NCBI GenBank assembly: GCA_963778655.1
Contig: CAVZVA010000009.1
Location: 906,235-970,234 of the forward strand
Length of the DNA stretch: 64,000 nucleotides
Source: an uncultured delta proteobacterium
GTDB taxonomy: Bacteria; Myxococcota_A; Polyangia; Polyangiales; JAFGIB01
Direction of reading: 5' to 3'
Shown: positions 1-64,000 of the stretch, piece by piece
How the letters are laid out: every line of letters begins with the position of its first letter
Position numbering within the stretch: the first letter of the stretch is position 1
Translations under genes and position numbers: made by a program
Notes under the pieces: model-generated
Seen by the model: the letters and a program-made list of their open reading frames with translations, nothing else
What the model was told of the DNA's origin: nothing
The model's database searches: none

Positions 1-50
1 CCATCGCCAAGCTCGTGCTCGAGAAGCTCGCCTCCGGGGGCGCGGGGTGA
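1..50 (+). CDS. 3' end of an unidentified CDS (5' part lies outside the window)
   Basis: Frame 3 reads ...IAKLVLEKLASGGAG and ends at TGA 48-50. Every codon ends in G or C, as in the real genes here. The product cannot be identified from 15 residues. Confidence 0.3.
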   Translation, partial: IAKLVLEKLASGGAG

Positions 51-130
51 GCTCGGCGCGCGGGCGTCCGTGGCGGACGCCCGCGACCCCCCTTGATCTA
101 CAGCCGCCCAGCCTGGAACATGAGGGGACC

Positions 131-355
131 ATGGAAGAGACATTGAGAGAGATCGTGTCCAGAATCGGCGAGATCGATCCCGACTTCGGCGCCGACGCGC
201 GCCTGACCGACGATCTCAACATCGATTCGTTTCGCGCGGTGGAGATCGTGTTCGAGATCGAGCGCAGCTTCAGCATCAAGGTACCTGATACCCGCTACAG
301 CGAAGTGCAGACGTTTGCCGACATGGTCAAGCTGATCGGCGAGCTCACGGGATGA
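131..355 (+). CDS. acyl carrier protein (stand-alone ACP)
   Basis: ATG 131 is preceded by GAGGGGA. The 74-aa product has the carrier-protein core LTDDLNIDSFRAVEIVFEIE, with the phosphopantetheinyl Ser in the DS motif. The ORF-track start at 47 only adds an Arg/Pro-rich leader. Confidence 0.85.
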   Translation: MEETLREIVSRIGEIDPDFGADARLTDDLNIDSFRAVEIVFEIERSFSIKVPDTRYSEVQTFADMVKLIGELTG

Positions 356-406
356 GGCGATACGACGTGATGCGATGAACGCTTCAGCTCGACAGGGAGG
401 CCCCGC

Positions 407-1627
407 GTGCCGCGACGGGTGGTGATCACCGGCTGCGGGGTGGTCACCGCTGCCGGAACCGAGCTCGACGCGTTCTGGCAAGGGCTGCTCGACGGAACGT
501 GTCGGATCGGGCCATTGCGCGGATTCTCGGCCCCGGGCATGGAAGGGCTGTACGGCGCGGAGGTCGCGCTGCCGGAGGCCGATCGCCTGCCGCCCAGCGT
601 GGACGAGGACCCCCGGCGTGCGCGCTGCCTGGAGCTTGCTCTGGCCGCAGCGCGTCGCGCGCTGCGCGACGCTGGCGCGATCGACCGGCGCGACCTGTTG
701 ACGCCTGCCGGCATGGTGTTCGGGACGACCCTGGGCGAAGAGCGCCAGATCGGTGACCTGACGGAACGCAAGCTGGCCGCCGGCGGGTCTGTTGCCGACG
801 CCGGCTTCTTCACCCGCAGCAACAACCATCGGCTCGCCGCGCTGATCGCGGCACAGCACGGGCTGAGCGGTCCGGTGTTGCTCGCCGCCACGGCGTGCAG
901 CTCTGGCAACACGGCGCTCGCGCTGGCCTACGACGCGCTTGTCGACGGCGAGGCCGAGCTGATGCTGGCCGGGGGCGCCGACACCTTCACGCGCCTGATC
1001 TACTGCGGGTTTCAGCGCATGGGGGCGCTGTCCAAGGCGATCTGCAAGCCGTTCGACAAGAACCGCGACGGGGTCGCGTTCGGCGAAGGCGCCGGCGCGC
1101 TGGTGCTCGAGGAGCTGGAGCACGCCCGCGGCCGCGGCGCGCAGATCTACGCCGAGCTCGCCGGCTACGCCTTCAGTAACGACGCCCACCACATCACCGC
1201 GCCCGGGCCCGAGGGTGAGGGCTTCGTGCGCGCCATGCGCGACGCGCTCGCTCGCACCGGGACCCGCCCGCAGGACGTGAGCTACGTCAGCGCGCACGGT
1301 ACTGGGACGCCCTACAACGATCGCGGTGAGTGCCAGGCGATGCAGGCGGTCTTCGCAGAGCATGCGCCGCGCGTGCCCATCAGCTCGATCAAGTCGATGA
1401 TCGGCCACACCAACGGAGCGGCGAGCGCGATCGAGACGGTCGCGTGCGCGCTCGCGTTGCGTCATCAGGCGGTGCCGCCGACGGCCAATCTGGTCGAGCC
1501 GGAGCCGGGCTTCGATCTCGATTTCGTGCCGGGCAAGGGGCGTTCGACGCCGGTGCACACGTGCCTGAACCTCGCGGCCGGTTTCGGCGGCGCGAACGTG
1601 TGCCTGGTATTGAAGGAGGCGCCGTGA
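407..1627 (+). CDS. beta-ketoacyl-ACP synthase (FabF / type II KS-alpha-like)
   Basis: GTG 407 lies 6 nt after AGGGAGG. KS catalytic motifs are present: ATACSSGN (Cys), SAHGTGTPYND (His) and GHTNGAAS (His). Confidence 0.9.
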   Translation: MPRRVVITGCGVVTAAGTELDAFWQGLLDGTCRIGPLRGFSAPGMEGLYGAEVALPEADRLPPSVDEDPRRARCLELALAAARRALRDAGAIDRRDLLTPAGMVFGTTLGEERQIGDLTERKLAAGGSVADAGFFTRSNNHRLAALIAAQHGLSGPVLLAATACSSGNTALALAYDALVDGEAELMLAGGADTFTRLIYCGFQRMGALSKAICKPFDKNRDGVAFGEGAGALVLEELEHARGRGAQIYAELAGYAFSNDAHHITAPGPEGEGFVRAMRDALARTGTRPQDVSYVSAHGTGTPYNDRGECQAMQAVFAEHAPRVPISSIKSMIGHTNGAASAIETVACALALRHQAVPPTANLVEPEPGFDLDFVPGKGRSTPVHTCLNLAAGFGGANVCLVLKEAP

Positions 1628-2835
1628 GCTGGCCGCGCCCCGACGACCCGGCCGTGGTGGTCACCGGGGTGTCCGTGTTGACGCCGCTGGGCGACGGGTT
1701 GCAGACGCTGGCCGGGGCGCTCGGCGAAGGGCGCGATGCGATCGCGCCGGCCTCCGATCCTGCCGGCGGGGCCGAGACGAGGATCGCGGGCTTCGAGGCC
1801 GCCCGCTATGCCAACGTGCGCGGCATGCGGGTCTATCACCGCACCACGCAGCTCGGGATCTGCGCGACCAAGCTTTCGCTCGATGACGCCGGCCTGAAGC
1901 CCGAACAGCTCGAGCCGGCGCGGTTTGGCGTGATCAATGCTTCGACCTACGCGCACCTGGACACGCTGCTGGCCTACGACGAGGGTCTGGTCACGCTCGG
2001 CATCCAGCGCACCAACCCGACGCTCATGCCGCTGGGCTTGCACAGCGCGCCGGGCGCAGCCGTCGCGCTCGCCTTCGGCGCCAAGGCCTTCTCGGTCACG
2101 CTCAGCGACGGTGGCGCGGCCGGTCTCGCAGCCCTCGGCCTGGGCGCGCGCATGCTGGCGGACCGGCGCGCCGATGTCTGCGTCGTGGTCGGGGCGATGG
2201 GGCCGTGCCGCGAGCTGGCGGCCTCCGCGACGGAGGCGTCTTTCGCGGCGAGCGCGGAGGAGTTCGCGGTGCTCGACGAGCGCGCGTGCGGGCTGGCCTT
2301 CGGCGAGGCCTCGGCCGCGCTGGTGCTGGAGCGGGCCGACAGCGCGCACGCACGCGGCGCGCAGCCGAAGCTCGCAATCGCTGGGCTGGCGAGCGCGTTC
2401 GCGCCCGAGCCTGCGGGGCTGGATCACGCGCTCGGACGAGCCTGTGCGGGCTCCCTGCGCCTGGCGGGAATCGAGCCGGGCCAGCTCGCGCTGGTGAGCA
2501 CGGGCGCCAACGGCCTCCGCGCACACGACGATGCGCACGCTCGCGCGTTGCTCGCGCTGCTGGGACCGGCCGCCGGCTGCACGCCACTGTTGGCTACCAA
2601 GGCCAATCTTGGCGAGACCTTCGACGTCTCGGGGCTGCTGCAGAGCGTCGCGGCCCTGGCCGCGCTGCGCTTGGGCGTTGCGCCCCCGATCGCGCGCCTG
2701 CGCCGCCCGCGCGCGCCGGGCCTGTGCTGCCCGCGCGAGCCCACCGCGCTGGCTCCGGGCCGCGCGCTGGTCACCGCTACCTCGTTCACGGGCGCCTGCT
2801 CCGCGCTGGTGCTAGAGCAGCCCGATGAGCGCTGA
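1624..2835 (+). CDS. non-catalytic KS paralogue (KS-beta / chain-length-factor-like partner)
   Basis: GTG 1624 overlaps the KS stop (GTGA at 1624-1627). The protein is a thiolase-fold paralogue. The Cys position reads SDGGAAG, the HGTGT position reads GANGL, and the GHxxGA position reads NLGETF. The ORF-track start at 1330 lies inside the KS gene. Confidence 0.75.
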   Translation: MSWPRPDDPAVVVTGVSVLTPLGDGLQTLAGALGEGRDAIAPASDPAGGAETRIAGFEAARYANVRGMRVYHRTTQLGICATKLSLDDAGLKPEQLEPARFGVINASTYAHLDTLLAYDEGLVTLGIQRTNPTLMPLGLHSAPGAAVALAFGAKAFSVTLSDGGAAGLAALGLGARMLADRRADVCVVVGAMGPCRELAASATEASFAASAEEFAVLDERACGLAFGEASAALVLERADSAHARGAQPKLAIAGLASAFAPEPAGLDHALGRACAGSLRLAGIEPGQLALVSTGANGLRAHDDAHARALLALLGPAAGCTPLLATKANLGETFDVSGLLQSVAALAALRLGVAPPIARLRRPRAPGLCCPREPTALAPGRALVTATSFTGACSALVLEQPDER

Positions 2836-3583
2836 AGCAACCCCGAGCCAGGATCGCGTCGCGATCGTCACCGGAGGGTCGCGCGGCATCGGCAAGGCGG
2901 TGGTCGAGCGGCTGTGCCGTGCGGGCGTGGAGGTCTGCTTCACCTTCCTCAGCAACGAACAGGCGGCCGACGCGGTCGTGCAGGCGCTGCGCGGCGAAGG
3001 CCACAGGCTGCGCGCCGTGCGCGCGGACTCGCGCGACAAGGCCGCGCTCGCGGCGCTCGTGGAGGGCGTGCTGGCGGAGCGCGGCAAGCTCGACGTCCTG
3101 ATCAACAACGCAGGCGTCACCGCCGATCGACTTCTGCCCATGATGAGCGACGACGAGTGGTCGAACGTGCTCGACACCAGTCTCAATGGGCTGTTCGGCG
3201 CCACGCGGCCGGCAGCGCGCCAGATGATGCGCCAGCGCGCCGGCCGCATCGTCAACCTGACCTCGGTCTCGGGGGTGATCGGCATCGCGGGGCAGACCAA
3301 CTACTGCGCGGCCAAGTCGGCGATCATCGGCTTCACCCGCGCGCTGGCCAAGGAGCTCGCCCCGTGGGGCGTGTGTGCGAACGCCGTCGCGCCGGGCTAC
3401 GTCGACACCGATATGCTGGGCTCGTTCACGCCCGCGCAGCGCAAGGCGGCGCTCGAGCGCGTGCCCATGCGCCGCTTCGCCAGCGCCGACGAGATCGCTG
3501 CGCTGGTCGCCTACGTGGCGTTGGAAGCGCCGTCATTCCTCACCGGACAGACGCTGGTGATCGACGGCGGCATGAGCACGTAG
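2825..3583 (+). CDS. 3-oxoacyl-ACP reductase (FabG-like SDR)
   Basis: ATG 2825 overlaps the upstream stop (2833-2835). Motifs: TGGSRGIGKA (NADP-binding), NNAG, and the S...YCAAKSA catalytic YxxxK. Confidence 0.9.
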   Translation: MSAEATPSQDRVAIVTGGSRGIGKAVVERLCRAGVEVCFTFLSNEQAADAVVQALRGEGHRLRAVRADSRDKAALAALVEGVLAERGKLDVLINNAGVTADRLLPMMSDDEWSNVLDTSLNGLFGATRPAARQMMRQRAGRIVNLTSVSGVIGIAGQTNYCAAKSAIIGFTRALAKELAPWGVCANAVAPGYVDTDMLGSFTPAQRKAALERVPMRRFASADEIAALVAYVALEAPSFLTGQTLVIDGGMST

Positions 3584-3747
3584 ATGTGGTCGCAAGCGAC
3601 CGCTAGCCTGCGCCGCGCCCCGCCTTGTGCGCGACTCGAGGACGCCATACGATCCTGCATCCATGAGTTGGGTCCCCATCGTCGCCAGCACCGATCGCGC
3701 TCGCCCGCCTCGATGCGCGGCGACGGGCGGCAAGCAGAAACGCATCC

Positions 3748-4353
3748 GTGCGGCTCGAAGCTGCTGCCGTTGCACCGGGGGTTGACGCTGTGCGTTTGAT
3801 TTCCACGGCGCTTGAAGGCGTGGTCGTGATCGAGCCGGACGTGTTCGAGGACCCGCGCGGATACTTCTTCGAAAGCTATTCGGCGCGACGCTTTGCGGAG
3901 CGGGGTCTGCCCGCTAGCTTCGTTCAAGACAACGTCTCGCGTTCGTGCCGGCACACGCTGCGCGGTCTTCACCTGCAGTCTCCGCCATTCGCGCAGGGCA
4001 AGCTCGTATACGCGCTCGAGGGCGAGGTGCTCGACGTCGCAGTCGACGTGCGCCCTGGCTCCCCGACCTTCGGCAGCGCCGTGGCCCAAGTGCTTTCAGA
4101 GAAGAATCGCCGGCAGTTCTACGTGCCGCCAGGTCTCGCGCACGGCTTCTGCGTCATCAGTGAGCACGCCGTCGTGGCGTACAAGTGCACCCAGTACTAC
4201 ACGCCGCAAGCCGAGCTATCGGTGTTGTGGAGTGACCCCGACCTCGGCATTGAATGGCCGACGTCGACCCCGCTGCTGTCAGCGAAGGACGCGGCGGCTC
4301 CTCGGCTGCGCGATATTGCCCTAGAGCGCCTGGCGCCAGGGGAGCGGGAGTAG
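3748..4353 (+). CDS. rmlC: dTDP-4-dehydrorhamnose 3,5-epimerase
   Basis: RmlC cupin motifs are present: VVVIEPDVFEDPRGYFFESY, RGLHLQ, QGKLVYALEGEVLDVAVDVR and FYVPPGLAHGF. The true start may be the in-frame GTG at 3790. Confidence 0.9.
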   Translation: MRLEAAAVAPGVDAVRLISTALEGVVVIEPDVFEDPRGYFFESYSARRFAERGLPASFVQDNVSRSCRHTLRGLHLQSPPFAQGKLVYALEGEVLDVAVDVRPGSPTFGSAVAQVLSEKNRRQFYVPPGLAHGFCVISEHAVVAYKCTQYYTPQAELSVLWSDPDLGIEWPTSTPLLSAKDAAAPRLRDIALERLAPGERE

Positions 4354-4355
4354 GC

Positions 4356-5210
4356 GTGCAGAGCACCGAGCTGTCGCCGTTGCTCCTGGTCGGCGCCACG
4401 GGCATGCTGGGTCGCGCGTTCGCCGCGCTGCTCACGCGCGAGAACCTCGCCTTCAAAGTGATGGATCTGCCGGAAATCGATCTCGCTGTTCCGGAGAGCA
4501 TTTGCGCAGCGGTGCAGCTCGGCGTGCGCACCGTGATCAATTGCGCGGCCTTTACCAACGTGGACGCCGCCGAGAGCGACGAGGCCACCGCAACCGCCAT
4601 CAATGGCGAGAGCGTCGGCGTTCTGGCGCGGCGCTGTGCGGAGCTCGGCGCAACGCTGGTGCACTTCAGCACGGACTATGTGTTCGATGGTTACGCAGAT
4701 CGACCCTATCCCGTGGATCACCAGCGTGCGCCGATCAACGCGTACGGTCGCAGCAAGGCACTCGGTGAGCGCTTGCTAGAGCAGAGCACGGCCCGCCACC
4801 TGCTCGTCCGGACCAGCTGGCTGTATGCCCCGTGGGGCAAGAACTTCGTGCTGACAATGCGCGAGCTGATGCGAACACGCGCATCGGTCAAGGTGGTCGG
4901 CGACCAGGTCGGGCGTCCCACCAGCGCCGAGTATCTGGCGGAGCGGTCGTTTGCGTTGCTGCGGCGCGGCTGCACCGGGAGCTTTCACGTGACCGATGGG
5001 GGCCAGTGCTCCTGGTACGGGTTTGCCGCTCGGATCGCGGCCTCCGAGGGGTCGAGCTGCCAGATCGTCCCCTGCACGACCGAGGAGTTTCCACGACCCG
5101 CTTCCAGGCCGCGCTACAGTGTGCTCGATCTGAGCCTCACCGAGGCGGAGATCGGACCGTCGCGCCCGTGGGAGGAGAGCTTGGAGCGCGTCCTGTCGGC
5201 GCTTTCGTGA
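4356..5210 (+). CDS. rmlD: dTDP-4-dehydrorhamnose reductase
   Basis: GTG 4356 lies 2 nt after the rmlC stop. Motifs: LLLVGATGMLGRAF Rossmann start, YGRSKALGE (YxxxK), and a C-terminal RPxYSVLD-type motif (RPRYSVLDL). The ORF-track start at 4254 overlaps rmlC. Confidence 0.9.
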   Translation: MQSTELSPLLLVGATGMLGRAFAALLTRENLAFKVMDLPEIDLAVPESICAAVQLGVRTVINCAAFTNVDAAESDEATATAINGESVGVLARRCAELGATLVHFSTDYVFDGYADRPYPVDHQRAPINAYGRSKALGERLLEQSTARHLLVRTSWLYAPWGKNFVLTMRELMRTRASVKVVGDQVGRPTSAEYLAERSFALLRRGCTGSFHVTDGGQCSWYGFAARIAASEGSSCQIVPCTTEEFPRPASRPRYSVLDLSLTEAEIGPSRPWEESLERVLSALS

Positions 5211-5278
5211 TCGTGGCGGCTGCGATTTGACTTGTCGAGGCTTCAGGGTCACAGCAGACGCGACCGCCATACTCGGGT

Positions 5279-5854
5279 ATGGGCTTCTTCCTCACGCAGA
5301 CTCCGGAAGGCGATTGGGCTCCCGGCATCGGCGACCCTACGCCACTCGGATGGTTCACGGTGTTCGCCTATCTGGTGGCGGCCGTCCTGTGCTTCCGAGC
5401 TTGGCAGAGAGCTCGCCGCGGGGCAACGGCCGAGCCGCGTCTGGCCTTTGCCTGGGGCTGCTTTGCCGTATTGATGTTGGCGTTGGGCATCAACAAGCAG
5501 CTCGATCTGCAGACCTTGCTGACCGTAGTCGGCAGGCGCGTGGCCCAGCGCGACGGCTGGTACGAGCGCCGCCAAGTCGTTCAGCGACTGTTCATCCACG
5601 GGCTCTTGGGGCTGGCTTCTGCGTCCCTCTTGGCTGGCTTCTGGTTCATGCGCAAGCACCTGCGAGAGCTATGGCTTGCGGGCTTCGGGGCGATCTTCAT
5701 CGCCACCTTCGTGTTGATCCGCGCCGCGTCGTTCCACCACGTGGACATCCTGCTCGATCGCACCTACCTAGGGGCTCGCGTCAACTGGATACTCGAGCTC
5801 GGTGGCATTGCCTGCGTAGCAGCGGGCGCGCGCCTGCAGGGGCGCCGCCAGTGA
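5279..5854 (+). CDS. hypothetical integral membrane protein (about 5 predicted TM segments)
   Basis: The 191-aa ORF has several hydrophobic helices (FTVFAYLVAAVLCF, FAWGCFAVLMLALGI, LLGLASASLLAGFWF, AGFGAIFIATFVLI). Third-position GC bias is good. I recognise no family. Confidence 0.55.
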   Translation: MGFFLTQTPEGDWAPGIGDPTPLGWFTVFAYLVAAVLCFRAWQRARRGATAEPRLAFAWGCFAVLMLALGINKQLDLQTLLTVVGRRVAQRDGWYERRQVVQRLFIHGLLGLASASLLAGFWFMRKHLRELWLAGFGAIFIATFVLIRAASFHHVDILLDRTYLGARVNWILELGGIACVAAGARLQGRRQ

Positions 5855-5901
5855 CTTCGCCGCCCCATTGCCGTCGAGCCGCGAGCGGGCGGCCGCGCGC
5901 G

Positions 5902-7545
5902 TCAGGCCCACCAGCGCAAGTGCCCGAATAGCAGGGCATCGGCCGCAAGCAGCAGGTTGGTGACCGCGTGCGCCGCGATCGCGTCGGTCACGCGCCCGCG
6001 CCGCTGTTGCGCCAGGGCGTAAGCCAGACCTGCGCAGGTGCCGGCGAGCCAGTCTGCATGCAGGATGCCGAATCCGAGCGACGATACGACCCATGCTACC
6101 CAGGCGATCCGTCGCGGGTCCGCCTCGGTGAAATCCGCGCGCATGAGCCGTCGCAGCAGGTAGCCCCGAAACGCAAGCTCTTCGGCGATCGGCACCACCA
6201 CGCACGCTCCCAGCGCGCGTCCCGCGAGCCATACGCCAGCACGCACTGGCCCCAACATGCGCAGTCCCTGGCGCAAGTCCCGCACCGCTGCTTCGTCGCC
6301 GCCCGCGGCTAGCAGATACCAGAGCCCGAACACCGCCACGCCGATCCCAACGCTCTGCCAGTGCAACCCCAGCGGCAACTCGCGATAGCGTGAGCGTAGC
6401 GCGAACAGCACCGCGAGCACACATGCCGCGCGCACCGGATAGAGCCAGTCGAACCCGATGTTGAGCAAGCCTGTGGCCAATCCGGTCGCGAGCAGCGTCA
6501 GCAGCGGCAGCAGATAGGCGGTCGCCGAGTTTGTATGCCCCTGGTTCGCGGTGTCGCCTTCGCTGGCAAAATAGCGTGCATTGCGCGCTATCGCGACGAA
6601 GCCCAGCGCAACGGCCGAAAAGAGGAGCCAGCCGGCCTTGGAGTGGAATCCACCGATCGCGAGTTGCGGCGATAGGTAGGTTCCGACGAGGATCAGCGCG
6701 GCGATGCGGACGATGTTCGCCATCCACACAGTGATCACGGCGATTGGAAGCAGCGCCAACGTGCGGGGGAACCGCAAGTGTCGACGTTCGATGAGCATGT
6801 ACCCAGACAGCAAGACCACGATCAGGCCGATGCCCTCGAATCCAGAGCAAATGGGTGCGACCTGCACGGCGAAGTGCGCGGTGCCAATTGTCAACGCGGC
6901 CGGTCGGACGAGGACGTCGTCCACGATCGGTCGCAGCACCGCTGCAACCGCGGAGAGCGTGATCGACGCCATCTTGTGCCAGCCTACCGAGGACAGCTCG
7001 CCGCCAACCCAGGCGGCCATGCCCGCAGCCACCCCTACACCGAGCGCGGCGGCGAACACGCGCCGCAGCTGTGAGAACGCACGCCAGGGCAGCGCGAGCG
7101 GTAGCCACGTGCCGAACACCACCAGGCCCGATAACAGCCAGCCGATTCCCCAACCGAGGCCCGGTCGAACCCCCGGATCGCCAGCGAAGACGTGGCGCGT
7201 GACGAGCAAGAACAGGGAGTAGGCGGCTGCATGCACGGCCGCGAGCGGCCATGGGTTACCCTCGGATCCGGATCTCGGCGAAAGCCCGGACAGCGCGCGC
7301 CGCAGCGTGGGCCCCATCAGCGCGAGGGCCGCCGCGGTCGCGACCAGCGCAATTGAGCCGAGGTCGCCGACGTAGTGCAGGCCCGACAGCAGGTCGCCGT
7401 TTGCTTGCAGCGACTGGGCGTCGAACAGGAAGCTGATCAGCAGGTACTCGCCGAGCAGCAGTGCCCCCGCCGCAAGCAGGCGCCTGACCAGAGGCCTGCC
7501 TTGCGCCGGCGACACTTTGAGGTCTTCGGGCGAAGGAAGGGCCAC
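5902..7545 (-). CDS. exosortase fused to a CPBP (CAAX-type) intramembrane protease domain; matches the 'exosortase E/protease, VPEID-CTERM system' architecture
   Basis: The N-terminal polytopic part carries the exosortase Cys/Arg/His signature: APICSGFEG (Cys codon 6847-6849), ANIVRIAALILVG and GFHSKAGWLLF. The C-terminal part carries CPBP motifs: EELAFRGYLLRRL, FGILHADW and HAVTNLL. The gene starts 21 bp downstream of the substrate gene. Confidence 0.8.
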   Translation of the reverse strand: MALPSPEDLKVSPAQGRPLVRRLLAAGALLLGEYLLISFLFDAQSLQANGDLLSGLHYVGDLGSIALVATAAALALMGPTLRRALSGLSPRSGSEGNPWPLAAVHAAAYSLFLLVTRHVFAGDPGVRPGLGWGIGWLLSGLVVFGTWLPLALPWRAFSQLRRVFAAALGVGVAAGMAAWVGGELSSVGWHKMASITLSAVAAVLRPIVDDVLVRPAALTIGTAHFAVQVAPICSGFEGIGLIVVLLSGYMLIERRHLRFPRTLALLPIAVITVWMANIVRIAALILVGTYLSPQLAIGGFHSKAGWLLFSAVALGFVAIARNARYFASEGDTANQGHTNSATAYLLPLLTLLATGLATGLLNIGFDWLYPVRAACVLAVLFALRSRYRELPLGLHWQSVGIGVAVFGLWYLLAAGGDEAAVRDLRQGLRMLGPVRAGVWLAGRALGACVVVPIAEELAFRGYLLRRLMRADFTEADPRRIAWVAWVVSSLGFGILHADWLAGTCAGLAYALAQQRRGRVTDAIAAHAVTNLLLAADALLFGHLRWWA

Positions 7546-7566
7546 CCGCGCTGCCTCGTTCTCGAG

Positions 7567-7824
7567 CTAGGGCGCGACTCGCCGTCGCCGAGAACGGTCC
7601 ACTGCCAGCGCGATACCCCCGAGGAGCAAGGCCAAAGCCTCTCCCCCCTGGGTGGGGTTGAGCTCCGGTACCGAGGGCACCTGCTCGCCGCGCTGCAAAC
7701 TCCAGCGCCGCCATGTGTGGTGAGCGCGGAGGCTGTGTTGCGGCGGTTCGGCCAGACCGCTAGCTGGCAGCACCATTGAACCCAGGGTCCAGAGAACGAG
7801 TCCTGTGCCGATATACTTTTTCAT
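7567..7824 (-). CDS. small secreted protein with a VPEID-CTERM/PEP-CTERM-type C-terminal sorting signal (putative exosortase substrate)
   Basis: ATG 7824 is preceded by GAGGGGA. The signal peptide is MKKYIGTGLVLWTLGSMVLPASG. The C-terminus reads VPSVPELNPTQGGEALALLLGGIALAVDRSRRRRVAP, that is, a VPE motif, a TM helix and an Arg cluster. The ORF-track start at 7926 adds a non-hydrophobic leader. Confidence 0.75.
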   Translation of the reverse strand: MKKYIGTGLVLWTLGSMVLPASGLAEPPQHSLRAHHTWRRWSLQRGEQVPSVPELNPTQGGEALALLLGGIALAVDRSRRRRVAP

Positions 7825-7880
7825 GATGTGTCCCCTCATTCTAGGAGGTCCGTAGGACTCATGGTCCTCAAAGGGAGATT

Positions 7881-7899
7881 CTTGCACGCTTCGTGCCAA
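7881..7899 (-). promoter_or_regulatory. candidate sigma-54 (-24/-12) promoter for the substrate/exosortase operon
   Basis: The minus strand reads TTGGCACGAAGCGTGCAAG. This is TGGCACG-N4-GTGCA against the consensus TGGCACG-N4-TTGCW, with exact GG-N10-GC spacing. The GC lies 60 nt upstream of ATG 7824. Confidence 0.5.
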
Positions 7900-8146
7900 G
7901 TCGTTCACTGCGCGATCATGCGCCACTCCAAGATACGATCACGCAAGCAAGGGCGACGAATCGCCTCTAGGATCCAGGAGCGACGGTATCACTCTCAACA
8001 CAGGCTCGCAAATCGTTCGCCCAGCTGACGCAGAGCCTGCACAACCCTGTTGAAGTACTGGCCCTTGTGTTTCCGTGCGGAAACCGGCGCTCAGAATCGC
8101 GGCTTGCCTGCCGTCCGACAGGAGATCGAGCCGACCACACATTGGC

Positions 8147-8227
8147 CTGCGCAGTTGGGGGAGCAATCGTCGTGATCAGGCTGCGCCGCTTCTGCGCGGC
8201 TGGCTGCACAGTCTGCGCAGCTGCGCA
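8147..8227. promoter_or_regulatory. cluster of CTGCGC repeats including a perfect 14-bp palindrome (candidate enhancer/UAS)
   Basis: CTGCGC starts at 8147, 8181, 8192, 8213 and 8221. CTGCGCAG (itself palindromic) is at 8147-8154 and 8213-8220. TGCGCAGCTGCGCA at 8214-8227 is a perfect palindrome about 55 bp upstream of the plus-strand -24 element. Confidence 0.35.
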
Positions 8228-8282
8228 CCGACCCGTGGCGAAGGCCAGCATTCAAGCCCCAGCAAAGCCCCTGTGATTTGGG

Positions 8283-8299
8283 TGGCACGGTCCATGCTT
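8283..8299 (+). promoter_or_regulatory. candidate sigma-54 (-24/-12) promoter for the glycosylphosphotransferase/export operon
   Basis: TGGCACGGTCCATGCTT is TGGCACG-N4-ATGCT, with exact GG-N10-GC spacing. The GC lies 55 nt upstream of ATG 8352. Confidence 0.5.
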
Positions 8300-8351
8300 A
8301 TGATTGAAGCCAGTATCTCCTTCAACCCGTTCCTCCTGAGGCTTTGCTGCC

Positions 8352-9761
8352 ATGCGTGACCCCCGCGGTGTGATTCGGCCGTACGAAACGGAAGTCGAGT
8401 TTGCCTCGCGCCTTGCGGACATGGTGTGGATCAGCGTCGCGTTGTTCATCGTGTCGCTGGTCTTCGGTGAGCCGTGGCACAACGGTGAGAGCCTCGCTGC
8501 CGCTGCGGCTTCCATCCTCTTCTACCTGTTCGGCGAGGCTAGCGGGCTCTACCGCCCCCAGCGTGGGGAGCCCGTGCGCGAAGAGCTCATGCACCTGGCG
8601 ACCGCCTGGCTGGGGGTCGTCGCGATGCTCCTGCTCGTGGCGTTCTTGACCAAGACCTCGGCGCACTATTCCCGAAAGATGATGGCCGCGTGGGTGGTCG
8701 TTGCGCCGGGAGCACTTTGGGCTTGGCGCGTCGTCTTGCGCATCATGCTGCAGGAAGCGCGCGTGCGCGGCTACAACAGCCGGGCCGCGGCGATCGTCGG
8801 GGTGTCGGCGGTCGGCGAGCGGTTGGCGCGCCGCATTGCGCTGTCGCCTTGGATGGGCGTCAGGCTGGTCGGGTTCTTCGACGACCGCGGCATCGAACGG
8901 TTGGAGCCGAACAACGAGGTGCAGATCGAAGTGCAGGGCGGCTTCGACGCGCTGGTCGACAAGGCTCGCCGTCGCGAGGTCGACATGGTGTACATCGCGC
9001 TGCCACCTCGCGCCGAGCCGCGCATCAACGCCCTGGTGCGGCGTCTGGCAGATACCACCGCTTCGGTGTACTTGGCGTACGACTTCGGCGGCTATGATCT
9101 CCTCAGCGCGCGCTGGTCCAGCGTGGGCGAGGTGCCGGTCATGAGCGTGGTCGAGGACCCGTTTCACGGCGTCGATGGCCTCGTCAAGCGTCTCGAGGAC
9201 ATCGTGATGGCCGGCATCATCCTCGGCATCATCGCGGTTCCGATGGCGGTGATCGCACTGGCCGTCAAGCTGACCTCTCGCGGTCCAGTGTTCTTCCGCC
9301 AGCGCCGATATGGCCTCAACGGCGAGGAGATCCGCGTGCTCAAGTTCCGCACCATGACCGTGTGCGAGGACGGCAACGAGGTCGTGCAGGCGACGCGCAA
9401 CGACAAGCGGGTCACCCCGATCGGGGCGATCTTGCGGCGCACCTCGCTCGACGAGCTGCCGCAGTTCCTCCAGGTGCTCTCGGGCACCATGTCGATCGTC
9501 GGGCCCCGGCCGCACGCGGTCGCCCACAACGAGCAATACCGCTCGCTCATCCGCGGCTACATGCGGCGGCACAAGGTCAAGCCCGGCATCACTGGTTGGG
9601 CGCAGGTCAACGGCTGGCGGGGTGAGACCGATACCGTCGACAAGATGGAGAAGAGGGTCGAGTTCGACCTCGAGTACATCAATCGCTGGAACCTCGGCCT
9701 CGACCTCAAGATCATCCTCTTGACCGTTTGGACCGTGCTGCGCAACCGCAACGCGTACTGA
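8352..9761 (+). CDS. exopolysaccharide polyprenyl-phosphate glycosylphosphotransferase (WcaJ/EpsZ-type priming sugar transferase)
   Basis: The 469-aa protein has N-terminal TM helices, a central Rossmann-like region (AAIVGVSAVGERLARR) and the C-terminal bacterial sugar-transferase domain. Domain motifs: KRLEDIVMAGIILGI, VFFRQRRYGLNGEEIRVLKFRTM, SLDELPQFLQVLSGTMSIVGPRP and PGITGWAQVNG. Confidence 0.88.
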   Translation: MRDPRGVIRPYETEVEFASRLADMVWISVALFIVSLVFGEPWHNGESLAAAAASILFYLFGEASGLYRPQRGEPVREELMHLATAWLGVVAMLLLVAFLTKTSAHYSRKMMAAWVVVAPGALWAWRVVLRIMLQEARVRGYNSRAAAIVGVSAVGERLARRIALSPWMGVRLVGFFDDRGIERLEPNNEVQIEVQGGFDALVDKARRREVDMVYIALPPRAEPRINALVRRLADTTASVYLAYDFGGYDLLSARWSSVGEVPVMSVVEDPFHGVDGLVKRLEDIVMAGIILGIIAVPMAVIALAVKLTSRGPVFFRQRRYGLNGEEIRVLKFRTMTVCEDGNEVVQATRNDKRVTPIGAILRRTSLDELPQFLQVLSGTMSIVGPRPHAVAHNEQYRSLIRGYMRRHKVKPGITGWAQVNGWRGETDTVDKMEKRVEFDLEYINRWNLGLDLKIILLTVWTVLRNRNAY

Positions 9762-9916
9762 GCATGCGCGTACTGAGCATGCGGGCGGTGCCAGCCGCAA
9801 GCGCGCCCTCATGCGTTTTGGTTTGCCTCCAAATTTGGCGATGCGGCGGTTCGACAACGCAGCTCGCTGATCTACTGTAGACCGGCCGCGCTGCGGCGCC
9901 GGCCGCAGCGGGCCCC

Positions 9917-10987
9917 ATGTACCCATTCCCTCGGGCACGGATTTCGCTCAGCAAGAAGAGCGCGCTGGGATGCCGAGCCACGTCACCGGCGCCGTCGCAT
10001 TGGGCCCTTTCTGCCACGGCACTTGCGGCGATCGTCGCCGCGGGCTGTGCGTCGTTTCCGCCGCCGCCTATTCTGCACTCGGGCATGGGCACCGCCCCAG
10101 GCATCGCCAACGATCGGCCGCCGGATGGCTCCTTGCGCGCGGGGGACCAAGTCTTGATCGATGTCATCAGCGGGGGCCGGGTACGTCAACGCCGAGGCGT
10201 GGTGGATGCGCGGGGCCAGTTGCACGCAGCCTCCGAGCGCGATGTCGCCGTTGCGGGCTTGTCCCTGCCTCAGGCCGAAAGACGGATCGCCGAGGCCGTG
10301 CATACCTCTGACAAGTTTGCCGAAATCGAGTTGCACCTGTCGCCCCGCTCTCCCCGTCGCATGAGCGCATTCGGTGCGTTGACCAGGCCCGGGTACGTCA
10401 CGCTGACTCCGGGAATGCGCGTGGTCGATGCCATCGCGGCCGCGGGCGGGGTGCAGAGGGCGTCGGCGTCCATCCTCGGCGGAGGGCCGTTGCCGGTGCC
10501 GGTAGGCGATCTCGAGGAAGCCGTGTTGATCCGCAACGGCAAGGCCCTGCCCATCAACGTCGATCAGGCGTTGCGTGGGCAGCGTCGCCACAACGTGTAC
10601 CTGCACGCTGGCGACCAACTCTACGTTCCGCCTGCCACGGACAACGGGGTCAGCGTCTTGGGGCAGGTGGGCGCCCCCGGAATCTTTCCCCACCGCCACG
10701 GTCTGCGATTGACCGAAGCGCTCAGCGAAGCCGGCGGCATCACGATCGGCGGCGACAAGGACGACATCCGTCTGATCCGCGGACCGGTCGAGGCGCCCGC
10801 GGTGTACAGGGCGAGCCTGACGGCCATTGCCGAGGGCAAGCGTAGAGACGTGCGGCTACGATCGGGGGACGTGATCTTCGTCACCGACCACCCAATGGAA
10901 GACCTGGGCGAGGTGATGAGGCTCGTCATCCCATTCGTCGCGATCGGCGTGAGCGCGCTGGTCGTCGCCCTGATCGTGTCGCAGTGA
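9917..10987 (+). CDS. polysaccharide export protein (Wza/Poly_export + SLBB-like), lipoprotein, copy 1
   Basis: A lipobox-like AAIVAAGCAS is present. Poly_export/SLBB-type segments: GDQVLIDV, GQLHA...VAVAGLSLPQAERRI, VSVLGQVGAPGIFP and LRLTEALSEAGGIT. It ends in a hydrophobic helix (VIPFVAIGVSALVVALIV). Confidence 0.8.
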   Translation: MYPFPRARISLSKKSALGCRATSPAPSHWALSATALAAIVAAGCASFPPPPILHSGMGTAPGIANDRPPDGSLRAGDQVLIDVISGGRVRQRRGVVDARGQLHAASERDVAVAGLSLPQAERRIAEAVHTSDKFAEIELHLSPRSPRRMSAFGALTRPGYVTLTPGMRVVDAIAAAGGVQRASASILGGGPLPVPVGDLEEAVLIRNGKALPINVDQALRGQRRHNVYLHAGDQLYVPPATDNGVSVLGQVGAPGIFPHRHGLRLTEALSEAGGITIGGDKDDIRLIRGPVEAPAVYRASLTAIAEGKRRDVRLRSGDVIFVTDHPMEDLGEVMRLVIPFVAIGVSALVVALIVSQ

Positions 10988-11053
10988 GCGATTGACCGAG
11001 CGGTTGGGCCTGGCAAGATGCATGGCCGGAGCTCCCGCGGAGGAGATGCAAGC

Positions 11054-12076
11054 ATGTGGCGCCGGATCTGCAGCATCGTGTGCATCTACAGCGTGGTCGC
11101 CAGCTGTGGCGGACTGCCCCAGGCGCCCGCCTACCCGCGCAAGGGAGACGGTTTCTCGGGACCCAATCCTCTGGCCCGCCCCGGGCTTCCCCGGGATCGC
11201 GCTCCGGCGCTCACGCTCCAACCCGGCGACGTGCTGAGCATAGACGTCGCGTCCGAGCAGACCAAGACCTGGACGGGCATCGTGGTCGACGCTACCGGGC
11301 AAGTACATCTGCCGATGGCGGGCGACGTCGAAGTCGGCGGTCGGGGCTTGAGTGAGGCCGAGAGAAGGGTGCAAGAAGCCCTGCGCAAGTTCGACCGCTT
11401 CGTGCAAGTCACGATCGAGCTCACGGACGCCAAGGGGCAGCATGCCACCGTTCTCGGCGCGGTCACCACGCAGGGCTCGGTTCAGCTCATCCCAGGGGCG
11501 CGGGTGGCAGACGTGATTGCGAGCGCCGGGGGACCCCTGACAGCGCCCGCAACTCCGGGCTCCCCGCCGCTATCCATGGCAGACCTGGACGGAGCGGTGC
11601 TGATTCGAGGCGGCAAGCCGCTGCCGATCAGCATCGCCAAAGCGCTACGAGGCGACCCCGCGCACAACGTGTACGTCCACCCCGGAGACCACATCTACGT
11701 GCCGCCCGCGCTGGGCTCGAGCATCAGCGTGCTGGGGCAAGTCGGTACGCCGCGCGTGTTTCCGCACCATGCAGGGCTGCGGCTCACGCAGGCACTCGCG
11801 CTGGCGGGCGGCGTCACCGTGGGCGCCGACAAGAGCGATATCCGCGTGATTCGGGGCACGCTCGAGGCGCCGCGTGTCTACCGCGCCAGCTTGCGTGCCG
11901 TCGTCGACGGCGATTCGCACGACGTGCTGCTGCAGCCGGGCGACATCATCTTCGTGACCGACCACCCGATCGAGGACATTGGAGAGGTCGTCGGGCTGGT
12001 TGCGCCCGTGCTCTCGCTCGGTCTGAGCAGCGCGTTGCTGGCCGTTACGCTCAACCGCACCACCACGAGCCACTGA
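11054..12076 (+). CDS. polysaccharide export protein (Wza/Poly_export + SLBB-like), lipoprotein, copy 2 (tandem paralogue)
   Basis: ATG 11054 lies 9 nt after GGAGGAG. The signal/lipobox is MWRRICSIVCIYSVVASCGG. The protein is colinear with copy 1, for example ISVLGQVGTPRVFPHHAGLRLTQALALAGGVTVGADKSDIRVIRG...GDIIFVTDHPIEDIGEV. The ORF-track start at 11018 is possible but lacks an RBS. Confidence 0.8.
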   Translation: MWRRICSIVCIYSVVASCGGLPQAPAYPRKGDGFSGPNPLARPGLPRDRAPALTLQPGDVLSIDVASEQTKTWTGIVVDATGQVHLPMAGDVEVGGRGLSEAERRVQEALRKFDRFVQVTIELTDAKGQHATVLGAVTTQGSVQLIPGARVADVIASAGGPLTAPATPGSPPLSMADLDGAVLIRGGKPLPISIAKALRGDPAHNVYVHPGDHIYVPPALGSSISVLGQVGTPRVFPHHAGLRLTQALALAGGVTVGADKSDIRVIRGTLEAPRVYRASLRAVVDGDSHDVLLQPGDIIFVTDHPIEDIGEVVGLVAPVLSLGLSSALLAVTLNRTTTSH

Positions 12077-12091
12077 GGCGGTGCGGCGGCT

Positions 12092-14128
12092 TCAGGGCGG
12101 GGTTCCTTCCGCCGCCGGCGCCTGCCGTTTCAGCAGCCGCCGGTATTCGACCGCATGCGATCCGGCCGGATAACTCTCGAGGTAGCGATTCATGGCTCGT
12201 TCGGCCCTGGGCTGCTCGCCCATCGCGCGGTAGGTCGCGATCAGCAGCTCCAGCTCGCGGGCGCTGCTCGCTTTGTCCTTGAGCACGCGCACCACGCAGT
12301 CGTTGTCACCGCGTGACAGACAGTCGAGCGCCTGTTGCAGCCGAGCTTGAGGTGCGTCGGCAGCAGCTGGCGCCGGCCGCGCGGCGGGTGGCGCCTGGGG
12401 CGGGGCGGACGGTTGTATGGCCGGCGCGGGTGTGGGGCTCGGCTCTGGCGGCGCGGGGCTCGGGGCGCTGGCTCTCGGCGGTTGGCTCGGCTCCACCCCC
12501 GAGAGCGCCGTGGTTTGAGCGGCTCGCGCCGGTCCGTGGCTCGAGGTGTGCGGCACGCCGCTCGGCGGCGCGTGCGGCGCCTCGTGTGTCGAGGAGGAGC
12601 CCGCGGAGGAACCTCTGGGCGGTTCGTTGTTGGGCGGTGCCAGCGCCTGGGATGACCCGCTGCCCAGCGTCGGTGCGCTGGCAGCCGGCTGGCCGGCGTG
12701 AGCCGCGTGCGTGGGGGCTGCCGAGGCCGGCGCTGCCGCCGCCGGAGCAGGTAACGGTGCTGGAGGAGCCTTTGGCGCGGACGCTGCAGGGCTCGGGGCG
12801 GGCTCGGGATGACTGACGACCTCTTGCCCCGCGCCGACCGTGCCTCCGCCGAACACGCGGGCCAGCCCTGCCGCCGCGGCTAGCCCCGTACCGAGAATCA
12901 CCCACAGCATCCAGCGCGATCCCTCTGAGTGGCGATCGACATCCGGGAGCATGAACGGGGTTTCGTCGAGCGCGTGCTCATCGTCGCCTGAGGGCAGGGT
13001 CACGCGGGAAGCAGCCTCGCGCACGGTGGTGGCACTCGGCGCGCGCTCCCCAGGGTCGCTGCCGGGGGCCACGGGTCTTGCCGCCTGTGCCCGCAGATCA
13101 TCGGTGCGCCCCGGACCAGGAGGTCGATCGCTGGTCACACGCGACGGCCGATCGCTGTCGCCCGCGCCGGGGTGGCCGGTTCGCGCGGAGAGGCTTTCGG
13201 GTGGGGGCCGGCTGCTGTCTCCCGTCGGGCTGAGCGGGACGGACCGTTCCGGCGCCGCGGGGCCATTGCTCCCAAGCGAGGCGCCACGCCGGGTTCGATC
13301 CAGCCGCTCCCGCAGCGTGCCGGTCGCCGCGCCCGGCGACAACGATCGGGGCAGCAAGGGCGAGGGGCCGGCGTTCCTACGGGTCGCGGCCGCCGGCCGC
13401 GGCGGCAGGGGCGACCGCGGTGGGGGCCGTGGGGAAGGCCAAGGGCTGGGGTCGGCCGGGGCGCGCGAGGCGCGCGCCGGGGGCGAGGACGAAATAGGCT
13501 TGTTGGCGGCGACCTCTACAGTCGGGCTGGCGGGCAAGGGGGAGGGAGGCAGCGGCGAACGCGGGGCGGCTTTGGGCTGCGGAGGCGAGGACTCGGGTCG
13601 CGTGGCCGCGACCCCGCGCAGGGTCGGAGAGCGGCGCATCAGGGCGCTATCGATGATCTGGCGCGTCCCGGGGCTCGGCTCGCCCGGAGTGGCCAGGATT
13701 GCGAACGGCTGGGCGGCCGTGTCCGATGCCCGCACCCGCGGTGGTGGCCCGCTGCTGGTGCGGCGGTCCGAATCGGTCCGATTACGCTGGCGCTCGATCA
13801 GGGCGCGTTCGACGATGCGCTCCACGGCCTCGCGTCCGTCCGCCTCCAGGCGCACAAAGCGCACGCCCATGCCGGCAGGGCCACGGGGATCGCTCTTGTT
13901 TCGCTGCCAGACCACGCGGCCGGTTCCGCGGAAGTAATCGTCGGCCACGTCCGCCGCGCATTCGAAGCGGATCAGGGCGCCGCGCGGGGACGGGCGAGGG
14001 GTGAGGATGAACATCCCGCCCGGGGAAATGTCCCGGCACTCGCCTTCGCGTGGCTCGGTCATCGTCGGCTCGCGGTACCGAGCCACGAGCGATACCTGCA
14101 GGCGGCCTTCTTTTCGGGTGTCGTTCAC
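12092..14128 (-). CDS. PilZ-domain (c-di-GMP receptor-type) single-pass membrane protein with Pro/Ala-rich linkers and a TPR-like C-terminus
   Basis: GTG 14128 overlaps the rmlA stop (GTGA at 14128-14125). Both PilZ motifs are intact: RKEGR (RxxxR) and DISPGG (DxSxxG). About 330 aa of Pro/Ser/Ala-rich low complexity follows, then a TM helix ([21 protein letters not shown]), more Pro/Ala-rich sequence, and a helical C-terminus ([30 protein letters not shown]). The ORF-track start at 14227 would overlap rmlA by about 100 bp. Confidence 0.7.
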
Positions 14129-15009
14129 GCGTTGGGGAGGTCGTCGAGCAGGGACATCAGGTACTGCCCGTACGCGGTCTTGCTCAAGGCAGTGCCCAGT
14201 TGCTCCAGCTGGGCAGTCGTGATCCAACCATTGCGGAAGGCGATTTCTTCAGGGCAGGCGAGCTGCAGGCCCTGGCGCACCTCGATCGTATGAACGAATT
14301 GGGCCGCGTGCAGCAGGGCGTCCGGGGTGCCGGTGTCGAGCCAGGCAAAGCCGCGCCCGAGCCTCTCCAGGTGGAGCGCTCGGCGCTCGAGGTAGAGCCG
14401 GTTCAAGTCGGTGATCTCGAGCTCTCCGCGGGCGGAAGGTCGCAACGAAGCCGCCAAGTCGCTGGCTTGGCCGTCGTAGAAGTACAGGCCGGTGACAGCG
14501 TAGTGCGACTTCGGCTTGGCCGGCTTCTCCTCGAGGCTGATCACGCGGTCCTGCGCGTCGAGCTCGGCCACGCCGTAGGCCTCGGGGTCTTTGACCCAGT
14601 AGCCGAATACCGTGGCCCCGGTCTCGCGCTTGGCCGCGCGCTCCAGCACGCCGCTAAGCCCGCCCCCGTAGAAGATGTTGTCGCCCAAGACCAGGGCGCA
14701 CGGTCGGCCGCCCAGAAACTCGCGCCCGATCAGGAACGCTTGAGCCAGGCCGTCCGGGCTGGGTTGGACCGCGTACGAGAGGTCGAGCCCCCACTGGCTG
14801 CCGTCCTGGAGTAAGGCACGGAACGCGCTCTGTTCGTGGGGCGTGGTGATGACCAGGATGCGCCGGATCCCCGACAGCATCAGCGTGGTGAGCGGGTAGT
14901 AGATCATCGGCTTGTCGTAGACCGGCATGAGCTGCTTGCTCACGCCACGAGTCAGCGGGTGCAGCCTCGTGCCTGTGCCTCCCGCCAAGATGATCCCCTG
15001 TTCAATCAT
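14125..15009 (-). CDS. rmlA: glucose-1-phosphate thymidylyltransferase
   Basis: [40 protein letters not shown] is the canonical RmlA N-terminus. The protein is full length at 294 aa. Confidence 0.95.
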
Positions 15010-15248
15010 TGAGTCTCTCCTGGTGTTCCCGCCGTTCGGCTAGCGGAACCTGCCGCTCGGCGCAAGGGGCCGCCATTCGAGGTGCGACCCGTGCTCGAGA
15101 GCCTAGCGGGCCACCCCGGGACCGGCCACAGGATACCGCAGCAATGTGCTGGCAACGGAATAACGCGCGCCAGGACGAGCTGGTCTGGGCACCCACTTGT
15201 GCGATACTCCTCCGATCCGCAAGGCCGACGGCAAGGGACCGCGCGCAC

Positions 15249-16313
15249 ATGAGCTCAGGCAACATCCTCGTTACCGGCGGAGCCGGCTTCATCGGCTCGA
15301 ACTTCCTCAACCTGTGGGTGCCGCGCCAGCCCGATCGGCTGTTCGTCAACGTCGACAAGCTCACCTATGCCGCCAACCTCGGCAACCTGCGCGCGATCGA
15401 TGCACGCGACAACTACCGCCTCGAGCGCATCGACATCGCGGACCGCGACCAGGTCGCGGACGTGTTCGAGCGGCACCAGCCCGAGCTGGTCGTGCACTTC
15501 GCCGCGGAGAGCCACGTGGACCGCAGCATCGAGGAGCCGGACGCGTTCATCCGCACCAACATCGATGGCACCTTCAACCTGCTCGAGGCATTCCGCCGCC
15601 TGCACGCGCGCCGGCCGAGCGCACTGTTCCACCACGTCAGCACCGACGAGGTGTACGGCTCGCTGGGCGATCAAGGGTATTTCACCGAGAGCACGCCCTA
15701 TGATCCCTCGAGCCCGTATTCGGCATCCAAGGCCTCGAGCGATCTGCTGGTGCGCGCGTATGCCCGCACCTACGGCTTGTCGGTCAAGATCACCAACTGC
15801 TCGAACAACTACGGCCCGTACCAATTTCCCGAGAAGCTGATCCCGTTGATGATCCTCAACGCGCTCGAGCGCAAGCCGCTGCCGGTCTACGGCGAGGGCA
15901 AGAACGTGCGCGATTGGCTCCACGTGGAGGACCACTGCGAGGCGATCTGGGCGGTGATCGAGCGCGGCCGCATCGGCGCGACCTACAACGTGGGCGGTCG
16001 CAGCGAGCGCCGCAACCTCGACGTGGTCCAGGAGATCTGCCGGCTGGTCGCGGAGGAGACCTCCGCGCCGAGCGCGGAGTTGCTCGGTCTGATCACCTAC
16101 GTGCGCGACCGGCCCGGCCACGACCTGCGCTACGCGATCGACGCCTCCAAGATCGAGCGCGAGTGCGGCTGGCGCCCGCGGCACACCTTCGCTACCGGCC
16201 TGCGCGGCACCGTGCGCTGGTACCTCGAGAACCGCGCATGGGTCGACGAGGTTCGCACCGGCGACTACCAGCGCTGGATCGACGCCAACTACGGGCGGCG
16301 CTCCCCGGCTTGA
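15249..16313 (+). CDS. rmlB: dTDP-glucose 4,6-dehydratase
   Basis: ATG 15249 gives [19 protein letters not shown]. Further motifs: [21 protein letters not shown] (YxxxK) and [17 protein letters not shown]. The ORF-track start at 15009 adds an implausible 80-aa leader across the divergent intergenic region. Confidence 0.95.
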
Positions 16314-16367
16314 GCCTCGCTTGCGTCGCGCGTTCGGCGCTGCAAGCGGGAACGCGGGAGCCCCCGG

Positions 16368-17624
16368 TCAGGCAGGCTCCTGCACGCGCAGCAGCACCGC
16401 GCCACCGGCGGCCAGCAGCAGCGTGAGCGAGAGGATCGACAGCCGCGGATTTCCGGTGAGCAGGCTGGTCAGTCCCATCAGCGCCGGTCCGATGATGGCC
16501 GCGGACTTGCTCAGCATGTTGTAGAAACCGAAGAACTCACCGGCTTCGGCCTCGGGGATGAGCCGGCTGTAGAGCGCGCGGCTCAGCGATTGCACACCGC
16601 CCTGCACCAGCCCGATGACCACTGCCAGCGCGTAGAACTCTCGCTCGGTGCGCATGCCGTAGCCGTAGAGCGTGACGCCCACGTATACGACCAGCCCGAG
16701 CAGCACCGCGCGCTTGCTGCCGATCGCGGTGCCGAGCCGGCCGAAAGCGAGCGCCGCGGGGAAGCCGACGAATTGCGCGATCAGCAGCGCGATCGTCAAG
16801 CTGCTGGCCTTCAGCTTGAGCGAGAGCCCATAGTCCATGGCCATCGTGATCACGGTGTCGACCCCGTCGATGTACAGCCAGTACGCCAGCAGAAACATCC
16901 ACACCACGCGCATCGAGCGCACGCGCAGCAGCGTGGCCCGCAGCTGACGCAGCGCGCCGGCGATCGCCTGCAGCGGTGGCACGGGCGTGCCGTCGGCATC
17001 CGGCTCGGGCACGTAGCGCAGCAAGGGCAGCGTGAACGCCACCCACCAGAGCGCAACCGTAACGAACGACAGGCGCACTCCAGCCTCGACGCCGGAGAGC
17101 CCGAAGCGCGCAGGCTGCAGCGCCATCAGCGTGTTGAGCGCGAACAGCGAGCCCCCGCCGAGGTAGCCCAGCGCGTAGCCGAGCGCCGAGGCGCGATCGG
17201 TCTGTTCGGGCCGGGCGACCGCCAGCAGTAAGCTGTCGTAGAACACCAGGCTGGCGAAGAAGCCGATGCTGGCCGCCGCGTAGACCCACGCGGCGGTCTG
17301 CCAGTCGCCTTTGGAGACGAGGCACAGCGCGCCGGTCATGCTCGCCCCGAGCACGGCGAAGAAGGCGAGCATGCGCTTCTTGGCGCGGCCCTTGTCGGCG
17401 ATCGCGCCGAGCAAGGGCGCGCTCAACGCGACCACCAGGCTCGCGCTGGAGTTGGCCATGCCGAGATGGAACGTGCTGGTCGTGACGTCGGCGCCTGCGC
17501 TCCAGTACTTCTTGAAGAAGAGCGGAAAGAAGCCGGCCATCACCGTGGTGGTGAAGGCCGAGTTGCCCCAGTCGTAGAAAGCCCAAGCCCAGAGCGCGCG
17601 CGTTGCCGGAGGCTCTCGCGACAT
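16368..17624 (-). CDS. MFS transporter (UMF1/Atg22-like family)
   Basis: The 418-aa polytopic protein has about 12 hydrophobic segments. The N-terminus WAFYDWGNSAFTTTVMAGFFPLFFKKYW is typical of the UMF1 MFS family as I remember it. Confidence 0.75.
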   Translation of the reverse strand: MSREPPATRALWAWAFYDWGNSAFTTTVMAGFFPLFFKKYWSAGADVTTSTFHLGMANSSASLVVALSAPLLGAIADKGRAKKRMLAFFAVLGASMTGALCLVSKGDWQTAAWVYAAASIGFFASLVFYDSLLLAVARPEQTDRASALGYALGYLGGGSLFALNTLMALQPARFGLSGVEAGVRLSFVTVALWWVAFTLPLLRYVPEPDADGTPVPPLQAIAGALRQLRATLLRVRSMRVVWMFLLAYWLYIDGVDTVITMAMDYGLSLKLKASSLTIALLIAQFVGFPAALAFGRLGTAIGSKRAVLLGLVVYVGVTLYGYGMRTEREFYALAVVIGLVQGGVQSLSRALYSRLIPEAEAGEFFGFYNMLSKSAAIIGPALMGLTSLLTGNPRLSILSLTLLLAAGGAVLLRVQEPA

Positions 17625-17700
17625 GGCGCGATGTGATCACAGCTGCGCGCCCGCGGCAAGCACGAGGGCACCCGCACCCGGCGGACCTCGACACGGCGAG

Positions 17701-18144
17701 TCAGTCGGTGCGAACGGTTCGCACCAGCAGCCCGGCTTCGTCGAGCATCGCAGCGCTCAGGTCGAAGTCCTCCCGCCAGCGCTCCGGGATCTCGAGGCCG
17801 GCCGGGTACGCGATTTCGGCGATGCCGGCTTGTATCAGCGAGCGCGCGCAACGCGTACAGGGCGGCCAGGTCACGTACGCGATGCAGCCCTTGAGCGAGA
17901 CGCCGATGCGCGCGGCGTGCATGATCGCGTTCTCCTCGGCATGGCACGCCAGTGGGTATTTCTTCTCCCGGTCTTGGAGGCGTTCGGCGTTGTCCTCGAT
18001 GCCGCGGGGAAAGCCGTTGAAGCCGGTGCTGCGGATCTCGCGGTCGGGGCCCACGACCACGCAACCGACCTGCGTCGACGGGTCCTTGCTCCACTGCGCA
18101 ATATGCTTCGCAAGAGCTACGAAACGCGCGTCCCAGTTCGCCAT
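17701..18144 (-). CDS. deoxycytidylate (dCMP) deaminase / ComEB-like cytidine-deoxycytidylate deaminase
   Basis: ATG 18144 gives MANWDARFVALAKHIAQWSKDPSTQVGCVVVG. Zinc motifs CHAEENAI and PCTRCA are present. The ORF-track start at 18642 adds a non-homologous leader. Confidence 0.88.
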   Translation of the reverse strand: MANWDARFVALAKHIAQWSKDPSTQVGCVVVGPDREIRSTGFNGFPRGIEDNAERLQDREKKYPLACHAEENAIMHAARIGVSLKGCIAYVTWPPCTRCARSLIQAGIAEIAYPAGLEIPERWREDFDLSAAMLDEAGLLVRTVRTD

Positions 18145-18439
18145 CGAGCGGCCGCTCCGGATCGGGTCCAAAAGGGCGGCGCGGCTGTCTCGCGGGCGCC
18201 CGGAAGCTCGCTCATACCGCGTCGCGGGATTCGCAGCCAGCTCAAATCTCGGGCCTACGCACATGTGGGACAGGGTCAGCGCGCTTTTCTGCGTTTGCCG
18301 CGAGCCGACCGCTGGACATCGCGCACACTCCGGATACGAGATAGGCTGTAGCACGGACGCGGTTCGCTTAGGATTGGGTGAGGGTGACGGTGCGAGGTCG
18401 GTCCAGGTGGCGAAGGCGTTGTCTGTCGAAGTAGCCGAG

Positions 18440-20002
18440 ATGACCAGGTGGTTGGCTGGCGCACCGTGGGTGCTCGCGGCGGTCATTTTCGGCACGGGCT
18501 GCGGGCTCGCGCGAAGCCCCGAGCTTTCCGGCGACTCGCGCGCGCCACAGGCGACGGTGGCCGTGCCCACGCGCAATACCGTTACCAACAACAACGGCAA
18601 CGACACCACCCAGAGCTTCGGCCCCATGGCCGTGCCCACCACGCCGGTGATGCCGATGCAGACCGGCGGCCTGCAGTGCGGTGGAGTGTTTTGCCCCTTT
18701 GCCGCCGATCCGATTCAGCCGTGCTGCACGTCCGAAGCCGATGTCACGGCAGGCGCGGCGCGGACGGCGGGCCAGTGCGGCCTCGACTTCAGCCAAACCG
18801 CCGCCACCTACTACGGCGGCTCGTGCTGGCAGCGCGATCAGCTCGGCGTGGTCGATGACCGCTGTCCTGCGGTCATGGTGGCCGGCGGGCTGCAGGAGCC
18901 AGGCTGCTGCAGTGACCAGGGCAAGTGCGGGGGGCTGAACACGACCGAGATGCTCGGCTGTCATTACGCGGCCGGCGAGACGCCCAAGCCGTGCGGCATG
19001 ATGGACGTCGAAAAGGACAAGACCTGCGAGCCGCTCGGCATTTTCGGCATTCGCTCGCTGGTCGACGTGTCTTGGGGCGGGCGTTCCGGCGGATTGGTCG
19101 GCTTGACCGACGACGGCCGGGCAATGATGACCTTCCACTTGAAGGTCACCGTCAGCAGCATCGATCCCAACACCAACGAGGTGCACGGCGAGGTCCAGCC
19201 GTGCAACGTGGTGCTGCCGCCGTTCTACAGCACCACGCTGTGCGAGTCGTACTTCCCCGAGTTCCCGGTTTCGATCTGGGAGAGCCCGAAGCTGCCCAAG
19301 ATCGAGCTGAGCGGCCGCTACCAATGCCTCAATCCCGGCTGCATCATGACGATCGACGCCAAGACTGCGCTGCTCGGCATCGATCTGACCAATCCCGAAG
19401 CGCCGTGGCCATCACCCACGGATACGCCCTCGCTGAGCTGCCCTGCCGGAAGTGGTGCGCAATGCTTCCCCGATCAGGACAACGACAAGCTGCCTGGGAT
19501 GACGGTCAAGCTGCGCACGATGGGCATGGCGCCGCCCGGCGTCGGCTGTGCGAATACCGGATACGCCTTTCAAGGCGCGCCGCTCAGCTCGAGCCCGGCC
19601 GCGATCTTCGGCGGCGTGCGGCGCGCCGACCGTGTGCTGCTGGGAACGCGGACCAAGCTCGGCGGCTCGGGCAAGATCTCCGACGACTGCAACAGCGGAA
19701 GCGGTACCGGCATTGCCGAGTTCGTGCAGTCGCGGGCCTGGGGCTGCCTGGTGCAACCGGGCACCGCGGACTTTCCCGGGCCGGCGGCGGGGCCGAACGA
19801 GGCCTGCGGCGCGGCTCAGGCCCAGTTCCTCGATGAGAACATGCCGATCTACAACATCCTCGCCGTGGGACAGGCACCCGACCCGATGCTCAACGTGGTC
19901 GACAAGTCGGTCAGCGAGGGTTCCAAGTTCAGCATGGTGCGTCTGGGCAAGCTCGGCGACACCGTGACCTGCGCGGACGTGCGCAACGCGACTTATCCCT
20001 GA
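18440..20002 (+). CDS. secreted Cys-rich lipoprotein, unknown function (module A + module B)
   Basis: ATG 18440 gives MTRWLAGAPWVLAAVIFGTGCGLA (lipobox). The N-terminal Cys-rich module reads QCGGVFCP...CCTS...QCG...PGCC...CGG...GC. It also has a roughly 400-aa C-terminal domain shared with the next gene. The ORF-track start at 17603 runs antisense through the dCMP deaminase gene. Confidence 0.75.
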   Translation: MTRWLAGAPWVLAAVIFGTGCGLARSPELSGDSRAPQATVAVPTRNTVTNNNGNDTTQSFGPMAVPTTPVMPMQTGGLQCGGVFCPFAADPIQPCCTSEADVTAGAARTAGQCGLDFSQTAATYYGGSCWQRDQLGVVDDRCPAVMVAGGLQEPGCCSDQGKCGGLNTTEMLGCHYAAGETPKPCGMMDVEKDKTCEPLGIFGIRSLVDVSWGGRSGGLVGLTDDGRAMMTFHLKVTVSSIDPNTNEVHGEVQPCNVVLPPFYSTTLCESYFPEFPVSIWESPKLPKIELSGRYQCLNPGCIMTIDAKTALLGIDLTNPEAPWPSPTDTPSLSCPAGSGAQCFPDQDNDKLPGMTVKLRTMGMAPPGVGCANTGYAFQGAPLSSSPAAIFGGVRRADRVLLGTRTKLGGSGKISDDCNSGSGTGIAEFVQSRAWGCLVQPGTADFPGPAAGPNEACGAAQAQFLDENMPIYNILAVGQAPDPMLNVVDKSVSEGSKFSMVRLGKLGDTVTCADVRNATYP

Positions 20003-20122
20003 ACCAGCTGCGCGTTCCTGCGGCGCTCCCCCACGGCACTGTGCAAAACAGGCCACCGTTGTGTTCCGCAGGTAACCGCCTAGACTCCGCCTAGGGGAAA
20101 GCTTGCGAGGGTGCTGCCTGTG

Positions 20123-22981
20123 ATGCGGATTGATCGACTCGTCTCAACCGTCCCACTCGTGTTGTTGATGGCCGCCGGCTGTTCGGGCTCGCACAACGCG
20201 GACAAAGTCGACGGCGGCGCGATGCAAGATGCCGGCGGCGGGGGGAGCACCAAGAACGACGCCGGCAAGGACGGGTCGGTCAAGCCCGGCACCGGGGGAA
20301 AGGGCAGCGGCGGGACAGGCGGCAGCGGCGGGACAGGCGGCAGCGGCGGTGGCGGCGATGCCGGGTCGATGAGCTGCGGCAAGCAGACCTGCATGGCGCC
20401 CTCGACCTGCGACACCAGCGGAAGCACGCCGGTCTGCACCTGTCCCCCGCACTACCGGCTGACAACCTCGGGCACCACCTCGAGTTGTACGGATATCGAC
20501 GAGTGCGCCACTGCAGCGCTCAACGACTGCGACAGCCACGCGACCTGCACCAACACGCCCGGCGGCTATGACTGCGCCTGCAACGAGCCGGCCTGGAGCG
20601 GCGACGGCAAGAGCTGCGCCTGCGCCAGCGGCTACAGCGACAGCTCGGGCGACTGCAAGGCCGACGACGGCACCGCTTGCGGCTCTGACGACGACTGCAC
20701 CAACGGTCACTGCGTGGCTTCGGTGTGCTGCGCCAGCGCCTGCGATGGCCCCGGCGCGTGCCAAGTCGCCGACGGCGCCACCTGCGCGGATGGCTCGACC
20801 TGCGTGTATGCGGCGGCAGACGACGGCACCGCCTGCGACGACGGCGACGGCTGCACCATGACCGACACCTGCAGCGGTGGCGCCTGTACGGGCAGCGGCA
20901 CGCCGGATTGCAACGACGACAACCCATGCACGGCCGACAGCTGCGTGTCGCCGGGCGGCTGCACCCACGACGGCACTGGCATCACAGACGCCTGCATGGT
21001 CGGTGTCGCAGACGTGTGCAACACCTACCAGTGCCGTGGCGACGCCGCAGGCCATTGCGACAGCACCCCGACCGCGACGGCGATGAGCTGCACGAGCCTC
21101 AACAGCCAGTGTACGACCGGCATCTGCGATCCCACTGCCGGCTGCATGGCGATGGCGACCCGCGAAGGCATGGACTGCGACGACGGCGATCCCTGCACGG
21201 ACGGCGAGGTTTGCACCTCGGGCACGTGCACGGGTGGCACTGCGCAGAGCTGCAACGATGGCAATCCGTGCACCGACGATCTTTGTGCGGCGGGGGTGGG
21301 TTGTCAGTACAACGTCAACGCTGCGTCTTGCGACGACGGCAATCCGTGCACCCAGAACGACCAGTGCTCAAACGGTGCCTGCCAGCCCGGTGCTTTGAAG
21401 AGCTGCCCTGGGGACACCTGCAACGATGGCGTTTGCAACACGTCGAACGGTAACTGCGAGAAGACCCCGAAGTCGGGTACGATCTCCTGCGATGACAACA
21501 ATTCCTGCAGCGCCAGCAGCACCTGCTCGAACGGGACTTGCCCGTACAACGGCAGCACCGACGCATGTGGCGCCGGCGCCACGGACTGCAACGGGTCGGG
21601 CGCATCGCCCGACTGCACGTGCGACACGGCCAACGGCTACACCAAAGTCAACGGCGTGTGCGTGCCCACGGTCAACGAGTGCGACAGCAATCCCTGCGTG
21701 AACATTGCGAGCTGCACGGATCCTTCAGGCAACAGCGGAGACTTCAGCTGCCAATGCCCTGATGGCTACAGCGGCGACGGCAAGGTGTCCGGGACCGGCT
21801 GCACCAATATCAACGAGTGCGCCGGCGATCCATGCGGCACCGATTCCGGCACTCAGTGTGTCGAGAACTCGCCTGGGCAAGGCTACCATTGCAACTGCGG
21901 CTCGGGCTTGGTCTCCATCGATCCGACCGCAGACGGCGTCAACAACCCGACCTGCGCCTGCAACATGACCGGTACATTTGCGGTGCGCCTCGCCACGCCC
22001 CTCAGCTGGCCGCCGGTCACCAATTCGTTGACCGGAACCCAGGTCATCGACGGCGGCTCGGAGACCACCTATTCGTGGGCGATTCGGCGGATGACCTACG
22101 ATTCCAGCGGCAATCTGTCGGGCACCGTTATTCTCTGCGGCGCGACCACTCCCGATCTCTGCGGTGATGGGGTCACCGGGTTCATCGCGCCCGAGGCCTA
22201 CGCGCAGTTCGTGTCCAATCAGGCGTGGGGCACGGGGAACGCATGCCAGTGCGAGGGCACCTGCCAATGCTCGAGCTGTCCCAGCAAGGCGACCACGAGC
22301 ATTGCATCGTTCGCCCTGCCCAACGCGCGCAAGGATCAGCCGTATCAGGAGCCGCTTACCGCGCAGCTGTTCGGTATCTCTCTGACCGATCCGTTCGGCG
22401 CCTGGCCCGCGAGCCGCTCGAACGTTGGCGCCGCCGGATCGAGCGGCGGGACCAACGGGGCCGTCTGGGTCGACCACGACGGGGATTGCAACCCTGGCGT
22501 GACCAGCTACGCCGTGCCTTCGGGCGGCATCGGCATCGACAACGCGATCCCCGATCCTCCGTTCGCCTATCCAGCCAATTCCGCGGCGTGTCCGCGGGGC
22601 GCCAGCCATCAAAATGATCCACGCTTGCCGTACGCGTACGTTCCACAGAGCGAATTCGGGGCCGTTCGACGCGTCAACGAAGTCTACAGCGCACAACGTG
22701 TCATCAGTCAGCTCAAGGGCACCTTCGCCGACTGCGACAACATCTCCGGAGACGTGGTGGGCCCCAACAATGGGCCGATCCAGAGCGATTCCCGAATCCA
22801 GGGTTGCACCGACGACTCGTCTGACGGCGTGTGCGGCAGCAGTATCGTGAGCAGCCTCGACACCACGCCGCAGAGCCAAACCATCAGCAACGCGACGTTC
22901 GTGATGAAGCGCCTGTCCAACGACAGCAACTTCACGGTCAGCTGCGACCACATCCGGAACACCGACTTGCCCAAGCCGTAG
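20123..22981 (+). CDS. large secreted lipoprotein with cbEGF-like modules and Myxococcus-type cysteine-rich repeats (module B at C-terminus)
   Basis: The signal/lipobox is MRIDRLVSTVPLVLLMAAGCSG (GTG 20111 is an alternative start). A Gly/Ser/Thr spacer follows. EGF-like units are present: DIDECATAALNDCDSHATCTNTPGGYDCAC, VNECDSNPC...FSCQCPDGYSGDG and NINECAGDPCG...YHCNC. Repeats of the CxDGNPCTxDxC type occur many times. The C-terminal domain is homologous to that of 18440-20002. Confidence 0.85.
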   Translation: MRIDRLVSTVPLVLLMAAGCSGSHNADKVDGGAMQDAGGGGSTKNDAGKDGSVKPGTGGKGSGGTGGSGGTGGSGGGGDAGSMSCGKQTCMAPSTCDTSGSTPVCTCPPHYRLTTSGTTSSCTDIDECATAALNDCDSHATCTNTPGGYDCACNEPAWSGDGKSCACASGYSDSSGDCKADDGTACGSDDDCTNGHCVASVCCASACDGPGACQVADGATCADGSTCVYAAADDGTACDDGDGCTMTDTCSGGACTGSGTPDCNDDNPCTADSCVSPGGCTHDGTGITDACMVGVADVCNTYQCRGDAAGHCDSTPTATAMSCTSLNSQCTTGICDPTAGCMAMATREGMDCDDGDPCTDGEVCTSGTCTGGTAQSCNDGNPCTDDLCAAGVGCQYNVNAASCDDGNPCTQNDQCSNGACQPGALKSCPGDTCNDGVCNTSNGNCEKTPKSGTISCDDNNSCSASSTCSNGTCPYNGSTDACGAGATDCNGSGASPDCTCDTANGYTKVNGVCVPTVNECDSNPCVNIASCTDPSGNSGDFSCQCPDGYSGDGKVSGTGCTNINECAGDPCGTDSGTQCVENSPGQGYHCNCGSGLVSIDPTADGVNNPTCACNMTGTFAVRLATPLSWPPVTNSLTGTQVIDGGSETTYSWAIRRMTYDSSGNLSGTVILCGATTPDLCGDGVTGFIAPEAYAQFVSNQAWGTGNACQCEGTCQCSSCPSKATTSIASFALPNARKDQPYQEPLTAQLFGISLTDPFGAWPASRSNVGAAGSSGGTNGAVWVDHDGDCNPGVTSYAVPSGGIGIDNAIPDPPFAYPANSAACPRGASHQNDPRLPYAYVPQSEFGAVRRVNEVYSAQRVISQLKGTFADCDNISGDVVGPNNGPIQSDSRIQGCTDDSSDGVCGSSIVSSLDTTPQSQTISNATFVMKRLSNDSNFTVSCDHIRNTDLPKP

Positions 22982-23071
22982 ATCGGCCTCGCTCAAGGCG
23001 CGGCGCGCTGCTCGCGCCTGCGCCCCGCCCGACCGGCAGCGCTGGCGCTCGATGGCGCGCCTGGCACGAAG

Positions 23072-23374
23072 TCACTGGTTGAGCAGCCAGACCCACAGGC
23101 CGATCACAGAGGCTCCGACCCCGGCCATGCCGACGTAGACGAGCCAGTCCATGCTCAGCTGACTTGCGATGTAGGCCACGGCCCACGAGAGCAAGAACGG
23201 CACCATGAAGATGCGCACCGCGCGGAACAGCCCCTCAATCGGTCCGTCGGGCACGGGCTCGTCGTCGTCGTCCTCGAGCTCATCCTCCGCTCCGGGCGGC
23301 TCCTCCGGCCCGGAAGCCTCGGCGGCTTGCGGCTCGACCTCGGGCTCTTGCGGGTCCTGATCGGAGTGATCCAC
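23072..23374 (-). CDS. small membrane protein with an acidic N-terminus, unknown function
   Basis: The 100-aa product has an Asp/Glu/Pro-rich first half (EDELEDDDDEPVPDG). Two hydrophobic helices follow (IFMVPFLLSWAVAYIA, VYVGMAGVGASVIGLWVWLL). I recognise no family. Confidence 0.5.
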   Translation of the reverse strand: MDHSDQDPQEPEVEPQAAEASGPEEPPGAEDELEDDDDEPVPDGPIEGLFRAVRIFMVPFLLSWAVAYIASQLSMDWLVYVGMAGVGASVIGLWVWLLNQ

Positions 23375-23469
23375 GTCCTGCTCGCGGGGCGCAGCCTAGC
23401 CGCCGTCTCGCGGCAGCACCAGCCCCGAAAGCGAGGCCTCGGGAGCGGGGCAGGATCCGCCGTGCCGGC

Positions 23470-24195
23470 TCAGTGGCCGCCGGTGCCCATGCCGCCGGTG
23501 CCCATGCCGCCGGTGCCCATGCCGCCGGTGCCCATGCCACCGGTGCCCATGCCACCGGTGCCCATGCCGCCGGTGCCCATGCCGCCGGTGCCCATGCCGC
23601 CGGTGCCCATGCCGCCGGTGCCCATGCCGCCGGTGCCCATGCCGCCGGTCCCCGCGCCGGCCGCGCCCATCGGCGGAGCAGTGCCGTCGCAGTTCTTGGG
23701 TTGCAGGCCGGGCGCGATCAGCGCCAGGAGCATGCTGTTGCGCGGAATGCAGCCCATGCCGGTGAGCAGATCTTGGATGCCGCAGGTGTTCGTGTTGGGC
23801 ACGCAACAGCCCGGCACGTTGTTACCCATGATGGTTTCATCCGGGCACAGCGACGAATTCTGCATCGGCGCCATGCACTGCGCGTTCGAGGTGTCGAGCG
23901 CAGCGTTGTGCGTGCCGCACTGGTTGGCGCTGGTGCAGCAGATCTGCACGCACGCGGCCGCGAGGCCGGCTGACACCGCAGGGCACGCGACACCGCCGCA
24001 GCTCGTGATCGGCGTGGCCGGCATCGGGCACAAGCTCGCGGGCATACCGCCGGTCCCCGGCGCCGTGCTACCGCCCGTGCCGACCACGGTCGTGCCGCCG
24101 GTGCCTGCGGCCCCGGCTGCGTCGTTGTTCTTCTTGCTGCTGCAGCCTAGAGCCGTCACACAGCACACCCAAACCATCGTTGTTCTCCACCACAT
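23470..24195 (-). CDS. secreted Cys-rich lipoprotein (module A) with a C-terminal (GTGGM)n repeat tail
   Basis: The signal/lipobox is MVWVCCVTALGCSS. The Cys-rich module reads SCGGVACP...CCTSANQCG...PGCC...CG...GC. The C-terminus consists of 11 GTGGM pentapeptides and ends in GTGGH. Confidence 0.7.
   Translation of the reverse strand: MWWRTTMVWVCCVTALGCSSKKNNDAAGAAGTGGTTVVGTGGSTAPGTGGMPASLCPMPATPITSCGGVACPAVSAGLAAACVQICCTSANQCGTHNAALDTSNAQCMAPMQNSSLCPDETIMGNNVPGCCVPNTNTCGIQDLLTGMGCIPRNSMLLALIAPGLQPKNCDGTAPPMGAAGAGTGGMGTGGMGTGGMGTGGMGTGGMGTGGMGTGGMGTGGMGTGGMGTGGMGTGGMGTGGH
23476..23650 (-). repeat. 15-bp tandem repeat, about 11.7 copies (coding: GTGGM pentapeptide)
   Basis: The plus-strand unit is gccRccggtgcccat, repeated head-to-tail from 23476 to 23640 (11 full units), followed by a partial unit. 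The only variation is G/A at unit position 4 (A in the units starting 23536 and 23551). Confidence 0.95.
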
Positions 24196-24504
24196 GGCTT
24201 CGGGACGTTAGGCATTCTTTCGCGCTCAGGCAATGGGCTCCAGGGCGACATCCCACGTTGAGGACGCGCCACCAGTTGCTCGCAAGCGCCCGCACGCGAT
24301 CGCCGCGAGGTCCCTCGCCGCGGACGCGTCTCGAGCCCGTCGCGGGGTATCGACCTCCCCTCAGAAGTGGGGCGCGCGCACGTCCAGACCTACATGCGCG
24401 CGTCGCAGCGTCCACCTGGGCCGGCCGGACACACGTTCCCCGCGCCGTGCCGATCACATCGCGGCGTCGCAGTGCGTGCTGTAGAATTGAAGCCGAGTCC
24501 GCGG

Positions 24505-27500
24505 ATGGCCAACAGCCAGGTTCTAGCCAGCATCATACCCGGCAGCCTGATTGCCGGACGCTACACAGTGGAACACGCCCTGGGCAAAGGGGGTATGGGC
24601 ACGGTCTACGCCGTGCGCGACGCCTCGTCCGGGCGCTCGCTGGCGCTCAAGTACCTCCAGCGCGAAGCCGCCGTGGAGAAGGGGCCGGCGGCCGCGCTGT
24701 TCCAGCGCGAGTATCACACGCTCGCGCACCTGCGGCATCCGCGCGTGATCCAGGTGTACGACTACGGCGTCGACCACGGCCGGCCGTTCTACACGATGGA
24801 GCTGCTCGACGGCAGCGATCTGCGCGAGCTCGCGCCGGTGCAGTGGCCCCGCGCCTGTCGCTTGCTGCGCGACGTGGCGTCGTCGCTGGCGCTGCTGCAC
24901 TCGCGCCGCTTGCTCCATCGCGACCTCAGCCCACGCAACGTGCGCTGCACGCGAGACGGGCAGGCCAAGCTGATCGACTTCGGCACGATGGCGCCGATGG
25001 GTCTGGCCAAGGACGTGGCGGGCACGCCGCCGTACATGGCGCCTGAAGCGATCCACGGCCAGGTGCTGGACGCGCGCACGGACCTGTACGCGCTGGGCGC
25101 GCTGGCGTACTGGACGCTGACCGGGTACGACGCCTATCCGGCGCGCGACGCGCGCGAGCTGCGCCAGCTGTGGCCGCGCGCCATCCTGCCCCCGTCGGCA
25201 TTCGCCAAAGGCGTGCCCGAAGCGCTCGACGCGCTGGTGATGTCCCTGCTCAGCCTCGACCCCCAGGCGCGACCCAGCCACGCCGCCGAGGTGATCGAGC
25301 GCCTGACCGCGGTAGCGGCGCTTCCGCCCCTGGACCAACCCGAGGTCGCGCGCGCCTATCTGACTTCCCCGACGCTAGTCGGGCACACCGAGACCCTGAA
25401 CAGTTTCCACAGGCGTCTGGTGCGCGCCGTGCGTGGTCGCGGCAGCTCGGTGCTGGTGCGGGGCAGCGCGGGCAGCGGCCGCAGCCGCCTGCTGCAAGCC
25501 CTGGTGCTCGAGGCCAAGCTCAACGGCGTGCTGGTGCTCGCGGCGGACGCGGAGGACGCGCAGCGCGGCGAGCTGGGCGTGCTGCGCGCGCTGATCGAGC
25601 GCTTGGTCGAGGCGGCTCCCGATCTTGCGGCGAGCAGCTTCGAGCCCTACGCCGCCGTGCTGGGCGGGCTCTTTCGCGCGCTTCACGCGCGGCTTCCCAA
25701 CGCCCGGCCGACCAGCCTGCTGGCCGACCGGCGGGCACAGCTCGCGCGCGAGCTGCAAGCCGTGCGCGAGTGGCTGCTCGCGGTGTCGCGCGAGCGTGCG
25801 TTGATGGTGGCCATCGACGATGCGGACCATGCAGACGAAGCCTCCCGCGCGTGTCTGACGCTGCTGGCCGGAGACGCGCCGCATGCGTGTCTGGTAGTCG
25901 CGGCGGCGCTCGAGAGCGAGCAGGGCCACGAGGCGCTGGAGCTGCTGGCGGCCGGCGCCGTGCACGTCGCGCTGCGGCCGCTCGACGCGGAGCAATCGCT
26001 GCGGCTGCTGCGTTCCGTGTTCGGCGACGTACCGCAGCTGCAGGTGGTCGCGGACTTCATCCACACGCTCGCCCAGGGCAATCCGCGCACGATCATGGAG
26101 CTCGCGCAGTATCTGGTCGACCGCAGCATCGCACGCTACGAGCGCGGCACCTTTACCTTACCCGAAACGCTGCGCGATCAGGCCTTACCCAAAAGCATCG
26201 AGCAGGCGCTGTCCACGCGGATCGCGTCGCTCAGTCCTCCGGCGCGCGCGCTGGCCGAGGCGCTCTCGCTGGTGACCGATCACGGCCATCTCGAGCTCGA
26301 CGAGGTGGTCGAGCTCTCGGGTCCCCAGGGCCCGAAGCAGGCCTATGGCGCCGTCGACGAACTGGTCGCCTCGCAGGTGCTGGTCGCCGCAGGCAGCAAG
26401 CACCACCTCAGCCACCGAGGCCTGGCCCAGGCGCTGCAACGCAAGCTGCTGCCCGAGCGCCGGCGTCTGCTGCACCTGCGCTTGGCGGCCGTGTACGAGG
26501 ATCGCGCCATGCGCGCGCACGGGGCGGACGCCCGGCTGCTGGGCGCGTATCACCGCTACCTGGGCGGCGACATGGACGCCTGCCTGGCGGCAATCGCCAG
26601 CGAGAGGCTGATCGCCGATTCGGCGTTTCGACGCACGGCCGAGGCGGCCCAGATGTACGACGCTTGCGTCACGCACTTCGAGGCCGCCGGCTTGCCGCCC
26701 TCGCGGCTGTATCCGCTGCGCAAGGCGCTGCTGTGGCTCTCCTCGAGCACGGATCCCACGATGATCAAGCACGCCGGGCCCGCGCTGGCCCAGCTCTGTC
26801 ACGACTCGGGTCGGATCTACGTGGAAGAGATCACCGACGAGCCCGATCCGGTGGCACGGATCCGCCGCTGCATCGACCGCGCCCGCAGCACGTACGAACG
26901 CGCCGACCCCTCGCAGCGCGGGCTTACGCCGGTCGAGGCGATCCGTGAGCTCGGGACGTGCACGCTGATGCTGACCGAGACGTATGTGCTCAACAACGAC
27001 GCCGCGGCGCTCGCGCGCTTGCCCGACGCGATCGATCCCTTCCGGCCGCTCTCCGCCGTGCTTGGCCTGCTGCGCGAGCTGGCGAGCCAGGCGCTCGAGG
27101 CGCTGCGCGGCAAAGACGTCGCCCAGCGCCGTCTGGCCTTGCTCGAGCGGCTCGATCTCCCCCTCGAGGGCCTCGAGCCCAGGTCCCAGCATGCGATTCG
27201 GTGCAGCTTGATCTACTGGCACGCCATGGACGAGGCCGCGCTCGGCAAGCCCGCGGTGCTGGAGCGCGCCGCGGAGCTCGAGCGGCATCCGCTCTACGCG
27301 CCGCTGGGCGCCCAGGTGCGCAGCGTGTTCCATCTGTTCTCCGGCAACGAGGAGGAAGCCGAGCGCTGGCAGCGGCGCCGCGAGCGGCTGTCGTTGCAGA
27401 CCCCGTTCTCGAACTTCGCGAGCACCCGCGGGATCATTCACGAGGCCTTCGGCTACTACCTGTGCGGCAGCGTGCTCGGGATGCGGCGCACGCTGCAGGC

Positions 27501-28560
27501 TGCCAGCAAGCTGGCGGCGCGCCATCCCGGCTGGAAGCCGCTGTTGCGCACGGTCGAGGGGATGTACGCCCTGCTGCGCGGGGAGCCGGCAAACGCGCTC
27601 GTGCTTCTCGACGCCGAGCGCGCGCTATCGGGGCGCGTGCGCGCGTTACTTGCGCTGGGGCGCGCCGAAGAGGCGCATGCGCTGGCGCAGCGAGGGCTCA
27701 ACGATCCGGGTCGGGAGGGCGATCACCCGTTGTGGTTGCACCGCCTGCGCGCGGCCGCGGCGCTGGCACGCTCGGCGGCGGGCGACCCGGCCGGCGCGGC
27801 GCACGCGCTCGATGGCGACATCGAGCGTGCGGAGGCCGCGGGAGTCGGCGGCATGCTGCTCTGCGGCATGCACGAGGCGCGCGCCCGAATCGCGATCCAG
27901 ATGGACGATCGCAGTGCCTTTCGGCGGCACGTGCGCAAGCTCGGCGCGACCTACGGCCGTGGCACCTCCGCGCTGCGCGCGCGCTACGAGCAGCTCGGCG
28001 TGGCCGCGCGCCAGGCGCTGCTCTCCATGCCTCCGCCGCGCTCCGTGCCGGCGCCGAGCTCGCACTTTTCCGGCGCCTCGTCGGTGCGCTCGCTGCTCGA
28101 CTCGGCGATGACCCCCTCACAGCGCTTGCAGCTGGCGCTGCAAATCCTGGCCGACCAGGCGAGCTCGGCGCGCGGCTTTCTGTTCGCCATGCACGGCTCC
28201 GGTATGCGCGTGGCAGCCACGTTGGGCGGAGGGCCGCCCCCGGAGGGTCTGGACGACATGCTGGCCTTCTATCTCAGCGCAGAGCTGGACTCGGGTCCGG
28301 CAGCGCCCAGCGCCGCCGCGAGCATCACCGGCACCTTCGCGAGCGCGCCCGACATGGTGGCGTGGATCAACGACGGCCACAGCCTCTACTACCCGGTGCT
28401 GCTGAGCTGCGTGCGGGGCGAGCGCCGCGTGATCAGCGGCGTTGCCGTGCTCGCGCTGCCGGTCCAGCGCGACCCCAAGCTGCCGCCGGAGCTCGTCTCC
28501 GAGCTGAGCGGCGCGCTGCTCGATGCCGGCGACGTAGTGGGCGTGCAGGCGGCCGACTGA
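24505..28560 (+). CDS. Ser/Thr protein kinase fused to an AAA/STAND NTPase-like region and a long helical (TPR-like) C-terminus, paralogue 1
   Basis: ATG 24505 gives MANSQVLASIIPGSLIAGRYTVEHALGKGGMGTVYAV. Kinase motifs: LALKYL, HRDLSPRNV, DFG and PPYMAPE. The P-loop-like segment is GSAGSGRSRLL. About 900 aa of helical repeats follow. Confidence 0.88.
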   Translation: MANSQVLASIIPGSLIAGRYTVEHALGKGGMGTVYAVRDASSGRSLALKYLQREAAVEKGPAAALFQREYHTLAHLRHPRVIQVYDYGVDHGRPFYTMELLDGSDLRELAPVQWPRACRLLRDVASSLALLHSRRLLHRDLSPRNVRCTRDGQAKLIDFGTMAPMGLAKDVAGTPPYMAPEAIHGQVLDARTDLYALGALAYWTLTGYDAYPARDARELRQLWPRAILPPSAFAKGVPEALDALVMSLLSLDPQARPSHAAEVIERLTAVAALPPLDQPEVARAYLTSPTLVGHTETLNSFHRRLVRAVRGRGSSVLVRGSAGSGRSRLLQALVLEAKLNGVLVLAADAEDAQRGELGVLRALIERLVEAAPDLAASSFEPYAAVLGGLFRALHARLPNARPTSLLADRRAQLARELQAVREWLLAVSRERALMVAIDDADHADEASRACLTLLAGDAPHACLVVAAALESEQGHEALELLAAGAVHVALRPLDAEQSLRLLRSVFGDVPQLQVVADFIHTLAQGNPRTIMELAQYLVDRSIARYERGTFTLPETLRDQALPKSIEQALSTRIASLSPPARALAEALSLVTDHGHLELDEVVELSGPQGPKQAYGAVDELVASQVLVAAGSKHHLSHRGLAQALQRKLLPERRRLLHLRLAAVYEDRAMRAHGADARLLGAYHRYLGGDMDACLAAIASERLIADSAFRRTAEAAQMYDACVTHFEAAGLPPSRLYPLRKALLWLSSSTDPTMIKHAGPALAQLCHDSGRIYVEEITDEPDPVARIRRCIDRARSTYERADPSQRGLTPVEAIRELGTCTLMLTETYVLNNDAAALARLPDAIDPFRPLSAVLGLLRELASQALEALRGKDVAQRRLALLERLDLPLEGLEPRSQHAIRCSLIYWHAMDEAALGKPAVLERAAELERHPLYAPLGAQVRSVFHLFSGNEEEAERWQRRRERLSLQTPFSNFASTRGIIHEAFGYYLCGSVLGMRRTLQAASKLAARHPGWKPLLRTVEGMYALLRGEPANALVLLDAERALSGRVRALLALGRAEEAHALAQRGLNDPGREGDHPLWLHRLRAAAALARSAAGDPAGAAHALDGDIERAEAAGVGGMLLCGMHEARARIAIQMDDRSAFRRHVRKLGATYGRGTSALRARYEQLGVAARQALLSMPPPRSVPAPSSHFSGASSVRSLLDSAMTPSQRLQLALQILADQASSARGFLFAMHGSGMRVAATLGGGPPPEGLDDMLAFYLSAELDSGPAAPSAAASITGTFASAPDMVAWINDGHSLYYPVLLSCVRGERRVISGVAVLALPVQRDPKLPPELVSELSGALLDAGDVVGVQAAD

Positions 28561-28579
28561 GCGCGGCCGCCTGACGCCG

Positions 28580-29182
28580 CTATTTGCGCTTGTACGCGAG
28601 CTTGTAGCGGATCGCCTTGCTCAGGCGATCGCTCTTGAAGGTCACGCTGCGCTGCAGGGTCTTGCCGTCGGAGGACAGCGAGTACACGGTCGTCGTCGTG
28701 CCCTCGTCCCCGGACGAGACCTCGATCAAGCGCGATCCGTCGAAACGATGGGTGACCTTGATCGTGTACTTGCCATCCGGGCTCTTGACGTTCTCCGTCT
28801 TGCCGTCCTCGGTGGTGACGTTGGGCAGCTCGCCGGTCTTGATGCCGATTTGGCTGCCCTTGACGTCGATCACGATCACGTCGAAGAAGTGGTCCTCCAT
28901 CGCCTTCTTGATCATGAAACGCATCACCATGTTGAGGTCGGACAGCCCTTCATCGAGGGCCTTGTCCACGATGGCGATGCCTTGATCCTTGCTCCCGGCG
29001 TACTTGTACTTGCCCGAGAACTTGGCCAGAGCCGGCGGCGACTCGGCGTGGACGAGCGCCACGCCGCAAATCAAGGTCAGCCCGGCGCTCAGCGCGCACA
29101 GCGCGTGGCGCAACCGCCCCCGGCTCGTCATCCCTGCTCGCGTTTGCTCCTGCGTCGTTGTCTGCACGGCTCGACTCCTCAC
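28580..29182 (-). CDS. secreted hypothetical protein (beta-rich, Lys-rich)
   Basis: A signal-like segment LRHALCALSAGLTLICGVALVHAES is present. The mature part has alternating beta-type patterns (KYTIKVTHRFDGSRLIEVSS, TTTTVYSLSSDGKTLQRSVTF). The start is more likely ATG 29131. I recognise no family. Confidence 0.6.
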   Translation of the reverse strand: MRSRAVQTTTQEQTRAGMTSRGRLRHALCALSAGLTLICGVALVHAESPPALAKFSGKYKYAGSKDQGIAIVDKALDEGLSDLNMVMRFMIKKAMEDHFFDVIVIDVKGSQIGIKTGELPNVTTEDGKTENVKSPDGKYTIKVTHRFDGSRLIEVSSGDEGTTTTVYSLSSDGKTLQRSVTFKSDRLSKAIRYKLAYKRK

Positions 29183-29290
29183 GTGGGCTTTCGACGGCGC
29201 GGCCCCCGTTCTTGTTCAATCGCGACTGGTTTCAGGTGGTTCCAAAGCTTGCGACATCCTCGAAGCGAAGCGCATCGGCGCCGGCCCGGC

Positions 29291-30550
29291 CTACGGCGCG
29301 CCCCCTAGGGAGCACGCAGGCGAGACGGCCGAATGACTGCTCTTGACCGCCTTGATCCACTCGTCGGCACACTGGGCGCTGGCCTTGTCCTTCTTGGCCT
29401 CGCCCAGCGAGGCCAGTGCGGCGTCCTTGCGCTTGGTCTTGTAGTGGGCGATGCCGAGCAGCAGGTGGGCCTCGCCGGCCGCCTTCAGGCCGCCAAGCTG
29501 GAAGGCCTTGCTTAGCGCGTCGCGCGCCTTCGTCCACTTGCCGCGGACCAATTCGAGCCGCCCAATCTCCTGATACAGGTTGCCCGAGCCGACACCGTCG
29601 CCGGCGCGGGCCAGCACGGCCTCGGCGTGTTCCACGTCCTTGCCGGCCACCCAGCAGGTGGCGAGCAGATCGAGGTTCTCCGGCGACTTGCTGACCTTGC
29701 CGGCGCTCATCTGCTTGTCGAGCAGCGCCGCGCCCTTCAGCGCGGCGCCCGCTCGCAGGTACATCCGCGCGAGATTGACCAGGTCCTTCTCCTCGGTCAG
29801 CAGACCCTTGCCGTTCGCGGTCTCGAGCGTGGCCAGCGCCTTGTCTTCCTTGCCCATCGCTTCGTAGGTGGCGGAGAGCTGGAGCCAGTACTCCTTCTTG
29901 GGGAAGCTCGCGACCAGGCGCTCGAGCACCGCGGCCACCTGCGGATCCTGCTTGAGCTCGTAGTGCAGCGAGAGCAGCAGCTGCAGCCAGGGCTCCTTGG
30001 GCTCCTTCATGCCGGCGACGGCCTTCTTGGCGTAGGGCAGGCCCTCGGCAAAACGGTGTGCTTGGGCGAAGGCGCTCGCGATCAGGTAGTAGTTGTCTGG
30101 CGTGGGGCTCTTGGCCCGCTTCTCCCACTTCGCGAAGGCGTCCGCCGACTCGGAAAAGCGCTCGGCCGTAAAATAGGCCTCGGCCAGGTTGAACTCGGCG
30201 TCGAGCTGCTGGGCCTCGGGCATGGCATGGGGCGCGACCGCCTGCTCCATGTCCTTGACCACCTCGTCTGTCTTGTTCATTGCGAAGTGAATGCCGGCCC
30301 GCGCCGACCACAGCATCGCCCGCTCGTAGGGGTTGAGGTACTTGTGCTCGGCGATGCGATCGAGCGCCGCCAGCGCTTCGGCCCACTTCTTGTCCTGCGC
30401 GAGCTCGCCGACCTTCTTGAGCTGCTCGGCGACCTTCAGCGTGATCGTGTACTGCGGTTTCTCACTGTCGCTGCCCTTGCCGCTGTGCGCGCAACCGAGC
30501 AAGCACGCGGCGGTCAGACCCAAGCAGACGAGCTGGCGAAGTAGCGGCAT
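29291..30550 (-). CDS. TPR-repeat lipoprotein
   Basis: The signal/lipobox is MPLLRQLVCLGLTAACLLGCAHSG. Repeated 34-aa TPR-like units follow (W..A......A......P.. pattern, for example KKWAEALAALDRIAEHKYLNPYERAMLWSARAGIHF). Confidence 0.8.
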   Translation of the reverse strand: MPLLRQLVCLGLTAACLLGCAHSGKGSDSEKPQYTITLKVAEQLKKVGELAQDKKWAEALAALDRIAEHKYLNPYERAMLWSARAGIHFAMNKTDEVVKDMEQAVAPHAMPEAQQLDAEFNLAEAYFTAERFSESADAFAKWEKRAKSPTPDNYYLIASAFAQAHRFAEGLPYAKKAVAGMKEPKEPWLQLLLSLHYELKQDPQVAAVLERLVASFPKKEYWLQLSATYEAMGKEDKALATLETANGKGLLTEEKDLVNLARMYLRAGAALKGAALLDKQMSAGKVSKSPENLDLLATCWVAGKDVEHAEAVLARAGDGVGSGNLYQEIGRLELVRGKWTKARDALSKAFQLGGLKAAGEAHLLLGIAHYKTKRKDAALASLGEAKKDKASAQCADEWIKAVKSSHSAVSPACSLGGAP

Positions 30551-30947
30551 GGCTCTCCTCGAACCCAGGGTGACGCGCAGCGTGGGCCCGACGTCGTGGC
30601 CGGCGCGAGCACGCCCGGCGCCGTGTCTGGCTCCACGTATGCGCGTGATGTGGGGAAGGGTAGTGGACGCGCGCGCCGTGGATCAAGGACGCGCGCGAGC
30701 AGGCGCGTTCGAAATTTAATTCAAAATTCGGCGCGGGCCGGCGCCCGCCCTTCGGGCGCCCTCGGGCGCCCTCCGCCGCAGCCTCGTGGCGATCGTCTAA
30801 CTCAATGAGATCGCACTCGTTTTTTCTCTTCGCCGGGTCCGCGAGATTCTGCTAAGGTACGCGCGATTGAAGCCGGGGCCGACCTGCACCGCAGGGGCGG
30901 CGCGGGCCCCCGGCGTGCTGCAGCGAGACGAGGTCGTGCCTCACACG

Positions 30948-31667
30948 ATGTTCACAGACGGGTTTCTGGAGACCGTGCGCCGCTGGGACGGCACCCTGCT
31001 CGGCCCGAGCGCCGAGAACCGGCGGCTCGAGGGCGTTCGCGTGTTCAAGAGCGACTGGTTCGAGCGCTACTTCGCGCAAGCCCACCCGATCATGCCCGGC
31101 GTGTTCTGGGGGCCGATCATCGCGACCTGCATCTATGCGACCGCGGCCGATCCGCGCTTCGAGGTGCTCACGGCGCTCTCGGGCTTCGTGCTCGGTCTGC
31201 TGGCGTGGACGCTGCTCGAGTACTTGCTGCACCGCTACGTCTTCCACCTCAGTCCCGACAACAGCTTCGAGAGCAAGCTGCGCCAGTTCATGGTCCACGG
31301 CTACCATCACGAGTTTCCCAACGACCGCATGCGCCTGGTCGCGCCGCTGCTGCTCAGCCTGCCGATCGCGGTGGTGATCTTGCTGCTCTACGTGATGGTG
31401 CTCGGCCGCTACCACTTCATGATGTGCTTCGCCGGGACCGCGGCCGGATACGTCGCCTACGACTGGACGCACTACTACACCCACCACTTCCGCCCGACCA
31501 CGCGGGTCGGTCGCTTCCTGCGGCGCTACCATATGGAGCACCACTACAAGGACAGCGAGTCGCACTTCGGCATCAGCTCGCCGCTCTGGGATTGGGTGTT
31601 TGGAACGGCCAAGGGCCGTAGCGACGCCTCAGGTCCCGATCAAACGATCGCCACGACCGACGCGTAG
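30948..31667 (+). CDS. fatty acid hydroxylase superfamily protein (di-iron His-box membrane hydroxylase/desaturase)
   Basis: His boxes are present: HRYVFH, HGYHHEF, HYYTHH and HMEHHY. There are four hydrophobic segments. The ORF-track start (TTG 30867) is possible; I prefer ATG 30948. Confidence 0.8.
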   Translation: MFTDGFLETVRRWDGTLLGPSAENRRLEGVRVFKSDWFERYFAQAHPIMPGVFWGPIIATCIYATAADPRFEVLTALSGFVLGLLAWTLLEYLLHRYVFHLSPDNSFESKLRQFMVHGYHHEFPNDRMRLVAPLLLSLPIAVVILLLYVMVLGRYHFMMCFAGTAAGYVAYDWTHYYTHHFRPTTRVGRFLRRYHMEHHYKDSESHFGISSPLWDWVFGTAKGRSDASGPDQTIATTDA

Positions 31668-31791
31668 CTGCCCGCCGCGCGGAGCCGGTGCCGCACGGGC
31701 GGCGTGCTTGACGGCCCGCGTCCAGCGTGGAAATGAGCGGGCGGGAGGGCCGCGTGACCCTGGCGGTCCCAAGAGCTTGGAGAGCAGGACG

Positions 31792-32910
31792 ATGAGAGTC
31801 GGGTTCATTGGCTGGCGCGGCATGGTCGGATCAGTGTTGATGCAGCGCATGCGCGAGCAGGGCGACTTTGCCGGGCTCGAGCCCAGTTTCTTTTCGACCT
31901 CCGCGGCGGGCGGGGAGGGCCCCCGCATCGACGGCCGCAGCCACGCGCTGCTCGACGCCTATGACCTCGCTGCCTTGCACAAGCTGCCGGTGCTGGTGAG
32001 CTGTCAGGGCAGCGAGCACACCCAGGAGGTCTACCCGCGCCTGCGCGCCGAGGGCTGGGACGGGTACTTCATCGATGCTGCCAGGGCGCTGCGCATGAAC
32101 GACGACGCGGTGCTGGTCCTCGACCCGGTCAACCGCAAGGTGATCGACGCCGGGCTGGCGCGTGGGATCAAGACGTTCTGCGGCCCCAACTGCACCGTCA
32201 GCCTGATGTTGATGGCGATCGACGGGCTGCTCAAGGCCGGGCTGGTCGAGTGGGTGAGCAGCATGACCTACCAGGCCGCCTCCGGGGCCGGGGCGCAGAC
32301 CATGCGCGAGCTGATCGCGCAGATGGCGATGGTCGGCGAGGCGGCGCGCCCGCTGCTGGAGGATCCCGCGATCGGGGCGCTCGAGATCGACGCGCGCGTG
32401 CTGCAGACCATCCGCAGCCCGGAGCTGCCGATCGAGCACTGCGGCGCGCCGCTGGCCGCGAGCCTGATTCCGTGGATCGACAAGGCCGTCGAAGGCGGGC
32501 AGACGCTGGAGGAGTGGAAGGCGCACGCCGAGGGCAACAAGATCCTGGGCGCGTCGCCGGAGATCCCGTTCGACGGCGCGTGCGTGCGGGTCGGCGCGAT
32601 GCGCTGTCACTCGCAGGGCCTGACCATCAAGCTCAAGCGCGACGTGCCGCTGCCGGACGTGACGGCACAGCTGGCCGCGGGCAATCCCTGGGTCCGGGTG
32701 GTGCAAAACGAGCGCGCCGAGACGCTGCAGCAGCTCACCCCGGCGGCCGTGAGCGGCCGGCTCGAGGTGGCGATCGGCCGCATTCGCAAGCTGCGCATGG
32801 GGCCCGAGTACCTGACCGCGTTCACGGTGGGTGACCAGCTGTTGTGGGGTGCCGCGGAGCCTCTGCGGCGTATGCTCGGGATCCTGCGCGAGCACCTCGG
32901 CAGCGCTTGA
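31792..32910 (+). CDS. asd: aspartate-semialdehyde dehydrogenase
   Basis: ATG 31792 gives MRVGFIGWRGMVGSVLMQRMREQGDF. The active-site region GPNCTVSLMLMAI and the segment VRVGAMRCHSQ are present. The ORF-track start at 31600 adds a spurious leader. Confidence 0.93.
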   Translation: MRVGFIGWRGMVGSVLMQRMREQGDFAGLEPSFFSTSAAGGEGPRIDGRSHALLDAYDLAALHKLPVLVSCQGSEHTQEVYPRLRAEGWDGYFIDAARALRMNDDAVLVLDPVNRKVIDAGLARGIKTFCGPNCTVSLMLMAIDGLLKAGLVEWVSSMTYQAASGAGAQTMRELIAQMAMVGEAARPLLEDPAIGALEIDARVLQTIRSPELPIEHCGAPLAASLIPWIDKAVEGGQTLEEWKAHAEGNKILGASPEIPFDGACVRVGAMRCHSQGLTIKLKRDVPLPDVTAQLAAGNPWVRVVQNERAETLQQLTPAAVSGRLEVAIGRIRKLRMGPEYLTAFTVGDQLLWGAAEPLRRMLGILREHLGSA

Positions 32911-33087
32911 GCCGAGGCCGGCCCGGGCCCGCGCGAGCCGATCAGGCGCGCTAATCGCACGAAACTACTGGCTGATCCTTGCAAAGTCGGGCCCGGGTCC
33001 GTGCCGCTGCAAGGGAGCACGGGGAGCAGCCCAAGTCTTCCGGGGATACTGGACAAGTCTTCCGCAGCCTGGCTAGGATGTCCTCAT

Positions 33088-33492
33088 ATGGGGACACGAG
33101 ACGACGGCGGGCGGTTGAAGTCGGGCTCAGATGCGCCGGGGGGATTCGAGGAGCGCGGCACGGACGCCGGAGCCCTGCCCTCGTATTGGCCCAAGCGCAT
33201 GACCGAGGCGGTGCTGGCCGAGTCCGCCAGTCCCAGCTGGAGCAACGCCGCGGAGCCCGAGGAGCCGCTCTGGGAGCGTTGGTTCGAACGCGCGCTCGAG
33301 GAAGGGGTCGACGAGGAGCTGGCGAGCCTGGGCCGCAGGTTGATGCGGCAGGCCCGCCGGCAGCGCTGGGACCGCGAGCGCCGCGCCGAGTGCGGCTGGC
33401 TCGACCAGGGCGATGCCATGCTCGAGCTCGCCCTGCTCGACAGCGAGCGCGCGCGCGCCCGCTGGCAAGCCTTACTCGACGGCGAGCAGTGA
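33088..33492 (+). CDS. hypothetical protein (acidic/Arg-rich, helical)
   Basis: The frame has strong GC3 bias. The 134-aa product has no recognisable motifs. The start is uncertain (ATG 33088 or a later Met). Its stop lies 1 nt from the convergent thiolase stop. Confidence 0.4.
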   Translation: MGTRDDGGRLKSGSDAPGGFEERGTDAGALPSYWPKRMTEAVLAESASPSWSNAAEPEEPLWERWFERALEEGVDEELASLGRRLMRQARRQRWDRERRAECGWLDQGDAMLELALLDSERARARWQALLDGEQ

Positions 33493-33493
33493 C

Positions 33494-34699
<1,206 letters not shown>

Positions 34700-34811
34700 G
34701 GTCTTCTCCGAAAAGGGCACCGGCCGCGCCGGCCCGGGGGCCCGACTTTCCAAGCTCTAGCACACGGGGGCCCCGGCGCGGAGGCCTGCGCGGCCTGACG
34801 GGCGGGCGGCT

Positions 34812-37800
34812 ATGCCCTATCATGGGACGAACCAGATCGGCTGGCTCATGAGCACCCTGCCGCGCACCGTTCCGAGCCCCAGCACGATGTCGTTCGTCAG
34901 CGGCCGCTTCGAGATCAAGCGCCGGCTGGGCGAGGGCAGCATGGGGGCGGTCTACCTGGCCTTCGACCGCGAGCGAGGCGCGGACGTGGCGCTCAAGACC
35001 TTGCGGCGCGTGGACGCGGTAGGCATCTACCGCTTCAAGCGCGAGTTCCGCGCGCTCTCCGATGTGATCCACCCCAACCTGGTCGCGCTCTACGACCTGT
35101 TTCAGGAGGGCGACCTCTGGTACTTCACCATGGAGCACGTGCAGGGAGTCGACTTCCTGCGCTACGTGCACGGCGCTTCGCACAGTCAAGGCGCATGGCA
35201 AACGCCGCGCTCGACCCCGGAGGGCGCCGCCTTCGTGGCGCCGGTGCAGGGCGGCCCGCGCGAGCCGCAGACCCGCGGGCTCGAGCTGCTCTTTCCTTCA
35301 CCGCTGCAAGACGAGGACCGGCTGCGAGAGGTGCTGATCCAGATCGCGCGCGGCCTGCTCGCGATCCACGCCGCAGGCAAGCTCCACCGCGACCTCAAGT
35401 CCGACAACGTGATCGTCAGCAGCGATGGACGCGCCAAGGTGCTCGACTTCGGCATCGTGATCGATCGCGCGCCTGGGCCGCACGGCACGCTCGAGCTCGG
35501 GGTGATGGGCACGCCGGCGTACATGTCGCCCGAGCAGGCCGCGGGGCGGCCCGTCGACGAGTCGACCGACTGGTACGCGTTCGGGGTGATGTTGTACGAG
35601 GCGCTCACCGGCAACGTGCCCTTCGACGGCAGCTACCTCGACGTGATGAGCCAGAAGCAGCACATCGATCCCACGCCGCCGTCGCAGGTGGTGAGCTCGG
35701 TGCCGCACGACCTCGACGACTTGTGCCTGCGGCTGCTGCTGCGTGACCCCAGCGCGCGCCCGCAGGGGCTTGCGGTGCTGCGAGCGCTCGAGCACCGGCG
35801 TCCGCCGTCCCTGCGGCCGCCGGCGGCCGCGGTCCCCTCCAGCTCGAGCGTGCCGGCCGAGCCCGACGCGCCGTTCGTGGGTCGTGCCGACGAGCTGGTC
35901 GCGCTGCGACGTCATCTCGGCGAGACCGATCGCGGCCGGCCCGTGGTCACGTTGGTGCAAGGGCCGTCGGGCATCGGCAAGACCACGCTGGTCGAGCGCT
36001 TCATCGCCGAGGTGCGGGCGGACCGCGACGCGGTCGTGCTCAAGGGCCGCTGCTACGAGCGCGAGGCGGTGCCGTTCAAGGCGTTCGACAGTCTGATCGA
36101 CGCGCTGAGCCGGCACTTGCGGCGGCTGCCGGGCGTGGAGGCGGCTGAGATCCTGCCGCGCGACATCCTGGCCTTGGCGCACCTGTTTCCGGTGCTCAAG
36201 CGCGTGGACGTGGTGGCTGCCGCGCGCCGCCGCGCGGGCTTGCCGCTGGATCGGCAGGAGATTCGGCGCCGCGCCTTTTCGGCGCTCAAGGAGCTGCTCT
36301 GCCGGCTGGCGGATCGCGCGCCGCTGCTGCTGTTCATCGACGACCTGCAGTGGGGCGACATGGACAGCGCACAGCTGATTAGCGAGCTGATCGCGGGCGC
36401 CGACGCGCCGGCGATGCTGCTGCTGCTGGCGCACCGCAGCAGCGAGACCACCGAGAGCCCGTGCCTGCAGGCGCTGTCCGAGCACGTCCGCGACAGCGAG
36501 GAGCTGGAGGTCCACGATCTCCAGCTGCGGCCGCTCAGCGAGCAGGAGAGTGTCGAGCTCGCCCGGCAGCTTTTGGGACCGGCCGTCGCCGGCGCCGCCA
36601 GCGGGGTCGGGCTGGAATCGCGCGGCAGCCCGCACCTGCTCACCGAGCTGGCGCGCCACGTGCTGCTGCGGCGCAGCGCCGGCACCGCCTCGCCCGACAC
36701 CCAGCGCGGGCTGGTCACCTTCGAGCGCGCGTTGATGAAGCGCGTCGCAGAGCTCAGCCCGGGGGCGCGCACCTTGCTCGAGCTGCTGTCGGTCGCGGGC
36801 CGGCCGGTGCTCGAGGAGAGCCTGCAGCTGGTCTCGAGCTTCGACATCGACCTGCAGCAGGCGGTGACCGAGCTGCGCGGGGCGAAGCTGGTGCGCGGAG
36901 TCGGCACCCACGCACAGCGCGCGATCGAGACCTACCACGACCGCATTCGCGAGGCCGTGGTGGCCGCGCTCGAGCCCGTGCAGCTCGAGCTATGGCACAA
37001 GCGCCTGGCCAGCACGCTGGAGGCGACCGGCTCGGGCGACCTCGAGGCGATCGTCGAGCACCTGCTCGGCGGCGGTGACAGCAAGCGCGCGCAGATCTAC
37101 GCCATCCGCGCGGCCACCCAGGCGGCCGAGGCTCTCGCGTTCGAGAAGGCGGCGCGATTGTTCGCGATTGCGGTCGAAAACCAGGACGATCAGGGCTGGA
37201 GCCACGAGCTGCTGGTGCGTTGGGCCGATTCGCTGGTCAACGCCGGCCACGCGCGGCGCGCCGCAGCGGTGTATTTCGACGCGGCCCATTCGGCGCCGGA
37301 GCCCGAGGCCAAGGTGTTGCGGCGCAAGGCCGGGCTGCAGCTGCTGGCCAGCGGCCACGAGGAAGAGGCGCTCGAGCTGCTCGGCGGCACGCTGCAGCAG
37401 CTGGGCGTGGACATTCCCGCAAGCGCGGAGGCAGGCGCGGCCCAGCTCTTGGTGCTGCGGGCGCGGATCGGCGAGCGCGGCTTCGGGCTCGGCGCCGCGC
37501 GCGCGGAGCGCTCCGCGGCCGATCTCGAGCGGGTCGACATGCTGTGGACGCTCACCCTCAGCATGACGCAGACCGATCCGGATCGTGCCCTGCAGCTGGT
37601 CGCGCGCCACCTGCTCGAGGCGCTGGAGCTCGGCGACCCGGCGCGCGCGGTGCGCGCCCTGTGCCTGTATCACAACGCGATCGACGCGCCGCTGAGCGCG
37701 CTCGAGGGGCGTGCGCCGCAGGGCGCGCTCGCGGCTGCCGAGGCGCTCGAGCGGAGTCTCGGCCTGCCCGATGCCCAAGCACGGGTGCAGCTCGCTCACG

Positions 37801-38669
37801 GTTTGGAGGTGATGCGCAGCGGGCAGCTCAAACCGGCGCTGCGCGCGCTGGTGCGCGCCGAGGAGCTGCTGCGGACCCGCTGCCCGGGGAGCGGCGCGGA
37901 CATGCGCATGTGCCGCGTGGCCATGGCCTATCTGTTCGTCGCGTTCAACCAGCTCGAGCGCGTGGCCGCGATTGCCCAGTGGGCGGAGGAGGCCGAGGAG
38001 CACGAGGACCTGCTCGCCTTGACCCGGCTGCGCGTGCTGCAGACCTTCGGCTCGCTGGTCGCAGGCGACCCGGAGCGGGCCGCGCGTGAGCTATCCCGCG
38101 CCGCCGCGCGCTGGGGCCGCGAGCGGCGGGACCTCACCAGCATGCTGCACGCAATGGCGCGCGGTAATCTGGTGCTGTACCGCGGCGACGCAGCCGGGTG
38201 TCGCTCGTTGCTGGGCGACTACGAGTGGTTCTTTCGTTCCACGCTCGGGGCGATGGCGCTGCTGCGCGGCAAGGCCCTGCTGCTGCGCGCTCGGCTCGCC
38301 CTCAGCGCGAGCTTGCAAGGCGACGACACCGACGCGCAGCTGCAGCGCGCGGAGGAGGACGCGCGCGCGGCTGCGGCGCTCGGGCTGGCCTGCTTCGAGC
38401 ATTCGATCCGGCTGGTGCGCGCCGGCGTGGCGGCGCGGCGCGGGGATGCCGATACCGCGCTGACCATGCTCTCAGCCGTGCTGGCCGATCGCGGCGAGCA
38501 CCCCGATGCGGCTTTGACCGTGGCCGCGGCCGGGCGACGCATGGGCGAGCTGCAGGGCGGCGGGGAGGGCCGCCTGCGCATCGAGAACGCCGACGATACG
38601 CTGCGCGCCCACGGGATCGAGGACCCGGAGGCGTTCTTCCGCCTGCTCGCGCCGGGCTTTTCCGGCTAG
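34812..38669 (+). CDS. Ser/Thr protein kinase fused to AAA/STAND NTPase and TPR-like region, paralogue 2
   Basis: Kinase motifs: GEGSMGAVYLA, VALKTL, HRDLKSDNV, DFG and TPAYMSPEQ. The Walker A is canonical (QGPSGIGKTTLV) and the Walker B-like segment is LLLFIDDLQWGD. A long helical C-terminus follows. The start could also be ATG 34848. Confidence 0.88.
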   Translation: MPYHGTNQIGWLMSTLPRTVPSPSTMSFVSGRFEIKRRLGEGSMGAVYLAFDRERGADVALKTLRRVDAVGIYRFKREFRALSDVIHPNLVALYDLFQEGDLWYFTMEHVQGVDFLRYVHGASHSQGAWQTPRSTPEGAAFVAPVQGGPREPQTRGLELLFPSPLQDEDRLREVLIQIARGLLAIHAAGKLHRDLKSDNVIVSSDGRAKVLDFGIVIDRAPGPHGTLELGVMGTPAYMSPEQAAGRPVDESTDWYAFGVMLYEALTGNVPFDGSYLDVMSQKQHIDPTPPSQVVSSVPHDLDDLCLRLLLRDPSARPQGLAVLRALEHRRPPSLRPPAAAVPSSSSVPAEPDAPFVGRADELVALRRHLGETDRGRPVVTLVQGPSGIGKTTLVERFIAEVRADRDAVVLKGRCYEREAVPFKAFDSLIDALSRHLRRLPGVEAAEILPRDILALAHLFPVLKRVDVVAAARRRAGLPLDRQEIRRRAFSALKELLCRLADRAPLLLFIDDLQWGDMDSAQLISELIAGADAPAMLLLLAHRSSETTESPCLQALSEHVRDSEELEVHDLQLRPLSEQESVELARQLLGPAVAGAASGVGLESRGSPHLLTELARHVLLRRSAGTASPDTQRGLVTFERALMKRVAELSPGARTLLELLSVAGRPVLEESLQLVSSFDIDLQQAVTELRGAKLVRGVGTHAQRAIETYHDRIREAVVAALEPVQLELWHKRLASTLEATGSGDLEAIVEHLLGGGDSKRAQIYAIRAATQAAEALAFEKAARLFAIAVENQDDQGWSHELLVRWADSLVNAGHARRAAAVYFDAAHSAPEPEAKVLRRKAGLQLLASGHEEEALELLGGTLQQLGVDIPASAEAGAAQLLVLRARIGERGFGLGAARAERSAADLERVDMLWTLTLSMTQTDPDRALQLVARHLLEALELGDPARAVRALCLYHNAIDAPLSALEGRAPQGALAAAEALERSLGLPDAQARVQLAHGLEVMRSGQLKPALRALVRAEELLRTRCPGSGADMRMCRVAMAYLFVAFNQLERVAAIAQWAEEAEEHEDLLALTRLRVLQTFGSLVAGDPERAARELSRAAARWGRERRDLTSMLHAMARGNLVLYRGDAAGCRSLLGDYEWFFRSTLGAMALLRGKALLLRARLALSASLQGDDTDAQLQRAEEDARAAAALGLACFEHSIRLVRAGVAARRGDADTALTMLSAVLADRGEHPDAALTVAAAGRRMGELQGGGEGRLRIENADDTLRAHGIEDPEAFFRLLAPGFSG

Positions 38670-38845
38670 CGACCTCCCTCCCGCGGTCTCACATGAGTCA
38701 TGGACCGCCGCGCCGCCCGGCTGCGTCCATCTCAGGGCACGCGCACGACTGCGACTATGACTACGACCAAGCACGAGTTCGAGGACGAGTACGAGGACGA
38801 CTCTGGGACGAGGACGTCGGTCAGAGCATCGCTGGCGGCTCGGGC

Positions 38846-39820
38846 TCAGCGTGGGGCACGGCGCGGACCATGGATCTGGGCGCGCAGGCTTTCGGCCAGC
38901 TCCAGCATGGGTAGGCCGGGGTCGTCGGCCAGATCAGGGTCGAGCTCGGCGATCCGGCCCTGGCCGTGACACGGGCGCAGCTGCGAAAGCCCGGGCGCGT
39001 TGCAGATCGACTGCGCCATGCCGCGCCGCGTGACCAGCACGTCAGGATCCAGGCTCAATACCTGTTCGGCGTCGAGCGCAGGCCAGCCGTGGTAGCGCTC
39101 GGCCGCGTCGATGAGACCCGCGTAGTGCAACACGTCATGGTAGCTGGTACCGCGCGCGCCGCCGAACAGTTGCTTGCCGTAGAGCGCGAGGTAGAGCCCG
39201 CGCGGTCGGGCCGCGCGCGGCACGTCGCTTGCGACCGCCTTCAGCCGCTGTACGAAGTGGGTAGCCAGCGCGGCAGCGCGCTGCGGCTCGCCGACCAGCA
39301 CGCCGATCACGCCGATGGTGGGCAGCAGGGTGTCGAGGCCACCCATCTCGCCCAGGTCGAACACCACCACGCCCTGCGCGCGCAGGCGGGCCGCGTAGCG
39401 AGGGTCGCCGAAGTGGTTGATGAGCAGCAGGTCGGGGTGCAGGCTGAGGATCGGCTCGAGGTCGGCGGGCGAGTCGATGCCGGCGCGGCCGCGGTAGCGG
39501 TAGCCGAGCAGCGGGTTGTCCTTGCTGTAGCGCGACACCGCGACGATACGCTCGGGCGCGCACAGCTCCCACAGCACCGAATCGGCAACCAGGCTCGCCG
39601 ATGCGATGCGCCGATAGCGGCGAAGCGGTGCGATCGCGCTGGAGGCGTCGCGAATGCCGCGGCCGCCGCCCGGCAGCACGACCTCCGCGACCTTTGCCGC
39701 GCGCGGCTCGATCTGCTCGACCCGCACCTGGGGCTCGCGGCGGGCGCCCGCGGCGCCGAGCAAGCTCGCGGAGAGCGCCAGCAGCACGGCCACACCGTTG
39801 TGCAGGTCGACGCGGGTCAT
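38846..39820 (-). CDS. ABC transporter periplasmic substrate-binding protein (iron-siderophore/haem/cobalamin FecB-BtuF-type)
   Basis: ATG 39820 overlaps the ATPase stop (ATGA). The signal-like N-terminus is VAVLLALSASLLGAAG. The layout is typical of this binding-protein class (RIVAVS..., LEPILSLHPDLLLINHFG, GVVVFDLGE). The gene is in an operon with FecCD-type permease and ATPase genes. The ORF-track start at 40444 lies inside the ATPase gene. Confidence 0.72.
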   Translation of the reverse strand: MTRVDLHNGVAVLLALSASLLGAAGARREPQVRVEQIEPRAAKVAEVVLPGGGRGIRDASSAIAPLRRYRRIASASLVADSVLWELCAPERIVAVSRYSKDNPLLGYRYRGRAGIDSPADLEPILSLHPDLLLINHFGDPRYAARLRAQGVVVFDLGEMGGLDTLLPTIGVIGVLVGEPQRAAALATHFVQRLKAVASDVPRAARPRGLYLALYGKQLFGGARGTSYHDVLHYAGLIDAAERYHGWPALDAEQVLSLDPDVLVTRRGMAQSICNAPGLSQLRPCHGQGRIAELDPDLADDPGLPMLELAESLRAQIHGPRRAPR

Positions 39821-40602
39821 GGTTTGTGCGCGCCCCCGACCAGCCGAAACCCGAGCGCGCCGCCCGCGATCGGCTCCACACCGTACACGCGCCGCACGTT
39901 GTCCGCGGTGAGCACGGCGCTGCTGGCGTCCAGCGCCACGCTGTGGCCGTGGTCCAGCAGCAGCGCGCGGTCGGTGAAGTGCAGCGCGTCGTCGAGCTGG
40001 TGCAGAACCGCCACCACGCAGTGGCCGTCCTTGGCAAGCGCGCGCAGTGTGGCGAACAGCGACAGCGCGTGCGAGACGTCGAGCGCCGCGGTGGGCTCGT
40101 CGAGCAGCAGCACGCGCGCCTCGGTGGCCAGCGCGCGCGCCAGCAGCACGCGGCGCTGCTCGCCGGCCGAGAGCTCCGGTAGCATGCGGCTCGCCAGGTG
40201 CGTCACGTCCGCGCGTTCCATCGCGGCCTCGATCGCGAGCCGGTCGCGCGCGGACAGGCCGGCGAGCGCGCCCCTGTGCGCGTAGCGGCCGTGGCCGACC
40301 ACGGCGTAGACCGAGAGCCGGGAGGTGAGCTGCGAGCGCTGCGGGACCAGCGAAAGGCGCCGGCCCAGCTCGCGCCGGGTTAGCCGCGCGCCGTCGACGC
40401 CCGACAGCTCGATGCAGCCGCCGTGCTCGATCAGCCCGGCGCACGCGCGCAGCAGCGTGCTCTTGCCCGCGCCGTTGGGACCGAGCACGGCCAGCAGCGA
40501 GCCGAAGTCGGCGTCGAACGACACGTCGTGCAGCACCGGCGCGCGGCCGAGCGCGACGCTGACGCCGCGGGCGCGCAGCGCGGGCGGCTCAGCCATAGCC
40601 AC
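39817..40602 (-). CDS. ABC transporter ATP-binding protein (FecE/BtuD/HmuV-type)
   Basis: Motifs: Walker A GPNGAGKSTLLRA, signature LSAGEQRRVLLARAL, Walker B LLLDEPTAALD and the H-loop LHQL. The start is GTG 40602 or ATG 40596; both overlap the permease 3' end. Confidence 0.92.
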   Translation of the reverse strand: MAMAEPPALRARGVSVALGRAPVLHDVSFDADFGSLLAVLGPNGAGKSTLLRACAGLIEHGGCIELSGVDGARLTRRELGRRLSLVPQRSQLTSRLSVYAVVGHGRYAHRGALAGLSARDRLAIEAAMERADVTHLASRMLPELSAGEQRRVLLARALATEARVLLLDEPTAALDVSHALSLFATLRALAKDGHCVVAVLHQLDDALHFTDRALLLDHGHSVALDASSAVLTADNVRRVYGVEPIAGGALGFRLVGGAHKP

Positions 40603-41674
40603 CCCGGCGCCAGGTGCGCAGCAGCAGCACGAGGAAGAGCGGCGCGCCGAACAGGCCGGTGATCACGCCCAGCGGCAGCTCGGTTTGCGAGGGCACTACG
40701 CGCGCGAGCGCGTCGCAGCCGATCACGAATGCGCCGCCGCCGAGCGCCGCGGCGGGCACCAGCCGCCGGTGCTCCGCGCCGAGCACGCTGCGCAGGCCGT
40801 GGGGCACGATCAGTCCCACGAAGCCGATGTTGCCGCCGAGCGAGACCGCCGCTCCTGTCAAGGTCGCGCTCCACACCACGATCCAGCGCCGTACCGCCGC
40901 GACGTCGACGCCGAGCGAGGCCGATTCGTCCTCGCCGCTGAGCAGCAGGTCGAGCGGGCGGCCCCACAGCCAGGCAGCGATCACGCCCGGCAGCACCAGC
41001 GGCCAGGCCATCGCCACCTGCGCGCCGGAGGTGCCCGAGAGCCCGCCCAGCACGAACGCCACCATCGCGCGCGCAAGGTCCCACTTCTCCTGCGCCAGGC
41101 TCATGATGAAGTTGCCGAGGCCCAGGAACAGCGACGACAGGATGAAGCCGGTGAGCAGCAGCAACACGAGGTCGCCGTGCTGGCGCGCGATCACCAGCAG
41201 GATCCCGAGCGCGAGCAAGGCGCCGAGCAGGCAGCCCACGGGCAGGAAGAGCTGCGCGGGTAGGACCGCGCCGAGCGCACCCGCAGGCAGCGCCTGATAC
41301 AGCATCATCGTGGCCTGGCCGCCGAAGCTCGCGCCCGCGGTGGCGCCGAGCAGCGAGGGGTCGGCCAGCGGATTGCGGAACAGGCCCTGCACCACCACGC
41401 CCGCCACGGCCAGCGCGGCCCCGGTCAGGAAGGCCGCCAGCAGGCGGTAGCCGCGCAACTGCAGTAGCGTGTCGCGCAGCCGCGGGTCGTGCAGGTCGCC
41501 GTGGCCGGCCAGCAAGCCCGCAACGCACGCGGCTGCGAGCGCGAACAGCAACGCCGCGTATACGCGCGCGGTGCGCGAGCTCTGCGCTGGCGCCAGAGCC
41601 GCAGCCTCCGAGCCCGCGCTGGCCGTGCCTTCCAAGATGGGCCGCAAAATGGTGCGAGCCTGCAAGCCTGTCAA
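40589..41674 (-). CDS. ABC transporter permease (FecCD/BtuC family)
   Basis: The 361-aa polytopic protein has FecCD-family hallmarks as remembered: LLLTGFILSSLF, GNIGFVGLIVPHGLR and ELPLGVITGLFGAPLFLVLL. Confidence 0.88.
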   Translation of the reverse strand: MTGLQARTILRPILEGTASAGSEAAALAPAQSSRTARVYAALLFALAAACVAGLLAGHGDLHDPRLRDTLLQLRGYRLLAAFLTGAALAVAGVVVQGLFRNPLADPSLLGATAGASFGGQATMMLYQALPAGALGAVLPAQLFLPVGCLLGALLALGILLVIARQHGDLVLLLLTGFILSSLFLGLGNFIMSLAQEKWDLARAMVAFVLGGLSGTSGAQVAMAWPLVLPGVIAAWLWGRPLDLLLSGEDESASLGVDVAAVRRWIVVWSATLTGAAVSLGGNIGFVGLIVPHGLRSVLGAEHRRLVPAAALGGGAFVIGCDALARVVPSQTELPLGVITGLFGAPLFLVLLLRTWRRGGYG

Positions 41675-41699
41675 GCGGCCGCAGCCCGCGCGGGCAGCA

Positions 41700-41742
41700 G
41701 GCCACGGCGCCGCAGCCCGCGCACGGGCGGGGCGCCGTGGCC
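41700..41742 (-). terminator. strong GC stem-loop between the DUF2330-like gene and the ABC importer operon
   Basis: A perfect 12-bp inverted repeat pairs ggccacggcgcc (41700-41711) with ggcgccgtggcc (41731-41742). The 19-nt loop can itself form a 5-bp inner stem (gcccg/cgggc). On the minus strand it lies about 30 nt after the stop at 41774. No U-tract follows, so its function (terminator or processing site) is uncertain. Confidence 0.3.
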
Positions 41743-41773
41743 TGCGCCCTCGCAGGCCGTCAGAACCAGTGCG

Positions 41774-43615
41774 TCAGAACCGTCGCCGCCGGATCAGCGC
41801 CGCCAGGGCGAGCAGCAGCAGCGAGCCGCTGCCACCTGCCTCCGGTAAGCCGCCGCCGACGTTGCAGCCGCCGCTGTGCGCGACGCTGCTGCCGCTCTTG
41901 CCGCCGTCGTCCACGCCGGCATCGCTGGTGCCACCGCTCGAGCCACCGGAGCCGGCGCTGCCGCCGCCGCCGCTCTTACCGCCCGTGCTGCCGCCGCTCG
42001 TGCCGCCCGTGCCGCTGTCGGCTGTGCCGCCATCGCTGGTGCCGGCGCCGTTCTGCTTGAGCATCGCGACGATCATGTCCGTGCGATCGTCGATCACCTT
42101 GCCCTGACCCTGCTTGCCGTACTGCAGGATCTTGAGCGCCGCGGGCTGACTGTCGATCATGATCGGCCAGGTCCCGATGGTCGTGCCGTGCACCTCGCCG
42201 CCCTGCGGCAGCACGAGCCGCCACGGGCTGTTGGATGTGCCGCCGCCATTCCCGCACTCGATGTAGAAGTCGGCGGTGTGGATGTTGCTGACGTCGCCGA
42301 GGTCGGAGTTGAAGTCGAAGGCGGGATCGAGGGTCATCTCGGCCGCGCTCATCGTGGTGTACAGGCGCGTGATGTAGGGGCGCGAGTCGAGCAGCGCCTG
42401 GGTATCGGCCAGCGGCTTGATCACCATCTCGTAGAGCTTGGTCAGGAAGGTCTGGGTGTCGAAGGTCACGCCCGCCGCGTTGATGTAGCAGGATAGACAG
42501 CGCTGGAAATCCGAGAACGCGATGTTGCTGGGCAGCGTGACCGAGGCCTGCAGTGCGTCGTTGAAGCCGTCGTAGTTGCCAAACATGTTGGTGGCGTCGC
42601 GGACCATCGAGGCCGCGTCGGTGTAGCTCGTCGCCTGGAACTGATTCCACTGCTGCTGCTGGTAGCCGGCGAAGATCTGGACGCCCGTGTTGTTCACCAG
42701 ATCAGAGACCTTGCCCGCATACTCGGTCACGAAGCCCTGGCCCATGGCCTCGTCGGCAGCCTTGCTCACGACCTCGTTGTAGTTGTTGTTGGGATTGAAC
42801 CAGTCGATCAGCGCCTCGTTGAGCTCGAGCGCCTTGTAGTTCTCCGGAATCGCGCGCGCGTCCGACAGCACCCACACCAGCACGCCCATGTCGTCGTTGG
42901 CCGCGACCGCGGTGGGCCTGATCGGAATCGACGGCAGCGCCGAGTCATAGGTGATCATGACCGGGCGGATCGAGCCGGTCATGTTGCCCTTGCTCAGCTT
43001 GAACGCGAGCAGGTTGAGCCCGTCTTCGAGATAGGGGCGCAGCACCACGTCGCCCATCGGGCCCACGTCGTAGCTGTGCGCGGTGAGCCAATCGACCGCG
43101 ACCTGGGCCGCGTCGCTCGCTCCGGGGTCGACCATGATGACGTCGTAGTCATAGGGACCGACCGCACCGGAAGCCACCACCGTCACTGCGGGCGCAGACG
43201 CGGCCCCCCCCGTGCCCGAGGCGTTGCCAAATCCGACCGCACCGGTTGCCATCGGCACCGCGCAGCTGCCATCGAACATGGTCTGCCGGGTGTACTGGGG
43301 GTTGGTCGCCTGCTTGAGCGCCTGGAAGGCCGAGTCCGAGGAAACCGCGACCGTCGGGTTGCCGGGCACCGGCAGCACCCAGGCGAACTTCTGCGACGGC
43401 CCGTCGTACATGATCTGGATCACCGCGGTCACCGTGCCGTCCGCGTTCTTCGAGAACACAATCTGTTCGGCGGCCTGGTTGACCGGATTGGCCGCGGAGC
43501 AGAAGAAGCCGCCGCAGGCCTTGGCCGGGCTCGGCGCCATCGCAATTGCAGCCGCGGTCAGGCCGGCCAATGCCGCGCCCACCCATGCGAACCCCTGTGG
43601 TCGTTCGAAGCGCAT
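41774..43615 (-). CDS. DUF2330-like secreted protein with a MYXO-CTERM-like C-terminal sorting tail
   Basis: ATG 43615 lies 7 nt after GGGAGAG. The signal peptide is followed directly by the ACGGFFC motif that I associate with DUF2330. The C-terminus has a Gly/Ser-rich spacer and then HSGGCNVGGGLPEAGGSGSLLLLALAALIRRRRF, that is, Cys, a hydrophobic helix and an Arg cluster. The 1114-aa ORF-track version adds 500 aa of Arg-rich shadow sequence antisense to 43862-45235. Confidence 0.75.
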   Translation of the reverse strand: MRFERPQGFAWVGAALAGLTAAAIAMAPSPAKACGGFFCSAANPVNQAAEQIVFSKNADGTVTAVIQIMYDGPSQKFAWVLPVPGNPTVAVSSDSAFQALKQATNPQYTRQTMFDGSCAVPMATGAVGFGNASGTGGAASAPAVTVVASGAVGPYDYDVIMVDPGASDAAQVAVDWLTAHSYDVGPMGDVVLRPYLEDGLNLLAFKLSKGNMTGSIRPVMITYDSALPSIPIRPTAVAANDDMGVLVWVLSDARAIPENYKALELNEALIDWFNPNNNYNEVVSKAADEAMGQGFVTEYAGKVSDLVNNTGVQIFAGYQQQQWNQFQATSYTDAASMVRDATNMFGNYDGFNDALQASVTLPSNIAFSDFQRCLSCYINAAGVTFDTQTFLTKLYEMVIKPLADTQALLDSRPYITRLYTTMSAAEMTLDPAFDFNSDLGDVSNIHTADFYIECGNGGGTSNSPWRLVLPQGGEVHGTTIGTWPIMIDSQPAALKILQYGKQGQGKVIDDRTDMIVAMLKQNGAGTSDGGTADSGTGGTSGGSTGGKSGGGGSAGSGGSSGGTSDAGVDDGGKSGSSVAHSGGCNVGGGLPEAGGSGSLLLLALAALIRRRRF

Positions 43616-43861
43616 TCGTGCTCTCCCTTGCATCCCGGTGTACCCGGGGCTGGGCCACGCCCTGTGGCACAGCCTGGCACAGCCCGCACCCAATCCTCCA
43701 AGCATACTGCAACCCCCATGCCAGCGCCCCGGCCGGCCTGAACCGCCCTGAGACAGGCGAACATACCGAAACAGTTCCGGGTTTCGCGCCTCGCAGCCGA
43801 TTGTCATCATCCGGCAACGGGCCGGTTTGGGGTCCGAGCCGCGCCGGCGCGGGAGGCGTTC

Positions 43862-45235
43862 ATGGAGGGAACCCAGAAGCTCCGCCCAGTGGGCGTGTCC
43901 GTTTCGGGACGCCTCACCGGGCCCCTGGTGATCGCCGGGTTTGTGCTCGCCGCAACCTGCGCCTACGTCGCGCTGGCGCTGCGGCCGCAATGGGCGGCTG
44001 CGCTGCGCGCCGCGTGGGACGGCGTGCTGCAAGCCGGCCGCGGCGGCGTCTGGATCCTGCCGCTGCTGGCCGCTGTCGCGGCAGTGCTCGGCGTGGTGCT
44101 GGCCGCGTTCCTGCTGTCGGCGTTCGTGCGCGGCGTGCAAGCGGCGCCCTATGCGTGGCTGGCGCCGGTGCTGGTCGGCTTCTCCAGCTTCGTGCTGGCG
44201 CGCATGCGCATCGACCTGCCGCTGGGCCCCGTTCCGGCGCCGCTGTTCGCGACGCTGAGCGGGTTGCTGCTGCTCGGCGGCGGTGCGCTGGCGCAAGTGC
44301 GCGGCTGGCCTGCCAAGCTCTCGGGAGCGCTTGCGCTCGGCTTGCCCCTGCTGCTGCTGGGCTGCGCCTACGCGCGCGCGGGCGGCGGCCTGCTGCCGGC
44401 CTGGCGCGCGCTCGACCCGACCGCGGGTCTGTTTCTGTTCGTGCTCGGCTTGACCAGCGTCGGCGTGGCGCTGGTGGCGGCGGTGGCCCGTCCTGCCGGC
44501 CCGATCGGCGAGGCGGCCCAGCGCGCGCGCAGCTGGCGCGAGCACAGGCAGCAGCTGGCGCAGGCGCTGAACCACGCGCGCGAGAGCGAGCTGCGCGCGG
44601 CCGAAGCCGAGCGCCGCGCCGAGCTCGCCGAGCACGCGTTGCAGGCGGCGCATGCGGTGGCGGCTCGCGCGCCCGCGTTCGGGCACGGGGAAGACACCGG
44701 GCGATTCATGGCGCTCGCGCGGCCGCCGCTCTTGAGCCGCACCGCCCGGCTGTGGATCGGTGCGCCGCTGCTGCTGGTCACGGCCTTGCTCGTCGCGTAC
44801 CTGGCGGCCTATAGACCGCTCGCCCGGCGCGCGGCCGCGCAGCAGGTGTTCTCGACCGAGAGCGCCAAGGAGCACGCCGAAGAGATCGACGCGCTGCGCA
44901 AGCGCTTCGCAACGGAGCGCCAGCACCTGTACGAGGCGCTGGCCGCCGAGCGCGCCCACAGCGAGCAGCTGCTGCAGCAAGCGCGCGAACAGGCGGCGAC
45001 GCAGCCGGCGCCGAGCGCGGAGCGGACCCCTGCGGCGGTAGCGCCGGAAGTGGCGAGGCCCGTGGCCAGGGCTGTCAGGCACGCGACCAGGGCGAATGGC
45101 CGGCACGCGCGCCGCCATGCGGCCAGGAGCCGAGCGCGCACGCGCACGCAGCCCGCGAAGCGCGAAGCGGCCCAGCCGCGCGAGTCGGGCGAGACCCTCG
45201 ACGACGATCCGATCGGCGGCCTCGAGGGCATGTAG
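43862..45235 (+). CDS. hypothetical membrane protein with a coiled-coil/charged C-terminal half
   Basis: ATG 43862 lies 5 nt after GGAGG. About six hydrophobic helices occupy the first 210 aa. Next come Ala/Glu/Arg-rich helical segments (ESELRAAEAERRAELAEHALQAAH), one more TM helix and a basic tail. I recognise no family. Confidence 0.6.
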   Translation: MEGTQKLRPVGVSVSGRLTGPLVIAGFVLAATCAYVALALRPQWAAALRAAWDGVLQAGRGGVWILPLLAAVAAVLGVVLAAFLLSAFVRGVQAAPYAWLAPVLVGFSSFVLARMRIDLPLGPVPAPLFATLSGLLLLGGGALAQVRGWPAKLSGALALGLPLLLLGCAYARAGGGLLPAWRALDPTAGLFLFVLGLTSVGVALVAAVARPAGPIGEAAQRARSWREHRQQLAQALNHARESELRAAEAERRAELAEHALQAAHAVAARAPAFGHGEDTGRFMALARPPLLSRTARLWIGAPLLLVTALLVAYLAAYRPLARRAAAQQVFSTESAKEHAEEIDALRKRFATERQHLYEALAAERAHSEQLLQQAREQAATQPAPSAERTPAAVAPEVARPVARAVRHATRANGRHARRHAARSRARTRTQPAKREAAQPRESGETLDDDPIGGLEGM

Positions 45236-45253
45236 CGCGGGGGCGTTCCGAGG

Positions 45254-48200
45254 CTACTCGGCCGCGCTTTCGCCCTCTTCGGCGATCCGCTCGTCGTGCT
45301 CGGCCGCGGGCTCGCCGTGCACGGCCACGCCGCTCTCCGCCCTGCGCGCGAACCCACTGCGCCCAGGCACGTGGATGCGCACTCGGCTGATCAGCGGGTG
45401 CGAGGAAGGGCGCTCGATCACGGCGGGCTCGGCGCGCTCGAGCTTGCGCTTCGGGAAGTCCAGCCAGTGGCGCTCGCGTTGGAAGGGATAGCTCGGCAGC
45501 GTGAGCTTGGCGCGCGGGTAGGGCGCGTCGAACGCGCGCCAGTCGATCTCGGCGCCGCGCGCGTAGAGCTGAGCTAGCGTGCCGAGCAGCGCGGCCCAGT
45601 CGTCGCCGCTTGCGCAGAGGGAGGGCAGGGCGAGCTCTGCAGGCCCCGGATCCGCGGCCGCCGCGGGGCCGAGCTCGAGGCAAATGTCCGCGTGCTCGCC
45701 GATCAGCGCCGGCACGCCGCCGGCTGCGGTGGGCTCGTGGTAGAGCTGGCGCGCCCAGTGCTCGGTGTTCGGCAGCTCGCCCGGCGCGAGCCAACCCCCG
45801 CGCCACGCGCTGGCCAGCGGGAGCTCGGGCGCTGCGTACTGAGCGGCGTCCAATGCGACGCGCAGCCCATGTACGGTCAGGCGCTGCGTGGCGCCCGGCG
45901 CCAGCCCTTCGAGCACGACCCCGCGGCGGGTCGCGAGCACCAGCGCCTGCTCCCACGACATCGCGCCTGCGGCGGCAGCGGCCGCGTATTCGCCCGCGCC
46001 CGAGCCGTAGACCGCGCTCGGCTCGAGCCCCCAGCTGCGCCACAGCGCGTGCAGCGCGTAGTGCAGCGCCAGAAGCGCGGCGTGGCCGTAGCTCGGACGG
46101 CAGAGCAACGCCGCGCGCTCGCTCTGGGGCGCGTGGTAGAGCGCGTCGAGCAGCGGGTGTTCCAGCTCCTGGGCAAGCACACGGTTGCAGTGCTCCAGGC
46201 TCTGGCGCAGCCGAGGGTGGGCCTGCCACAGCGCCAGGGCGGCACCGGGCGACACCACGCGCTGTGGAAAAGCGAACGCGACGCGCAGGCGCGCGCCCGG
46301 CTTGAGCACGCCGGCGTGCACGCCCGGGGCAGGCGCGCCGCCGGCGAAACGCTGCAGCGCTTCGCGCGCGTCGGCGGCATCGGCCGCGCTCACCCCCAGG
46401 CGGTGCGCGAAGTGGCTGCGGCCCACGCCCGCGGTGAAGCAGTAGTCTGCGAATAGCTCGGGCGGCGCGTGGGCCAGCGCGTGCCGCGTGCGCGCCGCGA
46501 GCTGGGACAGGGCTGCGGGCGTGCGCGCCGACAACACCAGCAAGTGGCGCGGCCGCTCGTGGTCGCAAGGGTGCACGCGCGCCGCGGGCGCCTCGCGCAG
46601 CACCACGTGTGCGTTGGTGCCGCCGAAGCCGAACGCGCTCAGCCCGGCGAAGCGCGGGCGCTCGCCGCGCCGCCAGGGCACGGCCAGAGTGGGGATCTCG
46701 AGCGGCAGCGCGTCGATGCCGATGTCGGGGTGCACGTCCCGCAGGTGCAAGTGAGGCGGGATCTCGGCGTGGTGCAGCGCCAGGGCGACCTTGATCAACG
46801 CGACCATACCGGAGGCGGCTTCGAGATGCCCGACGTTGGTCTTGGCCGAGCCCACCAGCAGCGGACGGCCCGGCGGGCGCCCCGCCATCACCTCGCCGAG
46901 CGCGCGCAGCTCGACCGCGTCGGCCACCGGGGTGCCCACGCCGTGACACTCGACGTAGTCGATCTCGTCCGCGCTGACCTCGGCCGAGCGGAGCGCCTGC
47001 TGCAGCAGCGCCTGCTGCGAGCGGCCGTTCGGCGCCAGCAGGCCGTTGCTGCGGCCGTCGTGGTTGACCGCGCCCCCCGCGAGCAGCGCGTAGACGCGGT
47101 CGCCGTCCGCCAGCGCGGCCGACAGCGGCTTGAGCACCACCACTCCGGCGCCCTCGCTGCGCACGAATCCATCCGCCCGGCTGTCGAAGCTCTTGCAGCG
47201 GCCGTCGCGGGATAGGGCGCGCGCGTGCGAGAAGTACACGCTCGCCTCCGGCGCGAGCACCACGTTGACGCCGCCCACGATGGCAAGCTCGCAGTCTAGC
47301 TCGCGCAGGCTGCGGCAGGCGTGCTGCAGCGCGACCAGCGAGGACGAGCAGGCGCTGTCGACGGTCTCGCTCGGACCCTTGAGGTCGAGGAAGTACGAGA
47401 GCCGGTTGGCGACGATGCTGGGCGCGTTGCCGGTGCCGTAGTCGGCGTCGATCATCTGCAGGTCGCCGCCATACAGCAGGCTGTACTCGCTGCCGCACAC
47501 GCCCGCGAACACACCGGTGGCGCTGCCCGCGAGCGCGGTGGGCGCCTGGCCCGCGTCCTCGAGCGCCTCCCACGCGACCTCCAGGAACATGCGCTGCTGC
47601 GGATCCAGGCGCGCCGCCTCGTGCGTGGAGATGCCGAAGAAGGCGGCGTCGAACGCATCCACTCCCTCGACGAAGCCGCCCCACTTGCTGCACATCTTGC
47701 CGCGGGCGCCGGGCTCGGGATCGTAGAGCGCGTCCGCGTCCCAACGCTCCGGCGGCACCTCGCTGATCGCATCGACCCCGTTGCGCAGCAGCTGCCAGAA
47801 GCCCTTGAGGTTGGGTGCGCCGGGGAAGCGACAGGCCATGCCCACGATCGCGATCGGCTCCTGTGCCCGCGCGCGCGCCCGCTGGCGCGGCGCGCGCACG
47901 GCCGGCGCGGAGGGCCGCGTGGCGGCGTCGCCGCCCGACAGAGCGCGCGCGAGATCGGCGATGGTCGGGTTGTCGTACGAGATGGTCGCGGGCAGCTGCG
48001 TGCCGAGCCACTGCTGCAGCTCCTCGGTCAGCTCGGCGGCGAGCAGCGAGTCCACGCCGTAGCGCGCGAGCGGCTCGCGCGGGTCGATCTCGCCGGCGTC
48101 GCGCTCGAGCTTCTCGGCCAGGCGCTCGCGCAGCCACTGGACGATGCGCTGCTCGCGCTGAAGCGCGGTCGGCCGGGTGAGCGTGCGAAACGGGGGCGCA

Positions 48201-50071
48201 TCGTCGCCGCCTTGGCTCTGTTCGACGGTTCGAGGCGGCGGTGCGTCGGCGCTGCGCTGCGGCCGTTCGCTCCAGCGAGGCGACGGCAGAGAGCCCGCTG
48301 AAGGCGCGGAGCTCTGGTCGCGCCCCCGGTCGGCACCCGCGAGCTGCCACGACGCCACCACCTGCAGGTCGCCGGCGAGGTAGGCCTGCCTGGTCGCGCG
48401 CCGCTGCACCTTGCCGCTCGAGGTTTTCAGCATGCTGCCGCGCTTGATCAGCACCAGTGCGGCCGGCGCCAGGTCGTGCGCCTCGCGGATCGCCTGCGCC
48501 GCGCCCCGCAGCAGCGCGTCCTGATCGGCGCCCAGCCGCTTGTCGAGCTCCTGCACCACCACCAGCTGCTCGCCCAGCTCGCCGTCGACGGAGAACGCCG
48601 CGCCGGCGTCCGCCACCAACGCCGCGTGCATGTCCTGCACCGTGCGCTCGATGTCCTGGGGGTAGTGGTTGCGCCCGCGCACGATGATCAGGTCCTTGAG
48701 CCGGCCAGTGATGAACAGCTCGCCCTCGTCGAAGAACCCGAGGTCGCCGGTGCGCAGAAAAGGCCCCTCGTGCGTATCCGCGGTGTGCGCGCGAAAGGTC
48801 CGCTCCGTCTCCTCGGGTCGATTCCAATACCCGAGCGCCACGGACCGGCTCTGCACCCAGATCTCCCCGACCCGCCCTTCCGGCAGCGTGCACAGCGTGT
48901 ACGGGTCGACGATCAAAATGCGCTCGTCGAGCAACGCATGCCCGCACCCGACCAGCGTGCGGGTCCGTGGCGCGGATTCGGACGGGCCGGCGACGCGCGC
49001 CGCGTGCCCCTGCTCCAGCTCGCCGGCATCATATGCGCGCACCAGAGGAGGCGACGCCGGATCGCCGCCCGAGATCATCAGGGTCGCTTCCGCCATGCCA
49101 TAGCAGGGGTACATGGCTTCGCGCCGCAGCCCGTGCGCGGCGAAGGCATGCGCGAAGCTCGCGATGGTCGAGGGTTTGATCGGCTCGGCGCCATTGCAGA
49201 CCACGCGCACCGAGGTGAGGTCGAGACCGACGCGGTCCCTGGCATCGATGCGGCGTAGGCACAGGTCGAAGGCGAAATTGGGAGCCATCAAGACGCTGGC
49301 CCGGTGGTGTTGGGCAGCGACAAGCCAGCGCTTGGGGCGGCGCACGAACGCCTGGGACGGCATCAACACGGCTCTGCCACCGACGTACAGCGCTTGGAAG
49401 ATGCCGCCCATCAGCCCCATGTCGTGGAACGGTGGCAACCAGCTGAGAAAGACGTCGTCCGCGGTCGTGGTGCTGCCGGCCCGGATGATCTCCTGGCCAG
49501 CGAGCAGCTGAGCGTTCGTCAGCAGCACACCCTTGGGCTCGGAGGTGGATCCCGACGTGTACTGGAGAATGGCGGGCCGCTCCGGCGCGGCGCCCACCAC
49601 GACGCCGCCCAAGGCGTCGCCCTGGACCGCGCTGGAGACGTCGACCAACGCGATCTCGCCGAGCGGGCGCTCCGCGTCTGCCGCCCAGCGCGCGCGCAAC
49701 TCACCGGTAGTCAGCGCGCTCTGCGCGCCCGAGTCCTGCGCGATCGCCCGAATCCGTTGCCAAGCCCGAGCCACGCCGCCTTTCCCCGGTGGGTATGCAG
49801 GCACCGCGATCGCGCCGGCGTACAGGCAGCCGAGCAGGGCGACGACGTAATCGAGGCCCTCCGGGCAGAGCACTAGCACGGCGCGGCCTTCTGCACCCAG
49901 CGAGATCAGGGCGGCACCTGCGGCCCGCGCACGCCGGTCCAGCGAGGCGTAGGTCAGCTCGACCGCCGCCGTAGCGGCTGAGTCGAGAAACGTATACGCC
50001 ACGCGATTGGGGTGCTGGCCGCTGTGCCGCTGCAATACGTCCAGCAGGGATTCATCAACAGCGACAGCCAT
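45254..50071 (-). CDS. hybrid loading/PKS module: fatty acyl-AMP ligase (FAAL) - ACP - KS - acyltransferase-like domain lacking the catalytic Ser
   Basis: FAAL motifs: ILQYTSGSTSEPKGVLLT, WLPPFHDMGL and LRTGDLGF. ACP: ARYGVDSLLAAELTEEL. KS: IAIVGMACRFPGA, DSACSSSLVAL (Cys codon 47348-47350), ECHGVGTPVADAVE and NVGHLEAASG. The AT-like region reads ...HAALLALHYALHALWRSWGLEPSAVYGSGAGEYAAAAAAG, with GSGAGE (45989-46006) where GHSxGE is expected. No carrier domain follows the AT-like region. Confidence 0.88.
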   Translation of the reverse strand: MAVAVDESLLDVLQRHSGQHPNRVAYTFLDSAATAAVELTYASLDRRARAAGAALISLGAEGRAVLVLCPEGLDYVVALLGCLYAGAIAVPAYPPGKGGVARAWQRIRAIAQDSGAQSALTTGELRARWAADAERPLGEIALVDVSSAVQGDALGGVVVGAAPERPAILQYTSGSTSEPKGVLLTNAQLLAGQEIIRAGSTTTADDVFLSWLPPFHDMGLMGGIFQALYVGGRAVLMPSQAFVRRPKRWLVAAQHHRASVLMAPNFAFDLCLRRIDARDRVGLDLTSVRVVCNGAEPIKPSTIASFAHAFAAHGLRREAMYPCYGMAEATLMISGGDPASPPLVRAYDAGELEQGHAARVAGPSESAPRTRTLVGCGHALLDERILIVDPYTLCTLPEGRVGEIWVQSRSVALGYWNRPEETERTFRAHTADTHEGPFLRTGDLGFFDEGELFITGRLKDLIIVRGRNHYPQDIERTVQDMHAALVADAGAAFSVDGELGEQLVVVQELDKRLGADQDALLRGAAQAIREAHDLAPAALVLIKRGSMLKTSSGKVQRRATRQAYLAGDLQVVASWQLAGADRGRDQSSAPSAGSLPSPRWSERPQRSADAPPPRTVEQSQGGDDAPPFRTLTRPTALQREQRIVQWLRERLAEKLERDAGEIDPREPLARYGVDSLLAAELTEELQQWLGTQLPATISYDNPTIADLARALSGGDAATRPSAPAVRAPRQRARARAQEPIAIVGMACRFPGAPNLKGFWQLLRNGVDAISEVPPERWDADALYDPEPGARGKMCSKWGGFVEGVDAFDAAFFGISTHEAARLDPQQRMFLEVAWEALEDAGQAPTALAGSATGVFAGVCGSEYSLLYGGDLQMIDADYGTGNAPSIVANRLSYFLDLKGPSETVDSACSSSLVALQHACRSLRELDCELAIVGGVNVVLAPEASVYFSHARALSRDGRCKSFDSRADGFVRSEGAGVVVLKPLSAALADGDRVYALLAGGAVNHDGRSNGLLAPNGRSQQALLQQALRSAEVSADEIDYVECHGVGTPVADAVELRALGEVMAGRPPGRPLLVGSAKTNVGHLEAASGMVALIKVALALHHAEIPPHLHLRDVHPDIGIDALPLEIPTLAVPWRRGERPRFAGLSAFGFGGTNAHVVLREAPAARVHPCDHERPRHLLVLSARTPAALSQLAARTRHALAHAPPELFADYCFTAGVGRSHFAHRLGVSAADAADAREALQRFAGGAPAPGVHAGVLKPGARLRVAFAFPQRVVSPGAALALWQAHPRLRQSLEHCNRVLAQELEHPLLDALYHAPQSERAALLCRPSYGHAALLALHYALHALWRSWGLEPSAVYGSGAGEYAAAAAAGAMSWEQALVLATRRGVVLEGLAPGATQRLTVHGLRVALDAAQYAAPELPLASAWRGGWLAPGELPNTEHWARQLYHEPTAAGGVPALIGEHADICLELGPAAAADPGPAELALPSLCASGDDWAALLGTLAQLYARGAEIDWRAFDAPYPRAKLTLPSYPFQRERHWLDFPKRKLERAEPAVIERPSSHPLISRVRIHVPGRSGFARRAESGVAVHGEPAAEHDERIAEEGESAAE

Positions 50072-50465
50072 AGACGCAGCCCGGCGAAGAAGCGCAGCCT
50101 AGCCTATCCGAAAGCTTGTTCGGAAAATGTTTCGATTTCGATTCTGGCTCGATGCTGACGGCGATCAGCCCCAGGTTGCAGACTAATTGCGTCGGCTCCG
50201 GAGCGCGTGAGCTCCGGCCGCCGCCCACTGACAGCGCCGAGTATCGGATCACAAGGGCCAGTTGGGACTCGAACATGTGTATAGCGAGGAGCTGAACGCG
50301 CGTGCGGGCTTCCGACTCTTGGCTAAAGAAGTTACGGGATTGGAGTGCCAAGCCCGGAGTCAAAGAGAGAGCTGGCAGCACCCCGGTGCGCGGGGAGTTG
50401 CGTACTCCATGACCGACCCGCGGCGGTTGTCCGTTGCGGGTCAGCGGCTACGTTGACCTAAGAAT

Positions 50466-53400
50466 ATGTCCGAGGATCGAGACCGACCTGCAGGCGCGCC
50501 GCCCCCGCGCAAACACCGGCACGACGCGGACGCGCCGTCGTTCATAGAGCTGGAGTGCGACGTAGCCCGCGCTGCCCTCGCCCTTCCCTCCGATGCACAC
50601 GGGCTGCTGGCGCTCGCAATCGCGCTCGATGCCGTGGCGGCCGGGGTGGCCGAAGTGCTCGGTATGCCCAAGGACTTGGCTTGCATCGACGTGGCGCCAG
50701 CTCTGTTCGAGCCGGGTGTGGTGACATTGAATGTCGGCGTCGACGTTCTCGAGTCCACCTTTCTCGTCAAGGCGAGTCGCGCTGGCGCGGGAGGGGAGCA
50801 ACTCACGATCGCCGCAATGGGCCGGCTCGAGGATCCTCGCGCCGCAGGCATCCCGCGCTTATCCATGATCCTGTCCCGCACCGGCGGGACGGTCGCGATC
50901 GAGCTCGACGCCGTCAGCAACGAGGGCCCCGGCGCCGAGCTCATCGCGCTGGAGCGAGCGTTGAGGCTCGCCGGAGAAGCCGCCGGATCCACGACGCGCC
51001 CGTGGGCACGGCCCGCGCACATCGCGCGGTTTTCGCAGGCGCCCAACCGGGCCGCGGTGGTCAGCATCCGCGCCGTGGCCGTCGAGCCCAACATGGCGTG
51101 GGTCACGTTGTTGGACGCGGAAGGAGCGCCGGCCGCTACCCTCGAAGGAGTCGACTTTGGCGATTCAGCAAGCGGGCGACAGGCCCTGCCGGCCCTGGTG
51201 ATGGAAGTCGCGCGCGCGACGCTCGGTGAGGCATTCGGCCCGAACGACAATTTGGTGCGCGCGGGCCTGGGGTCATTGGACATCCTGCGTCTGCTCGACG
51301 CGATCGAACACGCCTTCCACAGGCGCATCGGTCGTAACGCGTTCCTGCGTGACCCCACGCTCGCCGGTCTCGCGGCGTTGTGCGAGCTGGAAGCCTGCGC
51401 CGATCCCGCGTTCGACGCGCGGCTTTCCGAGGGGGAGCCGCGTCCGGCCCGCGCTGTCCCACTCACCACGGCCGAACGCCATCTGTGGCTGTTGGAGCAG
51501 AGCGGCACCCTCGCTGGAACCTACAACGAGCTGATCGTCTTTCGACTCGACGGCCGTCTCGACCGCGATGCTCTTTCAGCCGCGATGGCACAGGTCGTCC
51601 ACCGGCACCCTGGACTTCGCTCCGGGTTCCACGCGGAGGGCGCAGAGTTGCTGCGCAACGCGCTCATCCGGGCGATTCCCGACAGCCGGTTCCATGACTT
51701 CGCCTCGCTCGACCCGGAGGCCGCGCAACGCGCGGCGACCTCAGCCATCGCGGCCCACGCGTGTGAGCCGTTCGACCTGCACCGCGGTCCCCTGCTGCGC
51801 TGGATCAGCGTCAGGATGCCTGACGCCACGGATCTGCTCGCGCTGGTCGCTCATCATCTGGTGATCGACGAGTGGTCTCTCGGGAGGGTGCTGCTACCCG
51901 AGCTGTGCGACTTCTATCGTTTGCCCGCCGACGTACGACCGGAGCCCTCGCCAGCGCCGGCGAGCCTGCCCGACCGGGCGGCGCGCGAGGAAGCGTCCCG
52001 GACCGGATCGGCCTACGCGGCCTCGCTGGCTTGGTGGACGCGGTACCTGGACCAGGCGGTACAGCCTCTGCAGCTGTCGGCGGCTGCAGCGGCCGATGAG
52101 GGCGCCGGCTACGACGGGCACGTGGAGACATTTCCTCTGGACCCAGCTGCCATACAGCGGCTCGGTGCGCTTGCGAGGTCGGCGGGCGCAACACCGGCAT
52201 CCGGCGTCATGGCTGCATTGCAGCTCGTGCTCAATCGGCTGTGCGAGGAGGAGGTCTTCTGCATCGGCGTCTTCTGCGCCGGGCGAGATCTCGTCGCCGA
52301 CGCCGGCGAGGTGGGGTATTACGCCAACCTACTTCCCGTCCGCGCTGATCTGAGGGGCGAGCCGAGCGTCGCGGAGCTCATCGCGCGCGTGCACGAGAAT
52401 ATGAGCGGCGTGCTCGCCCATTCGAGGGTGCCCTTTGCCGAGATTGCGCAAGCGGCGCGCCGCGCTGGTGGGTCGTCTTCTGCCGCGGGGCTGGTGCAGG
52501 TGGTCTTCGCCCAGGACGATCTCCCCGACCGGTTGGAGCTAGGCTCTCTGCGGGCGACGCGAATCGGCCTGGACAAGGGGCGTGCCAAGTTCGAGCTCAC
52601 CGTCACCACGCGGCTCGGCGGTGCCGCCCGGGCGCCGACCATGACGTGGGAATACCGCACCGGCATCCTCGACGGCGACAGCGTACGGAGGCTCGCCCAG
52701 TTGCTGGGGGCCTCCATCGATTGGATGTCCAAGAACCCGGAAAGCTCGATCTCGAACGTCGAGCTGCTCAGCTCCCGACAAGCCTCGGCCGTGATCGCGC
52801 GCGGTTCGGGACCGCAGAGCGCCCTTCCGCTCAAGCGTGTGTCGCAGATGATTGTCGAACAGGCAGCCTGCACCCCCGACGAGATTGCGGCCGTCTCGCA
52901 CGCGAAGAGCCTTTCGTACCGAGACATTGAGAGGGGCAGTCGGGCGCTTGCGGCTGCTGTCCATCGAGCCGGCGTGCGGCCGGGCAGCTTCGTGGGCGTT
53001 GCGTTGGAGCGTGGGGTCGAGCTGCCGATGGCGCTTCTCGCCGTCCTGCGCGCGGGTTGTGCCTATGTTCCACTCGACCTGGACCAACCGCCCGATCGTT
53101 TGCGGTGGATCGTTCGGGATGCAGGCGTCAGCGCCGTGCTTTCGTCTGGTGGCAGCGCGCGGCGGACGCTCTCGGAGCTGATCCACGTGGATGTCCCCGC
53201 CGGCGTTGTCGAGGAAGAGTTGCTTCCTCTCGACGAGGGGCAACTCTCGATCGAGGACGTTGCGTATGCGATCTACACCTCGGGTTCCACCGGACAACCA
53301 AAGGGGGTGCTGGTCAGACACGCGGGAGTTTCGAACGTGTTTCACGGTGTCGCGGAGCGCTTGGGGCGGCACGAGTCCAGCGTTTGGCTCGCGGTCACGA

Positions 53401-55784
53401 GCCTTGCGTTCGACATCGCTGCTCTCGAGCTGCTGTGGCCGCTGTGTTTCGGAGGGGTCGTCGCTGTCGATCCGGGACTCGCCGCCGACCAGCCGGACGC
53501 GCAGGATTGGCCCGGCCGGCTCGCGGAGGTGGGCCTTCCGCAAGGAGTCACGCACCTGCAGTGCACTCCGACCGGCCTCGCAATGTTGCTTCGCACGGCC
53601 GAGGGCCGTGCGCTGTTGCGCGGCGTGCGCGAGCTCATGATCGGCGGTGAGGTCCTTTCTCCGGCGCTCGTCGGGCGAGCGCGCTCCGCCGGCAGCGCCC
53701 GGATCTGGAACATGTACGGGCCCACGGAGACGACCATCTGGTCCTCGATGCACGAGGTGGGTCGGGTGGAAGGCCCGGTTCCCATCGGGCTTCCGCTGCG
53801 CAACACGCGGTTCTACGTGCTCGATCGCCGCGGCCGCCTAGCGCCCGACGGGCTGCCTGGAGAGCTCTGCATCGCAGGCAGAGGCGTGGCCAAGGGCTAC
53901 GTCGGGCAGCGGCCCGAGGGCGATTCGGTCTTCGTCCGAGATCCGTTTCAGCCAGGCGCGAGCGGGCCGATGTACCGAACCGGCGATCGAGTCCGATGGA
54001 ATGCGGACGGCGAGCTGGAGTTCCTCGGTCGCTACGACGGCCAGATCAAGATGCGCGGGTTTCGAATTGAGCCCGCCGAGATCGAGGAGGTTTTGCTCCG
54101 GCACCCGTGCGTGAGGCTGTGCGCGGTGGTCGTCCACCGACTTGCTGGCCGTGACCAGTTGGTCGCGTTCGTCGAGTTGCAGCAACCAGGCGTCGAGCTC
54201 GGCGAGCTGCGCCGGCATGCGGAGGGGTTTCTGCCTCGCTACATGGTCCCTCATGCATTCGTGGTTCGCGATGCGTTGCCGACACTTTCGAGCGGCAAGA
54301 TCGATCGCAAGAGCCTGGCGCTCGCAGCCCCAGATGCGACGCGATCCATCGTCCACCGGGAGCCGGCCACGGCACTCGAGGCGGCGCTGCTGCGGATTTG
54401 GAGAGAGGAGCTCGTTGCGCCGGCGGTCGGCGTCGACGAGGACTTTGCAGACGCAGGAGGCGACTCGCTGCTCGCGCTACCGTTGCTCGCCCGTCTGCGC
54501 AGCGAGCTCGGACAAGCAGTCACATTGCCACTCCTTCTGGAGAACCCGACGGTGGCGAAGCTCGCGATGGCTCTGGAACGAAGTGCTCGTATCGGGCCTG
54601 AAGCATCGTCTATGGCCCCCGGCGATGCGGTGGGAACGAGGAGCAATGCGAAGATTCTCGACAGGGCGCTTGACCAAGGGCTAGACGGGCCGGTGATTGC
54701 CGCCGCCTTGGCCACGGTTCCGGACGCAATGCTTCCTCACGTCGCGGACGCGAGCTGGAGAGGTTCTCCGATGTGGGTCGCATCCCTGCACACGGATTGG
54801 GGAACGCTGGCGCTCCTGACCCTGCCTGTCGCTGACTCCGAGGTCTACGACGAGCGCGGGCGGCTCCAGGCGCGATGCCAGGATGCGCTCGTGCTGGCTT
54901 CGGAGCTCGGGGCCAAGACGGTGTCGCTCACCGGGCTCACGGCCTCTGCCACGGGTTACGGCCGTTTGCTCAGTGTGCCCGACGAGCGCATCAAGATCAC
55001 GACTGGGCACGCGACCACCTGCGGTGCGGTGGTTCTCACCCTCGCTGGACTGCTGCGAGAGACGGGTCGCCGCATCGACGAGGAGAGGCTCGCCATCGTC
55101 GGTTTGGGCTCCATGGGGCATGGTGTCATGCGCCTGCTACTCGCGCTGGGAATGCATCCCAAATCGCTGGTGCTGGCGGATACGCCGGCGCGAGCATCCC
55201 GTCTGCTGAGAATCGAAGCGGAAGCCAGAAGCCTGGGCTACCTCGGCGAAGCGATGTGCTGCTCGGCCGGAGCGCACGCCAGCCACAAGATATATGCGGC
55301 GACCGCGGTCGTCGGAGCAACGAACGTCGGCGGAGTCCTCGATGTTGCCCGCTTGCCAGCGGGTTGCCTGGTCGTAGACGACTCCGCACCTCACTGCTTT
55401 TCGGTCACGGCCGCGTTCGAGCGCATGAGAGTGCAGAGGGACGTTCTGTTTACGGGCGCAGGCGTGTTGCGCTGCCCGGAGCGCGTCGGGATCAAGGTGA
55501 GCCCGAGCTGGCCCGACCGCTCAGGGCACTCGATCGTCGCCGCCTTCGGTCCGGCCGCCGAAGAGATTCCGGCTTGCATGTTGTCGAGCCTGATGACGAC
55601 GGTGGCGCCTTCGGAGGCGGTGGCCACCGTCGGCGAGGCGCAACTCGAAGCCTTGCTGGGCCATTACCGATGGCTGACTGCGCATCACGTCGGGCACGCC
55701 TCGTTTCACCTTCAGAGCCAGGCTATCGCAACCGCGGACCTCGTCGAGTTCGCCCGCAGATTCGGACACCGGCTGGTCCTCTGA
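50466..55784 (+). CDS. NRPS module with an N-terminal unknown domain and carrier protein: X - ACP - C - A - PCP - acyl-ACP-reductase-like terminal domain
   Basis: Carrier 1: LVRAGLGSLDILRLLDAIE (Ser codon 51273-51275). C domain: HHLVIDEWS (51852-). A domain: YAIYTSGSTGQPKGV, NMYGPTETT, YRTGDRVRW and GRYDGQIKMRGFRIE. PCP: DAGGDSLLALPLLARL (Ser codon 54465-54467). The C-terminal ~400 aa has ITTGHATTCG, the Rossmann segment IVGLGSMGHGV, and IPACMLSS (Cys codon 55575-55577). Confidence 0.88.
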   Translation: MSEDRDRPAGAPPPRKHRHDADAPSFIELECDVARAALALPSDAHGLLALAIALDAVAAGVAEVLGMPKDLACIDVAPALFEPGVVTLNVGVDVLESTFLVKASRAGAGGEQLTIAAMGRLEDPRAAGIPRLSMILSRTGGTVAIELDAVSNEGPGAELIALERALRLAGEAAGSTTRPWARPAHIARFSQAPNRAAVVSIRAVAVEPNMAWVTLLDAEGAPAATLEGVDFGDSASGRQALPALVMEVARATLGEAFGPNDNLVRAGLGSLDILRLLDAIEHAFHRRIGRNAFLRDPTLAGLAALCELEACADPAFDARLSEGEPRPARAVPLTTAERHLWLLEQSGTLAGTYNELIVFRLDGRLDRDALSAAMAQVVHRHPGLRSGFHAEGAELLRNALIRAIPDSRFHDFASLDPEAAQRAATSAIAAHACEPFDLHRGPLLRWISVRMPDATDLLALVAHHLVIDEWSLGRVLLPELCDFYRLPADVRPEPSPAPASLPDRAAREEASRTGSAYAASLAWWTRYLDQAVQPLQLSAAAAADEGAGYDGHVETFPLDPAAIQRLGALARSAGATPASGVMAALQLVLNRLCEEEVFCIGVFCAGRDLVADAGEVGYYANLLPVRADLRGEPSVAELIARVHENMSGVLAHSRVPFAEIAQAARRAGGSSSAAGLVQVVFAQDDLPDRLELGSLRATRIGLDKGRAKFELTVTTRLGGAARAPTMTWEYRTGILDGDSVRRLAQLLGASIDWMSKNPESSISNVELLSSRQASAVIARGSGPQSALPLKRVSQMIVEQAACTPDEIAAVSHAKSLSYRDIERGSRALAAAVHRAGVRPGSFVGVALERGVELPMALLAVLRAGCAYVPLDLDQPPDRLRWIVRDAGVSAVLSSGGSARRTLSELIHVDVPAGVVEEELLPLDEGQLSIEDVAYAIYTSGSTGQPKGVLVRHAGVSNVFHGVAERLGRHESSVWLAVTSLAFDIAALELLWPLCFGGVVAVDPGLAADQPDAQDWPGRLAEVGLPQGVTHLQCTPTGLAMLLRTAEGRALLRGVRELMIGGEVLSPALVGRARSAGSARIWNMYGPTETTIWSSMHEVGRVEGPVPIGLPLRNTRFYVLDRRGRLAPDGLPGELCIAGRGVAKGYVGQRPEGDSVFVRDPFQPGASGPMYRTGDRVRWNADGELEFLGRYDGQIKMRGFRIEPAEIEEVLLRHPCVRLCAVVVHRLAGRDQLVAFVELQQPGVELGELRRHAEGFLPRYMVPHAFVVRDALPTLSSGKIDRKSLALAAPDATRSIVHREPATALEAALLRIWREELVAPAVGVDEDFADAGGDSLLALPLLARLRSELGQAVTLPLLLENPTVAKLAMALERSARIGPEASSMAPGDAVGTRSNAKILDRALDQGLDGPVIAAALATVPDAMLPHVADASWRGSPMWVASLHTDWGTLALLTLPVADSEVYDERGRLQARCQDALVLASELGAKTVSLTGLTASATGYGRLLSVPDERIKITTGHATTCGAVVLTLAGLLRETGRRIDEERLAIVGLGSMGHGVMRLLLALGMHPKSLVLADTPARASRLLRIEAEARSLGYLGEAMCCSAGAHASHKIYAATAVVGATNVGGVLDVARLPAGCLVVDDSAPHCFSVTAAFERMRVQRDVLFTGAGVLRCPERVGIKVSPSWPDRSGHSIVAAFGPAAEEIPACMLSSLMTTVAPSEAVATVGEAQLEALLGHYRWLTAHHVGHASFHLQSQAIATADLVEFARRFGHRLVL

Positions 55785-55861
55785 AGCAACTTCCAGGGCG
55801 GACCAGAGCCAGTGGCGTTTCCCCTGCGATCGGCGATTCGAATCGCCTCACCAGCAGCGGC

Positions 55862-58800
55862 TCAGGACCGATCTTGCGTGGGGTGGGCAAATCCAGGTGC
55901 GTAGGTGGCGACCCACCGCTCCGGGTGCTTGACCCCCTGCGCCCTCAGGGCCGCATCCACGGCGTCGATCTCTCGTGTCCCATCGAGGCCGCCTCTCATC
56001 GCTCCGCGGTTCCGCCGAGCGTACAAGGTGAAGAGCGGCATCTGGCTGCGGTCGCAAGTCGCTACTGCCTCGTCGAGAAGCTGGAGCGCGTGCTCCTTCC
56101 GGCCCTCGATCCGAGCGATCCCCGCACGCGCAATCAGCGACCAGGCCTTCGCGTCCGTCCGGCCCATGTGTTGCAGCGTGGTGGCCTGCTCGCGGGCGAC
56201 GCGAAGCGCCTTCAAGACGTCCCCGCCCCCTTGAGCGGCGCCGAGGGCGGCGCGCGCCAGAAACCAGTGTCCGAGCACCCGGATCGGCAGCGCCCGAAAC
56301 AGGAGACTGTGTTGGAACGCCTCCCAATGCGAAAGGTGATGGGCCAGCGCATCGGAGCCGCGACCGCAGTACAGGTGGACGTCGACGGTGCGGTGGACTC
56401 CCCACAGTCGCAGCGTCGTGAACTCGCCGGTCGCCAGGTCGCGTTGCTCCCGCAGGATTTCTAGCGCTGAGGAAGGGTCGTCGGCCATCAGCCGCGATGC
56501 GGGCACCGCCAACGCCAGGAAACCTCGCGAGAAGTGATCATCGCGCTCCAGCGCTTGGCGGGCCAGATCAGGCGCCTCGCGTGCCACCTCGAGCAAGCTG
56601 CCGGTCTGCTCGATCGCCCCCAGACGGAAGGTCGTGAGTAGATTCTGTTCCCAGGAGGTGCCCGGGCAGTAATTGCGAAAGGTCTCCAGCGCTTCCGAAG
56701 CAGGCGCCAAGGCGTCGGCGAAACGAGCGAAGAAGAACTCGCAGCCGGCTCGTGCCATTTGCGCGGTGGCGTGTGCGTAAGGTGTGCCGACCGTGGACGC
56801 GACCTCCTCCGTGCGCGCCAGTAGCGCTCGAGTACGGGCCTCGTTTCGGGAGCCGCCGATCAGGGCGGCGTCGAATGCTTCCCATGCCAAACCGAGCAGC
56901 AGCCGGTTCGGCTCGCCAGCGCGCAGCACCTCGCTCAGATAGCGCCGCTGGAGCGCGGCCCCGCGAAGCGCATCGATCGCGGAAAGCTCGCGAAACACTG
57001 AGCCGAGCACGTCGACTCGCTCGACAATGAAAGGCGGAACATCGCGGGCGTTGCGCAGGCCCGTATCGAGCCCACGCACGGCGATCGACAACTTGCTCCA
57101 CATCAGCGTGCCGAGCACCGCTGCCGTGCTGCGAGGCCAGGCGACGCCGACGCCCCTCAGAAGCTCTTTGGTGAGGGCCACGCCCTCCTCGATTCTCCCG
57201 CTGCGCAGGTACTGCTGGGCGGCCATCCGCTGCAGAGCTCGCGCTTCCGCCCCTTCGAGCCCCTCCGCCGCCTGCAGGTACGCTTCCGCCGCTTGTGCGC
57301 CGCGGCCGGCGTTGGCGAGGGCGTCACCCAGGTGCTTGTGCAGCTCGCGCCCGGTCGCGTCATCGGGCGGGACGAGGTCGATCGCCTTGCGGAACAGGTC
57401 CGCAGCGCGGTTGAAGGCGAGCTTGGCCGCCGCGGCGTGGGCCGCTTGCATGGCGGTCTCGCCAGCACGGCCGCCGTCGCCGGCCCCGCTGTAATGCACG
57501 ACCAGACGTTCGGGGTCGCCCACGTCGTGGTGCTCCATCGCGTCCGCGATGTGAGCGTGGATGTTGCGCACCACGTCCGGATGCAAGTTGCGCACGACGG
57601 TTTCGCGCACGCGGTCGTGGTAGGTCTCTGCGCGGTCGGTCTGACGCGTGCCGCGGGTCCGAATCAGCCGGGCCGCCCGCAGCGCCAGCAGGGCCGAGCG
57701 GTCGCCGGTCTGTAGCGCCGCCGCCTCGATCGCGACGCCCTGCTCGAGCGGTCCCGCGGCCACGCTGAGCACGCGCAACAGGCGCTGCGCGTCTTCGGGC
57801 ATGCCGGCGATGCGCTCGAGGATGACCTGGTCGAGCGAGACCGGCTGGGCGGCCAGCGCGAAGTGACCCTGCTCGGAATGGGTCTTGAGGTGATGGACCA
57901 GCTCGGCGATGAAGAATGGGACGCCCTCGGCCTCGGCGGCGACGGTCTCGGCGAGCAGCCCACCGGCCTCGCCCAGCTCGCGCAGCAGCGCGGATGCCAG
58001 CTGTCGGGCCTCGTCCTCGCCGAGCGCGTCGACCGCCAGCTCGCGCACCTCGGCCGAGCCCTCGCGCAAGCTGCGCTCGCCGACGATGTGCTGCAGAAAT
58101 GGGCTGTTGTCGGCCTCGTCCCGGCGGTAGGTGCCGACCAGGAGCAAGGGCGGCGGCTCCGGCGGTCCCATCAAGAAGGCCATCAATCGGGCGCTGTCCA
58201 TATCCGCCCACTGCAGGTCGTCGATGTTCAGCACTAGCGGCTGGTAGTCGGTGATGCGCAGCAACAGATCTTTGAGCGCGGCAAACGCCTGGTTGCGCAG
58301 CTCGCGCGCGTCGGTGGTCTGCTTCTGCGAGCGGCGGGCATGGGCGACGGCCTTGACGCGCTTGAGCACCGGAAACAGCAGCGCCAGCGAGTGCACATTG
58401 CGCGGCAAGAGCTCGGCAGCCTGCTCGGCCGGCAAGCGCATCATGTAGCGGCTGAGCGCGTCGATGATGTTGTCGAAGGCTTTGTAGGGCACGTTTTCGC
58501 GCTCGTAGCAGCGACCGCGCAGCACCACCGCCTCGTCGGAGCGGATCAGCTCGTTGGCGAAGCAGCGGACCAGCGCGCTCTTGCCCATGCCCGACAGGCC
58601 GTGCACGAACACCGTGACCGGCTTGCGATTGCGGCTGACCTCGAAGGCGTCGCGCAGCTCCGTCAGGTGCTGCTCGCGTCCGACGAACAGCTCTCCCTGT
58701 TTGCGGATTACGGCCGACGCCTGAGCGTCGAAGACTGGGGGCGGCACCGAGTGACCGGTCAGGTAGCGCAGGATCTCGCTGCCACTCGGGCGCTGCGTGG

Positions 58801-59698
58801 GATCGCGGTGCAGCAGGTCGCGGCAGAGCTGATCGAGATCATCCGGCACACCCTTGACCAGGTCGCTCGGCGGCACCGGCTCGGCTTCGTTCTTGAGTCG
58901 CAGGATCTCCAGCACCGTGCCGTCGAACGGCAGCTGGCCCGTGAGCGCCTCGTACAGCATGCAGCCGACCGCGTACCAGTCGCTGGCTGTGGAGATGGCG
59001 TCGCCCGCGGCCTGCTCGGGTGACATGTACGCGGGCGTTCCGAACACGCAGCCTCCGACCGAGCGCTCGGCGTCCTGAGCTTCCACCTCGACCAGCGTGC
59101 TGCTGCTGACCAGCCCGAAGTCGAGCACGACCACGCGTCCTTCGGGCGTCACCAGCACGTTGCTCGGCTTGAGATCGCGGTGCAGCTTGCCCGCGTCGTG
59201 CAAGGCCGCGACCGCTTCCACCAGCTGGCGCAGCGCGTGGCGCAGGCGCTTGACGTTCGCCGTCACGTGCGGCAGCGGGAACTCGCTGCCGATGGCGCGC
59301 TGGCTGAGCGTGATCGAGACGTCGCGCATGAAGCGCCCGGCGAGCGTCGGCGCCTTCCAGCGCTCGGGCGGATCGCTGCCGCCGCGCGACTCGGTCACGT
59401 ATGCGTCGAAGCTCTGTCCCTCCACCAGCTCCATGGTGAAGAACCACAGCCCGCCCTCGTTGCACAGCTCGTGCAGCGTCACGAGGTTGGGGTGGCTCAG
59501 GTCGGCGAGCTGGCGGAACTCGTTCTTGAGCCGGTAGATGTTGATGGCGTCGCGCTGGCTCAACGCCTTGAGCGCGACCCGCGCGTTGCGCTCGAGATCG
59601 AGCGCCTGGTAGACCACGCCCATACCGCCTTGTCCGAGCTGGCGCTCGATTACGAAGCGCTTGGTGCTCAGGAAGCTGTGGGCGGCTTGGGGCTGCAT
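55862..59698 (-). CDS. Ser/Thr protein kinase fused to AAA/STAND NTPase and TPR-like region, paralogue 3
   Basis: Kinase motifs: GQGGMGVVYQA, VALKAL, HRDLKPSNV, DFG and TPAYMSPEQ. The Walker A is canonical (HGLSGMGKSALV) and the Walker B-like segment is LVLNIDDLQWAD. A long helical C-terminus follows. Confidence 0.9.
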   Translation of the reverse strand: MQPQAAHSFLSTKRFVIERQLGQGGMGVVYQALDLERNARVALKALSQRDAINIYRLKNEFRQLADLSHPNLVTLHELCNEGGLWFFTMELVEGQSFDAYVTESRGGSDPPERWKAPTLAGRFMRDVSITLSQRAIGSEFPLPHVTANVKRLRHALRQLVEAVAALHDAGKLHRDLKPSNVLVTPEGRVVVLDFGLVSSSTLVEVEAQDAERSVGGCVFGTPAYMSPEQAAGDAISTASDWYAVGCMLYEALTGQLPFDGTVLEILRLKNEAEPVPPSDLVKGVPDDLDQLCRDLLHRDPTQRPSGSEILRYLTGHSVPPPVFDAQASAVIRKQGELFVGREQHLTELRDAFEVSRNRKPVTVFVHGLSGMGKSALVRCFANELIRSDEAVVLRGRCYERENVPYKAFDNIIDALSRYMMRLPAEQAAELLPRNVHSLALLFPVLKRVKAVAHARRSQKQTTDARELRNQAFAALKDLLLRITDYQPLVLNIDDLQWADMDSARLMAFLMGPPEPPPLLLVGTYRRDEADNSPFLQHIVGERSLREGSAEVRELAVDALGEDEARQLASALLRELGEAGGLLAETVAAEAEGVPFFIAELVHHLKTHSEQGHFALAAQPVSLDQVILERIAGMPEDAQRLLRVLSVAAGPLEQGVAIEAAALQTGDRSALLALRAARLIRTRGTRQTDRAETYHDRVRETVVRNLHPDVVRNIHAHIADAMEHHDVGDPERLVVHYSGAGDGGRAGETAMQAAHAAAAKLAFNRAADLFRKAIDLVPPDDATGRELHKHLGDALANAGRGAQAAEAYLQAAEGLEGAEARALQRMAAQQYLRSGRIEEGVALTKELLRGVGVAWPRSTAAVLGTLMWSKLSIAVRGLDTGLRNARDVPPFIVERVDVLGSVFRELSAIDALRGAALQRRYLSEVLRAGEPNRLLLGLAWEAFDAALIGGSRNEARTRALLARTEEVASTVGTPYAHATAQMARAGCEFFFARFADALAPASEALETFRNYCPGTSWEQNLLTTFRLGAIEQTGSLLEVAREAPDLARQALERDDHFSRGFLALAVPASRLMADDPSSALEILREQRDLATGEFTTLRLWGVHRTVDVHLYCGRGSDALAHHLSHWEAFQHSLLFRALPIRVLGHWFLARAALGAAQGGGDVLKALRVAREQATTLQHMGRTDAKAWSLIARAGIARIEGRKEHALQLLDEAVATCDRSQMPLFTLYARRNRGAMRGGLDGTREIDAVDAALRAQGVKHPERWVATYAPGFAHPTQDRS

Positions 59699-60069
59699 GC
59701 GATCGTCCCAGATCGGCAGTGGGCGCCAAATTGTTCTGCAGCGCGCCTCCCGAGATCAATGACGGCACCAGTATTTTTTTTCGACTCAGATGTATGCACG
59801 TGTAGGGTCATCGACCATTAGATAAATCATTCTCATTAGATACGTGGCGTGCGCCGCATGTGAATTTCTTCGTGAATAACGCGTGTAATGCGGTGGATAG
59901 GCGGTGGACAGGGAGTGAGCAGCTGCGCGCCTCGGTGACCTGGCAGGAATCTCGAGAAGCGCGAGTTGGTGTGTGAAAGGCGTCACGGGCGGGCGCGTGC
60001 GAACGTCGTAAGCTTTGCACTTCCGCGCGAGGGAGCGGACGCGGTGCGCGGGGCGTACATGAGTCGGAC

Positions 60070-61341
60070 ATGATGACCGGAGAGAACCAGCCGCAACCGA
60101 TCGCCACCGGAGACCTAGGCAAGACCCCGTTCGCCCACCTGGTGCTCTATCTCAACCGCGAGGGTCTGAGCGGGACCCTGGTGGTCGATCGCAGCGGCTT
60201 CGAAACGAAGATTCTGTTTCGCGCCGGCAAGGCCGTGGCGGCTCGCCCGCTGCCGAGAGGAACCGCGCTGCAGGAAGGGCTGCTCGAGCTGTGCGCGCTG
60301 GCCGACTCGCCTTATGCGTTCTGGGAAGGCGACCTGCTGGGCGACTCGCCGGGCGTGGTCAAGGGCACCGTCAATCCGCTGACCTTCGTGGCGGACTCGT
60401 TGCGCGGCCACGTGCGTGAGGCCGTGGTTGTGTCGGTGCTGCAACGCTACCGCGGGGTCCGACTCGTGCTCGCCGCCAACGCCGACGTGCGCCGGCTGGG
60501 CCTGCACGGCCAGGCCGTGCGGCTGCTCGAGCGGCTGCGCGCCGTGCCAACCGCGCCCGAAGAGCTCGTCACGCGTCCTGAGCTGCCCACCGACGAAGCA
60601 CGGCGCTTGTTGTACGTTGGGCTGGTCACCGGGCTGGTGGTCCCCGCCCAGGGCGCGCCGAGCAACCGCTCCGGCGTACGCACGGCGGTGAGCTCGGCCC
60701 CGCCGCCCCCGTCCGAGCGAGTCTCCTCGCAGCCCGCGCGCTCGCCCTCGACGCCCTCGGCTCGCGCGCCGGGGTCGCTTTCGTCGCGCCCGAGCGCCTC
60801 CTCGCTGCCGGCCGCCGACCCGCGCGTTTCGTCGGCGCCGCGCCCTTCGCGCAGCTCGCTGCCCGCGTGGCAGCAACTCGCGTCGCTGCGGGCCGCCGCC
60901 CAAGGCAGCAGCATCCCGCCGGCGCGCGCGCCTACTCCGTCGATGGCGCCGCCGCCGCTCGAGGCGCTCGACGACGCGGGCAAGCTCAGGCGCGCCGAGC
61001 AATGGGTCGAGCGCCGCAACTACGCCGAGGCGATGCGGATCGCCGAGGAGCTGATTCAGCACGACGCGACCAATGCCGATCACGAAGCGCTGCGGGCGTG
61101 GATCCTGTACGCGCAGCTCACCGGCAACAAGCCGTCGCGTCTGCTGATCGAGGCCATCGACGCAGCCCTGCGGCTCGACCCCGAGCACCCGCGGGCGCTC
61201 TACATCAAGGGCATGGTGCTCAAGCGTCTGGGGCGACACCCCGAAGCGATACGGGCGTTTCAGCGCACGCTCGAGGCAGACCCCAAGCACCTGGAGGCGC
61301 AGCGCGAGCTGCGCCTGGCCAAGATGCGACGCGAAAAGTAG
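60070..61341 (+). CDS. DUF4388-type N-terminal domain protein with a Ser/Pro-rich linker and C-terminal TPR repeats
   Basis: The N-terminus is GDLGKTPFAHLVLYLNREGLSGTLVV, the DUF4388-like start as I remember it. The central region is SxP-rich low complexity. The C-terminus is TPR-like (AEQWVERRNYAEAMRIAEELIQHD...ALYIKGMVLKRLGRHPEAIRAFQRTLEADPKHLEA). Confidence 0.65.
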   Translation: MMTGENQPQPIATGDLGKTPFAHLVLYLNREGLSGTLVVDRSGFETKILFRAGKAVAARPLPRGTALQEGLLELCALADSPYAFWEGDLLGDSPGVVKGTVNPLTFVADSLRGHVREAVVVSVLQRYRGVRLVLAANADVRRLGLHGQAVRLLERLRAVPTAPEELVTRPELPTDEARRLLYVGLVTGLVVPAQGAPSNRSGVRTAVSSAPPPPSERVSSQPARSPSTPSARAPGSLSSRPSASSLPAADPRVSSAPRPSRSSLPAWQQLASLRAAAQGSSIPPARAPTPSMAPPPLEALDDAGKLRRAEQWVERRNYAEAMRIAEELIQHDATNADHEALRAWILYAQLTGNKPSRLLIEAIDAALRLDPEHPRALYIKGMVLKRLGRHPEAIRAFQRTLEADPKHLEAQRELRLAKMRREK

Positions 61342-61372
61342 GCGGCCGGGCGGACACCCGGCCCTCCCGCGC

Positions 61373-62557
61373 TCAACAGATTTCGAACAGCCCGGCGGCA
61401 CCCATACCGCCGCCGATGCACATGGTGACGACCGCGTATTTGGCCTTGCGCCGCTGGCCCTCGATCAACGCGTGGCCGGTCATGCGCGAGCCGCTCATGC
61501 CGTAGGGGTGGCCGATCGCGATCGCGCCGCCGTTGACGTTCAGGCGCTCCATCGGGATGCCGAGCTTGTCGCGGCAGTAGATCACCTGCACCGCAAACGC
61601 CTCGTTGAGCTCCCACAGGTCGATGTCGTCGACCTTCAAGCCGTTGCGCTTGAGCAACTTGGGGATCGCGAATACCGGTCCGATGCCCATCTCGTCGGGC
61701 TCGCAGCCGGCCACTGCCAGCCCGCGGTACAGCCCCAGCGGCGAAAGCCCGCGCTTGGCGGCCAGCGAGCGCTCCATCAGCACGCAGGCCGAAGCCCCGT
61801 CCGAGAGCTGGCTGGCGTTGCCGGCGGTGATGAAGCCACCTTCGCCGCGCACCGGCTTGAGGCTCGCCAGCCCCTTCAGGCTGGTGTCGGGCCGGTTGCC
61901 CTCGTCGCGGGTCAGCGTGACCTGCTCGTAGCTGACCGCCTTGGTCTCCTTGTTCACGTTCGCGCGCGTGGTCGCAAGCGGCACGATCTCGGCGTCGAGC
62001 TTTCCTTCGCGCTGCGCGGCCGCGATGCGCATCTGGCTCTGGTAGGAGTACTCGTCCTGCGGCTCGCGCCCGATCTTGTAGCGCTTGGAGACGATCTCGG
62101 CGGTGTCGATCATCGGCAGGTAGAGCTCGGGCTTGGTCTTCAGCAGCTGCGGGTCCTGCGCCCGGTAGCGGTTCTGGTGCTCGTTCTGCACCAGGCTGAT
62201 CGAGTCGATTCCGCCTCCCACCATCACGTCGACGCCGTCGCACACGATGGTCTTGGCTGCGGTCGCGATCGCCATCAGCCCCGAGGAGCACTGGCGATCG
62301 ACGCTCATGCCTGCGGTGGTCACGGGCAGCCCTGCAGCCAGCGCGCACTGGCGCGCGACGTTGAAACCCTGCGTGCCCTGTTGCAGCGCGGCTCCCATGA
62401 TCACGTCCTCGACTTCCTGCGGATCGAGGCGGGCGCGCTTGACCGCCTCGCGGATCACGTGCCCGCCGAGGCTGGGCGATTCAGTGTTGTTGAAGGCGCC
62501 GCGAAACGCCTTGCCGATCGGCGTGCGGGCGGTGGACACGATCACGGCTTCTCTCAT
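61373..62557 (-). CDS. acetyl-CoA acetyltransferase (thiolase II-like)
   Basis: ATG 62557 gives [22 protein letters not shown]. Thiolase motifs: [12 protein letters not shown] (Cys), [18 protein letters not shown] (His) and CIGGGMG (Cys). The ORF-track start at 62776 adds a spurious leader. Confidence 0.92.
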
Positions 62558-62929
62558 CGTGGGCTCCAATCTTTCGAGACGTTCGGGTGCTCGGCGGTCG
62601 AGCTTCGCGAACGTAGCGAGTCGTCCGCGATTCGCAACAAGGACGCGGCACGGCGCGGTCGCCGGGACCCGGGGCACACCCGGCCATTTTGAAATTTTCC
62701 ATGTAGGGAGCACGGCAGCAGGCATCCGCTGGCCCCGGAGTCGATCGTCCTTGCGCGCCTGCCGGCCCGGGGCCAATTGCGAGCGGACTCACCGCCGAGC
62801 GCAAAAGTCATTTCCTTCGTCCCCGCGGCTCCCTATGCTGGGCGACCCTGTCTTCGGGGGGGGCCTCGGAGCGGCCGCGTTGTGCGCTCCGATCCGAATC
62901 AACCGCACGCCGCGATTGTCTGTGGCTCG

Positions 62930-64000
62930 ATGACTCAGACCCCGCAATTCGAGACGCTCGTGGCCATGTTCGAGCACGCAGTCGCCGAGCACGGTAGCCG
63001 GCCGGCGTACGGCAGTCTGCGCGGCGGCCAGTGGGAGTGGGCGAGCTATGCGCAGCTCGGAGAGCTGGTCGCGCGCTGCCGCGGGGGGCTGGCTGCGCTG
63101 GGCCTCGGACGCGGCGACCGCGTCGCCATCATCACCGGCAACCGCCTCGAGTGGGTGGTCGTGGCGCACGCCTGCTACCAGCGGCGCGCGATCTTCGTGC
63201 CGATGTCAGAGGTGCAGGCCGAGTCCGAGTGGCGCTACATCCTGGCCGACTCCGGCGCGCGCATGTGCTTCGCCGCCACAGCAGCGATTGCGAGCCGGGT
63301 CAGCGCGCTGCGCGAGGACCTGCTCGACCTGCAGTACATCATCAACCTGGAGGCGCCGGAGCACGACGAGAGCTCGTTTGCGCGCCTGCTCAAGCTCGGG
63401 GCCGAGCGCCCGATCAAGACCCGCGAGCCGCTGCCAGGCGACTGCGCCACCGTGGTCTACACCTCCGGTACCACCGGTGAGCCCAAAGGCGTGCGCCTCA
63501 CTCACGCCAACCTCGCGGTCAACGCCTGCGCCCGTGCGGAGGCACGCGATTATGGCAGCGATCCGCTCTCGATGTCGTTTCTGCCCTGGGCGCACGTGTT
63601 CGGCGGCCACGTCGAGCTCAACGTGATGCTGGCGGTCGGCGGCGCGGTCGCGATCTGCGCCAGCGCCGACGAGCTGTTCGCGCAGATGCCGCAGGTCAAG
63701 CCCACCGTGCTGTACGCGGTGCCGCGGATCTGGACCCAGATCTATCACGAGATCCAGCGCGATCTGGCGGCCGAACCCGATATGAGCCGGCACATGTTCG
63801 ACGACGGCATCCGCCTGCTGCAGCGCCAGCGCCGCGGTGAGAGCCTCAAGCTGACCGAGCGCATCTTCCTCAACATGGCCGACAAGCTCGTGATCTCGAA
63901 GCTCAAGGCGCGCTTTGGCGGCAAGCTGCGACTGGCGCTGTCCGGCGCCGCGGCGCTGCCGATCGAAGTGGCCGAGCTGCTGCACAACATGGGGGTGACC
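62930..64000 (+). CDS. long-chain acyl-CoA synthetase / AMP-dependent ligase (3' end outside the window)
   Basis: This gene is not in the ORF track because no stop is reached. My own translation from ATG 62930 gives MTQTPQFETLVAMFEHAVAEHGSRPAYG...VVYTSGTTGEPKGVRLTHANL (AMP-binding core motif). The frame stays open to position 64000 and shows strong GC3 bias. Confidence 0.85.
   Translation, partial: MTQTPQFETLVAMFEHAVAEHGSRPAYGSLRGGQWEWASYAQLGELVARCRGGLAALGLGRGDRVAIITGNRLEWVVVAHACYQRRAIFVPMSEVQAESEWRYILADSGARMCFAATAAIASRVSALREDLLDLQYIINLEAPEHDESSFARLLKLGAERPIKTREPLPGDCATVVYTSGTTGEPKGVRLTHANLAVNACARAEARDYGSDPLSMSFLPWAHVFGGHVELNVMLAVGGAVAICASADELFAQMPQVKPTVLYAVPRIWTQIYHEIQRDLAAEPDMSRHMFDDGIRLLQRQRRGESLKLTERIFLNMADKLVISKLKARFGGKLRLALSGAAALPIEVAELLHNMGVT

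Follow-up and report, generated by a model that had tools for sequence, protein, structure and literature searches.

Two adjacent genes on the minus strand of the 64-kb stretch of DNA analyzed here (the window) are best read as a dedicated exosortase E (XrtE)/VPEID-CTERM processing module that sits within the exopolysaccharide locus of a bacterium resembling Myxococcota, and we put the probability of this reading, including the mechanism proposed below, at about 60%. One gene encodes a fusion of an exosortase with a CPBP protease and the other a very small pre-protein with a matching C-terminal tail. The arrangement itself is ordinary and already catalogued, and recognizing it here correctly assigns the locus to a known family but is not a discovery.

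The xrtE-like gene (5902..7545, minus strand) opens with a GTG start, preceded 8 nt upstream by GAGG, and encodes a 547-aa protein in which exosortase E is fused to a CPBP (Rce1-like) intramembrane protease. In a scan of NCBIfam models, this protein scored 208.7 bits (E = 1.8e-61) against TIGR04162, "exosortase E/protease, VPEID-CTERM system," passing the curated cutoff of 150 bits with aa 120-539 aligned to positions 95-509 of the 516 in the model, and no other exosortase subclass was assigned. Pfam matches were PF02517 at 59.3 bits (aa 439-532) and PF09721 at 30.8 bits. The exosortase half (6580..7545, minus strand; about aa 1-322) carries the exosortase/archaeosortase signature TIGR04178 (51.7 bits, aa 227-319), and the CPBP half (5902..6528, minus strand; about aa 340-547) matches both PF02517 and TIGR03008, pepcterm_CAAX, the latter at 120 bits over aa 365-546 (cutoff, 81). 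The family name and the two motif sets had already been proposed in a first-pass annotation, and both proposals held. The exosortase motifs are ICSG (C233), NIVRI (R280), and FHSKAGW (H301), with codons on the minus strand at 6847-6849 for Cys233, 6706-6708 for Arg280, and 6643-6645 for His301; the CPBP motifs are EELAFRG (E455/E456/R460), FGILH (H496), and HAVTN (H526/N530), with minus-strand codons at 6178-6183 for Glu455/Glu456, 6058-6060 for His496, 5968-5970 for His526, and 5956-5958 for Asn530. Every one of these residues is invariant in an alignment of 28 sequences that includes homologues at 36-57% identity. The enzyme has more than 400 homologues, many of which bear the name "exosortase E/protease (VPEID-CTERM system)," and a relative at 56% identity from locus L082 scores 199.3 bits on TIGR04162. 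As judged from its sequence, the enzyme belongs to the exosortase E/protease family, and the catalytic residues of its two halves are all intact.

An AlphaFold2 model of the enzyme has a mean pLDDT of 88.7 and is all-helical except for one small sheet at residues 211-228, and the linker between the two halves (331-336) falls below a pLDDT of 50. A profile search of PDB sequences returned no solved structure. Crude hydropathy and positive-inside topology of the exosortase half places K/R-rich loops at residues 78-100, 153-162, 248-267, and 321-344, so that the Cys/Arg/His triad would face the periplasmic leaflet. Both halves of the enzyme belong to families that process C-terminal tags, an observation that we counted against our best explanation.

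The second gene (7567..7824, minus strand) encodes the putative sole local substrate of the enzyme, an 85-aa VPEID-CTERM-type pre-protein with the sequence MKKYIGTGLVLWTLGSMVLPASGLAEPPQHSLRAHHTWRRWSLQRGEQVPSVPELNPTQGGEALALLLGGIALAVDRSRRRRVAP. Its position agrees with the first-pass annotation, in the same orientation as xrtE and with its TAG stop 21 nt ahead of the enzyme's GTG, and the two genes are probably cotranscribed. The ATG start lies 7 nt downstream of GAGGGG at 7832-7837. The predicted Sec signal peptide, read from the sequence (7750..7824, minus strand; aa 1-25), consists of MKK, a hydrophobic core, and SGLA followed by the E at which the mature segment would begin; the cleavage site is a heuristic estimate, and the pattern MKK...PA.G.A[ED] is kept in clade alignments. 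The short, basic mature segment that follows (7672-7749, minus strand; aa 26-51) would yield a peptide of 26-29 residues and about 3 kDa, rich in Arg, His, and Trp and with a pI of 9.6-11.5, close to the basic product of about 30 residues forecast earlier. Within it, aa 38-46 (7687..7713, minus strand) form a W-R-R-W-x3-R-G block whose R40, W41, and G46 are invariant among 6 close relatives and which is recognizable in 20 of 22 representatives in an alignment read by eye. The distance of the WRRW-x3-4-RG block from VPEL is fixed, and the spacer upstream of it varies by 0-45 residues. In these alignments, a W-R-R-W-x3-4-R-G block directly ahead of VPEL is specific to the window's clade.

With an ORF this short, one must ask whether it is a genuine expressed gene at all. 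Its GC3 is 0.72, compared with 0.80-0.88 in its neighbors, and the locus shows no sigma-70-like promoter and no convincing terminator, the sigma-70 scan being uninformative for such a genome; Rfam placed no element in 5000-9000. Yet a Shine-Dalgarno sequence precedes the ORF, its product begins with a signal peptide, and gene callers predicted it independently on another assembly, with a precomputed match to Pfam PF27847 marked "weak." A word-indexed protein search with the 85-aa query returned only the query, and the relatives surfaced in an exhaustive search of 1.84 billion cluster representatives, which gave 21 small homologues, of 78-116 aa apart from one called at 193 aa with an N-terminal extension. 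With the motif and tail conserved in 21 cluster representatives and equivalent ORFs in 110 of 129 related loci, we find it scarcely credible that the ORF is spurious.

The tripartite sorting tail (7567..7671, minus strand; aa 52-85) is composed of VPELNP, the membrane helix GGEALALLLGGIALAV, and a DRSRRRR cluster, and the protein ends 3 residues past that cluster. This is the VPEID-CTERM architecture, in which a [VA]PE[IL]D-type motif abuts a helix and a basic cluster occupies the extreme C terminus. The VPEID-CTERM model itself gave a divided answer: TIGR04161 is the top NCBIfam match of the small protein and is aligned in full (model positions 1-31 of 31; E = 2e-5), but the whole protein scores 24.5 bits and the tail by itself 26.8, under the curated cutoff of 33. 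The window motif reads VPELN rather than VPEID. The family consensus, taken from 127 tails, is [VA]-P-E-[IL]-D-[PAG]-[GSA]-[SAT]; of approximately 125 tails counted, 25 have L at motif position 4 and 4 have N at position 5. A custom HMM trained on 133 tails from XrtE loci scored the window tail at 39.6 bits (E = 4.6e-10). The MYXO-CTERM model gave 17.4 bits for the whole protein and 20.2 for the tail alone (cutoff, 20), below VPEID-CTERM both times, and the PEP-CTERM model found no match in the tail at E <= 10. The comparison of these models supports the small gene as a VPEID-CTERM-type target.

When every six-frame ORF from the window and from 129 related loci was searched with the custom HMM, the 85-aa ORF gave the only VPE tail in the 64 kb at E <= 1. 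The earlier statement that no other protein in the window bears the tail therefore stands, and the wider statement of a single substrate stands for the 64-kb window. Across the related loci, 1 to 5 tail ORFs adjoin the enzyme in 110 of 129, small VPE-TM-Arg genes thus recurring beside orthologous enzymes as a conserved tail would predict, and 172 of the 175 tail ORFs are neighbors of the enzyme encoded on the same strand. The tail pre-proteins have a median length of 67 aa, often with just about 10-20 residues between signal peptide and tail, which puts the 85-aa window peptide on the large side for the family. The enzyme/tail-gene pair is, on this comparative evidence, conserved across phyla and the only constant pair in XrtE loci; no third gene family was common to more than 15 related loci, and no universal third partner gene was seen. 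Distant relatives came from a metagenome locus scan, which returned only sequences of <=52% identity (a partial match) and otherwise <=45%, and the close clade at 53-60% identity was taken from individual contigs, 7 of them informative. One adjacent tiny target per enzyme is the normal, defining state of the family. Of the idea of an enzyme dedicated to one mini-peptide, the adjacent target was upheld and the notion that this is an oddity of the window locus was not, 110 of 129 loci being alike.

Dedication could still be an illusion if the adjacent mini-gene were just one of a larger set of VPE-tailed targets encoded across the genome. The tail scan covered 64 kb, some related loci hold 2-5 tail genes, a few tail proteins reach 145-302 aa, and in about 6 Myxococcales loci with full flanks the enzyme is present with no tail gene within 6 kb. 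The near-complete adjacency of tail ORFs to the enzyme weighs the other way, as does the exhaustive search, in which only small homologues shared the tail and five long matches covered only query residues within 7-44, outside it. Haft, Payne, and Selengut are also said to have described the system, in J Bacteriol in 2012, as "dedicated (single-target)." We consider a broader substrate range unlikely. A 1,114-aa protein at 41774-45118 was tried as a second XrtE target and rejected: it ends in a Cys-bearing MYXO-CTERM tag, and the VPE tail HMM does not match it.

The assignment of the pair to a polysaccharide locus was borne out by HMM identification of its neighbors. A 527-bp spacer separates the small gene from a divergently transcribed WcaJ-type undecaprenyl-phosphate glucose phosphotransferase gene (8352..9761, plus strand; TIGR03023, 543.7 bits; cutoff, 410.75), which is followed by a tandem pair of Wza/EpsE-like genes for polysaccharide export (9917-10987 and 11018-12076, plus strand) with subcutoff matches to TIGR03028 and TIGR03027, whose syntenic counterparts in relatives bear Poly_export/SLBB Pfam domains. 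A PilZ-domain protein of about 700 aa (12092..14227, minus strand; PF07238, 46.2 bits) also has a syntenic counterpart in relatives; the TTG given for it overlaps rmlA, and translation probably starts downstream of that codon. The dTDP-rhamnose genes all score above cutoff: rmlD, encoding dTDP-4-dehydrorhamnose reductase (4254..5210, plus strand; TIGR01214, 271 bits), rmlA (14125-15009, minus strand; TIGR01207, 476 bits), and rmlB (15009-16313, plus strand; TIGR01181, 481 bits). The order of divergent WcaJ, small gene, and XrtE recurs without exception in the 7 informative contigs from the clade at 53-60% identity, and most XrtE loci lack the WcaJ/Wza/PilZ/dTDP-rhamnose context. As far as gene order in these contigs shows, the window's clade alone keeps the pair in fixed synteny with genes for a WcaJ-type priming transferase, a pair of Wza-like exporters, PilZ, and dTDP-rhamnose. 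A 191-aa membrane ORF convergent with xrtE (5279-5854) was also considered as part of the system and rejected, having no family match and no conservation in related loci.

This setting bears on whether the product of the small gene might instead be a cationic peptide that is released as a signal or as a bacteriocin-like antimicrobial, for which the fusion enzyme would provide maturation and self-protection rather than surface anchoring. The mature segment, at roughly 3 kDa, strongly basic, and with its conserved WRRW block, has the look of such a peptide, and the abbreviation CPBP is itself short for "CaaX protease and bacteriocin processing," as given by Guo, Haft, and Wall (2025). The strict synteny, however, is with polysaccharide genes, and the conserved neighbors of the pair include no genes for transport, immunity, or modification. 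Because most other lineages hold only about 10-15 uncharged residues between the two signals, a released peptide cannot be the family's general role, and we regard this explanation as very unlikely.

Compared with the catalogued exosortase E/VPEID-CTERM systems (TIGR04162, TIGR04161, and PF27847), the window shares the fused enzyme with all catalytic residues and a tiny, adjacent, same-strand target with a VPE/membrane-helix/Arg tail, one target being present locally. It differs in its VPELNP tail with a score below the TIGR04161 cutoff, in the clade-specific WRRW-x3-4-RG block of its cargo, in the locking of the pair to the WcaJ/Wza/PilZ/dTDP-rhamnose locus, and in its Myxococcota-like host, the hosts in the original description reportedly being alphaproteobacteria. 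A literature search found no mention of VPEID-CTERM or VPEID, nothing relevant under "exosortase E," only unrelated stem-cell papers under "XrtE," and no experimental paper on any member of the system. Exosortase A (XrtA/EpsH)/PEP-CTERM systems offer a homologous exosortase domain and a similar exopolysaccharide-locus setting, and their free-standing CPBP partner belongs to the same TIGR03008 model that the window's CPBP half passes; in the related locus L082, there are also an acyl-CoA ligase and an amidotransferase that resemble XrtA-system families. In XrtA systems, the targets are many PEP-CTERM proteins, often large and Ser/Thr-rich, and the protease is a separate gene. The window enzyme, in contrast, scores 32.5 bits on the XrtA model TIGR03109 (cutoff, 208), and its partner's tail has no PEP-CTERM match.

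The myxosortase systems MrtX/MYXO-CTERM and MrtJ/JDVT-CTERM also pair a CPBP intramembrane protease with a tripartite C-terminal tag, and they raise the question of which half of the fusion would cut. The CPBP half might cleave the tail, as a myxosortase does with MYXO-CTERM, leaving the exosortase half merely to bind the substrate or to ligate separately. MrtX is needed for cleavage of its motif/membrane helix/Arg tag, which is also cut in Escherichia coli when MrtX is coexpressed (Guo, Haft, and Wall 2025), and JDVT-CTERM/MrtJ is likewise a pair of one enzyme with one adjacent target (Haft 2023). The Mrt models do touch the window enzyme, at 34 bits for MrtJ (cutoff, 75), 32.6 for Mrt_core (cutoff, 100), and 21 for MrtP (cutoff, 250), all far short of their cutoffs. 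Myxosortase-type tags, moreover, carry an invariant Cys that is required for cleavage (Haft 2023; Guo, Haft, and Wall 2025), whereas the window pre-protein and the VPE consensus have none, and the Mrt systems lack an exosortase domain. The strict invariance of the exosortase triad across the family indicates that the exosortase half is under selection as an enzyme. Tail cleavage by the CPBP half is, on balance, rather unlikely.

For the exosortase step that we prefer, archaeosortase A (ArtA) with its PGF-CTERM targets is the best experimental model. ArtA belongs to the same enzyme superfamily and shares the Cys/Arg/His residues, which are suspected of being the catalytic triad (Haft 2023; Guo, Haft, and Wall 2025), and it is required both to take off the C-terminal helix and to attach a lipid, two events that are coupled (summarized in Haft 2023). 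It differs in being archaeal, in having no CPBP fusion, and in acting on large S-layer glycoproteins; the nearest archaeal model to the window enzyme is ArtC, at 41 bits (cutoff, 100). By analogy with ArtA, exosortase A, and sortase, the Sec system would export the pre-protein and the signal peptide would be removed, after which the C-terminal helix and Arg cluster would hold the remainder in the inner membrane with VPELNP at the periplasmic face. Cys233, Arg280, and His301 of the exosortase half would then make the cut at the VPE motif by way of an acyl-enzyme intermediate, and the basic WRRW peptide would be transferred to a lipid or glycan acceptor or else to water. The CPBP half, through Glu455/Glu456, His496, and His526, may make a coupled second cut, most simply one that clears or trims the leftover membrane helix.

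In the window's clade, the peptide product probably works with the adjacent WcaJ/Wza polysaccharide machinery, and its proposed role as a primer, anchor, or signal is a suggestion. The family-wide role may not be peptide delivery, since about 13 residues separate the two signals in Planctomycetota and Acidobacteriota and a cargo of that size is hard to picture. A more speculative version, which we think unlikely to be right, is that the XrtE module sorts no protein and makes a C-terminally modified mini-peptide: the exosortase half would ligate the VPE-terminated, WRRW-containing peptide of 3 kDa to a lipid or to the nascent WcaJ-primed polysaccharide. The product, a cationic peptide made on the ribosome, would serve as an anchor, cap, or primer and so tether or regulate the polymer that is exported. 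If this were true, lineages that keep only about 10 residues would make an even smaller peptide tag.

If the mechanism proposed here is right, the module would be the simplest natural exosortase system, one enzyme with one peptide of 10-40 residues, and for that reason a good handle on the site at which enzymes of the exosortase/archaeosortase superfamily cut, on whether they carry out transpeptidation, and on the identity of the acceptor. The module could also reveal why exosortases are accompanied by a CPBP protease. In the window's clade, the conserved peptide motif and the fixed polysaccharide-gene context together offer a phenotype that can be scored.

The 547-aa protein encoded at 5902..7545 on the minus strand (GTG start, GAGG 8 nt upstream) belongs to the exosortase E/protease (XrtE) family, with both catalytic residue sets intact. 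It carries all the exosortase and CPBP motifs quoted in the first-pass annotation and matches TIGR04162 of NCBIfam, "exosortase E/protease, VPEID-CTERM system," at 208.7 bits (cutoff 150), confirming the family named there. Assignment to another exosortase subclass had been raised as grounds for doubt, but the XrtA, XrtD, and XrtB models score 32.5, 19.8, and 18.7 bits against cutoffs of 208, 400, and 275, every remaining subclass model is likewise far under cutoff, and so is every NCBIfam myxosortase model. The C-terminal half matches TIGR03008, the CAAX-protease-related protein of PEP-CTERM systems, at 120 bits (cutoff 81), and Pfam detects Rce1-like (59.3 bits) and Exosortase_EpsH (30.8 bits) domains. 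Across 28 aligned sequences with 36-57% identity, C233, R280, H301, E455, E456, R460, H496, H526, and N530 are invariant. A confident AlphaFold2 model (mean pLDDT 88.7) predicts a nearly all-helical protein, with a small sheet directly ahead of Cys233; the linker joining the two halves (331-336) is disordered. The search recovered more than 400 homologues, many of which already carry the name "exosortase E/protease (VPEID-CTERM system)"; the closest nonself relative is 60% identical.

The putative substrate gene (7567..7824, minus strand; ATG start, GAGGGG 7 nt upstream) ends in a TAG stop 21 nt from the XrtE start, the spacing and orientation reported earlier. Its 85-aa product has the architecture of a sorting target, consisting of a signal peptide (MKKYIGTGLVLWTLGSMVLPASGLA), a basic segment (EPPQHSLRAHHTWRRWSLQRGEQVPS), and a tripartite tail (VPELNP-TQGGEALALLLGGIALAV-DRSRRRRVAP), and the gene is both tightly coupled to xrtE and conserved. 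The first-pass estimate of a basic mature product of about 30 residues fits the 26-29 residues and pI of 9.6-11.5 obtained here. TIGR04161 (VPEID-CTERM) is the top family and its full 31-position model is covered, at 24.5 bits for the whole protein and 26.8 bits for the tail by itself (cutoff 33); a precomputed match to Pfam PF27847 is flagged "weak." Because the TIGR04161 match was subthreshold, we built our own profile from 133 tails beside XrtE genes and searched it against all six-frame ORFs (30 aa or longer) of the window and 129 related loci. The 85-aa ORF scored 39.6 bits (E = 4.6e-10), and at E <= 1 no second tail-bearing ORF turned up in the 64 kb of the window, as the claim of a single substrate there had held.

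When 1.84 billion cluster representatives were searched exhaustively with the small protein, 21 homologues emerged, nearly all 78-116 aa (one, called at 193 aa, has an N-terminal extension). The tail, whose loss in orthologous loci would have spoken against a sorting signal, is conserved among them. Aligned small homologues share a signal peptide, a spacer varying by 0-45 residues, a tryptophan-containing block, and the tail. This W-[RK]-[RK]-W-x3-4-[RKH]-G block is recognizable in 20 of 22 aligned sequences at a fixed distance ahead of VPEL, and because its position is fixed while the spacer varies, the region beside the cleavage motif is under selection. It could be a payload or an extended recognition element.

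Eighty genome loci from Myxococcota, Planctomycetota, Acidobacteriota, several proteobacterial classes, and Gemmatimonadota, with metagenome loci added, gave 129 enzyme loci in all. At least one nearby tail-bearing ORF was present in 110 (one in 68, two in 30, three to five in 12), and 172 of 175 such ORFs lie on the enzyme strand, mostly directly upstream of the enzyme. Of the 19 loci lacking a tail ORF, roughly half are truncated contigs; about six of Myxococcales type (L002, L003, L009, L010, L029, and L031) have complete 6-kb flanks and an intact XrtE yet no recognizable target, which may lie elsewhere in the genome or have diverged beyond the reach of the tail model. In a gammaproteobacterial MAG (L074), the target position directly upstream of XrtE holds only a 32-codon ORF (5794-5916, plus strand; MKIRHTLLAALTLMLLTSVLLLAAERSRSRRP), which resembles a signal peptide fused straight to the tail end, lacks the VPE motif, and is possibly a target that has decayed or collapsed. 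Across 127 distinct tail proteins, the median length is 67 aa (10th-90th percentile, 56-102). From the signal-peptide cleavage site to the xPE motif, these proteins have an estimated median of about 16 residues; the figure is about 13 for Planctomycetota and Acidobacteriota and about 37 for Myxococcota-like loci, and the window's clade spans 36-55 residues, so the window peptide is relatively large for its family. The "very small" single-substrate arrangement noted at first is thus real but not special: an enzyme with an adjacent mini-target is the family norm.

That pair is also the constant unit across loci, as clustering of all neighboring ORFs revealed no widely shared third family; the most frequent, a fatty-acid-hydroxylase-like membrane protein, occurred in 15 loci, followed by Wza-like exporters in 12. 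The former, with His boxes of the fatty-acid-hydroxylase type, adjoins the XrtE and tail genes in L037, L039, L041, L056, L063, L088, L089, L093, L098, L099, L101, and L103-L106, several of which come from Acidobacteriota MAGs and the remainder mostly from unlabeled metagenome contigs, and possibly points to a lipid partner in that lineage. The window's own FA_hydroxylase gene (30867-31667) lies 23 kb off.

Within the window's clade, synteny extends further. Seven further enzymes, 53-60% identical to that of the window, were traced to contigs, one of which starts at the small gene, so that its upstream region is not visible. All seven informative contigs (six others and the window) have a divergent WcaJ-type priming transferase directly upstream, then the small gene, then the enzyme; the small gene is called at 83-102 aa, apart from two miscalls of 32 and 193 aa. 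Longer contigs add a pair of Wza-like exporters, an approximately 700-aa PilZ protein, and rmlA/B/C/D. The window keeps this order, with rmlD (4254-5210), xrtE, the small gene, wcaJ (8352-9761, divergent from the small gene), two Wza-like genes (9917-12076), the PilZ gene (12092-14227), rmlA (14125-15009), and rmlB (15009-16313), bearing out the polysaccharide setting first proposed. The small gene and wcaJ are separated by a divergent spacer of 527 bp (7825-8351), in which neither an Rfam match nor a sigma-70-like promoter was found; it presumably serves as the regulatory region of both operons in this PilZ-encoding locus. Convergent with xrtE across a 47-nt gap is a 191-aa multipass membrane ORF (5279-5854, plus strand) without a Pfam or NCBIfam match and absent as a conserved gene from related loci.

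Elsewhere the window encodes three giant Ser/Thr protein kinases of about 1280-1400 aa, all within 35 kb (24367-28560 and 34812-38669, plus strand; 55862-59698, minus strand), each with a long C-terminal extension, two of them weakly matching ORC/Cdc6-type ATPase models. A 1605-aa fatty-acyl-AMP-ligase/type I PKS (45254-50071, minus strand) is divergent from a 1772-aa NRPS module (50466-55784, plus strand). The polysaccharide locus could conceivably be linked to a lipopeptide or glycolipid, since at one related locus (L082) an NRPS with glycosyltransferase domains directly adjoins Wza genes. L082 also holds an acyl-CoA ligase, an acyl carrier protein, and an Asn-synthase-type amidotransferase resembling XrtA-system families at scores under cutoffs. 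A 1114-aa DUF2330 protein (41774-45118, minus strand) ends in SGGCNVGGGLPEAGGSGSLLLLALAALIRRRRF, a tail that exceeds the MYXO-CTERM cutoff (21.9 bits against 20) and marks it as a substrate of another sorting system, myxosortase. As MYXO-CTERM is reported to be universal in Myxococcota (Guo et al. 2025), the tail points to a Myxococcota host, with which the Myxococcales labels of the enzyme relatives agree.

In the mechanism we propose, the pre-protein would be exported by Sec and its signal peptide removed, the C-terminal helix and Arg cluster would hold the peptide back, the Cys233/Arg280/His301 site would attack the VPE motif, the peptide would be passed to lipid, glycan, or water, and the CPBP half would make a coupled second cut. 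A positive-inside reading of XrtE would place the triad at the periplasmic leaflet. In related systems Cys/Arg/His is the suspected catalytic triad, ArtA is needed for helix removal as well as lipid attachment, a CPBP protease is required for cleavage of a tripartite tag that needs a Cys, and one-step transpeptidation is still an open question superfamily-wide (Haft 2023; Guo et al. 2025). Unlike that Cys-dependent tag (Guo et al. 2025), the 85-aa protein has no cysteine.

The exosortase E/VPEID-CTERM class is already catalogued in NCBIfam and Pfam, and its members are named by JGI and NCBI annotation. A 2012 publication reportedly described it as a dedicated single-target system, and our literature search found no experimental studies of the family. 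With the window locus the class gains a new and fairly divergent member, and the additions made here are modest: a phylum-wide survey of target size, the WRRW-RG subfamily motif, and the clade's fixed polysaccharide synteny. The question of the family's function is real, not new, and the very short inter-signal segments of other phyla caution against extending "cargo delivery" to the family as a whole.

Follow-up and report, generated by a model that had tools for sequence, protein, structure and literature searches.

The 527-bp spacer at positions 7825-8351 of the window, by which we mean the whole 64-kb stretch of DNA analysed here, is likely to be the control region of two divergent operons that are transcribed by sigma-54 RNA polymerase in an enhancer-dependent manner. 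This reading draws on the promoter motifs at its two ends, on their positions, on their conservation in orthologous loci, and on the constant phasing between a promoter and a 15-bp dyad upstream of it. The genes and promoters concerned are as follows.

5902-7545, minus strand: xrtE, exosortase E fused to a CPBP/CAAX-type protease (TIGR04162, 208.7 bits, cutoff 150; PF02517 and PF09721)
7567-7824, minus strand: small gene for an 85-aa secreted protein, the presumed XrtE substrate, with a VPEL(N/D) motif, a transmembrane helix and an Arg-rich tail; first gene of its operon
7898-7883, minus strand: predicted sigma-54 (-24/-12) promoter of the operon of the small VPEID-like gene and xrtE, reading TGGCACGAAGCGTGCA
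8283-8298, plus strand: predicted sigma-54 (-24/-12) promoter of the wcaJ-wza-wza operon, reading TGGCACGGTCCATGCT
8352-9761, plus strand: wcaJ-type priming glycosyl-phosphotransferase (undecaprenyl-phosphate glucose phosphotransferase; TIGR03023, 543.7 bits, cutoff 410.75); first gene of its operon
9917-10987 and 11018-12076, plus strand: two Wza-like polysaccharide export genes with Poly_export and SLBB domains, downstream of wcaJ

The locus is an XrtE / VPEID-CTERM sorting system: the exosortase scores above the TIGR04162 cutoff, and the adjacent substrate is conserved in five orthologues, all of which keep its signal peptide, WRRW motif and VPEL tail. The best match of the small protein is TIGR04161 (VPEID-CTERM), at 24.5 bits and thus under the cutoff of 33, and its tail reads VPELNP, with VPEL instead of VPEI; there is also a weak match to PF27847. 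The xrtE gene begins 21 nt past the small gene, and the two are probably co-transcribed. On the other side, the plus-strand operon stops before a convergent PilZ gene. As to the host, the aspartate-semialdehyde dehydrogenase is 81% identical to a protein from a Polyangiales MAG, its closest housekeeping homologue.

Two outward-facing matches to the sigma-54 consensus TGGCACG-N4-TTGCW had been picked out in a sequence-only reading of this DNA, and re-reading the sequence confirmed their coordinates, their GG-N10-GC spacing and their shared mismatch position; the single mismatch, one in 12 specified positions, falls on the first base of the -12 element in both. The distances to the start codons, given as 60 and 55 nt, were correct to within 2 nt: 58 nt separate the end of the minus-strand motif from the ATG at 7824, and 53 nt the end of the plus-strand motif from the ATG at 8352, with GAGGGG and GAGG ribosome-binding sites ahead of the two starts. 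By the rule that places the GC at -12, transcription is predicted to start near 7872 on the minus strand, with a leader of about 48 nt, and near 8309 on the plus strand, with a leader of about 43 nt. The sites were scored by consensus mismatches, shuffles and comparative conservation, with no position weight matrix. With at most one mismatch the consensus occurs three times in the 64 kb, against 0.66 expected from shuffles, and all three matches lie upstream of genes in the correct orientation; the third, at 43723-43708 on the minus strand, precedes a gene start by about 90 nt. The dip in GC content that had been reported for the spacer was borne out, with values of 0.535-0.58 at 7700-8100 against 0.65-0.72 in the flanks and 0.60 for the spacer as a whole. 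Searches of the spacer for a sigma-70-like promoter, for a terminator and for an Rfam match at E<=1 found none, and a search for a hidden gene found coding-like GC3 in none of its ORFs.

Further elements lie between the two promoters.

8027-8043, minus strand: TGTGCA-GGCTC-TGCGTC, a weak candidate for an activator site of the small-gene promoter, whose -24 element lies about 137 bp downstream
8147-8228, no strand assigned: repeat cluster of six 8-mers with at most one mismatch to CT(C/G)CG(C/G)AG, at 8147, 8181, 8192, 8204, 8213 and 8221
8193-8198, no strand assigned: additional half-site TGCGCG, in the family tTGYGCG, which starts 12 bp upstream of the start of the dyad
8205-8219, no strand assigned: dyad TGCACA-GTC-TGCGCA, TGCACAGTCTGCGCA (family pattern TGCRCA-N3-TGYGCA), the proposed core site for an enhancer-binding-protein dimer

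The cluster had first drawn attention through the hexamer CTGCGC, and its five same-strand copies in 81 bp (starting at 8147, 8181, 8192, 8213 and 8221) are indeed the densest such group of the window, a density reached by only 3 out of 300 dinucleotide-shuffled versions of the full window. The stretch 8147-8228 is the window maximum not only for CTGCGC but also for TGYGCA and for half-sites of the Nla28 type, with 11 of 300 and 1 of 100 shuffles, respectively, equalling it. Taken alone, these statistics are moderately rare (1-4% of shuffles), and CTGCGC is not enriched over the window as a whole (202 observed, 217 expected); both points favour the view that the motifs have no regulatory meaning and that chance or the composition of GC-rich DNA produced them. 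Against this, all 12 promoter sites and the dyad keep their places in six loci with spacers that otherwise defy alignment, and these loci are not near-identical copies, with XrtE at 53-60% and the spacer at 31% identity. Judged by sequence comparison, chance is effectively refuted as an explanation, and we leave it a barely perceptible probability.

The comparison covers five independent orthologous loci (L020, L021, L024, L025 and L070), six loci with the window, whose XrtE proteins are 53-60% identical. This clade came from a protein search; scans of genome and metagenome contigs returned XrtE relatives of at most 52% identity, nearly all of them at 32-46%. Phylogenetic footprinting, which the sequence-only reading had called for, found the motifs conserved in all five orthologous intergenic regions: both outward-facing sigma-54 sites are kept in every one, and the expected site was present in 10 of 10 zones, where about 0.05 were predicted from a background of 5.3e-5 per strand-nucleotide in the same loci. 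All 12 promoters of the six loci are on the correct strand, 60-113 nt before the start codon (counted from the T of TGG to the ATG), and the equivalents of the small-gene promoter in the five orthologues lie 60-88 nt upstream by the same measure; the consensus of the 12 is TGGCACG-N3-cgTGCTta. L020, L021, L024 and the contigs P0005 and P0009 share the gene order PilZ-wza-wza-wcaJ <> small gene-xrtE.

The idea that XrtE systems in general are under sigma-54 control was considered and rejected, the 46 more distant XrtE loci (35-46% identity) being mostly without sites, with only six weak sigma-54 sites upstream among them. A site lies within 200 nt of 7 of 56 VPEID-like small ORFs, and 4 of these 7 are in the Polyangiales clade. 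Neither sigma-54 sites nor the gene order were found in two closer loci, L027 and L028, at 43-46% identity. The arrangement is clade-specific; it does not come with the XrtE system in general.

Footprinting also changed the view of what is conserved within the cluster. Unbiased k-mer enrichment in the orthologous spacers gave TGCACA (14 against 1.4 expected), TGCGCA (19 against 2.5) and CTGCGCA (19 against 2.1) as the top scorers of highest count, ranking beside the -24 element, and the hexamers occur 33 times in these spacers against 6.2 in dinucleotide shuffles, in which the maximum over 1000 shuffles was 15. The cluster had been described by its CTGCGC copies; it does hold a conserved site, but the conserved unit is TGYGCA/TGCRCA. 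Only the CTGCGC copies at 8192 and 8213 coincide with conserved positions, and this genome alone has those at 8147, 8181 and 8221. Likewise, TGCGCAGCTGCGCA at 8214-8227 is a perfect 14-bp palindrome, as had been claimed, but it is not the unit that the orthologues conserve.

The exact dyad at 8205-8219 is the sole match in the 64-kb window; it occurs once in each locus of the clade and not at all in 62 other loci totalling 398 kb. From its centre it is 71 bp downstream to the T of TGG in the wcaJ promoter, which puts the centre at about -97 from the predicted start, a typical position for NtrC-type activator sites. The half-site at 8193-8198 forms, with 8213-8220, a direct repeat spaced by 21 bp (TCTGCGCGGCTG / TCTGCGCAGCTG). 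The promoter-anchored, ungapped consensus of the six loci reads tTG.GCG.c....TGCACA...TGtGCA, and the same columns are invariant in an alignment. Promoter-anchored ungapped views were adopted because MAFFT misaligned the promoters in the upstream regions of the small gene, which are unalignable. In the six loci on which the phasing argument rests, three of which (L020, L025 and L070) are also somewhat similar to one another in their flanks, the offset from the dyad centre to the -24 T is 71 bp in five and 81 bp, longer by one helical turn, in L021. The 63-nt spacer between dyad and promoter is fixed in length, and its identity between loci is 31%, the level of random sequence. A fixed dyad-to--24 distance across a random spacer is the signature of helix-face-dependent activation. 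Upstream activator sites are looked for as a repeat or dyad about 70-150 bp upstream of the -24 element, and here the dyad is found at 71 bp, with half-sites extending out to 8147.

Enhancers of the NtrC glnAp2 type offer a familiar parallel. They comprise dyads with TGCAC...GTGCA arms, centred about 100-140 bp ahead of a sigma-54 promoter; the presence of several sites aids oligomerisation of the activator, and their action is helix-face dependent. The NtrC consensus is TGCAC-N7-GTGCA, whereas the arms here are spaced as TGCAC-N5-GTGCA, and the target genes here have no connection with nitrogen metabolism.

On the side of the small gene the picture is less uniform. In the orthologues, two TGYGCA hexamers spaced 21-22 bp apart precede the small-gene promoter by 57-110 bp; the small-gene promoter of the window is without such a pair, and the site at 8027-8043 is degenerate.

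The sequence-only reading had noted that the window holds no gene for a regulator, and this was borne out by three kinds of search. The signatures GAFTGA, ESELFGH and GESGTGKE are absent from the window in all six frames, no Sigma54_activat domain was found in the 36 window ORFs scanned, and tblastn with the NtrC central domain gave no match in the window, with the activator gene found in locus L055 as positive control. Nor does the window contain an RpoN box in any of six frames, and a gene for an activator or for RpoN was found neither there nor up to 6 kb from any orthologous locus.

Something other than an enhancer-binding protein may also be what recognises the hexamers. The TGYGCA sites might be bound by a regulator of another kind, for example a repressor or nucleoid-type factor, with the sigma-54 promoters activated from other sites or from solution. 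Short GC-rich palindromes serve many families of transcription factors, the searches for an activator came up empty, and copies of TGCGCG/TGCGCC at 7909-7924 directly adjoin the minus promoter, a placement that suits a repressor better than an activator. A factor of this kind is hard to reconcile with the constant distance from dyad to -24 element over a random spacer and with the NtrC-like position of the dyad. It also fits poorly with L020, in which an inserted metallophosphoesterase gene separates the two promoters and each still holds its own hexamers (a remnant of this gene was sought in the window spacer, and none was found). We give it only a slight chance, and hold to an enhancer-binding protein as the probable reader of the hexamers.

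Which enhancer-binding protein this might be can be approached through two described systems. The first is that of the starvation activator Nla28, for which gel-shift assays and mutagenesis in Myxococcus xanthus gave the half-site consensus CT(C/G)CG(C/G)AG (Ma et al. 2022, PMC9765219). The sequence CTGCGCAG, at 8147-8154 and 8213-8220, fits it exactly, and 82 bp of the cluster contain two exact and four one-mismatch half-sites, although the consensus is a loose one, the accepted sites having up to 2 mismatches and spacers from N3 to N67 (PMC9765219). As here, Nla28 sites are tandem or clustered 8-bp units upstream of sigma-54 promoters of the form TGGCACG-N4-(T/G)TGCT, in a host of the same phylum, and the GTGCT variant of the -12 element is found there too, at pilA and MXAN881 (PMC9765219). 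Unlike the Nla28 targets, which are mostly intragenic (PMC9765219), the promoters of this locus are intergenic. The conserved sites of the orthologues vary, as TGTGCA and TGCACA, at bases that are fixed in the Nla28 consensus, and a 15-bp dyad of fixed spacing and phasing differs from the architecture described for Nla28. That an orthologue of Nla28 is the cognate activator, with the locus in an Nla28-like starvation regulon, is in our estimation unlikely, if somewhat less so than a regulator of another kind, and the fit of the half-site is only a lead.

The second system is the PEP-CTERM/XrtA regulon, in which the upstream motif of the cis-element is followed, after a spacer of 62.8 nt on average, by a sigma-54 motif, with the start codon about 71 nt further on (PMC1569441). 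The logic is similar here, the dyad ending 63 nt before the promoter, and the two systems also share a substrate gene behind a large spacer, a distance of 50-90 nt from promoter to start codon and a link to exopolysaccharide genes; for pepA of Aquincola, RpoN dependence and a mapped start site have been reported (PMC9850573). The sequence-only reading named a PrsR-type regulator, and this attribution is not supported, on several counts. The exosortase is not XrtA/EpsH (32.5 bits with the XrtA profile, cutoff 208) but an XrtE-CPBP protease fusion, and the tail of the substrate is VPEL/VPEID-like instead of PEP. The motif is TGCRCA-N3-TGYGCA, whereas PrsR motif 1 is a 17-mer ending in TTTACA (PMC1569441); TTTACA and TGTAAA are absent from 7825-8351, a comparison that covers the hallmark hexamer of motif 1. 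Haft et al. (2006) found the PEP-CTERM regulon restricted to Proteobacteria (PMC1569441), and the host here is a myxobacterium of the phylum Myxococcota, order Polyangiales. No regulator gene is linked to the locus, prsK, prsR and prsT being found neither in the window nor in the flanks of the orthologous loci. Finally, the EPS genes of Aquincola are reported to be independent of RpoN (PMC9850573), whereas the polysaccharide priming and export operon of our locus has a second, divergent sigma-54 promoter. A PrsK/PrsR-type regulon, with PrsR bound at the repeat cluster as the activator of the two promoters, is therefore highly improbable, and the PrsR-type label is best taken as an analogy, not an identification.

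What stands of the divergon first proposed for this region is a pair of conserved promoters around a cluster that holds a conserved site; the conserved element and the presumed regulator are what had to be corrected. We propose that sigma-54 RNA polymerase would occupy the two outward-facing -24/-12 promoters, of which that at 7898-7883 would serve the small VPEID-like exosortase substrate and xrtE, and that at 8283-8298 would serve wcaJ and the two wza-like export genes, presumably as one transcript. Both closed complexes would require an NtrC-family enhancer-binding protein that reads the TGYGCA hexamers and is encoded elsewhere in the genome; the phylum to which Polyangiales belong is rich in sigma-54 activators. 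Its core site would be the dyad at about -97 from the wcaJ start, with the extra half-site at 8193-8198 one turn upstream, and the extra copies specific to this genome would probably aid the assembly of the activator into an active oligomer. From there it would reach the promoter by DNA looping and open it with ATP. The small-gene promoter's own hexamer pair, seen at 21-bp spacing in the orthologues, appears to have decayed in this genome, so that this promoter would probably be served by the enlarged cluster on the wcaJ side, 250-330 bp away, acting as a shared bidirectional enhancer. This route of activation is the weakest part of the model, because the window is without the hexamer pair of the orthologues. 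Through such an arrangement one signal could switch on the exosortase, its substrate, and polysaccharide priming and export together. A more specific version, to which we would assign somewhat less than an even chance, is that a dedicated enhancer-binding protein particular to this Polyangiales clade reads TGCRCA-N3-TGYGCA and co-activates the exosortase-E module and the polysaccharide priming and export genes from a bidirectional enhancer, two ancestral enhancers having merged here into one cluster.

The control region is of an ordinary kind, and conceptually it repeats what is known of PEP-CTERM/XrtA, so the gain is incremental. No mention of VPEID-CTERM was found in the literature searched, and the regulation of exosortase E therefore appears undescribed. 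For this system the locus gives a precise cis-regulatory model, made up of two promoters and a dyad of 15 bp with fixed 71-bp phasing. Because the dyad is absent from the 398 kb of unrelated loci, it is specific enough to be used as a probe for the regulator and its regulon in complete Polyangiales genomes. If a dedicated activator does exist, the dyad could serve as a phylogenetic-profile probe for it, much as motif 1 led to PrsR. In this uncultured lineage of myxobacteria, the model would link a single sigma-54 activator to the sorting enzyme, to its small substrate and to the steps with which polysaccharide assembly begins.

The spacer at 7825-8351 (527 bp), in which the sequence-only reading had placed a divergent sigma-54 control region, separates the small gene-xrtE operon on the minus strand from the wcaJ operon on the plus strand. 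Its GC dip is real, and both of the proposed matches to the sigma-54 consensus TGGCACG-N4-TTGCW lie where that reading had put them:

7898-7883, minus strand, sigma-54 site of the small gene, TGGCACGAAGCGTGCA
8283-8298, plus strand, sigma-54 site of wcaJ, TGGCACGGTCCATGCT

Each has the GG-N10-GC core and the same single mismatch, at the first base of the -12 element; 58 nt separate the motif end from the start codon of the small gene (7824, minus) and 53 nt from that of wcaJ (8352, plus). No sigma-70-like promoter, terminator or Rfam family was found in the spacer. Allowing up to one mismatch, the 64-kb window contains three matches to the consensus, where dinucleotide shuffles predict 0.66. 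The third match, TGGCATGGGGGTTGCA (43723-43708, minus), likewise lies in a divergent spacer; the gene that it precedes (41774-43615, minus) encodes a secreted DUF2330 protein and has its ATG approximately 90 nt downstream of the site. All three strong matches in the window are positioned like promoters. No TGYGCA sites occur upstream of the 43723-43708 match, so it probably represents a sigma-54 promoter of its own, served by another activator.

The first minus-strand gene (7567-7824) encodes an 85-aa secreted protein with a VPELNP tail, a hydrophobic helix and RSRRRR, whose best family is VPEID-CTERM (TIGR04161) at 24.5 bits, under the cutoff of 33. A signal peptide and an invariant W(R/K)RW motif are common to the small proteins of this and the orthologous loci, as is a VPEL(D/N) tail, which replaces the canonical VPEID and accounts for their scores under the TIGR04161 cutoff. 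The second gene, starting 21 nt after the small gene, encodes a 547-aa exosortase E/CPBP-protease fusion (TIGR04162, 208.7 bits versus a cutoff of 150). The plus strand encodes a WcaJ-type priming glycosyl-phosphotransferase (TIGR03023, 543.7 bits) followed by two Wza-like export proteins, a run that stops at a convergent gene for a PilZ-domain protein of the myxobacterial TIGR02266 type (12092-14227, minus; 711 aa with a long Pro-rich linker). This convergent position is kept in the orthologous locus L020 and in the P0005 contig, a further carrier of the same gene order; this hints at further, c-di-GMP-based control of the same polysaccharide. Elsewhere the window contains dTDP-rhamnose genes, ketosynthase and ketoreductase genes, and an aspartate-semialdehyde dehydrogenase 81% identical to a protein from a Polyangiales MAG; this identity and the gene content assign the source to the order Polyangiales of the Myxococcota. 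Three large paralogous genes for Ser/Thr kinase-AAA_16 (STAND) fusions (24367-28560, 34812-38669 and 55862-59698) sit beside genes for polyketide and non-ribosomal peptide synthetases, and genes of this type are the immediate neighbours of the xrtE locus in several orthologous loci.

Scans of genome and metagenome contig collections yielded distant XrtE relatives only; a clade with XrtE 53-60% identical to that of the window was found by protein search. Five independent members (L020, L021, L024, L025 and L070; L022 and L023 are further copies of L021) formed the promoter test set. The gene order wcaJ <> small gene-xrtE is kept in all five, as are PilZ and wza wherever the orthologous contig reaches that far, and footprinting recovered both outward-facing sigma-54-like sites in every locus, as in the following three:

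Sigma-54-like sites in three orthologous loci
L020: small gene, TGGCACGCGGTTTGCT; wcaJ, TGGCACGAGCCGTGCT
L025: small gene, TGGCACGCTGATTGCT; wcaJ, TGGCACGGGACGTGCT
L070: small gene, TGGCACGTCGCGTGCT; wcaJ, TGGCACGCTGCGTGCT

The background of sigma-54-like sites in these loci, 5.3e-5 per strand-nt, predicts about 0.05 sites for the ten promoter zones; the observed number was ten. Together the 12 promoters give the consensus TGGCACG-N3-cgTGCTta, indicating that the mismatch shared by the two window sites reflects a preference of the whole clade for G at this base. Apart from the promoter, the upstream sites and the ATG, which alone stayed invariant in MAFFT, the spacers cannot be aligned.

An unbiased k-mer comparison of the orthologous spacers with their own loci gave as highest-count top k-mers TGCGCA (19 versus 2.5 expected), CTGCGCA (19 versus 2.1), TGCACA (14 versus 1.4) and the -24 element. 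The TGYGCA/TGCRCA class is represented 33 times; dinucleotide shuffles gave 6.2, and no more than 15 in any of 1000. Ungapped anchoring of the sequences on the wcaJ promoter revealed a 15-bp dyad, TGCRCA-N3-TGYGCA (8205-8219 in the window). For the window, L020, L024, L025 and L070, its centre lies exactly 71 bp upstream of the T of TGG, and for L021 81 bp, one helical turn more. An extra half-site, tTGYGCG, lies 12 bp upstream of the dyad (8193-8198 in the window). The exact dyad pattern occurs once per clade locus and once in the 64-kb window, and is absent from 62 other fetched loci (398 kb in total). The 63 nt from dyad to promoter show only 31% identity between loci, the level of random sequence; a spacer that keeps its length but not its sequence is the signature expected if an activator were bound on a defined helix face relative to the closed complex. 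The dyad centre falls at about -97 from the predicted wcaJ start, a placement typical of NtrC-family sites.

This dyad, rather than the CTGCGC repeat or the 14-bp palindrome on which the earlier interpretation had centred, is the conserved unit. The five CTGCGC starts it listed (8147, 8181, 8192, 8213 and 8221) are correct, as is the perfect palindrome at 8214-8227. With five same-strand copies in 81 bp, the cluster is the densest of the window, matched in 3 of 300 whole-window shuffles, with no window-wide enrichment of the hexamer (202 observed versus 217 expected). The wcaJ-side cluster is enlarged in the window to six half-sites and includes a repeat with 21-bp spacing (8191/8212). The plus-strand promoter is flanked by the two arms of a perfect 10-nt inverted repeat (CAGCAAAGCC at 8260-8269, GGCTTTGCTG at 8340-8349), the second of which stops just before the wcaJ start codon; because transcription is predicted to start downstream of the first arm, the repeat cannot form an RNA hairpin.

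On the small-gene side, each orthologue carries a pair of hexamers 21-22 bp apart, 57-110 bp upstream of the promoter. The window lacks such a pair there and has only TGTGCA-N5-TGCGTC (8043-8027), approximately 137 bp upstream. TGCGCG and TGCGCC, 10 bp apart at 7909-7924, lie 11-26 bp directly upstream of the minus-strand -24 element and are not kept in orthologues; too close for an activator site, they could occupy a repressor-type position or be there by chance. In L020 (4506-5333) and the P0005 contig the divergent genes are separated by an inserted metallophosphoesterase gene, of which the window's spacer holds no remnant. The insertion puts the L020 promoters 1.2 kb apart, each retaining TGYGCA hexamers of its own, so that two enhancers seem to be the ancestral state; in this genome we infer a single enhancer shared by both promoters.

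The window encodes no sigma-54 activator, as had been noted: signature motifs are absent in six frames, none of 36 scanned ORFs has a Sigma54_activat domain, and tblastn with an NtrC central domain, which found the activator gene of the distant XrtE locus L055, gave no match in the window. Two sigma-54 promoters, an activator site, a divergent control region and a regulator encoded elsewhere stand, in kind, from the earlier interpretation; the identity of the conserved element needs correcting, and the PrsR type is not supported. We propose that sigma-54 holoenzyme would form closed complexes at both promoters, and that an NtrC-family activator encoded elsewhere, presumably answering a signal, would bind the dyad and neighbouring half-sites, oligomerise, loop to both promoters and open them with ATP. 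Given co-transcription, exosortase E, its small substrate, and the polysaccharide priming and export steps would be switched on together. Site positions, conservation and phasing are the observed part of this model.

The closest described arrangement is the PEP-CTERM/XrtA element, in which a 17-mer motif 1 ending in TTTACA is followed by a spacer of mean 62.8 nt and a sigma-54 motif about 71 nt from the start codon; it is restricted to Proteobacteria and linked by phylogenetic profile to PrsK, PrsR and PrsT (PMC1569441). For pepA in Aquincola, RpoN dependence and a mapped start site have been shown (PMC9850573). The present locus follows this logic, even in its 63-nt spacer. However, it has XrtE in place of XrtA and a VPEL/VPEID-like tail, and its host is a myxobacterium; TTTACA was not found in the spacer, nor any prs gene near the locus, so a PrsR-type regulator is not supported. 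A candidate lead comes from Nla28 of Myxococcus xanthus, with half-site consensus CT(C/G)CG(C/G)AG (PMC9765219): the 8-mer CTGCGCAG fits it exactly, and six such half-sites (at most one mismatch) lie within a single 82-bp stretch inside the window. The published consensus is loose, with site spacers from N3 to N67 (PMC9765219), and the orthologues' conserved positions vary at bases fixed in it; the match serves as a lead and does not identify the activator.

Most of the more distant XrtE loci have no sigma-54 sites; a few lineages do. L055 (44-3035; XrtE 35% identity) has a partial sigma-54 activator gene and csrA upstream of a canonical VPEID-CTERM gene; the activator gene lies 1.8 kb upstream of the VPEID gene, and TGGCACATCAAATGCT stands 78 nt before the VPEID ATG. 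In L033 (~1937) and L042 (~1940), a tandem VPEID array is preceded by GGGCACGACT(A/C)TTGCT, about 60 nt ahead of its first gene. Outside the Polyangiales clade, too, VPEID substrates thus come sporadically under sigma-54 control. No mention of VPEID-CTERM was found in the literature searched, which makes this a first regulatory model for an XrtE system; the kind of control region is itself already well known.

Follow-up and report, generated by a model that had tools for sequence, protein, structure and literature searches.

The window analysed here, a stretch of 64,000 nucleotides from the genome of an uncultured delta proteobacterium, carries on its minus strand a gene of 678 codons plus stop (12092..14128), which encodes, in this order, a PilZ domain, a disordered tether, a transmembrane (TM) helix, a Pro/Ala-rich spacer and a C-terminal mini-TPR module. 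Directly upstream on the same strand lies rmlA, the gene for glucose-1-phosphate thymidylyltransferase (14125..15009; Pfam NTP_transferase, 244.8 bits), followed in divergent orientation by rmlB for dTDP-glucose 4,6-dehydratase (15249..16313, plus strand; Pfam GDP_Man_Dehyd and Epimerase). On its other side the PilZ gene converges with plus-strand genes for two Wza-like OPX proteins and a WcaJ-type initiating phosphoglycosyl transferase (PGT; 8352..9761; TIGR03023, 543.7 bits against 410.75). The nearer of the pair, OPX protein 2 (11018..12076), presents Poly_export and SLBB domains in Pfam, a VVASC lipobox and a C-terminal hydrophobic helix, while OPX protein 1 (9917..10987), likewise recognized by Pfam, is 49% identical to it (tblastn). 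The stop codon of the PilZ gene (12092-12094) lies 15 nt from the end of OPX protein 2 at 12076, which bears out the predicted convergence of the 3' end on the Wza-like genes. Further along are an exosortase E/CAAX-protease fusion of the VPEID-CTERM system (XrtE; 5902..7545, minus strand; TIGR04162, 208.6 bits against 150) and rmlD for dTDP-4-dehydrorhamnose reductase (4254..5210, plus strand; Pfam RmlD_sub_bind, 287 bits). The ORFs scanned in the window include no gene for a PCP, flippase (Wzx), polymerase (Wzy) or glycosyltransferase, and the available conserved loci contain no PCP gene.

The protein is a member of an unnamed family that is cleanly split by an NJ tree into the clade of the window protein (rml clade) and a sister clade. 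In the rml clade, rmlA is located directly upstream in 13 of 15 loci, being missing in L005 and L090, and the position of rmlB is kept in L001, L010, L085, L091, L092 and L097. Of the nine loci with enough downstream sequence, six have the convergent OPX-OPX-PGT block, which is missing in L001, L005 and L098; OPX protein 2 is conserved in six loci and the PGT keeps its position in L085, L086, L087 and L097. This synteny holds down to a protein identity of 34% in the most divergent member (P0016/L097). An XrtE gene at the matching place and a VPEID-CTERM protein recur in L085; literature searches for VPEID-CTERM and for PilZ combined with PEGA returned nothing relevant.

Start codon and coding status

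At the start of the gene the minus strand reads ...aacgcGTGAacgac, with the GTG codon at 14128-14126 and the TGA of rmlA at 14127-14125, so the overlap of the two genes stands as originally predicted. The translational coupling proposed with it would be peculiar to this genome: in relatives, the PilZ gene starts +1 to +45 nt from the rmlA stop. What the loci share is a common orientation and close spacing; the 4-nt overlap is unique to the window genome, and conserved coupling of rmlA to the PilZ gene is therefore rejected. A comparison of starts in six homologous loci identified GTG, TTG or ATG at the equivalent codon, and an in-frame stop two to three codons upstream in L001, L010 and L085 makes an alternative start that includes the RxxxR motif impossible. 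Automatic gene calls place the start of P0003 (100% identical, 656 aa), of P0004 and of P0011 at a downstream ATG (residue 23), which cuts off RxxxR. Since several family members are annotated from this internal ATG, their database copies would wrongly resemble non-binding PilZ proteins.

A rival reading is that only a short PilZ protein is made and that the low-complexity remainder is an untranslated chance ORF in GC-rich DNA. An antisense ORF of 375 codons (12813-13937, plus strand) also has a GC3 of 0.81, and in the metagenomic relative P0001 the gene call consists of a 131-aa protein with a separate gene behind it. Against this stands the C-terminal domain, which is conserved in frame about 590 codons downstream in more than 40 homologues despite highly divergent tethers, as well as the placement of TM helices at the equivalent position in homologues and a GC3 in the ORF frame of 0.70-0.86 over the full length of the gene; the tail of P0001, in turn, appears frameshifted. 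An annotation artefact is thus practically refuted and retains only a negligible chance: the ORF is a real gene. Tandem-repeat analysis of its DNA detected no more than two weak arrays of 2 copies each; the low-complexity sequence therefore does not reflect repeat expansion. A scan of positions 11800-15400 identified no promoter-like site and a single terminator-like site that did not exceed shuffled controls.

Domain architecture

The predicted cytoplasmic PilZ domain comprises residues 4-107 (13808..14119, minus strand). The check by profile search that the original prediction had proposed gave a match to Pfam PF07238 with 46.3 bits, above the gathering cut-off of 22.5 and covering model positions 2-101 of 102, and the same model is matched by all 42 family members examined. 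In the full-length AF2 model, this region folds into a beta-barrel (residues 10-95, with six strands between 14 and 94) followed by a helix (98-123), with pLDDT above 90 (92-97). Both c-di-GMP-binding motifs proved intact, as had been claimed. In the RxxxR motif (R5-K-E-G-R9; 14102..14116, minus strand), 32 of 34 family sequences with coverage at this position retain R5 and R9, and both residues are invariant in the rml clade, while in the (D/N)xSxxG motif (D33-I-S35-P-G-G38; 14015..14032, minus strand) D/N33, S35 and G38 are conserved in 41, 40 and 41 of 42 members, respectively. The domain resembles TIGR02266, a Myxococcus paralogous family of PilZ-like domains, and matches positions 22-96 of its 96 (E=2.7e-15), with a score below the curated cut-off (56.3 vs. 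68.7 bits); this model covers the domain only and is silent on the TM, PEGA and mini-TPR architecture and on function. A phmmer search of the full protein against the PDB returned no match at E<=1, and solved PilZ structures showed no sequence similarity at E<=1 with the single sequence or at E<=0.1 with the family profile. Judged by its motifs, the domain is a putative c-di-GMP receptor module.

The tether that follows (residues 124-404; 12917..13759, minus strand) is disordered by composition and by AF2, in which pLDDT is below 50 across most of its length. Residues 116-445 consist of 18% Pro, 13% Ala, 12% Ser and 12% Arg; the long Pro/Ser/Ala/Arg-rich disorder anticipated here was recovered, while its length comes to about 280 residues (AF2, 124-404) instead of about 330. 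Three linear motifs are conserved within it. The first, P-T-L-R-G (residues 168-172; 13613..13627, minus strand), contains T169 and L170, which are invariant in the rml-clade alignment A4. The second (residues 272-282; 13283..13315, minus strand) has an RxRLDR(T/S)RR core in 8 of the 10 sequences of the clade alignment and an LRERL-like remnant in the sister clade. The third, SDRPPxPGxxDDLR (residues 333-346; 13091..13132, minus strand), includes P336, invariant in the clade alignment, and its SDRP units are repeated in P0004. Such conservation would fit the binding of a partner.

The single TM helix (residues 405-426; 12851..12916, minus strand) is the sole strongly hydrophobic 19-mer of the protein (Kyte-Doolittle 1.72) and is helical in the AF2 model; nearly all family members possess one TM helix at the equivalent place. 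Beyond it extends the predicted periplasmic spacer (residues 427-591; 12356..12850, minus strand), 165 aa that are disordered in AF2, with 24% Ala and 24% Pro over residues 476-600 and still higher proportions directly after the helix. Both the one TM helix and the Pro/Ala-rich periplasmic spacer of about 170 aa had been foreseen from the sequence. In 27 of 42 family members a PEGA-like (beta-sandwich) block after the TM helix was matched by an HMM built for it, whereas Pfam PEGA reached E<0.01 in only two relatives; the window protein, P0004/L001 and L005 do not match the block, so any PEGA-dependent function would be lost or altered in the window copy.

The C-terminal mini-TPR module (residues 592-669; 12122..12355, minus strand) consists of five helices, modelled by AF2 with a pLDDT of about 97 in the full-length model and 88.9 when the alignment was supplied. 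A Foldseek search with the AF2 five-helix model retrieved essentially only TPR or TPR-like structures among its top 50 matches, with TM scores of 0.6-0.7 but E-values of at least 0.07. By profile comparison, the module was aligned over about 50 residues to PelB TPR residues 383-439 (5wft, 9h80) at a borderline E=1.1e-4 and to the YbgF TPR at E=2e-3, and its profile and fold also resemble LpoP and PilF. The PelB and Foldseek matches represent generic TPR similarity. At E<0.01 no Pfam TPR model matches the window protein; TPR_14 matches 5 of 42 relatives and TPR_6 matches 3 of 42. By its modelled fold the module is TPR-like, in line with the helical end originally predicted, yet divergent and with an added cysteine pair of the disulfide type, Cys603 and Cys611, which are invariant in the family alignment. 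These two cysteines, together with the occurrence of the module behind signal peptides in small secreted proteins, support an extracytoplasmic location.

Family distribution and comparison with known systems

All family hosts are uncultured MAGs, almost exclusively of Polyangia (uncultured myxobacteria). Both end domains occur together in at least 48 representatives of clusters formed at 50% identity, and the source labels of the members are limited to "PilZ domain-containing", "TIGR02266 family" (JGI) and "hypothetical". The family was recovered only by exhaustive HMMER search. A word-index search with the PilZ domain returned two fragments, the same search with the C-terminal 100 aa returned no homologue, and with the C-domain profile it returned nothing but fragments (about 48-157 aa, most of them 75 aa), one of which carries a generic 'PilF' label. 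A profile scan of genome contigs detected no relatives with a 3-sequence alignment and 94 with a 42-sequence alignment.

Among c-di-GMP-controlled systems, the Pseudomonas alginate co-polymerase Alg44 is closest in layout: it likewise joins an N-terminal cytoplasmic PilZ domain with RxxxR and DxSxxG motifs to a single TM helix and a periplasmic C-terminal part, is encoded in a polysaccharide locus and follows the same logic of post-translational c-di-GMP control that is proposed for the window protein. The periplasmic part of Alg44, however, is HlyD/MFP-like, whereas that of the window protein is formed by the Pro/Ala spacer and the mini-TPR, with a PEGA-like domain in relatives. Additionally, the Alg44 partner is an Alg8-type GT2 synthase, whereas the window locus is of the PGT and Wza-like OPX type; the ORFs scanned here and in related loci include no Alg8-like GT2 synthase, and PilZ is the sole Pfam/NCBIfam match of the protein, with no HlyD/membrane-fusion-protein-like domain. 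The proposed Alg44 likeness thus extends to the layout, and membership of that family is rejected. The roughly 280 disordered residues between PilZ and the membrane are a further difference from Alg44 and make rigid coupling of the Alg44 kind unlikely.

In BcsA-type synthases, a PilZ domain fused directly to the GT2 synthase acts on a gating loop. They share with the window protein the use of PilZ for post-translational gating of polysaccharide output, which for the latter is a proposal; the window protein has no catalytic domain, and its linker is long and disordered. PelB, the best sequence match of the mini-TPR among solved structures, is the periplasmic TPR protein of a c-di-GMP-dependent polysaccharide exporter but, unlike the window protein, joins an extended array of TPRs to a beta-barrel porin; the c-di-GMP receptor of the Pel system is a separate protein, PelD, with a degenerate GGDEF domain rather than PilZ. 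TonB, TolA and CpoB (YbgF) are likewise anchored in the inner membrane, span the periplasm with a Pro-rich spacer and end in a small domain for interactions. The window protein differs from them in its large cytoplasmic sensor domain and has neither a TonB_C or TolA domain nor ExbBD/TolQR neighbours; assignment to the TonB family is rejected, given that TonB_C is not matched and that the C-terminus is all-helical and TPR-like. A PCP of the Wzz/Wzc type is also rejected, as no Wzz or GNVR HMM matches, one TM helix is present instead of two and the AF2 model contains no coiled coil.

Proposed role in polysaccharide export

Conserved synteny with rmlA and with the OPX-OPX-PGT block supports a functional link of the window protein to polysaccharide export, and the protein probably connects the biofilm signal c-di-GMP to polysaccharide production. 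The chances are about even that it acts as the inner-membrane-anchored c-di-GMP receptor of a module for initiation and export of a rhamnose-containing polysaccharide, activating a partner that is recruited through the tether. Here, the periplasmic mini-TPR, whose spacer is of sufficient length to span the periplasm, would dock at the Wza-like OPX translocon or another periplasmic partner and so fix the protein at export sites; we infer such contact with the Wza-like proteins. Rising c-di-GMP might then lead the PilZ domain and the tether motifs to bind, activate or recruit a cytoplasmic or membrane partner, most plausibly the WcaJ-type PGT or Rml enzymes, and initiation and precursor supply would be switched on post-translationally at the export site. 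Because PilZ is joined to the membrane through about 280 disordered residues, tethered recruitment or scaffolding is likelier than rigid transmembrane allostery. The protein is also a natural example of a putative second-messenger sensor linked to its periplasmic end via hundreds of disordered residues on either side of the membrane, and with such a layout one may ask if a signal passes the membrane at all and, if so, in what way.

Control of polysaccharide secretion, as initially suggested, is favoured by the gene neighbourhood of the rml clade (rmlA in 13/15, OPX-OPX-PGT in 6/9) and disfavoured by that of the sister clade, in which a REC-GerE(LuxR HTH)-PilZ protein is encoded directly upstream on the same strand in 11 loci. 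Since this clade stands beside a regulator and not beside sugar genes, the core or ancestral role of the family may be signalling or scaffolding in general. The sister-clade arrangement also speaks for a membrane-tethered partner of a transcription factor, in which PilZ and the tether motifs would hold or release the regulator, the trigger being c-di-GMP and/or a periplasmic cue perceived through the PEGA/mini-TPR part; the output in the window clade would be transcription of rml and polysaccharide genes and not direct action on the machinery. Short conserved motifs in a disordered cytoplasmic tether are typical docking sites, and paralogues of both clades coexist in single MAGs (L010 and L014 in JAYUYY01, L005 and L008 in JBIOJD01). 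Yet neither the window nor any rml-clade locus has a DNA-binding regulator beside the PilZ gene, and the clean split of the tree implies that functions may have diverged, which leaves this explanation unlikely, although with some weight.

A smaller probability is assigned to a protein of the TonB/TolA/CpoB/LpoP type that spans the envelope and serves structure or coordination in general; its spacer and TPR would touch peptidoglycan-synthesis or outer-membrane factors while PilZ merely modulates and rml and OPX genes reflect a shared envelope theme. The Pro/Ala-rich periplasmic spacer, the mini-TPR similarity to YbgF/CpoB, LpoP and PilF and the three loci without the OPX block (L001, L005 and L098) agree with it. 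On the other side, the protein gave no hit to TonB_C, TolA or any other envelope-domain HMM, its neighbours include no tol, exb or PBP gene, and it would be difficult to account for rmlA lying next to it in 13 of 15 loci. Comparably improbable is a PilZ domain that serves for protein interaction without binding c-di-GMP, rendering the protein independent of the second messenger. The PilZ protein of the type IV pilus system is such a non-binding interaction module. The PilZ domain of Myxococcus xanthus Pkn1 is predicted not to bind c-di-GMP (PMC8316039); the sub-threshold TIGR02266 score and the lack of a similar solved PilZ structure within the searched E-values point the same way. Both canonical motifs, intact in the window protein and conserved at R5/R9, D/N33, S35 and G38 across the family, argue against it.

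In synthase-dependent systems, namely BcsA, Alg44, PelD and PgaCD, it is well established that c-di-GMP controls polysaccharide secretion post-translationally. Our literature search found no PilZ receptor within a pathway based on a phosphoglycosyl transferase and outer-membrane exporters of the Wza type; the conserved binding motifs and the synteny with rmlA and OPX-OPX-PGT make the family a concrete, testable candidate for one. A bolder reading, to which we give a low probability, sees in the family a new class of inner-membrane partners for Wza-type OPX translocons: a c-di-GMP-gated single-pass envelope tether that would replace the PCP (Wzc/Wzz) or work beside it and physically connect the outer-membrane pore with the PGT and the supply of dTDP-rhamnose. 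If true, the family would provide the first case of a c-di-GMP receptor that is a direct part of a PGT/OPX (Wzx/Wzy-like) export pathway. The regulatory node proposed for the window protein has a parallel in M. xanthus, where a small cytoplasmic signalling module, EpsW, activates the initiating PGT EpsZ of a Wzx/Wzy-type pathway post-translationally; EpsW is described as a soluble single-domain response regulator and is, unlike the window protein, neither a PilZ protein nor membrane-anchored (PMC12802240).

Gene start, reading frame and linkage to rmlA

The PilZ gene (12092-14128, minus strand) comprises 678 codons from a GTG at 14128-14126 to a stop at 12092-12094. At its 5' junction the minus strand reads aacgcGTGAacgac, in which the GTG and the TGA of the upstream gene (14127-14125) have two bases in common (14127-14126), as the original prediction had described. 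By its sequence, this upstream gene (14125-15009, minus strand; Pfam NTP_transferase, 244.8 bits) is clearly rmlA. The longest possible PilZ reading frame begins with a TTG 33 codons farther upstream, within rmlA, and the automatic gene calls for the homologous proteins P0003 (100% identical, 656 aa), P0004 and P0011 start at an ATG at residue 23. Six homologous loci (L001, L010, L085, L086, L087 and L005) carry GTG, TTG or ATG at the codon equivalent to the window's GTG, the N-terminal 22 residues with RxxxR are conserved 5' of the called ATG, and an in-frame stop lies 2-3 codons ahead of the equivalent start in L001, L010 and L085. Judged from these homologous loci, the correct start is the GTG at 14128-14126, and the first c-di-GMP motif is missing from database versions solely through mis-annotation. 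The public calls of P0003, P0004 (locus L001) and P0011 (locus L098) drop the N-terminal stretch (window equivalent 14063-14128) that holds the conserved RxxxR, and these database sequences, taken at face value, would resemble degenerate PilZ domains.

Translational coupling to rmlA, also part of the original prediction, is retained here in a narrower form. As no Shine-Dalgarno-like purine run precedes the window's GTG, re-initiation is plausible there, but the 4-nt overlap is not conserved among relatives, in which the gap between the rmlA stop and the PilZ gene measures +1 (L086), +7 (P0005 contig), +16 (L097), +23 (L085), +36 (L087), +43 (L010) or +45 nt (L001); such coupling would be a local feature. 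Along the PilZ gene, each 50-codon block has a GC3 of 0.70-0.86, the level that marks coding sequence in this 69% GC window, and an annotation artefact is effectively excluded. An antisense ORF (12813-13937, plus strand; 375 codons, GC3 0.81) lies wholly inside the disordered region of the gene; it is without homologues and was rejected as a gene, since GC-rich DNA coding for Pro, Ala and Arg typically shows such shadow ORFs on the opposite strand. For a 72%-identical relative, P0001 (JGI 3300043331, 1623-nt contig), the gene calls give a 131-aa PilZ protein and, after it, a second gene of at least 320 aa. Its tail beyond RLE appears out of frame, and a frameshift or faulty assembly is the probable cause of the split, rather than a naturally divided gene.

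Protein architecture and family

An hmmscan search, one of the checks proposed with the original prediction, matches residues 4-107 to Pfam PilZ above the cut-off (46.3 versus 22.5 bits), while the myxobacterial PilZ-like paralogue model TIGR02266 of NCBIfam stays under its cut-off (56.3 versus 68.7 bits). Both canonical c-di-GMP motifs, R5-K-E-G-R9 and D33-I-S35-P-G-G38, are present in the sequence, as had been claimed. The full-length AlphaFold2 model, with a 42-sequence family alignment as input, consists of a beta-barrel (residues 10-95, pLDDT 92-97) and a helix (98-123, pLDDT 88-94), a disordered cytoplasmic tether (124-404, pLDDT <50 over most), a TM helix (405-426, pLDDT ~64-81), a disordered periplasmic spacer (427-591, low confidence) and a mini-TPR of five helices (592-669, pLDDT ~97). 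The TM helix is also the sole strongly hydrophobic 19-mer (Kyte-Doolittle 1.72). Residues 116-445, including the tether, contain 18% Pro, 13% Ala, 12% Ser and 12% Arg; in the spacer, residues 476-600 are 24% Ala and 24% Pro, and residues 446-475 are richer still. The single TM helix, the Pro/Ala-rich spacer (165 aa; ~170 aa expected) and the TPR-like end thus stand as originally predicted, and so does the composition of the Pro/Ser/Ala/Arg-rich disorder, but not its length, which is ~280 aa rather than ~330 aa. Tandem-repeat expansion as the origin of the low-complexity DNA was ruled out by repeat analysis. The otherwise fast-evolving tether retains three conserved short motifs, one of which is SDRPPxPGxxDDLR.

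Modelled alone with 35 homologues, the C-terminal module reaches a pLDDT of 88.9. Its best Foldseek matches in the PDB are all TPR or TPR-like (TM 0.6-0.7, E ≥0.07) and include MamA, designed CTPRs, the proline-peptide-binding domain of collagen prolyl hydroxylase, PelB 319-436, PilF, YbgF and LpoP. In a profile search with the module, the PelB TPR (5wft, 9h80) is matched with E=1.1e-4 and YbgF with 2e-3. Because of these structural and profile matches, the module is read as a probable, divergent two-and-a-half-repeat TPR; the likeness to PelB is suggestive and borderline. Among Pfam models, no dedicated family matched it, only weak generic TPR models. Its signature is CLxRGDxxC...LLIETYR...YxxRFP...YR, with Cys603 and Cys611 (CLxRGDNxC) invariant in the 42-member alignment. 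The same module occurs in tandem duplicate behind signal peptides in five small proteins (P0037, P0043, P0045, P0053 and P0147) and ends an unrelated 558-aa protein, P0103. From its sequence distribution, the Cys-pair mini-TPR behaves as an autonomous extracytoplasmic domain. The signal-peptide proteins and the cysteine pair support this location and, with it, an N-in/C-out topology, which is a prerequisite for a c-di-GMP-binding PilZ domain. Sequence and model together show a predicted single-pass topology with the mini-TPR outside the cytoplasm.

An exhaustive HMMER search over 1.84 billion cluster representatives returned 1755 matches at E≤1e-3, 29 of them at E≤1e-30. Among the best 150 of the 1755, at least 48 carry both PilZ and the C-terminal module by single-sequence phmmer, and a single TM helix in the middle is present in almost all. 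Of the 42 aligned members, 34 cover R5 and R9 and 32 of these keep both (the other alignment members are truncated gene calls); D/N33 is kept in 41/42, S35 in 40/42 and G38 in 41/42. Two further PilZ-domain cysteines (window 13958-14038, minus strand) are conserved family-wide, Cys31 (E-C31) in 37 of 42 members and Cys57 (E-C57) in at least 90%; PilZ domains do not usually have such cysteines, which might serve in redox chemistry or metal binding. In most relatives, the TM helix and the mini-TPR are separated by an additional, PEGA-like beta domain. The HMM built from this block matches 27/42 members from both clades, and Pfam PEGA is significant in just two of the 42. Since the block HMM finds no match in the window protein (nor in its closest relative P0004/L001 or in L005), the window copy is, by sequence, a PEGA-less derivative in which the Pro/Ala spacer alone remains. 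The best 80 GTDB matches derive nearly all from MAGs labelled Polyangiales, Polyangiaceae, Sandaracinaceae or Myxococcales, and source labels of the proteins are "PilZ domain-containing protein", "uncharacterized protein (TIGR02266 family)" or "hypothetical protein".

Genomic context in two clades

In the window, rmlD (4254-5210, plus strand) is followed by the exosortase E/CAAX protease XrtE (5902-7545, minus; TIGR04162, 208.6 bits, cut-off 150), a small VPEID-CTERM-like protein (~7567-7824, minus), a WcaJ-type initiating phosphoglycosyl transferase (PGT; 8352-9761, plus; TIGR03023, 543.7 bits) and two Wza-like outer-membrane exporter (OPX) lipoproteins (9917-10987 and 11018-12076, plus). The 3' end of the PilZ gene converges on this OPX pair, as originally predicted, and rmlB (15249-16313, plus) lies beyond rmlA. 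The OPX genes are tandem paralogues (49% identical), each with a lipobox and a C-terminal hydrophobic helix; conservation of the pair in L085, L086, L087 and L097 suggests a hetero-oligomeric translocon. The VPEID-CTERM-like protein (85 aa) has a signal peptide, a C-terminal VPELN, a TM helix and an RSRRRR tail, and its match to the VPEID-CTERM sorting domain (E=2e-5, 24.5 bits) is under the cut-off of 33. As XrtE adjoins this protein here and is paired likewise in L085, the polysaccharide locus appears to be XrtE/VPEID-CTERM-associated.

A neighbour-joining tree of the two conserved domains divides the family into two clades, and some single MAGs encode one copy from each. In the window's clade, 13 of 15 loci (window, L001, P0005 contig, L010, L085, L086, L087, L088, L089, L091, L092, L097 and L098) have rmlA as the directly preceding gene in the same orientation, whereas L005 and L090 have no rmlA there. 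Of the nine loci with enough downstream sequence, six (window, L085, L086, L087, L088 and L097) have a convergent OPX gene on that side, with the full OPX-OPX-PGT block wherever the contig reaches far enough; within the available flank of their short contigs, L001, L005 and L098 lack it. The arrangement persists in P0016/L097, the most divergent member (34% overall identity), extends to the VPEID-CTERM protein and XrtE in L085, and in L091 rmlA and the PilZ gene lie divergent to the complete set rmlB-rmlC-rmlD. Related populations may be represented among the loci, but the proteins are 34-57% identical, a level that points to different species or genera. Gene order thus shows operon-like linkage of the predicted PilZ protein to rmlA and its frequent pairing with a PGT and double-OPX block. 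In 11 loci of the sister clade (L002/L009, L003, L006-L008, L011, L014, L017, L020, L060 and L069), the gene directly upstream encodes a REC-GerE-PilZ or GerE-PilZ regulator, with a LuxR-type (GerE) HTH and a C-terminal PilZ domain (a REC domain is noted in L003), and none has adjacent sugar genes. Member and neighbour could form a two-PilZ signalling pair.

Putative role and other genes of the window

We give about even weight to the general reading, drawn from sequence and model, that the PilZ protein serves a rhamnose-containing polysaccharide pathway as a c-di-GMP-dependent accessory, acting as a tether or recruiter. Through its periplasmic end it would be anchored at sites of OPX export or at another periplasmic partner; with ~0.3 nm per residue in an extended chain, the 165-residue spacer could reach an estimated tens of nanometres. 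The c-di-GMP-loaded PilZ domain and the tether motifs would recruit or activate a partner at the cytoplasmic face. Here, the PGT is the most attractive candidate, as it is the sole membrane enzyme in the conserved block and post-translational activation of a PGT by a small signalling protein has a reported precedent in the EpsW/EpsZ pair of myxobacteria (PMC12802240). RmlA, with the tightest gene linkage, is the alternative partner.

The original prediction proposed Alg44-type control. The outline agrees (cytoplasmic PilZ, one TM helix, a periplasmic part and a polysaccharide locus), but the protein is without an MFP/HlyD-like domain and the locus without an Alg8-type synthase, so that it is not a member of the Alg44 family. 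With 280 disordered residues between sensor and membrane and 165 between membrane and TPR, no rigid conformational signal of the Alg44 or BcsA style is expected to cross the membrane, and a tether would be the more economical model. The main rival, a membrane-tethered partner of a transcription regulator, is suggested by the REC-GerE-PilZ context of the sister clade and is considered unlikely. No PCP (Wzz/Wzc co-polymerase) gene lies beside the OPX pair in any locus, as far as the available flanks reach, and the PilZ protein itself does not pass as a PCP in membership tests; that it substitutes for a PCP and partners the OPX pair from the inner membrane is decidedly doubtful. A general envelope-spanning, TonB/CpoB-like role is judged improbable, and TonB membership tests were likewise negative. 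Equally improbable is a PilZ domain that binds no c-di-GMP, the motif residues being kept in nearly all aligned members. The evidence is computational throughout and the hosts are uncultured. In a literature search, no description was found of the PilZ-TM-mini-TPR architecture, of any PilZ/OPX pairing or of a PilZ receptor in a PGT/OPX-type pathway.

The ORFs scanned in the rest of the window encode kinases, PKS/FAS enzymes, thiolases and Cys-rich secreted proteins, with no PCP, Wzx, Wzy or glycosyltransferase among them. Three Ser/Thr kinase proteins with AAA_16/STAND NTPase domains (~1300-1430 aa) are encoded at 24262-28560 (plus), 34761-38669 (plus) and 55862-59755 (minus), two of them directly adjoined by TPR proteins (29291-30682 and 59977-61341). 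A trio of KS, KS-like (CLF-type) and KR genes (371-3583, plus) upstream of rmlD and a 1615-aa hybrid PKS with AMP-ligase, ACP, KS and AT (45254-50098, minus) are lipid/polyketide genes flanking the polysaccharide locus. Just past rmlB and an MFS gene, two large Cys-rich ORFs (17555-20002 and 20084-22981, both plus), one without a family match and the other with weak EGF-like matches, may encode secreted or surface proteins.
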